IMG/VR virus record: IMGVR_UViG_2531839235_000024
Strand: one strand, 5' to 3'
Source of the DNA: a virus
Taxonomy: Duplodnaviria > Heunggongvirae > Uroviricota > Caudoviricetes
Length of the DNA stretch: 38,024 bases
In this document: positions 1-38,024 of the stretch, piece by piece
Position numbering within the stretch: position 1 is the stretch's first letter
Layout of the letters: the number at the start of each line of letters is the position of its first letter
Position numbers and translations under genes: made by a program
Notes under the pieces: generated by a model
Told to the model about the DNA's origin: nothing
Databases searched by the model: none
The model's input: only the letters and a program-made list of their open reading frames with translations

Positions 1-262
1 ATGAACAGGCTTTTTTCAGGTCGTTCCGATATGCCCTTTGCGCTGTTGCTTCTCGCACCCAGCTTATTACTGCTGGGCGGTCTGGTTGCGTGGCCAATGG
101 TGTCGAATATCGAAATTAGTTTTTTACGTCTGCCGCTCAATCCCAACATCGAGTCAACGTTTGTTGGGGTAAGCAACTATGTGCGTATTCTCTCCGATCC
201 CGGCTTCTGGCACTCGCTGTGGATGACGGTCTGGTATACCGCGTATAGCGCGGCGATTTTTT
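1..262 (+). pseudogene. 5' fragment of a host sugar ABC transporter permease gene (MalF/UgpA-like; possibly ycjO) interrupted by the prophage insertion
   Basis: ORF 1..354 starts with a hydrophobic N-terminal TM segment and the permease-typical FVG..N(Y/F)V...W...W(Y)T motif, then loses permease character near 245-265 where repeated TTTGATAC end motifs begin. The ycjO identity is from memory and unverified. Confidence 0.5.
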
Positions 263-330
263 TGATACCGATTTGCATTTCATTTGATACCGCTGAAAAA
301 CGCCGATACGCAACTTATTTGATACTAAAT
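258..330. repeat. Putative transposase-binding end repeats (three direct TTTGATAC(C/T) motifs at 261-269, 283-291, 318-326)
   Basis: Seen directly in the sequence, between the mom stop (372) and the host gene fragment; one sub-motif (CTGAAAAACGCC, 292-303) resembles the CGAAAAACGCG of the Mu R1 site as I recall it. Confidence 0.4.
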
Positions 331-371
331 CGGCGCTTTTCTTTTGGGTTTTAGAATGAGTTTTTAAGCGT

Positions 372-1109
372 TCACTCACTCTCTTTTAAACCAGTTTTAA
401 CTGTTTGTGGTTTTGGGTAAGGCTGGACTTTGAATAGCTTTGTGTTGAGGCGTTTTCTGGCCCTCTTGTTCAGAAACCGGATGTAACGAAACTGACGGAA
501 TTTATGAACACTGGCTCTGTCGATATTAGCCCTCAGATGTTCACCTCGCTGTCCGCCTCGTTTAATGGCATTCCTGCAAATCTCGTGATACCACTCGCCA
601 TCAAGTTCATAGAATGTTGATTCGTGGCTGCCTACATAATCAAAATTGCTTGCCTGATACACGACACCAAGACAGCCACAACGCTCATCTGCAAACGACT
701 GAACCCACTGTACCTGCGGATAAAGCTGCCTGATTAGCTTGAGCGCGTAACTGATTGCCCTTGATTCGGAGTTTCTCGGCATACAGTCATGCAGCCATAA
801 CCGGTTAAGCTCCATATATTCACGGTTCCGCGTGCCCGTTACGACGCGTGCACCACTGTTTGGATTAAGGGCATAGCCCCATTGCATTACGCCAACCAGC
901 TCCCGTTCTGAAAATATGCCCAGATGAAGGTAGGAGTTATTTACGAAACGGTGGCTGTAATGTTTATTGACGATGACCAGTCTGGCCAGCCAGCAACTTA
1001 TTGTCTCAACCCGCAACTCACGGGAGCCATAACCAACGATATTGTCGTTATAGCGAATAAGTTCAGGCGTGCTGATGATACGGGATGTGACTTGCTTTCT
1101 GTTCCCCAC
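372..1109 (-). CDS. mom: Mom-like DNA modification protein (adenine hypermodification, anti-restriction)
   Basis: 245-aa ORF at the extreme right end of the prophage, immediately downstream of and overlapping a Com-type zinc-finger gene, as in Mu; GTG start inferred from the ORF track. Confidence 0.7.
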
Positions 1110-1263
1110 GACAGGATTTCCTTGTGTATGTGGGGTGCTCTGTGGCGCTCGGAGATGTGATTTGATTGAGGGTTTTACAGCGCGGACATTTTACTTCCAG
1201 ATAACTGAAACTGGCCCGTGCCAGTAGCTTATTGCAGTGTCGGCACCGTATGTTTCGATACAT
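1063..1263 (-). CDS. com: Com translational activator of mom (zinc finger)
   Basis: Internal ATG at 1263 preceded by AGGAGG; product [30 protein letters not shown]...EHPT matches the Mu Com CxxC-N16-CxxC zinc finger pattern as I recall it; 3' end overlaps the mom start. Confidence 0.8.
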
Positions 1264-1304
1264 GGCCGCATAACCTCCTGCTTTGTTGTTGATGCCTTTC
1301 TCAT

Positions 1305-1335
1305 GCAATCGATCGACAAAAACGATCGATTCGAT
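1305..1335. promoter_or_regulatory. GATC (Dam site) cluster upstream of com-mom; candidate methylation-sensitive regulatory region
   Basis: GATC at 1311-1314 and 1324-1327 within CAATCGATCGACAAAAACGATCGATTCGATT, about 50-65 bp upstream of the com ATG; Mu mom is known to be controlled through clustered Dam sites upstream of its promoter. Confidence 0.35.
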
Positions 1336-1663
1336 TTGTTTAATTGATACAACAAATAGATTGAAAAGTCATCAACAATGATTCAGGGCGGTGATTATTT
1401 ACTTAAAGAAAACGAAGACTTAGGTGGTGAAAACGATCATAAAATGATCATTTTATTGACTTTTTATACAGTGAAGGTAGGATCGCGCGTATATGTAGTA
1501 TGTTTCAAATCAACAGGATACTACATAAAGGGAGGTCCAGATAGTTACAGCTATCTGGACCTGGAACAAATTCGCATCAATGCTTTACTTCGAGCTCGTG
1601 TCGTATCCTATGATATTCCCCGGTCTCCTGTAAAGCAGAGATGCATAAAAAGGAGATCTTTAC

Positions 1664-1834
1664 ATGGATAAAGAGCCTGTTTGCCCTGCCTGTAAGACTC
1701 CCTTACAGCTCATCTATCGCCGTTCTCGATCTCAAAATGGCAAGACATACAAACCCCAAAATGCGTCCTGTTTCAGGATGCTGATATGTCCTGCCTGTTC
1801 TCCCCGGAGGGAAAGTACACAAAACGTGCATTAA
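1664..1834 (+). CDS. Small zinc-ribbon protein (56 aa; CPAC...CPAC), not in the supplied ORF track
   Basis: ATG at 1664 preceded by AAAAGGAGA with about 7 nt spacing; translation MDKEPVCPACKTPLQLIYRRSRSQNGKTYKPQNASCFRMLICPACSPRRESTQNVH; followed by a perfect hairpin at 1844-1863. Confidence 0.4.
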   Translation: MDKEPVCPACKTPLQLIYRRSRSQNGKTYKPQNASCFRMLICPACSPRRESTQNVH

Positions 1835-1843
1835 CAAATTCAC

Positions 1844-1863
1844 CCGGCAGGGAAACCTGCCGG
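1844..1863. terminator. Bidirectional stem-loop between convergent genes (CCGGCAGG-GAAA-CCTGCCGG)
   Basis: Perfect 8-bp stem with GAAA tetraloop sitting exactly in the 38-bp gap between the stop of the plus zinc-ribbon ORF (1834) and the stop of the minus 81-aa ORF (1873). Confidence 0.45.
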
Positions 1864-1872
1864 TCGGTATTG

Positions 1873-2118
1873 TTACATCATAGTACCGTCAGTTCCGGGC
1901 TGAACCGGCTCTGGTTGCTCTACGGCTTGAGGCTCATTCTCCGTGCTGTTTTCAGCCGGAGAATGGCCAACCATTCGGGCCAGCACTTCATCAACATATG
2001 CGTCGATTTGTGCCTCAAAATCCTTGCGAACCTGCGCCTTCAGCACGCGGTTCACTTCTTCAGAATAAAGTGCCTGTTTGACAAGCTCTTCAGTAACCGT
2101 GCCTTTAATCTCTGGCAT
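1873..2118 (-). CDS. Hypothetical acidic protein (81 aa)
   Basis: ATG at 2118 preceded by AAAAGGAG with 7 nt spacing; protein-like amphipathic composition; the overlapping plus ORF 1786..2247 looks like antisense junk. Confidence 0.5.
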   Translation of the reverse strand: MPEIKGTVTEELVKQALYSEEVNRVLKAQVRKDFEAQIDAYVDEVLARMVGHSPAENSTENEPQAVEQPEPVQPGTDGTMM

Positions 2119-2153
2119 GAATATTCTCCTTTTGCAGGTATATTGCCCCGTTA

Positions 2154-2336
2154 TCAGAGCGGGGTCGGGTCGTTTGGGGATGACGGTGCCTGTGCTGTTT
2201 TACTGAGTTTTTCAGCTGCCGCATCATCAATTTTACGGCGAATATAATTTCTGATGACCTTATAACCGCCGCTCACCAGATATAACGCACTGACCACTGC
2301 GCAGAAATAAAGCAGCATTGTATGAACGAATGTCAT
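2154..2336 (-). CDS. Hypothetical small membrane protein (60 aa, one N-terminal TM helix)
   Basis: Hydrophobic segment LLYFCAVVSALYLVSGG followed by a charged tail; AAGG-type RBS upstream; immediately upstream of the 81-aa gene on the same strand. Confidence 0.4.
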   Translation of the reverse strand: MTFVHTMLLYFCAVVSALYLVSGGYKVIRNYIRRKIDDAAAEKLSKTAQAPSSPNDPTPL

Positions 2337-2402
2337 ATAACCTTACCTTTGATATTGACTACATAATTCGTTATCGGGTAAAAACATCGAAGCGACTGAT
2401 AA

Positions 2403-2482
2403 CCACTCCTTCGGGAGTATTTTTATTTTCCTTTATGGGTTAGGTAGCTCCCGCCAGCCATATCATGACCGGCGGGATTTTT
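2403..2482 (+). terminator. Two tandem plus-oriented terminator-like hairpins (ACTCC-TTCG-GGAGT + T-run; CCCGCC...GGCGGG + T7)
   Basis: Stem-loops at about 2405-2428 and 2449-2482, each followed by a T-run on the plus strand; they abut or overlap the esterase stop codon (2483-2485). Confidence 0.3.
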
Positions 2483-4531
2483 TTATTCTGTTACCGCTTT
2501 TTTCACTTCCACCACAATGCTGTCAATCAGCACCGGGTAAGTTGCATTTTTTGTGATATCCGTTACGCGGAGTTTGTCCACCGGGAAAGTTCCTACTGGT
2601 GACTGCGTCAGGGTAAACGCGGCACCATCCTGACCATCAATAACCGGAATAACCTGAAGGCTGTTATTTCCTGCAAAACGGAAGGCCAGCGTATGCCATT
2701 CATTATCAAATGCACCAAAGGTTCCCAGTTTCTGGTTATTTGTTGCCACTTTTGCATTGTGGTACATCACATTCAGGTCTTTTGCGTCTGTCTGGATGTA
2801 GAACGATGCCAGCAGATTATTCCCTGCATCCCCTGTCAGGGTGACACCCTGCGGCAGAGAGGAAACCGGCCAGTAAAGCGCCATGACATACTGGTTTGCC
2901 ACCAGGTCGCCCGGTACTTTAAAACGACAACTGATTAAACCACCATTTTTCAGCAGTTCAGCACCAGTACCGGCATCATGATCCAGATACCAGGATGATT
3001 TACCTGTTTCCTTGGTCAGTTTCATTGCCTTACCACCTGTGCCTCCTGCATCACTGATAATTTCAGCTTTACCGCCAGCCGGCTCCCAGCCCTGGGCTTT
3101 CAGATTTCCTTCTGACTCACTGACACGGTAAGACAGCAGTGTTGTGGTTACTGCTTCAGTTTCTGAAGGTGACGGCACTGGTGCTTCAGTTTCAGAAGAT
3201 GGAACATCGGCTTTTACTGTGGTTCGCCCCGCATGAGTCAGAACTGCCGTGGCCAGACGGTCGGAAATAATCCCACGACGTGCCCATGAACTGAAATGGC
3301 TGGCCCGGTCCGTAGATGTCCAGGTGGCGGCACTGTTACGCCACGTTGAGCCGTAATAACCAATGGATTCAATATCCGGGTCTTCTGCCGGATTGTTGGT
3401 GGGTACATTCGCGCCATTTTCATCTGTCATTAATGGGACGAAATGAATGTTTTTATCTGTTTTATTTTTGTAGCCGTCATAGATTGCCTGGTATGCCTGT
3501 TCGTTTTTCTGTTTCCAGAAATACGTGGTATCACCACAAATCCACGGAACGCCAGCAGCACTGCCACCGGTACACTGTTCCGCCTGTTCAGCCAGGTCTG
3601 CGCGGAATTTTTCCACCATCGCCAGAAACAGCGCAGAATGCTCCGTCGGCTTCGCATCAATATCAAACTCGCCCTGCATCCACACCACAGCAAGCAGGCG
3701 GTTTTTCGGGTTCTTCGCCAGTGCCGCTTTTGTCCGGCTGATTAAGTCCTTATACAGCGGCTTATCCACACCCCAGCGGGCTGAGTCCTCTGAAGCACCC
3801 GTGCTGTCACTGTACGTGCCGTCAGCACCCGCCGTGAATGCAGAACCACCACGGCAGCAGGGAACCAGCAGAATCCCCGCATCTGCCGGAATAAACGGCA
3901 GCAGTTTTTTGGCAATGTGAAGCCCCTGACCCACGGTGCCATATTGCCCTTTAGCCACATCCGCTTTCGGGTGATTTTTTCCACTCATATCCTGCACATC
4001 ATGCAGACAGTGGTCGGCCAGAATGATGTCGTTATACTGACAGGCTTTACCTCCCGGCGTGACTGTACTGCGACGGGCTAACTGCATAATACGCGGTTCG
4101 GGGCGGTCATATGTCTCCGGCAGTGGCAGACCTTCACCGTAAGCCATACCGTTTGACTGACCAGCAAGAACCACCACGTAATACCAGGAAGGGGAGCTGG
4201 AAGCCGTTTCATTTCCTGCCGGACGGGTATGTGTTTCTGCATTATCCCAGTCTGACGGTTCAGTAGTACCGGCAACATCAGCACTTAACGGAATGACAGC
4301 ACCAATACCCGCTCCGGTAATTTCCACGTTCGGATCACCGGATACTGGCCTTACCCACAGGCAATCCTGTGTATTAAAACTGATGAGACAGTCAGCAAAT
4401 GTCATTCCTCCTTTCGTTTCAGCAGGAGGAAAGGGAGCCTCAAGAAATGCCGCTGTACCACCGGAAACTTTAACGGTAAAGTTTCCGGGCATTGATGATA
4501 GTTGAACCCATTTGGACGTCATAATATTCAT
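2483..4531 (-). CDS. Carbohydrate esterase, SASA/SGNH-hydrolase type (sialate O-acetylesterase-like, NanS-p-like) with a C-terminal lectin-like domain
   Basis: 682-aa ORF containing the esterase blocks VVLAGQSNGMAYGEG and VVWMQGEFD, a Ser/Thr/Pro/Glu-rich linker (SSETEAPVPSPSETEA) and a roughly 240-aa C-terminal domain; AGGA RBS before ATG at 4531. It has no counterpart at this position in Mu. Confidence 0.6.
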   Translation of the reverse strand: MNIMTSKWVQLSSMPGNFTVKVSGGTAAFLEAPFPPAETKGGMTFADCLISFNTQDCLWVRPVSGDPNVEITGAGIGAVIPLSADVAGTTEPSDWDNAETHTRPAGNETASSSPSWYYVVVLAGQSNGMAYGEGLPLPETYDRPEPRIMQLARRSTVTPGGKACQYNDIILADHCLHDVQDMSGKNHPKADVAKGQYGTVGQGLHIAKKLLPFIPADAGILLVPCCRGGSAFTAGADGTYSDSTGASEDSARWGVDKPLYKDLISRTKAALAKNPKNRLLAVVWMQGEFDIDAKPTEHSALFLAMVEKFRADLAEQAEQCTGGSAAGVPWICGDTTYFWKQKNEQAYQAIYDGYKNKTDKNIHFVPLMTDENGANVPTNNPAEDPDIESIGYYGSTWRNSAATWTSTDRASHFSSWARRGIISDRLATAVLTHAGRTTVKADVPSSETEAPVPSPSETEAVTTTLLSYRVSESEGNLKAQGWEPAGGKAEIISDAGGTGGKAMKLTKETGKSSWYLDHDAGTGAELLKNGGLISCRFKVPGDLVANQYVMALYWPVSSLPQGVTLTGDAGNNLLASFYIQTDAKDLNVMYHNAKVATNNQKLGTFGAFDNEWHTLAFRFAGNNSLQVIPVIDGQDGAAFTLTQSPVGTFPVDKLRVTDITKNATYPVLIDSIVVEVKKAVTE

Positions 4532-4621
4532 CCTGTTCCTGAATAAACAGAATTATCATATCCACAGACCGATAAACGCCATTTTGCGTTAATTCAGTAA
4601 AGGCCCAACAAAGGGAGCGTC

Positions 4622-5182
4622 TTATTTTTCCGAAACGCTCGCAGGATAATAACGATAAAGGGTTGAAAGGCCGATATCAAAAATAAGTGCCACCTGTCTT
4701 CGACTGACACCCCCGGCCAGTAAACGCCCGACCTGCTCGTATTGTTCCTGCGTGAGACGACGGGGTCTGCCGCCGGTTCGTCCCCTTTCACGGGCAGCTG
4801 CAAGACCAGCCCGTGTCCGTTCGACAATTAATTCACGCTCCATTTCTGCCAGCGCACCCATTATGTGAAAAAAGAAGCGCCCCATGGGGGTTGACGTATC
4901 AATGTTGTCAGTAAGACTACGAAAATTTATCCCCTGTTGCTGTAATTCATCTGTCAGCGCAACAAGGTGGCGCATACTGCGCCCCAGCCTGTCCAGTTTC
5001 CAGACCATCAGTGTGTCACCGGGTTTTAGTTTCTTCAGTGCCCGCTTCAGTCCCGGCCGCTGTGTCGTTTTACCACTCATTTTGTCTTCAAAAATCTGCT
5101 CACATCCTGCACATTCCAGCGCATTTCTTTGTAAACCGGTGTTCTGGTCATTTGTTGATACGCGTATATAGCCAATCAGCAT
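4622..5182 (-). CDS. gin: Gin/Hin/Pin-family serine DNA invertase
   Basis: 186 aa; N-terminal MLIGYIRVSTNDQNTGLQRNALECAGCEQIFEDK...TLMVWKLDRLGRS and C-terminal HTH GGRPRRLT match Mu Gin and serine invertases nearly residue for residue. Confidence 0.92.
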   Translation of the reverse strand: MLIGYIRVSTNDQNTGLQRNALECAGCEQIFEDKMSGKTTQRPGLKRALKKLKPGDTLMVWKLDRLGRSMRHLVALTDELQQQGINFRSLTDNIDTSTPMGRFFFHIMGALAEMERELIVERTRAGLAAARERGRTGGRPRRLTQEQYEQVGRLLAGGVSRRQVALIFDIGLSTLYRYYPASVSEK

Positions 5183-5236
5183 GTATTTACCTTCCTTAAA
5201 AAGAGGTGGAAAGGCCTTTTAAAGCAGATATACGGC

Positions 5237-5262
5237 ATCCCTGAAACCTCGGTTTACGGGAT
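5237..5262. repeat. gix/hix-like recombination site (ATCCCTGAAACC-TC-GGTTTACGGGAT), gin-proximal boundary of the invertible segment
   Basis: 26-bp near-perfect palindrome with a 2-bp core, half-sites ending in AAACC as in Hin/Gin crossover sites; lies 55 bp upstream of the gin ATG. Confidence 0.55.
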
Positions 5263-5607
5263 ACTGTAAACAGGGCCGCGAATGCCCTGCCATCGAACGG
5301 AACGGCTGTTGCAGCGAATAAACTCGCCACTCCAAGAAATATTAATGGTGTCCCATTTGACGGAACGCAGGATATAAATATTACATCGGGGATGACGCAG
5401 TCTGTGGCTGACTCACGTTATGTTCAAAGCATTCGAAGAGGTTCAAGGTCAACGATTGGAATGCAATATAATATTTTTGAAGTTCCTGACGGATGCGTAC
5501 TTACAGGGCTTGATGTCGCTGGTGATGGTAATGCAACGGTAACCGCATATTATCGACCTGTTCAGTTTCTGATAGATGGTTCGTGGAAAACAGCTTCCAG
5601 CGCATAA
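5251..5607 (+). CDS. Alternative tail-fibre C-terminal segment (Sv'-like; has no own start, expressed only after inversion)
   Basis: Plus-strand frame encodes GLRDTVNRAANALPSNGTAVAANKLATPRNINGVPFDGTQDINITSGMTQSVADSRYVQ..., about 80% identical to residues 178-236 of the minus-strand tail fibre and in frame with the crossover core. Confidence 0.6.
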   Translation, partial: GLRDTVNRAANALPSNGTAVAANKLATPRNINGVPFDGTQDINITSGMTQSVADSRYVQSIRRGSRSTIGMQYNIFEVPDGCVLTGLDVAGDGNATVTAYYRPVQFLIDGSWKTASSA

Positions 5608-5686
5608 AAGTGCAGTAGTTCAAAAAACAGATTATCTGAATAAATATATGATGATTTTGTCTTTTCAACAAAAACAAGGTGAAATA

Positions 5687-6208
5687 ATGGAGCTTATTAA
5701 CGTAAAACGATATTACCCGGAACACAAACCCTATGGTGAGGATGTTCAGTATTTCCAGAGTGAGGACGGAAGGGATTTTTATGAATCTATCCCGCTTTTC
5801 ACAAAGAAATACAAACTCTGTATTTCGCCTGTAACGGGTATTATCTGCTCTGTTGCTGAAGATGTCTCTGCTTTATATCCGGCAGGTTTTACTGTTGTTG
5901 AAGTGGACGAACTGCCGGAAGGTGTGAATATTGACGGTAACTGGCAGTGTTCTGATGGCCTGATATCAAAGGTGCCGGTAAACTGGAAGACGGTTGCTGA
6001 AAAGCGTCGCTCATCGCTGCTCCAGGAAGCCAACGAAACCGTGGATGACTGGAAAACAGAATTAAAACTGGACATGATTAGCGATGAAAATAAATTACAG
6101 CTGACGCGCTGGATGGCGTATATCCGACAGCTTAAAGAAATGCACTTTAATGATATTGCCAGTGAGGGGCATTACCAGGCGATTCCCTGGCCGGAAAAAC
6201 CGGAATAA
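5687..6208 (+). CDS. Tail fibre assembly chaperone (U'/Tfa-like)
   Basis: ATG at 5687 preceded by AAGGTG; 173 aa, typical size and position for the chaperone following the variable fibre segment inside the invertible region. Confidence 0.65.
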   Translation: MELINVKRYYPEHKPYGEDVQYFQSEDGRDFYESIPLFTKKYKLCISPVTGIICSVAEDVSALYPAGFTVVEVDELPEGVNIDGNWQCSDGLISKVPVNWKTVAEKRRSSLLQEANETVDDWKTELKLDMISDENKLQLTRWMAYIRQLKEMHFNDIASEGHYQAIPWPEKPE

Positions 6209-6213
6209 TTCAG

Positions 6214-6236
6214 AGGGTGCATTCAGCACCCTTTTC
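6214..6236. terminator. Stem-loop terminator between convergent U' and S (AGGGTGC-ATTCA-GCACCCT + TTTT)
   Basis: 7-bp stem followed by a T-run on the plus strand, between the U' stop (6208) and the S stop (6243). Confidence 0.5.
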
Positions 6237-6242
6237 TGTGGT

Positions 6243-7154
6243 TTACACTGAACTTACCGTTCTCCAGGCATTATTAATATAAATCTGAACCGGGCGATAA
6301 TAGACCCCACCGATATTGTCCGCAGACCGGGAGCCGGTTTCCTGCACGTTAATACCGGAAAGCATACAACCGGAAGGTGCGCTGTAATTCCATGATATTT
6401 CATTGCCTCCGGGTGAATGATAGCTCTGTGCTCCAAGCTGAACATTCTGTACATACCGGCCATCTGCGGTTGACTGCGTCATTCCTGACGTGATGTTGAT
6501 ATCCTGCGTTCCGTCAAAAGGAACGCCATTAATATTTCTTGGGGTGGCGAGTCTGTTTGCTGCCACGGCGGTTCCACCCGATGGCAGGGCATCAGCAGCC
6601 TTATTTACCGTTTCCCGTAAACCGACGTTATCGATAAAAGCGCCTTTATCCGGAATGTCTGCGCCGTTCTGCTCCCTGCGCAGGTAACGGTTATCACCTT
6701 CGCTTTTGCTGTAAACATCCAGATTATTACGGGCGGTTCCCGCATTCTCCAGGTCGGCAAGGTTCTGATCCTTCGCCAGAGCATTAACGTCACCGGGACC
6801 AAGACTGTTTTTTGTGGCAAGCGCCCCAAGACCAAGATAACCACGGGCAAGACGCTGGGCTTCCGCACCGGCATCAGCAATTTCTTTCAGGTTGTTTTTC
6901 CGGGAAAAGGCATTCGCAGCGATAATGGCTTTAATGGACAGCGTAAGCTGGTTTAACTGCGCCTTATCCGGCTGAATACTGGCTTCAGCCAGAATATTCA
7001 GCAGTTCGGCCTGGAGAATATTCAGCCAGTCCTGACCAATCCAGCTGATACCTTTTTGTCCGTCACCTTCGGTAAACCAGGTGGTGGTATTACTCTGCGC
7101 CGGTGCCAGCGCAGGCATATTCGCCACGCCGGAATTATTATCAACATGAAACAT
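6243..7154 (-). CDS. Tail fibre protein (S-like; constant N-terminal part fused to the currently expressed variable C-terminus)
   Basis: 303 aa, follows gp48 with a TAATG stop/start overlap; its C-terminal third is paralogous to the plus-strand Sv' segment; a gix-like site lies inside the coding frame at 6612-6637. Confidence 0.75.
   Translation of the reverse strand: MFHVDNNSGVANMPALAPAQSNTTTWFTEGDGQKGISWIGQDWLNILQAELLNILAEASIQPDKAQLNQLTLSIKAIIAANAFSRKNNLKEIADAGAEAQRLARGYLGLGALATKNSLGPGDVNALAKDQNLADLENAGTARNNLDVYSKSEGDNRYLRREQNGADIPDKGAFIDNVGLRETVNKAADALPSGGTAVAANRLATPRNINGVPFDGTQDINITSGMTQSTADGRYVQNVQLGAQSYHSPGGNEISWNYSAPSGCMLSGINVQETGSRSADNIGGVYYRPVQIYINNAWRTVSSV
6612..6637. repeat. Second gix/hix-like site (TTCCCGTAAACC-GA-CGTTATCGATAA) inside the tail-fibre gene, inverted relative to the site at 5237-5262
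   Basis: Inner half-site and core are the reverse complement of the inner half of the first site (11 of 12 plus core); the flanking roughly 170-bp arms (5251-5430 vs 6445-6623) are inverted repeats of about 80% identity. Confidence 0.5.
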
Positions 7155-7714
7155 TAAATAGTCTCCTCTTCATGGCTGTTTGCATACACGTAAATAAACG
7201 TCTGCCATGCAGGCTTATAACGGTTCAGAATACATTCCAGCGCACCGCCTTCATAAATACGCAGCGGCGTGAGAATATCATCCAGCACATTCATATTCCG
7301 GTAGCCGGTTTCACTGTTAATCGTGACAATACTGACCCACTGTGAATCCGGTGATGGCTGAATATCTATTTCATAACCAAACTCTGCCGCAAACCGGATA
7401 TAAAATTCACGGTTAAGAGAGGGTTTCATCCGGTATTTATTCCCGGCATAACGCTGACGCTCCTGAATTGTTGCGCCGGTCATATCACATTCCGGTAACC
7501 CCAGATAACGCTCCCAGTCTTCCAGCAGCAGACGGGATGAATCAGGAAAACGTTCTGCCAGCATCTGGTTACCGGTCCAGGAAACACGCTCCGTGGAATG
7601 ACTGAGGCCCAGGCACAAAGCCGCAAGAACGGATGACGGCCGCTTATCCCATGCCAGCCCGTCAGGCAGCAACTGCAACAGGGCACGCTGATGCGGGGTC
7701 AGGGTTACAGCCAT
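7154..7714 (-). CDS. Tail/baseplate protein, Mu gp48-like
   Basis: 186 aa, between the baseplate J-like gene and the tail fibre as in Mu; translationally coupled to S. Confidence 0.6.
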   Translation of the reverse strand: MAVTLTPHQRALLQLLPDGLAWDKRPSSVLAALCLGLSHSTERVSWTGNQMLAERFPDSSRLLLEDWERYLGLPECDMTGATIQERQRYAGNKYRMKPSLNREFYIRFAAEFGYEIDIQPSPDSQWVSIVTINSETGYRNMNVLDDILTPLRIYEGGALECILNRYKPAWQTFIYVYANSHEEETI

Positions 7715-8790
7715 GTGATTTCCCCCACGGTCAGCAACTCTGTATCTCCGGCCATCACGGACTTCAGCGGGCTGCGAACTTCAAAATCCTCCAGTCCTTT
7801 CACCCCTGCAACAGCCCGCCAGAATGATGAAGGCAATACAAGTCCACCCGGCCGCGATTCGTTATAAAGCAGGTCCGTTAATGCCTGTTTTACGGCAGCC
7901 TGATTTTCCGGCGTTTTGGGTACAATCCTGATCTCAAACGCCACCGGCTTATTGGTCAGCTTAAACACGCTGATTGTCGGCCCAAGTGGCTGACCAACGG
8001 GCTGGCCCGTCGCCGGATCATCATGACTGCGGATATAATCCGCCACCCGCTTCACATCACCTTCTCCGGGGAAAATGTCAGGGTTATTATCCTGAACAAA
8101 AGTCACACCAACACTACCCGCCTCAGGCCATTCAGGCTTACACCATGCCCGCGTCACGCCCGGTACTTCCCGTGCCCAGCGTTCAAAATCATACTGTGTT
8201 CCCCCTGATGGCGGGTTCTGTACCCGGAATACCAGCCTGGACAGCAACTCCGGCACCGTTTCCACATCCGCACCACCGGTGAGTCCCGTGCCGGTGACCG
8301 TGGCTGTCTGGTTGATGCCCGCCTGTGGCGTGATAAAGGACAGGCGGGTTCCGGTCGGGGTATTTCCAGCGCGCCCCGCACTTTCCGCCTCCACATTAAC
8401 ATTCAGTGTTCCGGCTTTTCCGGTCGCAGAGCCGGTGATGCGGTACACAACACCATCGCTTCGCTGAAGGAGTACGCCTTCCGTGATCCCTGCATCCGTG
8501 GTCAGCATCAGTTGTACCGGTCCGTCAGCGCGGGAAGCCGGTTTACGGATGACACCCCAGAATGCGCAGTGTTTCAGGAGTTCGGCTTCATCAGCTTCTG
8601 TCGGAATTATCTGCCGGGAGATCCAGGCCAGATGTTCATGCTCCTGTGCTGACAGACCCGCCAGTGCATACGCAATGGCATTCAGGGTGGTTTCATTCAC
8701 GCCCGGCTGCGAACCGGGCAGGCGCTGGCTGATATCCTGTTGTGTCTGTGTGATCAGTTGCGCCAGTGGTAAGGGCTGATAAGGCATCAT
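7705..8790 (-). CDS. Baseplate J-like protein (Mu gp47-like)
   Basis: 361 aa; size and position in the baseplate cluster. Confidence 0.7.
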   Translation of the reverse strand: MMPYQPLPLAQLITQTQQDISQRLPGSQPGVNETTLNAIAYALAGLSAQEHEHLAWISRQIIPTEADEAELLKHCAFWGVIRKPASRADGPVQLMLTTDAGITEGVLLQRSDGVVYRITGSATGKAGTLNVNVEAESAGRAGNTPTGTRLSFITPQAGINQTATVTGTGLTGGADVETVPELLSRLVFRVQNPPSGGTQYDFERWAREVPGVTRAWCKPEWPEAGSVGVTFVQDNNPDIFPGEGDVKRVADYIRSHDDPATGQPVGQPLGPTISVFKLTNKPVAFEIRIVPKTPENQAAVKQALTDLLYNESRPGGLVLPSSFWRAVAGVKGLEDFEVRSPLKSVMAGDTELLTVGEITWL

Positions 8791-9224
8791 TCCCCCTTCA
8801 TATCAGCATAAAAAATCATCGGATGTCTGCTTCCGTCCGGCAGGGTGATTTTCACGGAAAGCGAAAGGCGAGCATGCCCCACACGCATGGCATGACATAC
8901 CACGGATGTGGCAGCACCGCTTTTATGCAGCCACGCCAGCGCTTCATCAGCATAGGCCTGTGCACGGCTGACCACGGAGGACAGCGTCTTTTCACGGCTT
9001 AACAGCCAGAGACGGGAGCCAACGGGGCGCTCCCGGAAACTGTCTCCCCACCATCCCCGACGGTCACGGGTGCCGTCAGGGATTTCATCGGAATCCAGCG
9101 CCCGCCTGTCCGTAAACAGTGAAATAATGACCGCAGTCAGCAGGCTGTTATCCGTCAGAAGATCTGCGCCGTTCAGTTGCAGGGAACCGCAACCCTGATC
9201 CCAGACGACAGCAATATCAGCCAT
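8787..9224 (-). CDS. Baseplate protein, GP46 family (Mu gp46-like)
   Basis: Start trimmed to the internal Met (MADIAVVWDQG...) to remove a 220-nt overlap with the upstream gene; about 145 aa. Confidence 0.6.
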   Translation of the reverse strand: MADIAVVWDQGCGSLQLNGADLLTDNSLLTAVIISLFTDRRALDSDEIPDGTRDRRGWWGDSFRERPVGSRLWLLSREKTLSSVVSRAQAYADEALAWLHKSGAATSVVCHAMRVGHARLSLSVKITLPDGSRHPMIFYADMKGE

Positions 9225-9831
9225 TCTCTGGTCCTCCCGTTTTGCTGCCTTCACCGTTATCGTGATGCACATGACCTGAATAGGTGATCCCGGCAATAAC
9301 CGCTTCGGACATCGTGAACGTCCCCTGTGATCTTCCGGTGCCGTCAATGGACACATTGCCTTTGACATGCAGGTTCTTATCCACTGTGACATTACCGGTA
9401 AAGTGAGCCTCCGGTGTATCCACCTGAACACCTTCATCGGCGTAAATCTCCAGCGTCTTACAGGTCACAATGATCCGGCCGTTCTTTGTCAGACGTATAC
9501 GGTGCCCCTCATGGTGATACACGCCGGTATCTCCGGCGGTAAGTCCGGTCGGGCGACTGCGGCGGTCTTCCACCACAAGCACCACGGCCTGATCCCGTTG
9601 TCCGCCAGCACAGGCCAGAAAAACTTCCGCACCAGGCAGGGGGACGCTGATTTGCCCGTACTGCTGGGGGCGTTCAACGTCATCAAAGGTTTCACCATCC
9701 ATACCGGTGATTTGCACATTCTGGATTTTCATCGTGTCCGTTGTGCCGGTCAGTACACCACGCCCGAACAGCAGACGAACACCCCGCATCACGGGGGCCA
9801 GAAGGCGGCTGATGACTTCGTCATTCATCAT
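9217..9831 (-). CDS. Baseplate assembly/spike protein V-like (Mu gp45-like)
   Basis: 204 aa; position and size. Confidence 0.6.
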   Translation of the reverse strand: MMNDEVISRLLAPVMRGVRLLFGRGVLTGTTDTMKIQNVQITGMDGETFDDVERPQQYGQISVPLPGAEVFLACAGGQRDQAVVLVVEDRRSRPTGLTAGDTGVYHHEGHRIRLTKNGRIIVTCKTLEIYADEGVQVDTPEAHFTGNVTVDKNLHVKGNVSIDGTGRSQGTFTMSEAVIAGITYSGHVHHDNGEGSKTGGPENG

Positions 9832-10945
9832 TGAATTTAATCCCCTGTTTTTTCATCTGTGCCCGCACGAAGGCGTCCACGTCACCCGCATTTCCGCTTC
9901 CGCTGTTTCCCGGCTCTGCCGGAACAATAAAGCCGTCACGGGGTGCCAGAATCAGACGGGTGGTTTCGCCGTGATTTGCATCCAGCGAAAACTCCACCTG
10001 ACAGACAAGAAGATCACGCTCTTCCACTCCGGTGCGGGGAGCCGTGACAGCCGTCAGCAGGTTGATATCCCACAACTGGCCGTTCTCCCGAAACCAGTGC
10101 CGCACGGTGGCTGTCAGGCGCACAGAGCGGGCAACCGCCCGGCGCATTTCCCGGACAGCCCTCTGGCGTGCACCGTCTGCATCAACAGCATGATCCGCCA
10201 GCACAATTTTCGGTCTGTAACGGTGGATGGCACTGTCTGTCACCGTACCAACGGGTGCGGCCAGCGTTCCGGCTGTCAGTGCATCCCCGGCATGACCACC
10301 ACCACGCCCGTGCCCCCGTACACGGTATTCACTGTGGCGCAGACGGTGATCCACGTTGTGATCCAAATCCAGCAGATTTTCGCCCAGCGTCAGCGTGTCG
10401 CCACGCTGACTGCCGGCCTGAGTGAAAACCAGTTCACCGGCGGCATTACTGGTTACCAGGACGCCTCTGTGTCTCGCGGCCCGTGTCAGCGCATCTGCCA
10501 CGGTTTCTGAGTTTTCCAGTGTGAAGGTGGAAAAGGGCCGGGCTGCCGTTGCATCATTTACCTGCCAGCGCACCGTGACCCCGAACGGAGCACACAAATC
10601 TGAAGCAATGTGCTCCAGCGTGCGGTTCCTCCACTGGCTGCCCGGATGAATGGCTGAACAGTCCACCAGGTCACCGGTTTTATCCCGTCCGCTGAGCGTG
10701 ATCTGAAAACGCGTGGCGCTGATGCGCTGCCGGACCTGATCCAGCCAGCCAGTGATCACAGGCTGACCGTCAATGCGCAATTCCAGAGACTGACCGGCAC
10801 GGACGGATGACGGAAGGCGTACACCGGGCATCATTACCCCCAGTTCAAAGGAGCCCGCCAGATGTTCAAGAGAGCGACGAACACTCACCGTCAGCCAGCC
10901 GGAAAAAATCTCACCGCCCAGATACAGTTCAACCCTGCTGCTCAC
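9821..10945 (-). CDS. Baseplate hub protein (Mu P/gp44-like)
   Basis: 374 aa versus about 379 aa for Mu P; position. Confidence 0.65.
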   Translation of the reverse strand: MSSRVELYLGGEIFSGWLTVSVRRSLEHLAGSFELGVMMPGVRLPSSVRAGQSLELRIDGQPVITGWLDQVRQRISATRFQITLSGRDKTGDLVDCSAIHPGSQWRNRTLEHIASDLCAPFGVTVRWQVNDATAARPFSTFTLENSETVADALTRAARHRGVLVTSNAAGELVFTQAGSQRGDTLTLGENLLDLDHNVDHRLRHSEYRVRGHGRGGGHAGDALTAGTLAAPVGTVTDSAIHRYRPKIVLADHAVDADGARQRAVREMRRAVARSVRLTATVRHWFRENGQLWDINLLTAVTAPRTGVEERDLLVCQVEFSLDANHGETTRLILAPRDGFIVPAEPGNSGSGNAGDVDAFVRAQMKKQGIKFNDE

Positions 10946-12299
10946 TAATCACCTCCACTGAATGGCCTCCGGGAATGAACAGCGGATCAACAATACCGTT
11001 ACGGCGCACAAAACGTTGCCAGCCGGTACTGTTCCCGGTGGCACGGTACAGGGTCACCAGTGCAGGCTCGGTGGTACGTACAGTCACTACTGTTGCACCG
11101 GGTAGCTGAACTCCCCGTGTATTCAGATCCTCTGTCAGTGCCAGTCTGGCATCACGAAGCGTCAGCGCCGTGGCGGTATACCCCTGCCCGGACAGTGTCA
11201 TCACCTGCCGTTCGAGCGCTTCGCTTAAGTCACGGTTAATGCGCTGAAGATCAACTGAACTTTCCAGCCAGACAGGCCAGGTACGGTGGGCTGCGTCACT
11301 GTCCGGCAGGGTTTCCTGACTGAGAACCTGATCCAGCAGTTTTCCCACGGTCTGTGCCTGGGCCACCACGGCAGCACTCTGCATTACCGCCCGTATCAGA
11401 CGAATATTCTTTTGTGCTGCCGGTGTCAGACCGATGAGAGTCTGCGGATTATCCTGCTCATCCAGCACGTAACGCAGGGAAGATAATGTCCTGTACAGTT
11501 GCGGCATTCCCTGAGAGACGGCGGATGTCGTCCGGCCGATACTGCCACCGGGCCGGGTATTCAGGCCTCCTGAAGACAGTGACGGCAGCGATGGCAGGGT
11601 GATCAGGGCACTGAAAAGCCCCGCAAAAGATGAGGCCATGCGGGAAGGTGCTGTCAGTAATGCCGTGGCATTCCCTTTCAGCGCCGTGAACGTGGCAGTA
11701 AAGGCACTGATATCCTGTACAATCCCCATGCCGGAAACGGCATTTTCCAGGGCGGACACCTTATCGCTGATGGTTTCGGTCATTGCCTGGACATCGTGCA
11801 TTCCGTCAGAAATCACCGTCCAGCCCGCTTCCAGGGTTTCAAAAACCTTCCCGAGCGCGGTGGTACTCTTCTGCTCCAGAATGGCGGCCGTGTCCTGTGT
11901 GACAGCAGGTGCGGTATCATCACTTACCGGCGTGACATTAATGGTGAACTCAACCACGCCCTGTTCAGCAGCGTTATAACGACTTTCAAAGCTGTTTATC
12001 AGCACATTTAACGTGCCGTAATCCGGGTGAAGCAGCTCCCCGGCACCGGGTGCACGAAGGGCATCACGCAGACGATTTCGCTGTGTCTGAACATCATCCC
12101 CCATCACAAGTACACTGAACGTAAATTCAGCCAGTTTAGGTCCCAGATCGTCTGCACCACCGGTTTCCCGTAACGGATATTCCCGACGGACAATGTTTCG
12201 CCCGCCACGTTCGCGCTGCTCACGCCAGACGAGGAACGGCACACCACGGAACGCACCACGACCGTCACCAGAGGCCATAATTCCCTCCGTTCCAGACAT
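10929..12299 (-). CDS. DNA circularisation protein N-like (Mu gp43-like)
   Basis: 456 aa; sits between the tape measure and the baseplate hub as in Mu. Confidence 0.65.
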   Translation of the reverse strand: MSGTEGIMASGDGRGAFRGVPFLVWREQRERGGRNIVRREYPLRETGGADDLGPKLAEFTFSVLVMGDDVQTQRNRLRDALRAPGAGELLHPDYGTLNVLINSFESRYNAAEQGVVEFTINVTPVSDDTAPAVTQDTAAILEQKSTTALGKVFETLEAGWTVISDGMHDVQAMTETISDKVSALENAVSGMGIVQDISAFTATFTALKGNATALLTAPSRMASSFAGLFSALITLPSLPSLSSGGLNTRPGGSIGRTTSAVSQGMPQLYRTLSSLRYVLDEQDNPQTLIGLTPAAQKNIRLIRAVMQSAAVVAQAQTVGKLLDQVLSQETLPDSDAAHRTWPVWLESSVDLQRINRDLSEALERQVMTLSGQGYTATALTLRDARLALTEDLNTRGVQLPGATVVTVRTTEPALVTLYRATGNSTGWQRFVRRNGIVDPLFIPGGHSVEVISEQQG

Positions 12300-14340
12300 T
12301 CACATCCAGTCCGTGACCGGACGTGTCATCAATATTAATACTGCGAGCCTGCCACCCTTCCGGGGCAACCAGCTCCACACGGGCAGAGGCTTTTTGTACC
12401 GCCTGTCCACTGCTTTCATCATCACTGCCCCGTAATTTCTGCCAGGCTTCAGTCAGCCATCCCCCCAGATAGTTACCGAGATAGCTGCCCACCGTAGAAC
12501 CAATGGCAATCCCCACAGGTCCGGCTGCCGCCCCCAGCGCACCACCGGCAATACTGCCTGCAAGAGAGCCGACCGCTTCTCCCTTGTCTGTGGCACTGGC
12601 GCTGCCATCCAGCAGAACCGGGGCTGCCATCGCGCCAGCCCACAGGGCACCTCCACCCAGCCGGCCGGCCAGTCCACCGGCACTGCGGAAAAAGCCGGAG
12701 AAACGCCCCAGCCCCATGCGGCTACCGACAGACGAAAGTAACCCACCGGCGCGCCCCATCATGCGCCCCCAGAACCCTGCCCCACCAGAAGAGGGAGACG
12801 GTGGCACTGGGGACGGTGGCAGGGGAGGCGTGACCGGTCTTCCGCGCCCCGGTCCGCGTTTCCTGCGGCCCCGCCCCTGACGTCCGCCTGAGGATGTATC
12901 GGTCGCGCCGGTGCCGGACAGTCCTCCTGTGGGCCAGTTTGTTACAAGTACTGGCTGAACGGCTGCCGGATTTACCCCGGTAAGAAAGTTTATAAAACGT
13001 TGCCCTCGTCCCTGAGATGTGCCTGGTGGTGTTCCGGCCGGAGGAGAGCGCCGGAAAGGTGAAGTCAGGAAGGCCGCCGCTGATAATCCGTATCCCAGCA
13101 ATGCAGCACCCGGACGTATAATCCCCGTTCCGACAGCCCGCGCCATTTTCAGGGCACGGGTGGCGAGATACATGTACAGCAGGTATTTCGCGGCGGTCTG
13201 TGCCCCCTGACCAATGCGATTCAGCGCATCACCATAGCCCGCATCCCGCAGAGCCTGAAGCGTGTCGCGTACCTTTCTGATCGCCTGATAAAACCCTGTC
13301 ACTGCATCACGGGCATACTCAAAGCCCTGGTTCATGGCTGATGCCGTGCTTTCCGCCAGGGAATGGTAACTGCCATCAGATTTGGCACTGTCAACCCATG
13401 AAAGAAATCCCCTGAGATTACCCTTCAGTTTTTCAAATGGCCCACTGTCCATCACATCCCGGGCAAACTGGTCCCAGACGTCACCCATCATGGCCGTCAG
13501 GCCACTCCAGGAATTCATTGCGTCCTTTTGTGCTCCCCTGGCCTGTTCCGCCAGCGTCTGAAATAACAGGCGAATACTGTCCGGCCCAAGCAGCCCTTTT
13601 TCACCAAGTTTTCTGACCACTTTCTGGTCCACACCCAGACGATCAGCCAGCACGCGGTAGGCATTAATGCCGTAGGTGGCAAGAATATTTGCATCCGCCG
13701 CCTGAATACTGCCTCTTGCATACATCTGTTTCAGTTGCAGGGATGCCCCCTGTGCATCGGACAGTGACCAGCCGCCCACGGCCCCCTGATCCTGAAGCAT
13801 GGTGACAAAATTTCGGGCCTCCCTGTCACTCATACCAAAGCCCAGACTGGACGTATATTCCTGCATGACGCCAGCCAGCCCCCAGGTGGTTTCCTTCGCA
13901 TTCTGTATTGCCCACCTGCGGACATCATCCGTTTTCGCCCGATCCCCTTTGTAAAGGGAGTTCAGGCGAATCATATAGGTTTCCATCTCCGCTGCCGGGC
14001 GAATAAATCCCCGGTTAAAGCCATATACAGCAGCACCACCGGCCAGCATTCCGTAAAGATTGCTGATCCGCCCGATGGTGCCGGTAATACTGCCCTGAAG
14101 ACGGTCAAAATCAGAAGTGACATGGCGGATACTGCCCCGCACCCCGGCCAGCGTGCGCTGCATCCTGCTTCCGAGTACATCTGTTTCCTGCCCGGCACGG
14201 CGGGCAGCATTTCCCAGGCCACCCAGCCCCGCCTGGCCGGAGCGTGAGAATGCCCCCAGCTCCTGTGACCACTGGCGGGATTTGGCTGAGATATTGCCGA
14301 GCAAATCAACTATCAGAGATGCTCTGAGATTTCGGGCCAT
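12265..14340 (-). CDS. Tail tape measure protein
   Basis: 691 aa with a long Gly/Ala-rich, glycine-zipper-like C-terminal region and a Pro/Arg/Gly-rich low-complexity stretch; position after the tube and chaperone. Confidence 0.7.
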   Translation of the reverse strand: MARNLRASLIVDLLGNISAKSRQWSQELGAFSRSGQAGLGGLGNAARRAGQETDVLGSRMQRTLAGVRGSIRHVTSDFDRLQGSITGTIGRISNLYGMLAGGAAVYGFNRGFIRPAAEMETYMIRLNSLYKGDRAKTDDVRRWAIQNAKETTWGLAGVMQEYTSSLGFGMSDREARNFVTMLQDQGAVGGWSLSDAQGASLQLKQMYARGSIQAADANILATYGINAYRVLADRLGVDQKVVRKLGEKGLLGPDSIRLLFQTLAEQARGAQKDAMNSWSGLTAMMGDVWDQFARDVMDSGPFEKLKGNLRGFLSWVDSAKSDGSYHSLAESTASAMNQGFEYARDAVTGFYQAIRKVRDTLQALRDAGYGDALNRIGQGAQTAAKYLLYMYLATRALKMARAVGTGIIRPGAALLGYGLSAAAFLTSPFRRSPPAGTPPGTSQGRGQRFINFLTGVNPAAVQPVLVTNWPTGGLSGTGATDTSSGGRQGRGRRKRGPGRGRPVTPPLPPSPVPPSPSSGGAGFWGRMMGRAGGLLSSVGSRMGLGRFSGFFRSAGGLAGRLGGGALWAGAMAAPVLLDGSASATDKGEAVGSLAGSIAGGALGAAAGPVGIAIGSTVGSYLGNYLGGWLTEAWQKLRGSDDESSGQAVQKASARVELVAPEGWQARSINIDDTSGHGLDVNVWNGGNYGLW

Positions 14341-14466
14341 ACTTACTGCTTCGTTCTGATGATTTTTTCTGTCTGTCGGCAGTGCCGGTAAAGTTGCGAC
14401 AGGGGGAGGTTAAGCGCCCATTCCGGACCGCTTTTTGTCACCATCCCCAGGATAATTGCCGCTTCT

Positions 14467-14961
14467 TCAATCTGATCCCGACACTGCGCCTGATCGCCCC
14501 CGGTCAGCTGCCAGCTTTCCGGCAAGCGCGGTATCCAGCAGGCTGACCGCTGCCATCAGGCGGGAGAGATCGCGCTCGCTTAACTGTCCAATCTGACGGG
14601 GTGACAACGGACCTTCAATGTCTCCCACTGCGGCAATCTGACGGCGCAGCAGTGCAACACCGCGTAACGACGGAGACGCTATCAGCATCGGGCCATTGTT
14701 TGTCTCCACCACGCGCTCGGCTTCTGCTTCTGCGTCAATACTGTCTTTCGCTGTCAGTTCCCGGAACGTGACACGATATTCACGGGTCTCACCAAACGGC
14801 AGACCATCAAGCAGATCCACATATCCCTTTGCCAGTTGCTCTGTCAGCCCGGCAGTGCGTGGATCAGCCCCCTCAAGTGCTTCCCGGATTGCCTCCATCA
14901 CGGCTGCCTCGGAAACTGCCGTTTTTTTCTTACGTGTGGTCATTTTATTTTTCCTGATCAC
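14467..14961 (-). CDS. Tail assembly chaperone (Mu gp41-like)
   Basis: 164 aa; between the tail tube and tape measure. Confidence 0.55.
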   Translation of the reverse strand: MIRKNKMTTRKKKTAVSEAAVMEAIREALEGADPRTAGLTEQLAKGYVDLLDGLPFGETREYRVTFRELTAKDSIDAEAEAERVVETNNGPMLIASPSLRGVALLRRQIAAVGDIEGPLSPRQIGQLSERDLSRLMAAVSLLDTALAGKLAADRGRSGAVSGSD

Positions 14962-15323
14962 TGAACACGGGTACTGGTGGCGCTGGCGAACTTCACGGAG
15001 ATCTCCCCGCCACCGTCAAGCGAGGCCGGTTCACTGCTCCAGGCCTTCGTCATCATGTGGACTTCGCCGGTATCCGCCACAAACTCGATAGTGACCGCAG
15101 TCCAGTTGTTGATTTCATCAGCGGCTGGTGAGCCTTCTCCGCCTGCCGGAAATTTGCAGTCCAGCGTCGCTTCACGTGGTTTCTGGCGGTAACCATAGAC
15201 TTTCGCGCCTTTCACCACTTCACGTTCAAAACCTGACGGAGAAAATGTAGCCCCCTCAAGCGTCTCGTATTCCTGACCGTTCACACGGATAGTGGCCGTG
15301 CCCTGATACTGTTTTCCGCTCAT
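14958..15323 (-). CDS. Tail tube protein (Mu M-like)
   Basis: 121 aa versus about 118 aa in Mu; directly downstream of the sheath gene. Confidence 0.65.
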   Translation of the reverse strand: MSGKQYQGTATIRVNGQEYETLEGATFSPSGFEREVVKGAKVYGYRQKPREATLDCKFPAGGEGSPAADEINNWTAVTIEFVADTGEVHMMTKAWSSEPASLDGGGEISVKFASATSTRVQ

Positions 15324-15331
15324 GCCTTACC

Positions 15332-16834
15332 TCACAAAATGAAACGGATCTGTGCTGCCAGGAAGCGGAACTGGTTAACCAGATCCGGCGTGCATAACAC
15401 GTCAAGACGGTTTCGATCTGACGCATTACGCTCCACAAGCAGATTCTTTTTAAAGGTGTCCAGATTTTCGACCAGCCCGAGTTCCACCCACTCTTCACCC
15501 AGCGAAATTAACTGAAGCTTCATGATCTCCGGCGTCACGATATTCTGACCGGCACGAACGGGCGTCCCGTCATCAGCCAGTTTATGGCGCGGAAAACGTT
15601 GTGTGATAAAAGTACGCAGGGAATAACGCAGCCAGGAGAGGGTGTAGATGGTTTCCACATCCAGATAGCTGGGATCACTTTCGCCGTACACGTTCTGGCG
15701 ATACATGGTCACCTGACGTTCGATCTGAACCACATCACCGGCAGCCACACTGACCGTGGCAATCCCTCCCCACAGCAGACTGTTACGCTCTTCACGCGTC
15801 AGACGATCGGCCGGGGCCGGGGCCATGCGTGACGGAAGCGCCAGCGTCTGAAGCGGACGCGCAGGATCTGCCCCCAGAGACGGCGCACAGGTGGCACAGA
15901 CCGCCGCTGCCCAGAGGTAATCCGGTTCAGGGGCTTTGGGAATGGATGTGCAGGTCGCCAGAAAATCATTGCGTTTTGCCCCGAATGCCTGCACCTCACC
16001 AAACGTGCCGGTATGTGCCAGCCACAGCACGCCGTCAGACATTTTGGCCGGTCCCCAGCGTTTCAGAAGCTCATCACTGATGATTTTCAGGTTTGCATCA
16101 TCCTTATAGGGCATGACGACATAGTTGTACTGGCGATCGCCCATCCCCGCCACGCTTCGGGTGATATCCGGGTTAGCCGCTTTTTGTTTCGGATAGGCTA
16201 TAGCGACCTGTATTCCTTCCGGGGTTGCTTCCCCGTCGTGATAGTTCAGGCGCACATCATGAACGGAGCATTCACCGGTAAAGCGGGCGGTGATCCCCAG
16301 AGACCCTTTCAGACCTGCGCCATTATCACCACTTCCTGCACCAGAGGAGGCCGTGAAGGGCGCGTCAGGATCGGCATTGATCAGCGCGGCCAGCTCGTCG
16401 GTCAGTTCTTTGCCTTTCTTACCTTTTGGTGCCGGGAGTGTATAACGCCGCCCCCCCACGCAGGCATAAACAATCCCGTCACGGGTGACCGTTCCGGTCA
16501 GATTCATGGCCGCAGCCGTTGCCTGTCCGGTGCCGTTCCCCTGAGCAATGGCATACAGTTCAGCATCAGGATTGATGGCGATAAATTCCGCCACCATCAG
16601 GGCAATCATGGAACCGCGCCCCCAGAGTTCTGTTGCCTGAGACGCACGGGTGATCCTGACCGGAACATCCAGAACACCGGCACCGTCCACGGCATTCTCT
16701 TTCATTCTCGCCTGACCAAACAGCAGCACACACTGACGCTGTGCCGGAGTGCCGGTGACAGCCATGGAGTTATTAAACTCAACCTCAATCAGCGGTATAC
16801 GGCGGTCATTACCGATCCCGTCAAAATTAATCAT
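15332..16834 (-). CDS. Contractile tail sheath protein (Mu L-like)
   Basis: 500 aa versus about 495 aa in Mu; position. Confidence 0.75.
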   Translation of the reverse strand: MINFDGIGNDRRIPLIEVEFNNSMAVTGTPAQRQCVLLFGQARMKENAVDGAGVLDVPVRITRASQATELWGRGSMIALMVAEFIAINPDAELYAIAQGNGTGQATAAAMNLTGTVTRDGIVYACVGGRRYTLPAPKGKKGKELTDELAALINADPDAPFTASSGAGSGDNGAGLKGSLGITARFTGECSVHDVRLNYHDGEATPEGIQVAIAYPKQKAANPDITRSVAGMGDRQYNYVVMPYKDDANLKIISDELLKRWGPAKMSDGVLWLAHTGTFGEVQAFGAKRNDFLATCTSIPKAPEPDYLWAAAVCATCAPSLGADPARPLQTLALPSRMAPAPADRLTREERNSLLWGGIATVSVAAGDVVQIERQVTMYRQNVYGESDPSYLDVETIYTLSWLRYSLRTFITQRFPRHKLADDGTPVRAGQNIVTPEIMKLQLISLGEEWVELGLVENLDTFKKNLLVERNASDRNRLDVLCTPDLVNQFRFLAAQIRFIL

Positions 16835-17076
16835 TGCGGTTTCTCCTTATCGGATGCCGGTTGGGCGACCGGTTTTTCTGTCGCAGTCGTTGCATCCGCA
16901 GATACAGCCGGAGCCTCTTCAGCTGCTTTTTCAGCCTGAATGACATCGCCGTCATCAAGACGCCGACACCAGAACGGCGTAAAGGGCTTTTCCTCCCCCT
17001 CCTGTGCCAGCGGGCGCATTGTGTCGGGATCACGAATCAGGCGTCCCGGCGCGGGTTTGATAAAGATGGTTTTCAT
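16831..17076 (-). CDS. Mu gp38-like small protein
   Basis: 81 aa, overlapping start/stop with neighbours in the head-tail joining cluster. Confidence 0.5.
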   Translation of the reverse strand: MKTIFIKPAPGRLIRDPDTMRPLAQEGEEKPFTPFWCRRLDDGDVIQAEKAAEEAPAVSADATTATEKPVAQPASDKEKPQ

Positions 17077-17637
17077 TTACAGTTCCTCCGGCGGTTCGAC
17101 CGCCGTTGTCGTGTTCCCCGGCAAATCAATATGTGCCTCAAACGGCGGCGTACCGGGCGGCTCCACAAAGGTTTCGTAATGACGCAGGAAGTCGTCCAGC
17201 GAGCTGGTATCGGTCAGCGGTGCGATCATTTCCTCGCAGGAGAAATAAAGCGCATACATCACCGCACCACTGTCCGCCTGGGTTTCGGTGTAACCGTTGA
17301 CCGCCTTTTCAAAGTAAAGCGGTGAGGTTTTTTCTGTTCTGAAGCCGTTAAGCACGGCAATCAGCCGGGCCACAATCTGATACAGTCCGGGACGGCTGGC
17401 CTCACGCCCGTTGAGCATGTCGCCGATGACGTAGAACACCCAGTGACTGACCAGGCGACCACGGGTACGGCCTTCACCGGCACCCAGCCAGGCAACGTAG
17501 ATCGCCGGGGCGTTAATCAACATGGTGCGCAGTACGCTGTCGCTCCAGTCGCCGGGATGCGTGTCAACAGACACCAGTTCATTCCCGAAATACTCACGGA
17601 TACGGGCGATGTATGCCTGTTCGGTTTCCGTAATCAT
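17077..17637 (-). CDS. Mu gp37-like head-tail joining protein
   Basis: 186 aa; position. Confidence 0.55.
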   Translation of the reverse strand: MITETEQAYIARIREYFGNELVSVDTHPGDWSDSVLRTMLINAPAIYVAWLGAGEGRTRGRLVSHWVFYVIGDMLNGREASRPGLYQIVARLIAVLNGFRTEKTSPLYFEKAVNGYTETQADSGAVMYALYFSCEEMIAPLTDTSSLDDFLRHYETFVEPPGTPPFEAHIDLPGNTTTAVEPPEEL

Positions 17638-18053
17638 ATGAAGCCCTTCTGGTTGCGCCCGAATACCGCTGCATCAGACTGAACCTGTGGTAAATCCCCG
17701 GATTCAGGGGCCGCACCGTTCGTATCCACACCGACCGGCACATTGCCGTTCATGACATCTTTCAGCCAGGCCAGCGCTTCACGGTAACGGTCACGCGCCT
17801 GATCGGAGGCTCGCTGATCGCACAGGTAATAAAAGGCAATCGCGCAACAGTGCTGAACAAGAACGGCCGGAATAACCTCCAGCGGCAACGTGTAACGGGC
17901 GGACAGATAGCTGTCGATAAGGGCTGACGCATCTGTCAGCGCCCGGTTCAGCTTGCGCGTGTCCGGCTCATCCGAACGGGGCACAGCCAGTAACGGCCTG
18001 AGCAAATCCTCGCGGTAACGCGCCCGCATATCGGTTTCAGTGGCGTAATTCAT
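17634..18053 (-). CDS. Mu gp36-like head-tail joining protein
   Basis: 139 aa; position. Confidence 0.55.
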   Translation of the reverse strand: MNYATETDMRARYREDLLRPLLAVPRSDEPDTRKLNRALTDASALIDSYLSARYTLPLEVIPAVLVQHCCAIAFYYLCDQRASDQARDRYREALAWLKDVMNGNVPVGVDTNGAAPESGDLPQVQSDAAVFGRNQKGFI

Positions 18054-18403
18054 GCGCGGGCCTTTTTCGCCTGTTTCGCTTTGTTACCGGTCTTTTTCCG
18101 GGGAGTATCCTGTCCGGCTTCGGCTAAATCTGTACCGGCCACTGCATGAACCACACCCGCCACGCTCCCCGCATCATCAGCAGGCGTCTGTAGTATTCGC
18201 ACAGTGAGGCATGGCTCCGCCTCCAGTCGGGCAAGCTGCTCCGGGGAGACCTCAACCTGCTGACGTCCACGCGTGAACAGGAACCCCGCACGACGAAACG
18301 CCGAACGACTGCAACGCACTTCTGCCAGCACTGTGACAGAATTGTCACCACTGACCTGAAGACCTGAATCATCTGTTGCTGCCACAGTGTGATGTTCATT
18401 CAT
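18050..18403 (-). CDS. Mu gp35-like hypothetical protein
   Basis: 117 aa, directly downstream of the major head gene. Confidence 0.45.
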   Translation of the reverse strand: MNEHHTVAATDDSGLQVSGDNSVTVLAEVRCSRSAFRRAGFLFTRGRQQVEVSPEQLARLEAEPCLTVRILQTPADDAGSVAGVVHAVAGTDLAEAGQDTPRKKTGNKAKQAKKARA

Positions 18404-18446
18404 ATTTGCCCTCCGCAGGGGCCGGGCCGTAAGCCCGGCTCACCGT

Positions 18447-19394
18447 TTACAGATAATCCGCGACAACCAGCTCCAGCTTGCCCTTCATCTCGTTAGAGAC
18501 GGTTGCGTTTCCGTCTGCGAACAGTTCACGCTCCAGCAGCTGCACCGCCTGTTTTTCCAGCGAGGTGGGGACAACAATATGGGTGGGTTTGATGCCGAGT
18601 TTGCGGCCACCGTCAGCGGTAAATTCGCGCATGGCTGACCAGCCGTGCCACAGTGCATCCAGCGTCAGCGGTGACTGCATCATGTAGGCCATCTGCCAGA
18701 AGCCGTAGCCCACATTGCGACGGGCGGATGCACCAAACACAAATTCGTTATCGGTGAATGCGCGACCTTCATCGACTTTGGTCTGGGCAACCAGTTCAGC
18801 CTTACGGCGATCCTGATAAATCAGCGGTTTGATTGCGCGTGAACAGTCGAGCAGATACCAGGCAGGACCGCTGTAATCCGCTTGTGCACCGACAGAGCCG
18901 GTTTTTGCCACAAACATATTGCTGACCATCTGCGCATCCCCGGAGCCATCCACTTTGGGGTAAACAGGATGTTCGGTATCAAAGAAGTTCTGGCCGTCAT
19001 AGCAGGCCGCATTAATCCCGTCACGAAGAGCAGCAAAGACCAGTTCATCCGGTTGTGCCGCAGCAGCGCGCCCCATCTCCTGGAACAACGGGGAATAAAT
19101 ACCGAGGTTATCGTCTTCGAAGTCATCGCGGTTAATGGCGACGGTGCCTTCAAAGGTTTTGTTCACGATGGCATAGCCATAGGCCTTCATCTTCTCGATG
19201 ACGCGGGAGCCGATCCACTCACGGAACTGCGGGAACTGCCCCAGCCAGCCGTAGGTGTTGGATTTCGACGTGGACGGTACGGTCATCGCAATTTTTTTGT
19301 ACTGCGACGGGGCCATGGACATCCCGGCCTGAAAATCAGAACGGTAGCCCGTCATCAGGGCGGTGATCATCGCCGGTGTAATCGGGGTAGGCAT
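18447..19394 (-). CDS. Major head subunit (Mu T-like)
   Basis: 315 aa versus about 305 aa in Mu; follows the protease/scaffold gene. Confidence 0.75.
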   Translation of the reverse strand: MPTPITPAMITALMTGYRSDFQAGMSMAPSQYKKIAMTVPSTSKSNTYGWLGQFPQFREWIGSRVIEKMKAYGYAIVNKTFEGTVAINRDDFEDDNLGIYSPLFQEMGRAAAAQPDELVFAALRDGINAACYDGQNFFDTEHPVYPKVDGSGDAQMVSNMFVAKTGSVGAQADYSGPAWYLLDCSRAIKPLIYQDRRKAELVAQTKVDEGRAFTDNEFVFGASARRNVGYGFWQMAYMMQSPLTLDALWHGWSAMREFTADGGRKLGIKPTHIVVPTSLEKQAVQLLERELFADGNATVSNEMKGKLELVVADYL

Positions 19395-20518
19395 TATTGC
19401 ATTTCCTCTTTCATTTTCAGGAACTCGGCTTCGGTTTTACCCAGCAGTTTGGCGGCCGCGATATCTTCAGCCGACAGCACAGCGGTGGCAGTCTTTTTAT
19501 CCGGCACGGTCACGGTGTCGGTCTGAAGGCCGGTCAGGGCCGCAACCGGCTGGCGGGCGTCAAGCTGTGCAGAAAGTGCCGCAACGCCAATCTGCCCGCC
19601 CAGTTGTTCCAGATAGCCGCGTTCGCTTTTGAAGATGCGCCCTTCGGATTCAGCCTTGTCCAGCACCTGCTCCAGCGTGGTGCTGCCGTGCTGCGCCGAC
19701 AGCGCAACGTATTCGGTACGCAGGGCGTTATACGTTTCAACGGGCACGTATTTCGTCAGATCAATACTGCCGCCAGCCGGTGTGCCTTTTGCGGTTTCCA
19801 GCTCTGCCGACAGACTGGCGACCTGTGTTTTCAGGTTGTCGTGTGCATCCGCACGGGTTTTGATCCCGGTGAGGGCAGACAGCGCCGCCGTGCCCAGCTC
19901 CGGCGTAAATTCGTCACCGTCAGCCACGGTCAGACCGAGCGCCGTCAGCAACTGGCGTAATTGCTCATTCATGGAGGTATCCTTTAAAGGAGGGTTTAAG
20001 GCGTTATAAAGGTCATCCGCCGACAGTGCGGCGACAGGATTCATGCCGGTCAGACCGGGGTCACCGGTAATAGCCAGCATCCGAAGTTCGACAGGTTCGC
20101 CGGTGCTCTCGTCATAGCCAATCACCGGTGAAAACCAGGGGAATTCGTTATTACGCAGATGTTCAAGGGCCGGAGGGTTCCACTTCGGGCGCACCTCGAA
20201 ACCTCGCTCTTCACTGAAGCGAAAATTCTCCGGTGAGGCCATCACAAAACCGGCAGCCGGTGCCGGATGTCCCTCAATCAGGGTCTGGTGGTTGTAGTCA
20301 ATTTTCACCGGCTGATTGAGCGCCACAACACGGGAGACCATGCGCTCAACGGTCGCACGGTTAATCAGCCAGCCTTCAGCCGGTTTTTCCGGGCGACCGT
20401 CACGGGCCTTTACCCGACCGGCTGGCATGATCTGACACCAGTCACCGTCCCCGTCTGCGGACAGGCTGATGGCATTCAGAATGGCATAAGCAAGTTTGGG
20501 CGTGTTTTTCGTCTTCAT
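19394..20518 (-). CDS. Head maturation protease / scaffold (Mu I-like; nested Z-type scaffold likely)
   Basis: 374 aa; position between G and T; Ala/Leu-rich coiled-coil C-terminal half typical of a scaffold. Confidence 0.7.
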   Translation of the reverse strand: MKTKNTPKLAYAILNAISLSADGDGDWCQIMPAGRVKARDGRPEKPAEGWLINRATVERMVSRVVALNQPVKIDYNHQTLIEGHPAPAAGFVMASPENFRFSEERGFEVRPKWNPPALEHLRNNEFPWFSPVIGYDESTGEPVELRMLAITGDPGLTGMNPVAALSADDLYNALNPPLKDTSMNEQLRQLLTALGLTVADGDEFTPELGTAALSALTGIKTRADAHDNLKTQVASLSAELETAKGTPAGGSIDLTKYVPVETYNALRTEYVALSAQHGSTTLEQVLDKAESEGRIFKSERGYLEQLGGQIGVAALSAQLDARQPVAALTGLQTDTVTVPDKKTATAVLSAEDIAAAKLLGKTEAEFLKMKEEMQ

Positions 20519-20694
20519 TCCGGCAGCATAAGCCGGGAATTTTCAGGACGGGTTTTGCGGGATTTCAGGAAGTGCTTTCAGGGGAAAAATACAAAGGCGC
20601 TTCACGCAGATTTTAAAGCCCGTTAAATACAGGTTAGAAAATCACGACACGCGCCTGAAGGGGGTAAGGTAATGCATTTGCATACCTTAAACAA

Positions 20695-21168
20695 TTAAGG
20701 CGTTTCTGTGGCCTTTTTAAAGCGTTTTCTGATTTCGTCCATGATCTCCTGCTCTGCCACCTGATCAAAGCCCATATACGGACGTGCACCAATGGCCGCC
20801 GGTCCAGGCGGCATACCTGGCAGGCCACCCCACTGATGAATGGCCGCATAAGGCTCATTTGATCCAATCAGCGCCCAGGTATCGCCATAATCCGTGGTCA
20901 GGCGTCGGGCCAGATCGCCGTTCAGCGTCAGGATTTTGCCGGGCATGTATCCCTTACGGGTACGCCACTTGCGGTAAGGATCTGACCAGTCATGCCAGCG
21001 TTCGCCGTCCGGCTCTTTTTCCTGTTCAAACGCCATTTCTGACGATGACAGAAGGCTGGACGCCACACTGCGGGCCAGGTCTTTTCCGCCACCCACAAAC
21101 TGAAGCCGGGCAAAGACCCGCTGGAGACGCGTAACGTCAACAACGACGGCGGCATCAATGGATGACAT
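20695..21168 (-). CDS. Virion morphogenesis protein (Mu G-like)
   Basis: 157 aa; position. Confidence 0.6.
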   Translation of the reverse strand: MSSIDAAVVVDVTRLQRVFARLQFVGGGKDLARSVASSLLSSSEMAFEQEKEPDGERWHDWSDPYRKWRTRKGYMPGKILTLNGDLARRLTTDYGDTWALIGSNEPYAAIHQWGGLPGMPPGPAAIGARPYMGFDQVAEQEIMDEIRKRFKKATETP

Positions 21169-21289
21169 ATTGCCTCCGTATAAAATATGAATATAAAATA
21201 AGCAGGCGGTCAGTGTACGCTTAACTGGTAAAGTCGGTGCCTGCCTCCGGGTGGATCATGTATGCGGGTTCGACCCCCGCCACTGACCG

Positions 21290-22621
21290 TTAATCAATAT
21301 CTCCTTCCAGTACCTCAAGCATTCCGCCCCGGATATCCGATTTCAGCTTATCCATATTGATAACCCGGTAAGCATTAACAATCACATCCAGTTTATCCGG
21401 CTGACGCTTCAGGCTGTACGGTGCATTAACGGCAATCTGCACACTGCCATCCTGATTTTCCACGATATACATCAGATTGTTGTGCCGTTTGTCCCACAGT
21501 ACCGCTTTTGGCCTTGCCAGCATTGCCGGTAAGCGCCCGAAATCCTCCGGTGTCAGGGCGATACCGTCATTCTGATGTTTCATGCTGTCCGCATGGAGCA
21601 CATTTTTACCGCTCATCGCCAGCAGGCGGGCCGGTGGCGTTCCCGTCCGGCTTTCCACCGCCTGCGCAATGCTTTCGGTCATAAAGCCCAGCGTGCGGAT
21701 ATCGTTACCGCCTCGCCGGGTTTTCATGATGTTTTTTGCCCAGATGCGGAACGCCAGCTGCCGCTCCGGGCTGTTGTTCATCTCCTGAACCACCATTTCC
21801 CGTAACGCCGGGCTTTTCACCTCGATCAGTTTACGGATCAGCGCCTGGTCTGTGCCGAACGCCGCCGAACCGGGGTTATATGACCAGCCCACATCCGGTG
21901 TCATGGTTCTGGTGCCATCTGAATATGTGGTCACCGGCATTTCTCTGACTTCCCCGGTCTGCTTATCCACGCCAGCCTCAACATTGCGGGTGGAGAGATG
22001 ATCCTGACCGGATGAAACGGATAACCCCATTGCATCCAGACGGGCCTGAGACAATGGCCGGACACGGCAGCGACAGTTCCAGCCATTGGGTGGGTAGTGT
22101 GTATTCCAGAACGGATCGTCATAGCGGAATACCAGACCGTTAAGAGCGGAATGCGCCGGGCGGGTGCGGCTGTCCATCACCGCCACATACTGCCAGAACG
22201 GATGCGTGTCCGTGTTGTTCATCATCTGCGTGTAACGCCCGGCATTGTAAGCCACACGGGTGTTCACGTTGTAAATCAGCGCCAGACGGCGGGGACTGCC
22301 CAGCTGCACTTCTTCCGCGTTACCGGCACTGTCCACCACAATCTGTTTTCCCCACCATCCCAGCTTTTGCAGGCGGGGCGTCAGTGTGCGGATAAATGCT
22401 TTCTGTGAAATCCCCTCATCAACAGCACGCTGCACTTCCGCCTGTAGTGTGGTCAGTACGTCCAGGCGTGCCACTCTTGCCGCCGTGAATGAACGGGCAT
22501 GAACATCCGCGTCTGTTTCGAACCAGTTCCAGCTGATATGCGCCCCTTTGGCGCGGAAGTATGCCACCGCCTCTTTTGAGGGAAGGGTGGCGGCATAACC
22601 TAAATCAATCCCCTGTGCCAT
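21290..22621 (-). CDS. Head morphogenesis protein (Mu F / SPP1 gp7 family)
   Basis: 443 aa with the conserved motif YPPNGWNCRCRV; directly downstream of the portal. Confidence 0.75.
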   Translation of the reverse strand: MAQGIDLGYAATLPSKEAVAYFRAKGAHISWNWFETDADVHARSFTAARVARLDVLTTLQAEVQRAVDEGISQKAFIRTLTPRLQKLGWWGKQIVVDSAGNAEEVQLGSPRRLALIYNVNTRVAYNAGRYTQMMNNTDTHPFWQYVAVMDSRTRPAHSALNGLVFRYDDPFWNTHYPPNGWNCRCRVRPLSQARLDAMGLSVSSGQDHLSTRNVEAGVDKQTGEVREMPVTTYSDGTRTMTPDVGWSYNPGSAAFGTDQALIRKLIEVKSPALREMVVQEMNNSPERQLAFRIWAKNIMKTRRGGNDIRTLGFMTESIAQAVESRTGTPPARLLAMSGKNVLHADSMKHQNDGIALTPEDFGRLPAMLARPKAVLWDKRHNNLMYIVENQDGSVQIAVNAPYSLKRQPDKLDVIVNAYRVINMDKLKSDIRGGMLEVLEGDID

Positions 22622-24203
22622 CCAGCATCCCCTTCATTTCCGCAGCAAACATGGCATCACTGAGCAGCGTCATCAGGCGGGAATCATCCATTTCACGGTA
22701 AAGGGCAGGCAGGTCTGCCAGCGCATCCGCCAGCCCCCGCGTTCTGATGGCATCAATGACCGGCTCCAGCAGCAGGTCGATAGCGTCCTGTAACCGGCGG
22801 GCAGGCACCGCATCCCCCATATCGTCCAGTTCATCACGGGGGCTGCTTTTCGCTTCCGGCAGTCGGGCTGACAGCGCCGTCTGCTCTGTCTTTTCCTGTT
22901 TTTCCGGTGGCATCTCTTTGTCTGTCTGAGCAGGTTCATTGCCACTCTGACGGACACGGAAGATGGCTTCACCGGGGGCAGGCTGTGGAATACCGGTCTG
23001 GTCCCGTACCCAGGGATCAGGAATATCCATCCCCGTACTGAGCTGCATCACCGCACTGGTGATTTTGGTGATATCCCCCGGCTCTTTTGTCTGGAAACAG
23101 ATACGCGGCAGGCGACGGATATCAATGGCGTGGGCGGTGTTCAGGGCATACAGCGGATACACCAGATCGCGGTTCAGCGTGGCGGCCAGCTGGCGTAAAT
23201 CAGAATCCCTGATTTCCCGGCGCACCTCGTTATGCACTTCACCCAGCGAGCGCGCGCCTTTGTCTCCGGCTTCCGTGGTCAGCGTGCCGCCGAGTATTGC
23301 TTTGGAGATGGAACGCTCCCCCCACGAAATCATGGTTTCAAACGGATCGGCCTGACCGTTCGCGGCTGCCTGAAACTCCAGAGACATCCCGGCCGGGATG
23401 ATCCCGCCTGTACGTCGCCCGATATCCATCACCGCCCGCATCAGGGCGCTTTTCTGCTCCGGCGTTGCCCCGGACGGGTATTTACCGACCTTCATCGGCA
23501 GGCCGTACACCTCCAGAAATTCAGCCAGATCGCGCACGGAATAGTTTTTGAAAATGAACGGCCAGATAAGCGTTCTGACAAGCCCTGTTGCGCCGCCGTA
23601 ACCGGTGCGTGAACGTGACTGATGCACTATCCAGCCAAAGGGCTGAAACGCCACCCCGGCATGGCTGCCGTCACGCAGCCGCAGTTCGCTCAAATCATCC
23701 GGGTTAAGGCAGAAATGCCCGCTGTCACGCCAGCGGATGGCGCGGATGATGTGCATTTTACCGAGCATCCCGTGCTCAATCTCCATGCAGGAATAGCCTT
23801 TCAGGATGGCATCGGTGGCATCAAACAGCATGGCATCAAACCAGTCGGCGGAATGCAGATATTCGTCGAGCATTTCCGCGTCCTTTTTCTCATTCGCGCT
23901 GGCGTTCGGTGGCGGCTCAATACTCCAGGGCACCCCCTGAATGGCAAGGCGTCGCTTGCCCAGCTCTGCAAAAAGGTGGGTATCCTTTTCTTCAATGTCA
24001 GCGGCCAGATCGGACTGGGCAATCAGATCGCCACGTTCAGCCCCGCGAAGGCACTGTGCCGCCCGGTTCGGGGTGATACCCGAGGCCGGATGTTCAATAT
24101 AACGGCTGGCAATCTGCGGAATATCCAGCGCGGCGCTCTGCATCTCCGGGTCAAAGGAGAAAGGTTTTCCGTCAAGATCAATTATACGTCCCACTACCAG
24201 CAC
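22605..24203 (-). CDS. Portal protein (Mu H/gp29-like)
   Basis: 532 aa; downstream of the large terminase. Confidence 0.75.
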   Translation of the reverse strand: MLVVGRIIDLDGKPFSFDPEMQSAALDIPQIASRYIEHPASGITPNRAAQCLRGAERGDLIAQSDLAADIEEKDTHLFAELGKRRLAIQGVPWSIEPPPNASANEKKDAEMLDEYLHSADWFDAMLFDATDAILKGYSCMEIEHGMLGKMHIIRAIRWRDSGHFCLNPDDLSELRLRDGSHAGVAFQPFGWIVHQSRSRTGYGGATGLVRTLIWPFIFKNYSVRDLAEFLEVYGLPMKVGKYPSGATPEQKSALMRAVMDIGRRTGGIIPAGMSLEFQAAANGQADPFETMISWGERSISKAILGGTLTTEAGDKGARSLGEVHNEVRREIRDSDLRQLAATLNRDLVYPLYALNTAHAIDIRRLPRICFQTKEPGDITKITSAVMQLSTGMDIPDPWVRDQTGIPQPAPGEAIFRVRQSGNEPAQTDKEMPPEKQEKTEQTALSARLPEAKSSPRDELDDMGDAVPARRLQDAIDLLLEPVIDAIRTRGLADALADLPALYREMDDSRLMTLLSDAMFAAEMKGMLDGTGD

Positions 24204-25858
24204 CCCCGATCAAATTCATGATATGCCTCATCGTCATCACGATAACCGCCCTCCATGGCCCGCGACCGCTCCGGCAGCGCCTGACAGGCTGATTCATCCA
24301 GGATGAAGCCCTCCATGTATGACGCCCGGTTTGCCATACAGAGCGCCACGGCAAAATCGCCATGGCGGCGGGCGTTCACAGCCGTTGCGTTCTGGTCCTT
24401 CGTACGCCCCTTGTCAATTTGCGGGATACCGTTCACCACCTTCACATGGCGCAAATCATCAAGCGTGGTCTGATGGCGGGCGACGAGGATATTCTGATCC
24501 TCAAACTCGGCCTTCAGTTTTGGCATCCACTCGCCGTACCACTTCGGCGATAACATCACGCAGTCGATGATGTCCGGGCCAAAGGCCAGCAGCGCGGCTT
24601 CGGCCAGATAGCCGCCGTTACCGGTGGCGTCGAACGCCGCACCGACCAGCGCCGGAACGCGGGTCAGGATGTACATCATCACCTGCTCCTGCTGGGCATA
24701 CGGCAGGTTGCGCAGCTCCACGCGAAACACCTCGCGTTTTGCCAGGGATTCGGTGATTTCCAGCAGCACAAAGCAGGAGAGGTCACCGGTGCGGGCAAAG
24801 TCTTCCCCGAAGCTGAAGCGGGAACGGGGATTTAACGCCTCTAAAAGCGGTTTTAAATGTTCTTCACACCAGGTTAAAACCTCCGATTCACGCAGCCATG
24901 CGGCACGGCTGATGAAGTCGTCCGGGGCTTCAAACGTCAGAATCGGGATGTCGCGGAGCATCGCCATTTCAATAAGCGCGTGAGGAATATAGGCACCGCC
25001 GGATTTTTTCGGGATACAGCCGTATTCCTCGTCGGCATCCTCACGGGTCGGGGCGTTTTTGTAGAGATCATCACGCCACTTCTGCTCGCTTTCCGGTGAC
25101 CATTCGCGGCCGGTGACATAACAGATACGACGGTACAGCCCGTCCGCAATGGCATCATCCAGGGTAATGCGGTGGACGCTGTAATCCTTGCGCCCCTCGC
25201 GGGCTTCCTGAATGTACTGATTAAACAGATTATCGACGCCGTTATGCGTGGAGATAATACGCACGCGCGCGCCCCACATGGTGAGCGCCATTGCCGCCTT
25301 GAGAAGCTCATCCAGTGACTCGTGGAACGCGGCTTCATCAATCACCACATCCCCCTGAAGGCCGCGCAGGTTTGACGGACGGGAAGACAGTGCCTGAATT
25401 TTGAATCCACTGTTCGGAAAGCGGATCATGTAGGTCAGAATTTCTTCTTTTTTATCCCGATCCCAGAAGGTCTGCTCATACACATCAGCATCTGCCAGCT
25501 GGTTAAAGGCACGGGAGAACAGTGCACAGGCAGAAATATATTCCAGCGCCATCTCCTGCTTTGACCCCACATAAAACACATTGCGGCCACCGCGCCGCTT
25601 CGGTTTTGCAGCGGTAATGACGTTACGCCCGGCTTCCGCCCAGGTAAGCCCGGTGCGGCGGGATTTTTCCGCGATGCAGACCTCGCTTTCATCCTCAAAC
25701 CAGCGGGCCTGATAATCCAGAAATACCGGCATATCACCGGGCAAATCAAGGCTGTCCGGCACATCCACGCCCAGCAGGGCTTTTTCACCGGCCAGATCAA
25801 TTTTGCGGGTGGAGACGGTATTCGTCAGTAAGGGGGAGAGTTCTTCGGCGTTATTCAT
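24194..25858 (-). CDS. Terminase large subunit (Mu gp28-like)
   Basis: 554 aa; position between the small terminase-like gene and the portal. Confidence 0.75.
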   Translation of the reverse strand: MNNAEELSPLLTNTVSTRKIDLAGEKALLGVDVPDSLDLPGDMPVFLDYQARWFEDESEVCIAEKSRRTGLTWAEAGRNVITAAKPKRRGGRNVFYVGSKQEMALEYISACALFSRAFNQLADADVYEQTFWDRDKKEEILTYMIRFPNSGFKIQALSSRPSNLRGLQGDVVIDEAAFHESLDELLKAAMALTMWGARVRIISTHNGVDNLFNQYIQEAREGRKDYSVHRITLDDAIADGLYRRICYVTGREWSPESEQKWRDDLYKNAPTREDADEEYGCIPKKSGGAYIPHALIEMAMLRDIPILTFEAPDDFISRAAWLRESEVLTWCEEHLKPLLEALNPRSRFSFGEDFARTGDLSCFVLLEITESLAKREVFRVELRNLPYAQQEQVMMYILTRVPALVGAAFDATGNGGYLAEAALLAFGPDIIDCVMLSPKWYGEWMPKLKAEFEDQNILVARHQTTLDDLRHVKVVNGIPQIDKGRTKDQNATAVNARRHGDFAVALCMANRASYMEGFILDESACQALPERSRAMEGGYRDDDEAYHEFDRGCW

Positions 25859-26439
25859 CAGACTTTACCCAACAGAATCCCCTTAATACGGGACTCAAGC
25901 TGTTCACTCATCCCGTCCACGCCGCGCAGCTCGTCGGTGACGGCGTTTGCCATCTCTTCAGCAAATGCAGCCCTGATTTCTTTTTCACGCTTAATGCTGC
26001 GCTCGGCGGCACTTTCCGCACGCTGTGCTGACAGGAGGATGTCCTTAATAAGACGCATATCCACGTCGCTGTCACTGTTCAGGGATTCGGTCGCGGCACG
26101 CAGACGGCGGTACATCAGGGCGCGGGACATCTCCAGGATCAATGCAGTGGTTTCACCGGTTGGCTTGTCCCCCAGTTCGGCCATCATGGCTTTTGTCTGC
26201 TCGCGTAAATCACGCAGGTTACGGGCAATCAGCTCATTACGGGAGGCTTCCCGGCTGATGGCCGCCGGTGAAAGCTGCTGCTCTTCCGGCAGGCCCGCCT
26301 TACGGATCAGACGGTTGATTTCCTCGCGTATCTGGACCTGCGTCAGACGTTTTTCACGCAGCATTTCCAGCAGTGGCTTACGGATGCTGTCGGGGAGCAA
26401 GTCCACCTTGCGTACACGGCCACGCGTTGGCTTATCCAT
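25858..26439 (-). CDS. Terminase small subunit-like protein (Mu gp27-like)
   Basis: 193 aa with a basic N-terminal region and helical body; immediately upstream of the large subunit. Confidence 0.6.
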   Translation of the reverse strand: MDKPTRGRVRKVDLLPDSIRKPLLEMLREKRLTQVQIREEINRLIRKAGLPEEQQLSPAAISREASRNELIARNLRDLREQTKAMMAELGDKPTGETTALILEMSRALMYRRLRAATESLNSDSDVDMRLIKDILLSAQRAESAAERSIKREKEIRAAFAEEMANAVTDELRGVDGMSEQLESRIKGILLGKV

Positions 26440-26441
26440 CG

Positions 26442-26732
26442 TTACCCCCTTGCGCGTGGTTTCTTCACACCCGGAACGGTGGCGCGGCCTTCCGCCACAT
26501 CCTGACCCCGGCCGGTCAGTTCAGCGATGAAATAACCATTAACGAGCGTGCGCTTACGCACCAGCCCCTGCTCGGCAAGCCAGGCAATATGAGTATGAAC
26601 GGTGTCGCGGGACACGCGGTGACCGTAATCATCCAGACAGTCCTGGAGCACGGATTCACCCAGTTCGCCGTTGTAATCCGCCAGCGACCGCAGAATGACA
26701 AGACGCTGATCTTCAGTAATGAAATCACTCAT
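26442..26732 (-). CDS. Mu gp26-like hypothetical protein (possible winged-helix)
   Basis: 96 aa; position. Confidence 0.45.
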   Translation of the reverse strand: MSDFITEDQRLVILRSLADYNGELGESVLQDCLDDYGHRVSRDTVHTHIAWLAEQGLVRKRTLVNGYFIAELTGRGQDVAEGRATVPGVKKPRARG

Positions 26733-27037
26733 TGTGTTTTTTTCCTTACCGCCTGCTCCAGCAGCAGTTCGTTCTGATAGGAGACAGAGCGGAGCGTGGC
26801 GTTCGTGGTTTTCAGTTCACCCCGCAGGGTCACGATTTCCACATTCAGACGGTTGACCTCGGCTTCTGTCGGCAGTGACGACAGGCGGGTTTCCACCTTC
26901 TCAACGCGGTCGGAGAGTTTTTCAAAGGCCTCGCGGGGGACAAACGTTTTGCGCATCAGCGCCATGAATATCCCGCCAGCGGTTGCCGTCGCCGAAAGGA
27001 TCGGCACAACATAATCTTTAACGATGCTGACCCACAT
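26729..27037 (-). CDS. Membrane-anchored coiled-coil protein (Mu gp25-like, lysis-associated)
   Basis: 102 aa with an N-terminal TM helix (VVPILSATATAGGIFMALM) followed by a coiled-coil. Confidence 0.5.
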   Translation of the reverse strand: MWVSIVKDYVVPILSATATAGGIFMALMRKTFVPREAFEKLSDRVEKVETRLSSLPTEAEVNRLNVEIVTLRGELKTTNATLRSVSYQNELLLEQAVRKKTQ

Positions 27038-27245
27038 GACGGGCCTCCATGATGTTCTGGCAGTTCACACAACGGATGGCATCCGGCACAGCAACAAGAC
27101 GTGCGGCGGGGATCTCTCCGCCACAGTCCGCGCAGACACGTCTGCCCGGAGCATCCATTGCCCGGCGCTTACGTGTCAGCCGGTTACAAAGGGCGCGTTC
27201 TGATCCCCGCTCCATCACAGCCTGAGCACGATCTGAATCATCCAT
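27018..27245 (-). CDS. TraR/DksA-family C4 zinc-finger protein
   Basis: Start taken at the internal ATG at 27245 with an AAGGAAAAAGG RBS; C-terminal CADCGGEIP...IRCVNCQ four-cysteine motif. Confidence 0.6.
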   Translation of the reverse strand: MDDSDRAQAVMERGSERALCNRLTRKRRAMDAPGRRVCADCGGEIPAARLVAVPDAIRCVNCQNIMEARHVGQHR

Positions 27246-27255
27246 ACCTTTTTCC

Positions 27256-27627
27256 TTACTTCGTCTTTCCTGCCGGAACAGCAGGCGTTCCGGCCATATC
27301 AGTAAATTCATGTTGTCGCCGCGCCTCCAGACGACGAATACTGGCCTTGTCCACGTTGCAGTTCTTGATCACCGCCAGCAGTTGCAGGTTGTAAGTGACC
27401 GATGCCCCAAACGTGAACGGCTCCGGCGCAGGAGGGACCAGGCAGTCAGCCAGCCATTCAGCGGGGATCGGCACCGGCTTCACAGGCACGTATTTCACAG
27501 ACGGCCCGGCGCACCCGATCAGCCACATCATCAGGAACAGGGGCAGAGGCCGCAGGCACTGCCGCCAGCGACCGGCGGACAACGCTCTGCTGCCCCTCGC
27601 TGTGCTGAATGTTCTGTTGTTTTTCAT
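27256..27627 (-). CDS. o-spanin (Rz1-like outer-membrane lipoprotein), overlapping the i-spanin in another frame
   Basis: Lipobox LIGC then a proline-rich mature region (PVKPVPIPAEW...PPAPEP); start at the ATG at 27627 is a guess; ORF extends past the i-spanin stop. Confidence 0.5.
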   Translation of the reverse strand: MKNNRTFSTARGSRALSAGRWRQCLRPLPLFLMMWLIGCAGPSVKYVPVKPVPIPAEWLADCLVPPAPEPFTFGASVTYNLQLLAVIKNCNVDKASIRRLEARRQHEFTDMAGTPAVPAGKTK

Positions 27628-27808
27628 TCGTGGCCGCCTCACTGATTTGTGAAATGAGTTGCAGGGTGTGCTGCTGATTTGCCAGCACCTGACGCGCCTC
27701 ATCCCGCTCACGCACAAGCACCTGATTATTGTCTTCAAGGCGCTGCGTCTTCTGGTGCATTCCCCATATAGCGGCAACCAGTACAGCGATAATCCCCAGC
27801 GCCGCCAT
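27458..27808 (-). CDS. i-spanin (Rz-like inner-membrane protein)
   Basis: N-terminal TM (AALGIIAVLVAAIWG) followed by a Gln/Glu-rich coiled-coil; start uncertain (ATG at 27808 chosen; ORF is open to 27979). Confidence 0.5.
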   Translation of the reverse strand: MAALGIIAVLVAAIWGMHQKTQRLEDNNQVLVRERDEARQVLANQQHTLQLISQISEAATNEKQQNIQHSEGQQSVVRRSLAAVPAASAPVPDDVADRVRRAVCEIRACEAGADPR

Positions 27809-27920
27809 GCACGCCCCGGCAATCAGGGCCGGTAAGGCATTATTCACCGCAGCCACAGGACACCCCGTAACAGCAGTACCGCACACAGCAGCGCTATCAT
27901 GAGCGGTCGCCAGAAGCGGT

Positions 27921-28421
27921 TCAGACTTTCGGCAAGTCGTAGCGACATAACCATTCATCCGCCGAACGGCGGGCCTCAAGGCCGGGGAGTTTCACCCCCT
28001 TTGAATAAATCCAGCGGATATACTGCTTACAGGACGCGGGCATCTGCCCGGCATTGATCAGGCGCAGAAGCGTGGAGTTGCGAAAGTTCGTTTCACCGGC
28101 CCAGAAGATCCACGAAGCCAGCGCCACCGTCTGACCACGGGTAAGCGGCACCTGAACACGCCGATCAATGGCCGCAAAGGCCCATTTCATGTCCTTTTCC
28201 AGTAGTTCCAGGCATTCTTCATCTGTCAGGGTCATACCCGGTTTCACATCCGGGCCGGTATGGCCGTAACAGATGGTGGGTGTACCGGTGGGATCGATAT
28301 ACGTGGAGTTTTCTTTCCCTTCCCAGTAACCGGTGTAATGCGTGGCAATCGTGAACGTCCCGGCACCGGCCAGAACAAGGGCAATCAGCTTTTTACGCAG
28401 TGGTGCGGGGAGTTTTGGCAT
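27921..28421 (-). CDS. lys: SAR endolysin (phage lysozyme with N-terminal signal-anchor-release domain)
   Basis: N-terminal KKLIALVLAGAGTFTIATHY hydrophobic segment followed by the lysozyme catalytic region YWEGKENSTYIDPTGTPTICYGHTG; Mu lys is a SAR endolysin. Confidence 0.7.
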   Translation of the reverse strand: MPKLPAPLRKKLIALVLAGAGTFTIATHYTGYWEGKENSTYIDPTGTPTICYGHTGPDVKPGMTLTDEECLELLEKDMKWAFAAIDRRVQVPLTRGQTVALASWIFWAGETNFRNSTLLRLINAGQMPASCKQYIRWIYSKGVKLPGLEARRSADEWLCRYDLPKV

Positions 28422-28422
28422 T

Positions 28423-28460
28423 GTTACGCTGTCTCATGATGTTCTCTGAGTCAGCGTAAC
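28423..28460. promoter_or_regulatory. Interrupted inverted repeat GTTACGCTG-N20-CAGCGTAAC immediately upstream of the lys start codon
   Basis: 9-bp perfect arms seen directly; lies in the 71-bp gap between the Mor/C-family gene and lys, where Mu carries its C-dependent lys promoter. Confidence 0.35.
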
Positions 28461-28492
28461 GGTGAAGGAGAGGCGGCAGGCTTTGCGGAATA

Positions 28493-28918
28493 TCAGAAAA
28501 GTGGCGGTTGCGTTCTTGCCAGATGCAGACGGCGCTGTTCGCGTATGACGGTATAAATCTGGGTTTCTGACATCCGGTAATGGCGGCGAAGGGATTCAAT
28601 TTTCTCGCCCCGGTCCCAGCGCGAAAATATCTCATTGTTTCGCAGCTCGGCAAAGAGAGATTCCCCGACCGGCAGGTAATAACCCCGTCCGCCCATATAG
28701 GCTGCCTGAGCCGCAGCCACCTTGCGTGCCAGTTTACCGGCCAGTACCGGCTCAATCCCCTGACGCTGAAGTTCTGCGCCGGTGACTTCAACCAGTTCTG
28801 ACAGGGTCCGCGGCCAGTTCTTTTTGAGAACATCATCAGGGATGTCATCAAGGCGGTCGATAAGGGCGTGCAGTTGCTCACTGTCACCACCAAACATGCT
28901 CATCTGAGTTTCTGCCAT
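28493..28918 (-). CDS. Mor/C-family transcriptional activator (probable late-gene activator C analogue)
   Basis: 141 aa with the C-terminal HTH pattern LRRHYRMSETQIYTVIREQRR resembling Mu Mor/C; immediately upstream of the lysis genes. Confidence 0.65.
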   Translation of the reverse strand: MAETQMSMFGGDSEQLHALIDRLDDIPDDVLKKNWPRTLSELVEVTGAELQRQGIEPVLAGKLARKVAAAQAAYMGGRGYYLPVGESLFAELRNNEIFSRWDRGEKIESLRRHYRMSETQIYTVIREQRRLHLARTQPPLF

Positions 28919-28987
28919 ATCAGCCTCCGGTTCTCGCGTTCCCGGTAAGTTTAAAATAAAAATCCCGCGTTGTGGCGGGATTTGGGG

Positions 28988-29497
28988 TTAACGGGGAAGT
29001 GATTTTTCATACTGCCTGCAAACGGCGTCATACCCCATCAGCGTGCGTTCGGGCATTCCCATCGCGGCCAGCATTTTGCGGCGGTGCCATCGCTTGAGAC
29101 GCTCCAGCACATCTGAGGCCAGGGCGGGGTGTTGCTCCAGCCACTGCCAGTTTGCCACACCTTCGCCGCCGTTCTGCGCGGCCGTCTGCGATTTCACCCA
29201 GCGGTTAAGAGCGGTTTCCGCACCATCAGAGATAAAGCCCTGCCGGTGCATCACTTTCCAGATGGCGCGAATTTTGGCGGTCACCGTACCCGGTTTTAAG
29301 GCCCGGTTAACCGGTTTCTGACGCACTTTAAAACCGCGTTTTTTGAAAACATCCAGCACGCGGGATAACTCACCGGGTGACATATCCCGGCAGCTGGTTT
29401 TGCCGGTGGCTGCCAGTAGTACGAATGTGTAGGTCTCATCATCTAGGGCAAGCTCGCGCTTTGCCACATGAATAGCGGATATCAGTTTCCCTCTCAT
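28988..29497 (-). CDS. gemA: GemA-like protein (Mu gp16)
   Basis: N-terminus ...ISAIHVAKRELALDDETYTFVLLAATGKTSCRDMSPGELSRVLDVFKKRGFKVR matches Mu GemA as I recall it. Confidence 0.7.
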   Translation of the reverse strand: MRGKLISAIHVAKRELALDDETYTFVLLAATGKTSCRDMSPGELSRVLDVFKKRGFKVRQKPVNRALKPGTVTAKIRAIWKVMHRQGFISDGAETALNRWVKSQTAAQNGGEGVANWQWLEQHPALASDVLERLKRWHRRKMLAAMGMPERTLMGYDAVCRQYEKSLPR

Positions 29498-29790
29498 GCT
29501 GTATCAACACTCCTGCTGATATGATAGATATTACTTTCCCGATCGAGCTGAACCCGATACTCCGGAGGAATCACAAAAATATTAAAACCATCATCAGTTT
29601 TTATTCTTGAGTAGTATTCCCCCTTATGATATCTGGCAAGTGCATTAATCAGAGAAGTCGCCGCCAGCCCAATCAGGTATTTTTTATGAAAAATACTGAT
29701 AACTTTCCGGCACAGCCATCGTGTAATGACGAATGCACCGAAAAACGATGTGATATATAAACACCAGAACAACTGCGAACTACTGTCCAT
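29494..29790 (-). CDS. Hypothetical membrane protein (98 aa, N-terminal TM)
   Basis: Part of an AT-rich run of four small genes with overlapping stop/start codons; hydrophobic segment LFWCLYITSFFGAFVITRWL. Confidence 0.4.
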   Translation of the reverse strand: MDSSSQLFWCLYITSFFGAFVITRWLCRKVISIFHKKYLIGLAATSLINALARYHKGEYYSRIKTDDGFNIFVIPPEYRVQLDRESNIYHISRSVDTA

Positions 29791-29977
29791 TATCTTTCTC
29801 CTTATTCAGTCTTCTGCGACATTCGGCACAGTCATCAGGGCTTTCAAATGTATCCGGCTCGCGATTATGAGCCAGATATAACCACCGCCTACATATACTG
29901 ATATTATCGCCAGTTTTAAAAAAATGATGCTTCTTAGCCATCAGAGGGCGCGCCCATCCAGCGGGTAGACTATTCAT
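29780..29977 (-). CDS. Hypothetical small protein (65 aa, Cys-containing)
   Basis: Translationally coupled within the AT-rich cassette. Confidence 0.35.
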   Translation of the reverse strand: MNSLPAGWARPLMAKKHHFFKTGDNISICRRWLYLAHNREPDTFESPDDCAECRRRLNKEKDNGQ

Positions 29978-30344
29978 TTGCTTTATCCTCCATACTGGAC
30001 AAAATCATCTGTATTAATGTCGGGCGTGGAGATATACGCATTTCATTAAGCGTCTGAAGGGCAGCAACAGCTGCCTGTTTATCGGTGCCTTTGGCAATTT
30101 CCGCAAGAGAATGCACAATCCATAACGGACTTAACGCCACGACTGAATCCAGAATCATGTCATCCATAATAATTTCTGACACATCCCGCTTATCACATTC
30201 CTTATCCATAAAAGAAACGATTTTTTCCACATCTTCCGGTTTCATGCCTCCGGCGATAAGAAATTTGCGATACTCATAAGACGATCTTAATTCAATACTC
30301 ATATTCATCTCCTGTAACTCTGACAAGGACGTGATTTTTCTCAT
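29970..30344 (-). CDS. Hypothetical acidic protein (124 aa)
   Basis: Translationally coupled within the AT-rich cassette. Confidence 0.4.
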   Translation of the reverse strand: MRKITSLSELQEMNMSIELRSSYEYRKFLIAGGMKPEDVEKIVSFMDKECDKRDVSEIIMDDMILDSVVALSPLWIVHSLAEIAKGTDKQAAVAALQTLNEMRISPRPTLIQMILSSMEDKANE

Positions 30345-30526
30345 TTATGTTTTCCAGTAATACGGATATATATGTCGATAAGAAGATTCATAATAAACAG
30401 GAAGAGCGACATCCTGATAAAGAACCAAATATCTGGCATCATGGACAGGTTTCCTGTAATCGCAAATATAAAACCAACCCCCAACACCGGAACGAAAATT
30501 GCGAAAAATACAAGTCTCTTTATCAT
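30341..30526 (-). CDS. Hypothetical small membrane protein (61 aa, two TM helices)
   Basis: Two hydrophobic helices (LVFFAIFVPVLGVGFIFAI and FFIRMSLFLFIMNLLIDIYI); ATGA overlap with the upstream gene. Confidence 0.4.
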   Translation of the reverse strand: MIKRLVFFAIFVPVLGVGFIFAITGNLSMMPDIWFFIRMSLFLFIMNLLIDIYIRITGKHK

Positions 30527-31074
30527 GGCGTTAACTCCCGTAATACAGCGTCCTCGGCAGTCCGGCGATGGTGATAAATAAAATTCACCGTACTCTCGGA
30601 TAATTCAAATTTCTCGCCTATTTCCCGGAAGGTAAGACGTCGTGGTGATTCAGCATCCCGTAATTCACGAATAAGATGAACATCATCGTCAGGTATACGG
30701 GTGAAGGGCAGCAATTCTCCGTATTTTTTCATGCTTACGCCAATATATCGCGCCCGATTGTGGACAGAATCCCGGTCTCGCCCCAGATATTCTCCTATTT
30801 GCTTACCGGTCATCGTTCTGGCATTTTTTCGGATAAATTTATCTTCATCATGTTTAAATCTTGGACGTTTGCATTTGAGCAACTCCGGGTAAGTACCGCG
30901 TAATAAAACAATCCGGTTATGTACACCCCAGAAACTTCTTTTTACCCTGACAGCAATATCCTTAACCGGGGTGGATGGATAAAGCGCAATCAGCAGCGCA
31001 TCTTCTTCAGGTGTCCACGCACGGACATGAGCAGGTGCCTGACCTTTTCGCCCCATGGGTTGTAAAATCATCAT
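30523..31074 (-). CDS. Putative HTH regulator with a Mor/C-like C-terminal helix-turn-helix
   Basis: 183 aa; C-terminal LTFREIGEKFELSESTVNFIYHHRR resembles the Mor/C DNA-binding helix; could be the Mor-equivalent middle-operon activator. Confidence 0.45.
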   Translation of the reverse strand: MMILQPMGRKGQAPAHVRAWTPEEDALLIALYPSTPVKDIAVRVKRSFWGVHNRIVLLRGTYPELLKCKRPRFKHDEDKFIRKNARTMTGKQIGEYLGRDRDSVHNRARYIGVSMKKYGELLPFTRIPDDDVHLIRELRDAESPRRLTFREIGEKFELSESTVNFIYHHRRTAEDAVLRELTP

Positions 31075-31077
31075 ACA

Positions 31078-31593
31078 TCACCCCCTGACTCGCTTTTCAG
31101 CAGCATAAAACTCATCAGACAGAATTTCGGTCATTTTCTGATTTGCGGGTTTTACGCCGCACTCAAGGTAAATCACATCGTCAACGCAGAACCACTTCAC
31201 AGGGCCAAACATGATTGCCGAGAAATCAATACCCAGCCAGAACAACAGTGCATCGGTTCTGGCATACGTGACGGGCGAATATTCACGCCACAGACTGTTA
31301 AGTTCGTCAGAGGCAACGCGCAGGGCTTTGGGAATACGTGATGTGCGCGGTGTGCAGCTCCAGCCATTCGACGCAGTCGGTTTTCGCCATAAGTCGCGAT
31401 GAAAAGGATATTTGTCATCCATAAAGCGCAGCCCTTTAAAACAAAAGCCACTGATACCGGATACAAATACCGACCGGCACGCAACATTCAGCACGGCCTC
31501 AAGGCGTTTTGCCTCATCCTTAACTTTCTGGCAGTCCTGCTGATATTTTTGCCACGCGGCCAGCGCGGAAGGGTTTGATGTTTTAAAGAACAT
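31078..31593 (-). CDS. Hypothetical early-region protein (171 aa)
   Basis: ORF in the operonic early region; no recognisable motif. Confidence 0.45.
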   Translation of the reverse strand: MFFKTSNPSALAAWQKYQQDCQKVKDEAKRLEAVLNVACRSVFVSGISGFCFKGLRFMDDKYPFHRDLWRKPTASNGWSCTPRTSRIPKALRVASDELNSLWREYSPVTYARTDALLFWLGIDFSAIMFGPVKWFCVDDVIYLECGVKPANQKMTEILSDEFYAAEKRVRG

Positions 31594-32126
31594 TACGCCA
31601 CCTCCGCAGATATCCCAGCAGGCGCGGCCGTCCGGTCAACAATCAGGTAACGCAGAACGCGCGAGGTGATATTCCAGCCGCTTAAACCGCAGATAATGAC
31701 ACCCAGGCGTATGTCGATATACGCCATCACAAACTGGGGCACGCCTTCTTTCATGGCCTGCTCATCAACTTCAGCCACCACATAAACGGTTTCACAGGTC
31801 AGAACGCCCTGAGCAAATTCCCACGCCATTGACGGAATATCATGCCCCTCAATCCACGGCAGGGATTTTCTGAAGCTGCACCACTGAACATCATCAGCCG
31901 CACCTTCCTGGCTGCATTTGCGACGAACCGGCTGCACCGGGCGGGGACGCGGAATATCATAAAAACCGTTACATTCCGTCAGCACCCCGGCATCGACCGC
32001 ATCACGCAGAAAATAAACCATCGAGGATGGCGGCATATTCATTTTTTCAGCCAGAATGCCGCAGGTCAGACGCCCGTAAATACTCAGCCAGTTTTTAACC
32101 CCTTCAAGCACTTTTGCATCAATCAT
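31593..32126 (-). CDS. Hypothetical early-region protein (177 aa)
   Basis: ORF in the operonic early region; no recognisable motif. Confidence 0.45.
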   Translation of the reverse strand: MIDAKVLEGVKNWLSIYGRLTCGILAEKMNMPPSSMVYFLRDAVDAGVLTECNGFYDIPRPRPVQPVRRKCSQEGAADDVQWCSFRKSLPWIEGHDIPSMAWEFAQGVLTCETVYVVAEVDEQAMKEGVPQFVMAYIDIRLGVIICGLSGWNITSRVLRYLIVDRTAAPAGISAEVA

Positions 32127-32129
32127 GAA

Positions 32130-32672
32130 TTATTCCTCCGTCAGCGCCACATATTCAGAATGTTTAATCTCCTGGCATTCTTCAGGAATACCCCCTTTTA
32201 TTTCCCTGCCATAAGCGCCTACTTTAAACACCACGCACAGGGCATCACGGGAGAGCGACGGGGTCCACCAGGAGTCCATGTTAAACATGGAGGGGATTCT
32301 CATTACCCCCAGCTTTTCACAGAGCCAGACAAGGAAATCAGGACGCTTTCTTAACTCGCGTTCAGCGGCTTCAATCATTGCGGCAATCGCCGGTCCTTCA
32401 GGGCATGACTCATCAGGTCTGGCAATAAAGCACGGTCCGTCCCCGACAAAAGCCACATCATCGCGCTTACGCCAGCCCGCAGGCAGAGCACCAGAAAAAT
32501 AAAACTCACTGATTACGTCCATGGCAAACGGCTTTAAGCGCAATCCGGCAGCGCCTGTATTTTTCAGTAATGCCCGAAGAATACTGTTGCGTAGCGGTAA
32601 AACAGTCTGTTGATATTTGGTGAAATATTTATTTGTCTGCACACGGTCTAATTTGAAATAAAAATATGCCAT
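32130..32672 (-). CDS. Hypothetical early-region protein (180 aa)
   Basis: ORF in the operonic early region; no recognisable motif. Confidence 0.45.
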   Translation of the reverse strand: MAYFYFKLDRVQTNKYFTKYQQTVLPLRNSILRALLKNTGAAGLRLKPFAMDVISEFYFSGALPAGWRKRDDVAFVGDGPCFIARPDESCPEGPAIAAMIEAAERELRKRPDFLVWLCEKLGVMRIPSMFNMDSWWTPSLSRDALCVVFKVGAYGREIKGGIPEECQEIKHSEYVALTEE

Positions 32673-32769
32673 ATATCCTGTTCCTTATTTTCAGTTTACA
32701 GGCGCAGGCAGTCCCCTGACGCGAGCGCCATAATTAAAACGAAGTGATATTTAATTGATTAATGCGGTG

Positions 32770-33300
32770 TTATTTATTCAGTCCGGCGTCCTGTTCAAAA
32801 GGCTCGACATAAAAACTTTCAGCGCCTTTATTCACCTTAATACCGGCAATCCCTTTCACCGCATCCGGCTCCGCCAGGACCGCTTCCTTGTTCACTTCCT
32901 CTTTCGTGCGGATAAAACGCTCAAGGCCCATACGGCGCAGCATTTCAATCACACCTTCCACATCACGACTGACGCTGCATGATGGATTCCCCAGTCGCCA
33001 TGACACCGTTCCGGTGGTCAGATTGGCAGTTTTGGTTTTGCCGCCGTTCGTCAGCTCATCACGGTTGGTTTTGCACCAGTCCTGAATCCCCTTAAAAAGC
33101 ACTTTGATTTCTTTTTTAAGGTTTTCAATCTGCGGCGTATAACGGGCGGTGATTTCTGCCACTTCATCATTCATCGCTGTTTCCAGGCGCAGCGCCTCTC
33201 GCTGAATATCGCCCAGGGTGCGGATATCGCGGCTGACCTCTTCACGGGTCTGCGGTGCCGCCTCTGCTGCGGCCTTTAATTTTGTAACGCGTTTTGCCAT
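32770..33300 (-). CDS. gam: Host-nuclease inhibitor Gam (Ku-like DNA-end binding protein)
   Basis: 176 aa; strings such as LRLETAMNDEVAEITARY, NRDELTNGGKTKTANLTTGTVSWR and LERFIRTKEEVNKEAVLAEP closely match Mu Gam as I recall it. Confidence 0.85.
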   Translation of the reverse strand: MAKRVTKLKAAAEAAPQTREEVSRDIRTLGDIQREALRLETAMNDEVAEITARYTPQIENLKKEIKVLFKGIQDWCKTNRDELTNGGKTKTANLTTGTVSWRLGNPSCSVSRDVEGVIEMLRRMGLERFIRTKEEVNKEAVLAEPDAVKGIAGIKVNKGAESFYVEPFEQDAGLNK

Positions 33301-33311
33301 TTTGTTTTTCC

Positions 33312-33605
33312 TTATTGCAGTGTGCCTGATGCTTTATGCACGCGGTGGCGTTTAATGATGGCATCCGCCCCAAAAGCCTGTACAGATGCCTGAAATTCCG
33401 CTGAGAGAAACTGAATAATTTCAGGACTGTGATACTGGAGAATACTTGCATAAACGTCACAGAGTGACGTCGGCCTGTTATTCGTATCACGTTCTGTTTT
33501 TACATCCACACCAATCTTTTCATGCACTTCAACACAGTCATTGCCTGCCGGTTTTTCGTCATGCGAAACATGCTTAAATTCAAAAATAACGCGTACTTTG
33601 CTCAT
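33312..33605 (-). CDS. Hypothetical small protein, paralogue of the adjacent gene
   Basis: Start set at the internal Met (MSKVRVIFEFKHV...) with a stop/start junction TAATTCCATG; N-terminus is paralogous to MSKVVRIIFEYKEHV of the upstream gene. Confidence 0.45.
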   Translation of the reverse strand: MSKVRVIFEFKHVSHDEKPAGNDCVEVHEKIGVDVKTERDTNNRPTSLCDVYASILQYHSPEIIQFLSAEFQASVQAFGADAIIKRHRVHKASGTLQ

Positions 33606-33609
33606 GGAA

Positions 33610-33882
33610 TTACCCCTGCTGATTAAATTCATTACCTTTAATAACCCCGGAACGCATGCTCATATCTTTCATGAGCGCACTGGCTTTCATTGCCACAAGT
33701 TCAGCAAAGTCTCTGCTTTCCGCGAGCATAACCACCCCAAAAATCATGGCGGGTCCATCACCTTTCTGCTTTATCCCGGTTGAACGTATGTCCAGACTTA
33801 CCCCCATGCGCACTGTTCCATCAGCGTTTTTATGGATAACGTGCTCCTTGTATTCGAAAATAATGCGTACGACTTTACTCAT
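33610..33882 (-). CDS. Hypothetical small protein (90 aa), tandem paralogue
   Basis: Shares its N-terminal motif with the downstream gene at 33312-33605. Confidence 0.45.
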   Translation of the reverse strand: MSKVVRIIFEYKEHVIHKNADGTVRMGVSLDIRSTGIKQKGDGPAMIFGVVMLAESRDFAELVAMKASALMKDMSMRSGVIKGNEFNQQG

Positions 33883-34160
33883 CCTCTGGTCCTCGTTCTG
33901 TTTGGATAACTGACCCGGCGTCTGACCTCACGGCAGAACCGAATCATGGCATTAAAGGCTTCTTCCTCCGTCACCGCTTCCGGTATCCCCGGAACCAGTA
34001 ACTGCTCCTGTTCATCACGTCCATGACGCGCCATAACCTCAATCACATGCCGTACCGTGGCAGGCTTTCCGGCAACTATCGGCAATGCACCTTCCGGCAG
34101 GACGTAACCAAACTCAATAAGACCACTCGACCACGCCCATGCAATGAGATTTTTTTTCAC
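33879..34160 (-). CDS. Hypothetical early-region protein (93 aa)
   Basis: ORF with a coupled stop/start in the semi-essential early region. Confidence 0.4.
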   Translation of the reverse strand: MKKNLIAWAWSSGLIEFGYVLPEGALPIVAGKPATVRHVIEVMARHGRDEQEQLLVPGIPEAVTEEEAFNAMIRFCREVRRRVSYPNRTRTRG

Positions 34161-34161
34161 C

Positions 34162-34428
34162 TCACACCTCCCAGTAAACCGTGCAGCCGCTGATGCGGGT
34201 GGCCTTCACACGGCGGCGCAGGCCGTTGGTCTGTATGGTGATTTCAATTTCACCGGTTCCCTGCACGTTGCCTACCGGCGGCGTGGTTTTCAGTGCAAAA
34301 CGTTGCGGATAGCGCTTACTGCGTTCCAGTACCGCACCGGCAAGTTCGGTCAGACGGCGCGCGCTGTTCAGGGAGTCGAATAAATTCATTTTGTTACCGC
34401 AGGATTGCATATTCATATAACACCTCAT
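34162..34428 (-). CDS. Hypothetical early-region protein (88 aa)
   Basis: ORF in the semi-essential early region. Confidence 0.35.
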   Translation of the reverse strand: MRCYMNMQSCGNKMNLFDSLNSARRLTELAGAVLERSKRYPQRFALKTTPPVGNVQGTGEIEITIQTNGLRRRVKATRISGCTVYWEV

Positions 34429-34656
34429 TTAGCTGACTTGTTTCGCACCAACAGAACGGCATATTCCGCTGTAAACGTCTGTCGCACCTTCTCGATCAAG
34501 TCCGGCAGATATCACCATTCGTGTGCGGTCATTAAATTCAAAAAGTAAATCGCCACATTCTTTATTTTCGGCCAGTGAAATCACCTTCACGTTATCGAAA
34601 TTAACCAGGTAAAAGCGTCCGTAAATATCAGGAATATTAAATACCGCCATAATCAC
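34429..34656 (-). CDS. Small protein at the Kil position (immediately downstream of B)
   Basis: 75 aa, similar in size and position to Mu Kil (74 aa); no sequence-level match claimed. Confidence 0.35.
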   Translation of the reverse strand: MIMAVFNIPDIYGRFYLVNFDNVKVISLAENKECGDLLFEFNDRTRMVISAGLDREGATDVYSGICRSVGAKQVS

Positions 34657-35585
34657 ACCTGTGAGAGTAATTCAGGGTTGGTATAAACCTCTTTAAAGGC
34701 CGCATTAATATGTTTTTCTGTCAGCGCCGCGCCTTCACCGCTGGCGGTGAGCCACGCCTGGTTAAGCGTATGTGTCAGAACGCGTAACGCTCCCGGCTTT
34801 TCAGCGATAGCCTGCATGACGGCCAGCTCGGCCTCACCACTGATCCCCCACGCCCTGGCAATGGCCAGCACATCCGCCTTTTTGGCCTTGCGAAGTTGTT
34901 TTGTACGGGCAAGACGGCTGAACAGGCGCGATAAATCATCAAAGGTGCGGCGTCCACCTTTAAACAATCCGCGCGGGTTACCAATAAGCACCATCCCGAT
35001 CCCCGTGGCGTCCTGAATTGCCCGGAGTTGCTCCAGACCGTCAATACCAAGATGATCCGCCTCATCCACAATAACCAGTCCACGCGTTCCCGTCAGGCGA
35101 CGGCGGATGGCGCGGGATAATGCCCCTTTGTTCGCGCGGGTGTAATCAATCCCCAGCGCATCGGCCAGCTCCAGCAGACACTCCGTGACGCTGGAGTGCG
35201 CGGGTGACAGGGTGATCATCCAGGTGTTTGGTTGCTCCTGGCAGTAATTACGGGCAGTGGCCGTTTTACCCACACCCGGTACGCCCACAATAACGTTAAT
35301 ACAGCCCATCAGACGAACCGCCTGAAACAGTGCGCGCAGCTCCTGGACTGTCTGCGTTTCCACAAACTGCGGCGGTTCCGGCAGTGCGCTTTGTTTATTC
35401 CAGTTCTCATACCAGGAACGCAGGGAAGCAGCCACAGCAGCGTTATCGCCTTTATATTTTCCCTTACGGAAAGCCGATAATGTGCCGTCGGAAATTCCCG
35501 CCTCTCTGGCGATGGCATACTGCGTCAGTACGCCGCCATCAATAAGTTCATCAATGGTCTTGATTACATCGTTAATATCAGTCAT
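34653..35585 (-). CDS. B: Transposition ATPase / target DNA activator B (MuB)
   Basis: 310 aa; N-terminal HTH, Walker A GVPGVGKT and Walker B LVIVDEADHLG, plus long colinear matches to Mu B (for example PEPPQFVETQTV, KKADV, QKPGALR). Confidence 0.9.
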   Translation of the reverse strand: MTDINDVIKTIDELIDGGVLTQYAIAREAGISDGTLSAFRKGKYKGDNAAVAASLRSWYENWNKQSALPEPPQFVETQTVQELRALFQAVRLMGCINVIVGVPGVGKTATARNYCQEQPNTWMITLSPAHSSVTECLLELADALGIDYTRANKGALSRAIRRRLTGTRGLVIVDEADHLGIDGLEQLRAIQDATGIGMVLIGNPRGLFKGGRRTFDDLSRLFSRLARTKQLRKAKKADVLAIARAWGISGEAELAVMQAIAEKPGALRVLTHTLNQAWLTASGEGAALTEKHINAAFKEVYTNPELLSQV

Positions 35586-35656
35586 ATTATTAACCTCTCA
35601 TTTGATACCTTGTTTAATCAAATAACCTGAGTCGCCGCTCGGGTTATTTTTTTATT

Positions 35657-37747
35657 TCAGGCCAGCGGGTCATTTTCTTTTAATTTCGCTTCCAGCAACT
35701 GCAATCCCCGCTGGAAATTACGCTCGTATTCTTCATCAGGTTCATCGTCAGCGACCGGTTGCTGAACGGTCACCGTATTACCCACAGGGCGGTATATGTT
35801 TTCCAGCCAGGGCTCCTGCGGCTTGTGCTCCAGCACGTTGACAACCTCATCCTCGGCATCACGGATTTTTTCCTCTGCGCGTTTACGCATGCCTTTAAGG
35901 CGTTGCTGCTGTTTGTAGTATTCCGCGCTAACCGGGAAGGCTTCGCGTTTATTACCGTCCCATACCGCCTCGCAAATCACGCTGCCATCCAGGCGACGTA
36001 CGGTAATTCGTTCGGCATCATGAATGTCATAGCTGATAAGCACCTTACGACCATGCTCGTCACGCAGCTCGGGCGCGTAGTAAATATTATTCAGCCAGCG
36101 TATTTCACAGCGTCTTACAGGGCGTTCCACCATCGGCCGGAACATATCCCGCAGCTCAACATCGGACAGCCATTCAATTTCCGTGTCCTCTTCCGCCAGG
36201 CGTTTTTTTCTGAACTCCGCCGGGCTGTAATGCTTGCCGTTCGGCTTCACCGGTAATTCATCGTGCGGCCGGTTGTTGTACCACTCAACACCGTCACGAA
36301 TGGCATCAATCAGTTCAGACCAGGACGGTAAATCACGCATCGCTGACTGCTGCCGGGCGTTCAGCCGTTTGCCCTGTTGCAGGGCAGTAAATGCCGAGCG
36401 TAAATCGCGGTTGGTTTTGCGTAACGTCTCGCGATCTGCACCTTTCCCGAAATAGGTGCGGTATTTACGGGCTATGCGCATCGGTAATGTGCGGTTAAGC
36501 CGTTCGATAATGCCTCGTCCCTGCGGATTACCGGCAATCCCGGTCGGGTGGTTAATCCCCAGTCGCGGCAGTATCCCCACAACCTCCTTATCCAGGATGT
36601 CGGCGGTTTCCCCGGAGCCGTTATCCGAGTAATACAGAAACGGTTTGCCGTGATGGCGAATGCCGTGCTGTATGGCACCGGCTACGGCGAAAACATTTTC
36701 AGCCAGGTCAAGGCTCCAGCCCACCACAAAGCGCGTGCCACCGTCGATAACAAAGGTCACTTCCGGTGCAAATGGCCGACCGTGAACCGGGTGTGCGCAT
36801 TTCAGCTTCATGCCGTGACCGTCACCAATCCAGACATAATTCACCGGCATTCTGGACCAGTCGCGGCGCGTGAATCCCTCAAGCTGGCGGTATTCACTGC
36901 CGGTCACCCGGCCTTTTTGTTTCACCACTTCCGGCAGTTTCTTCATTGCGCGGCGAATGGTGTCATAAGACGGCATGATATCGAGCATATAAGGCTCATC
37001 AGCGTGCCGGTGCTGCCATTCAGCGACAAAATCCTCGTAAGCCTCGGTCATTGGTCGGCCGTTTGACTGGCGATACTGCGCCAGAAATTCGGGCAGCCAG
37101 TTAATATCTTCGGCTTTTATTTCCTGGCGCTTACCCGGTGCCAGTAAAAGCAGGCGTTCAGCGGCGTTCTGCGCCTTGTTAAAGGCCGCAATCCAGCGTT
37201 TCAGCGTTATTTCACTCAACGCACGGCTGTTTCCCTTTTTGGCGTTCGCCGTCTCAACCATTGCCACAATGCGCTCGTCCAGTTGCGAACGTGCCAGGTT
37301 GTCAACGATAAACCGGATAGCTTTCGCACAGCTGAAACCGGGTTGTTGCGCGACTTTCATCACTTCGCTGACGATCGCGATTCGTGCATCAGCCACCTGG
37401 CGCTGGTTTTCAGTCAGGGCATTAAGGCGTTCAACCATCAGTTGTGGTGATCCGCGATATGCCTCCACCGCATCAACCACGGCAGGCGAGCGTCTGGCCT
37501 TTGTCACCACCGGAGCCGGTGATTCATCAGCTTTTTGCGTCATCAGTTGAAGGGCATAACGTTCACGCAATACTTGTTGCGCGCCAGAAGGCAAACAATC
37601 GATATTAAATTCGATTGCTTTTGTCCCCTTACGTTTGCGTAACATGGCTGCATTTCCCGCAGCTGCTTTTGTGAGTCGATGGCGAATGTTATGTTCCATC
37701 ATTGGTAAATCAGGAAGACCAACACATTCTTTTGCTGTTACCCACAT
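35657..37747 (-). CDS. A: DDE transposase A (MuA)
   Basis: 696 aa; N-terminus MWVTAKECVGLPDLP parallels Mu A MELWVSPKECANLPGLP; size and position (ner-A-B). Confidence 0.9.
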   Translation of the reverse strand: MWVTAKECVGLPDLPMMEHNIRHRLTKAAAGNAAMLRKRKGTKAIEFNIDCLPSGAQQVLRERYALQLMTQKADESPAPVVTKARRSPAVVDAVEAYRGSPQLMVERLNALTENQRQVADARIAIVSEVMKVAQQPGFSCAKAIRFIVDNLARSQLDERIVAMVETANAKKGNSRALSEITLKRWIAAFNKAQNAAERLLLLAPGKRQEIKAEDINWLPEFLAQYRQSNGRPMTEAYEDFVAEWQHRHADEPYMLDIMPSYDTIRRAMKKLPEVVKQKGRVTGSEYRQLEGFTRRDWSRMPVNYVWIGDGHGMKLKCAHPVHGRPFAPEVTFVIDGGTRFVVGWSLDLAENVFAVAGAIQHGIRHHGKPFLYYSDNGSGETADILDKEVVGILPRLGINHPTGIAGNPQGRGIIERLNRTLPMRIARKYRTYFGKGADRETLRKTNRDLRSAFTALQQGKRLNARQQSAMRDLPSWSELIDAIRDGVEWYNNRPHDELPVKPNGKHYSPAEFRKKRLAEEDTEIEWLSDVELRDMFRPMVERPVRRCEIRWLNNIYYAPELRDEHGRKVLISYDIHDAERITVRRLDGSVICEAVWDGNKREAFPVSAEYYKQQQRLKGMRKRAEEKIRDAEDEVVNVLEHKPQEPWLENIYRPVGNTVTVQQPVADDEPDEEYERNFQRGLQLLEAKLKENDPLA

Positions 37748-37757
37748 ACATCCCCCA

Positions 37758-38024
37758 TCAAGCCACTTCTCTGGCGTCCACCTGGTATCTGCTGGGCCAG
37801 ATTACAGCAGGTTCAACCCCTATTTTTTCGGCGATGGCGGCTTCGTATTTACGGCACTGGCGGTAAAACACATTGCGCATTGATCCGCTTTTTAATCCTA
37901 ACTCCCTTTCCAGTTCAGGGAGGTCTGTGCCTTTGTTTTCAAGGGCTGCATATACCGCTTTAGCAGACCAGTCACACCCCTCTCGAACAAACAAATTATT
38001 CGATGCTTGTCTGGATACCCTCAT
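37758..38024 (-). CDS. ner: Ner-like DNA-binding regulator (Nlp/Ner family); start coincides with the window edge
   Basis: C-terminal EPAVIWPSRYQ matches the Ner/Nlp signature (Mu Ner KPEVIWPSRYQ); immediately upstream of A. Confidence 0.8.
   Translation of the reverse strand: MRVSRQASNNLFVREGCDWSAKAVYAALENKGTDLPELERELGLKSGSMRNVFYRQCRKYEAAIAEKIGVEPAVIWPSRYQVDAREVA

Follow-up and report, generated by a model that had tools for sequence, protein, structure and literature searches.

Four small genes of a Mu-like prophage, lying between an HTH gene and gemA, raise the question of what they are, how they came to sit there and what they might do for the phage. A sequence-only reading had taken them for a horizontally acquired, AT-rich cassette serving superinfection exclusion, anti-defence or host take-over. 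We analysed the whole stretch of DNA in which they lie (the window; 38,024 nucleotides of virus record IMGVR_UViG_2531839235_000024). By sequence comparison, the window belongs to the Sp18-type Mu-like prophages of E. coli: it shares 96.8% identity across 9.7 kb with the Sakai prophage Sp18, which has been called a probably intact Mu-like prophage and which mitomycin does not induce (PMC2669165). Window positions 1-7600, considered as candidate host DNA, proved to be the prophage right end with Mom, invertase and esterase. In E. coli O157 Sakai the four genes have their counterparts in ECs_5772 and ECs_4957-4959, each annotated as hypothetical; every database name for the four proteins is 'hypothetical protein', and a literature search found no mention of ECs4956-4959. 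Sp18-type Mu-like prophages occur in ~4% of complete E. coli genomes, frequently in Shiga-toxin-producing lineages, with the slot flanks found in 231-233 of 5426 genomes and the four-gene stretch in 221.

Minus-strand gene order is A, B, ..., gam, gp11-like, gp12-like, HTH, 61, 110, 65, 98, gemA (Table 1), the numbers being protein lengths in amino acids. As the sequence-only reading had it, the ORFs at 29494-30526 are flanked by the HTH gene (30523-31074) and gemA (28988-29497), among packed genes in the distal early region of a Mu-like prophage, a location of the semi-essential type. Neighbouring frames overlap at HTH/61 (ATGA), 110/65 (8 nt), 65/98 (11 nt) and 98/gemA (ATGA). Ribosome-binding sites are good at three of the four ORF starts (GGAG, GGAGG, AAGGAG) and at the corrected start of gene 2. 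That gene had been given 124 aa and an overlap with gene 1; we rejected this version because AGGAG lies 6 nt upstream of the M15 ATG (30302), PGAP annotates a 110-aa gene in identical prophages, the PHROG profile match begins at residue 15, and in E. coli variants without gene 1 the homology begins at window position 30315. Gene 2 most likely starts at M15 with 110 aa, which leaves a gap of 39 nt behind gene 1. The four ORFs exist as first described and the other junctions do overlap, but gene 2 is shorter than proposed and does not overlap gene 1.

Table 1. Features of the early-operon slot and its surroundings in the window.
Feature	Coordinates	Strand	Remarks
HTH gene, 183 aa	30523..31074	-	upstream frame of the variable slot
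61-aa gene, module 1	30341..30526	-	ORF, GGAG upstream
110-aa gene, module 2a	29970..30302	-	M15 start; longest ORF extends to 30344 (124 aa)
65-aa gene, module 2b	29780..29977	-	ORF
98-aa gene	29494..29790	-	ORF; allele A
gemA, 169 aa	28988..29497	-	PF06252, E 9.5e-30; downstream frame of the slot
Terminator-like hairpin	28960..28983	-	9-bp stem, then T-rich tail (pattern scan, consensus match only)
Mor/C-family late activator	28493..28918	-	PF08765, E 2.8e-32; first gene past the early operon

Signals for transcription were sought with simple consensus scans, to which a promoter that is weak or depends on an activator could be invisible. The minus (coding) strand showed no sigma-70-like site between 28400 and 31700, and the pattern scan gave no terminator bracket around the four genes. 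The terminator-like hairpin, with gemA as the last gene ahead of it, probably marks the end of the early transcript. Beyond it, the Mor/C-family protein shares 39% identity with Mu C and 27% with Mor.

All four ORFs are genuine genes under purifying selection. Against three to four diverged copies, dN/dS is 0.10-0.20 throughout (0.15-0.20 for the 61-aa gene, 0.13-0.15 for the 110-aa gene and 0.10-0.11 for the 65-aa gene), with no sign of positive selection in any of the four. Frames and lengths are kept relative to Sakai, with no indels.

Their base composition does deviate from that of the rest of the prophage, as a sliding-window GC calculation (1033-bp windows, 10 bp steps) and a check by codon position both confirmed. 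At 40.5% GC, 29494-30526 is the minimum among all 1033-bp windows of the 38 kb; the 61-, 110-, 65- and 98-aa genes have 35.5, 40.5, 44.9 and 40.1%, respectively. GC3 in the four genes is 0.40-0.44, compared with 0.62 in gemA and 0.56 in the Mor/C gene, so the dip does not come solely from hydrophobic amino acids and we rejected that explanation. The surroundings had been put at 55-60% GC, a figure that holds for the downstream (late) side only: the upstream flank has 46-53%, and the early region averages 51%. The HTH gene is itself AT-rich (GC 46%, GC3 0.40), and the low-GC tract spans five genes, 29494-31074. From gemA to the 1 kb upstream of it, GC changes by -14.7 points in this prophage. 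The same change across 67 GemA loci of other species, collected by a contig scan with a four-sequence GemA alignment, has a mean of -0.3 (sd 4.0, extreme -12.9), and we rejected a dip as a general trait upstream of gemA in Mu-like phages. In every relative of this prophage examined, the slot genes are AT-rich (GC3 0.35-0.47 versus 0.58-0.65 for gemA).

Comparison of 27 related loci revealed mosaic architectures in which modules assort separately. Other Sp18-type prophages carry PHROG 6925/6158 genes in place of the 61-aa gene, and strain OkiPb01712 has both. Among E. coli loci the 110- and 65-aa genes are jointly present or absent, and natural variants without the 61-, 110- and 65-aa genes occur. 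The 98-aa gene adjoins gemA with an ATGA overlap in the E. coli loci; in loci L090-92 an 88-aa gene intervenes. What had been described as a single four-gene cassette is not borne out, and the stretch instead consists of three independently exchanged modules (61; 110+65; 98).

Exchange has left its mark on the DNA. The early region is 99-100% identical to Sakai except for 31290-29341 (88-97%) and the 98-aa gene, where gapless identity is 74% and then 49% in the 3' half. In strain M18, the window-type allele of the 98-aa gene differs from that of the window by a dS of 0.016, and its flanks by 0.28-0.62. The slot genes have been swapped by recombination. Nor are they core content of Mu-like relatives: BLASTP and hhalign found no Mu homologue of the four proteins, and the 61-, 110- and 98-aa proteins appear in 0 of 80 GemA loci of other species (phmmer, E<=1e-3). 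We also considered the four as diverged orthologues of Mu gp13, gp14 and gp15 and rejected this, with BLASTP nil and hhalign probability below 1%. Atypical composition, mosaic loci and the dS discordance in M18 uphold the proposal of horizontal acquisition. In terms of anatomy and evolution, we are confident that these are genuine genes in an AT-rich, recombination-prone accessory slot, framed by the HTH gene and gemA in the distal early operon.

We then considered what each protein may be. The 61-aa protein, detected in E. coli and Shigella only, is very hydrophobic and basic (pI 10.4). It has two clear hydrophobic spans, and hydropathy predicts TM helices at about residues 4-24 and 33-55, with an N-in/C-in topology inferred from charge. 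The N-terminal span of the 98-aa protein scores lower by Kyte-Doolittle (maximum 1.43), but residues 3-23 carry no charge and RWLCRK comes next. As a prediction, then, the claim that two of the four proteins carry TM helices holds, with two clear spans in one and a single weaker span in the other. Besides its N-terminal membrane anchor, the 98-aa protein is predicted to have a long helix and a small sheet of four strands; its AF2 model is poor (pLDDT 67.5), and fold searches with it gave SH3-like and Cren7-like matches that were non-significant (best E 0.8 in PDB and 0.3 in BFVD).

The 98-aa gene is present in every Sp18-type locus as either allele A (window) or allele B (Sakai), whose products are 50% identical. 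Between the alleles dS is ~2-2.7 and dN is 0.38 (dN/dS 0.14-0.19), and the divergence is an old one. An exhaustive HMMER search of 1.84 billion representatives returned only the protein's own clusters and P0040, a 101-aa protein with 41% identity at the same position in a diverged relative. On the basis of this search, the family is confined to Sp18-type prophages.

The acidic 110-aa protein (pI 4.8) is predicted to be all-helical and cytoplasmic and matches PHROG 1988 (E 5e-44). Homologues occur in SfMu (SfMu_14, 37%), in Yersinia Mu-like phages of the vB_YpM name series (36-38%) and at L090 (a 106-aa protein, 40%); the SfMu and Yersinia matches have E 2e-8 to 5e-5 by tblastn in a phage collection, and SfMu_14 reaches 1e-15 by pairwise BLASTP. 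The family shares the motif LIAGGMP...SPxWI..L..IA.G.DKxAAVAAL. An 87-aa Edwardsiella ORF bears a weak partial resemblance by eye and in an alignment, which phmmer missed. The best PDB match of the family in a sequence/profile search was 'Art22' (E 0.043), and the AF2 model (pLDDT 52) was too poor for a fold search.

The 65-aa protein is basic and matches PHROG 2358 (E 2.6e-33). An alignment of 17 sequences has H17 and H18 in every one and C29, C50 and C53 in at least 90%; this His/Cys set, which includes a CxxC, likely binds zinc. PDB searches with the family gave weak RING-finger matches over the CxxC region only, the best being the RNF4 RING (E 0.012). One homologue immediately precedes gemA in a Salmonella Mu-like prophage; others occur in Citrobacter elements that carry P22_Cro- and antiterminator-Q-like genes, beside the gene for a DNA methyltransferase in a Klebsiella phage, and in ~270 Pseudomonas phage records, the Pbunavirus type included (45%). 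Judged by these matches, the family extends to phages unrelated to the Mu-like ones. Distant homologues at 37-45% identity retain length and motifs.

The 183-aa HTH protein matches PHROG 323 ('transcriptional regulator, D5-like'; E 6e-59), its HTH Pfam matches are weak and below cut-off, and its C-terminal half resembles Mu gp9/E8 (31% identity). PDB sequence and profile searches with it gave nothing usable, and we describe it as a predicted two-domain, HTH/SANT-Myb-like DNA-binding protein. The gene is found in 27 of 27 related loci at 52-100% identity. Together with the 98-aa gene it is constant across the Sp18-type clade, including a relative with a GemA of only 64% identity. We note that this constancy suits a role intrinsic to the phage no less than one directed at the host.

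Known protein families offered no shortcut to function. The four proteins have no match in Pfam, NCBIfam or PADLOC, and their PHROG matches are all of 'unknown function'. No similarity to known exclusion families (T4 Imm, P22 SieA/B, HK97 gp15, Cor/Llp types), anti-defence families (Ocr, ArdA/KlcA, Acr, Gad, Tad, Acb, Apyc and others) or take-over families was found in Pfam, NCBIfam, PADLOC or PDB sequences. Profile and sequence searches of PDB chains gave nothing below E 0.01 for any of the four families, and a Pfam scan of all family members with E up to 5 returned inconsistent noise.

Taken as a whole, we lean towards an explanation in which real genes in a variable slot of the early operon encode small, dispensable host modulators. 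Packing within the early operon, the lack of a promoter-like site of their own and the hairpin after gemA suggest that the four proteins are probably made only after induction or infection, alongside the transposition genes. With no promoter-like site found on the coding strand, an early-lytic role appears likelier than exclusion by a lysogen. Small dispensable modulators of this kind could serve host take-over or counter-defence in the early lytic phase, the 61- and 98-aa proteins acting at the inner membrane (with the C-terminal domain of the latter probably cytoplasmic) and the 110- and 65-aa proteins in the cytoplasm. We put forward early-lytic host modulation or counter-defence as the functional class only tentatively.

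An alternative is that some of these proteins serve the phage itself, the 98-aa protein, and perhaps also those of 110 and 65 aa, acting together with the HTH protein and GemA rather than against host defences, for example on the timing of the switch from early to late genes, on where the phage transposes or on the state of the nucleoid. Consistent with this, the HTH and 98-aa genes are found in 27 of 27 loci, the latter abuts gemA in E. coli loci, a 65-aa homologue takes the same place directly upstream of gemA in the Salmonella Mu-like prophage, and all four genes are under purifying selection. However, the 61-, 110- and 98-aa genes are missing in Mu, in D108-type phages and, by phmmer, in 80 other GemA-bearing prophages. 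Within the clade, some loci do without the 110+65 pair or the 61-aa gene, and members of the 65-aa family turn up outside the Mu-like phages, in lytic Pseudomonas phages and in a Klebsiella phage. We regard this alternative as unlikely.

Less probable still is a moron expressed by the lysogen, in which the 61- and 98-aa membrane proteins would exclude superinfecting phages or alter the envelope. AT-rich composition is typical of morons, and the slot combines it with two predicted membrane proteins, one of them in two allelic forms. Yet the genes form part of the early operon, on their neighbours' strand and with overlapping junctions, the scans found neither a sigma-70-like site on their coding strand nor a terminator bracket around them, the proteins lack similarity to the Sie, Imm and Cor families, and the opposite-strand insertions found beside gemA in relatives look different. 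This placement within the early operon, and a scan that found no sigma-70-like site on the genes' strand, speak against classical exclusion of superinfecting phages by the lysogen. That the AT-rich DNA itself matters, through H-NS binding or as a recombination hotspot, with the ORFs incidental, would suit the lowest-GC tract of the window, its frequent recombination breakpoints and its orphan proteins, but can hardly be right given dN/dS of 0.10-0.20 in all four frames even across alleles with saturated dS, lengths and frames conserved without indels relative to Sakai, and the length and motifs retained by homologues at 37-45% identity.

Returning to early-acting host modulators, the slot offers a compact candidate set for take-over and counter-defence screens: its flanks are conserved, its modules can replace one another, and one gene comes in two old alleles. 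Through the 65-aa family, a function of this kind would extend to several hundred lytic phages of Pseudomonas. A bolder version, which we consider rather improbable, would make the HTH-gemA slot a counter-defence island in which the 110-aa, 65-aa and PHROG 6925/6158 proteins are new inhibitor families of E. coli immunity and the 98-aa alleles are matched to alternative host or phage targets.

Among the closest known systems is Sp18 of Sakai (ECs_4956, ECs_5772, ECs_4957-4959), with identical gene order, lengths and flanks and with HTH, 61-, 110- and 65-aa proteins that are 93-95% identical; it differs in carrying the other 98-aa allele, at 50% protein identity. SfMu has a homologue of the 110-aa gene in the same slot upstream of gemA, its GC3 likewise low (0.38). 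There, ORF14 lies between Mu-type gp13 and gp14 and lacks a 61-, 65- or 98-aa partner; it has been reported as a gene of unknown function missing from Mu and D108 (PMC4406740).

In phage Mu itself, the semi-essential region (B/gam to gemA-mor) resembles this one in position, strand and operon, with the gp13-gp14-gp15 slot between gp12 and gemA. In the window, a gp12 homologue (54%) together with the extra HTH gene bounds the slot upstream, and gemA, whose product shares 43% identity with that of Mu, bounds it downstream; in either slot the genes are small, closely packed and without an assigned function. GC is also lowered in the Mu slot (45-48% versus 55% in gemA), but the dip is about three times larger in the Sp18-type slot. 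Mu has the unrelated gp13 (Cys-rich, 60 aa), gp14 and gp15, whereas the Sp18-type slot has the added HTH gene and predicted membrane proteins.

A further parallel lies in the variable accessory regions of phage genomes, or 'anti-defence islands', for example anti-CRISPR loci that come with an HTH gene. The slot resembles these in its small orphan genes, in the gene sets that replace one another between conserved flanks in close relatives, and in its AT-richness, HTH neighbour and early expression (predicted here). It differs in that none of its proteins matches a known anti-defence protein and, relative to anti-CRISPR-type loci, in that the HTH gene is upstream rather than downstream and encodes a large, 183-aa two-domain protein. 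Seen against these systems, the slot is an ordinary instance of the early accessory genes already known to vary among Mu-like phages.

There is good support for reading the region between a 183-aa HTH gene and gemA as an AT-rich accessory slot that is prone to recombination, lies in the distal part of the early operon and is occupied by interchangeable small genes. The entire 38 kb is a single Mu-like prophage with its genes on the minus strand. Gam precedes a Mu gp11 homologue (67% identical) and then a gp12 homologue (54%), with GemA, a Mor/C-family activator, lysis, head and tail genes, a Gin-type invertase and Mom downstream. Sp18, the Mu-like prophage of E. coli O157:H7 Sakai, is 96.8% identical across 9.7 kb of the early region and is regarded as probably intact (PMC2669165). 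Several STEC genomes hold prophages 100% identical over the region studied here; among 5,426 complete E. coli genomes, 231–233 contain the slot flanks and 221 at least part of the cassette. The Mor/C-family activator is present in single copy with a lysozyme gene directly after it, and Sp18-type phages seem to lack Mu's separate middle operon. RefSeq (PGAP) annotation of an identical prophage places a 'tRNA-OTHER' at about 21209-21288 (+), between virion morphogenesis and minor head genes, whereas ARAGORN and Rfam gave no match anywhere in the window. At the right end, the gene for a 682-aa SASA protein looks like cargo and recalls the NanS-type esterases of Stx phages.

Features of the prophage and of related loci (positions in the window unless a locus is named)
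Feature	Position	Strand	Remark
Transposase A	35657-37747	-	
Transposase B	34653-35585	-	
Gam	32770-33300	-	
Mor/C-family activator	28493-28918	-	39% to Mu C, 27% to Mor
Gin-type invertase	4622-5182	-	
682-aa protein, sialate O-acetylesterase (SASA) domain + DUF6645	2483-4531	-	between Gin-type invertase and Mom
Mom	372-1109	-	
dATP/dGTP pyrophosphohydrolase (PF04447)	L090 4735-5682; L092 2624-3700		same slot, diverged Sp18-type prophage
Another dATP/dGTP pyrophosphohydrolase (PF04447)	L007 6889-7488		near 65-aa homologue, Citrobacter element with Cro-/Q-like genes
Opposite-strand 113-aa ORF	L004 4540-4881	-	mouse strain M1, between gemA and mor
Opposite-strand 137-aa DUF2513-like ORF (PHROG 585)	L008 4523-4936	-	Edwardsiella, just upstream of gemA
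Opposite-strand ORF SfMu_16	L088 3023-3289	-	SfMu, adjoins gemA

All four slot ORFs are present on the minus strand between the HTH gene and gemA. The sequence-only reading had sized them at 61, 124, 65 and 98 aa, but for the second the likeliest start is M15 (window 30302), which gives 110 aa, in view of an AGGAG 6 nt 5' of that ATG, the 110-aa PGAP call in identical prophages, a PHROG profile that starts at residue 15 and homology that starts at window 30315 in variants without the 61-aa gene. The remaining junctions overlap (ATGA, 8 nt, 11 nt, ATGA). Each ORF has a dN/dS of 0.10-0.20 (in comparisons with Sakai and strains 139 and OkiPb01712), and the low ratio in the 98-aa gene holds also across two alleles with saturated dS; the four are thus genuine genes.

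Calculation bore out the AT-rich stretch first judged by eye: 29494-30526 has 40.5% GC, below all other 1,033-bp windows of the 38 kb. GC3 is likewise low in the four ORFs (0.40-0.44, versus 0.62 in gemA and 0.56 in the Mor/C gene), so hydrophobic amino acids alone do not account for the dip. The 1 kb upstream of gemA is 14.7 points lower in GC than gemA itself, a steeper fall than at any of the 67 sufficiently long GemA loci of other species (mean -0.3, s.d. 4.0, minimum -12.9), and slot genes were AT-rich compared with gemA in every relative examined. The proposed 55–60% GC surroundings hold for the late side, but the upstream early region averages 51% and the HTH gene (30523-31074) only 46% (GC3 0.40), so that the atypical composition in fact spans five genes, 29494-31074. 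Two further low-GC patches (39-40%, 400-bp windows) occur at the right end, at 1201-1600 and 5601-6000, near Mom and within the invertible tail-fibre segment.

Exchange is visible against Sakai, where early-region identity is 99-100% outside 31290-29341 and 88-97% inside, and where the 98-aa gene is 74% and then 49% identical without indels. Identity to Sakai is also reduced, to 88-91%, toward the 3' end of the gp12-like gene (31078-31290, -), where dN/dS is raised (0.46); the recombined block thus starts within this gene and upstream of the HTH gene. We classified 27 related loci from IMG/VR prophage contigs, annotated E. coli genomes and one diverged relative. An HTH gene and a 98-aa-type gene occur in all 27; the space between them is taken either by the 61-aa gene or by one or two genes unrelated to it (PHROG 6925, alone or accompanied by PHROG 6158), and one strain carries both sets together with a 75-aa gene. 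The 110-aa and 65-aa genes are found only as a pair within E. coli. The 98-aa alleles A (window) and B (Sakai) are 50% identical, and each is found with any upstream combination. Rather than the single four-gene cassette first proposed, these architectures are separately varying modules. Lateral exchange, in line with the horizontal origin also proposed, shows in mouse strain M18, whose allele A lies at dS 0.016 from the window while its HTH and gemA flanks lie at 0.62 and 0.28; the allele therefore moved between diverged phages.

The diverged relative (L090-92; GemA 64% identical) has the order HTH (52% identical), PHROG 6925 gene, 55-aa gene (L090), dATP/dGTP pyrophosphohydrolase, 106-aa gene (40% to the 110-aa protein), 101-aa gene (41% to the 98-aa protein), 88-aa gene and gemA. 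The pyrophosphohydrolase is a nucleotide-pool enzyme accompanying the small slot genes. Judging by the opposite-strand ORFs that adjoin gemA in relatives, moron-like genes seem to insert preferentially at the gemA borders.

The four families differ in reach. The 61-aa protein is confined to E. coli/Shigella and the 98-aa family to Sp18-type prophages: searching 1.84 billion representative proteins exhaustively with HMMER gave nothing but its own clusters, some fragments, the 101-aa homologue and two repeat-protein artefacts. The 110-aa family extends to Yersinia Mu-like phages and SfMu (ORF14, reported absent from Mu and D108; PMC4406740), with partial resemblance in an Edwardsiella prophage. 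Only the 65-aa family is widespread. A Salmonella Mu-like prophage has a homologue immediately upstream of gemA, a Klebsiella phage has one beside a DNA methyltransferase, and others come from Citrobacter elements with Cro- and Q-like genes and from Pbunavirus-type Pseudomonas phages (about 270 records). A phmmer scan of 80 GemA loci of other species, which missed the partial Edwardsiella resemblance, detected none of the 61-, 110- and 98-aa genes.

Two strongly hydrophobic stretches and basic termini suggest that the 61-aa protein (pI 10.4) forms an N-in/C-in hairpin. The 110-aa protein is acidic (pI 4.8) and all-helical by prediction; its family shares LIAGGMP...SPxWI..L..IA.G.DKxAAVAAL, and its last 35 residues differ between alleles. 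The basic 65-aa protein, with invariant H17 and H18, nearly invariant C29, C50 and C53 and the family signature REPDTFESPDDCxxCRRKL, is probably a small zinc-binding protein. In the 98-aa protein, an uncharged N-terminal span precedes RWLCRK, so by the positive-inside rule its C-terminal domain is probably cytoplasmic; the AF2 model (pLDDT 67.5) has a long helix (residues 3-54) and a four-stranded sheet. The families had no match in Pfam, NCBIfam, PADLOC or PDB sequences, their PHROG matches are all labelled 'unknown function', and fold searches gave nothing significant.

Consensus scans, which are not proof, found no sigma-70-like site on the coding strand of 28400-31700 and a terminator-like hairpin (28983-28960) directly 3' of gemA. 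These features, like the junction overlaps, are consistent with transcription running on from the early promoter and reaching the slot and gemA last among the early genes. Probable expression in the early lytic phase, the apparent dispensability of most modules across the clade, and proteins that are small, orphan and either membrane-bound or acidic by prediction lead us to propose, tentatively, that slot genes may serve host take-over or counter-defence in the early lytic phase. Though rather unlikely, a role intrinsic to the phage is a competing reading to be taken seriously, above all for the 98-aa and HTH genes, which are always present. Superinfection exclusion by genes expressed in the lysogen is more doubtful still, and incidental ORFs are unlikely in view of the dN/dS values.

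The slot genes carried 'hypothetical protein' annotations before, the prophage is well known and regions of this kind are familiar. New are the limits and modular make-up of the slot, the existence of two old 98-aa alleles, and the relationships that connect slot genes with SfMu ORF14 and with a Pseudomonas phage gene family. The HTH protein, whose alleles are 71-73% identical within E. coli, matches Mu gp9/E8 over its C-terminal half (31% identity, E 1.7e-8); gp9/E8 is 95 aa long and lies upstream of gam in Mu. Mu's corresponding slot holds gp13 (Cys-rich, 60 aa), gp14 and gp15, and BLASTP and hhalign found no Mu homologue of the four slot proteins, in keeping with the sequence-only reading of them as accessory. 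The assignment to a semi-essential-type region, made in that reading, also agrees with the position in the distal early operon: the slot and Mu's semi-essential early region are the same in kind but differ in content.
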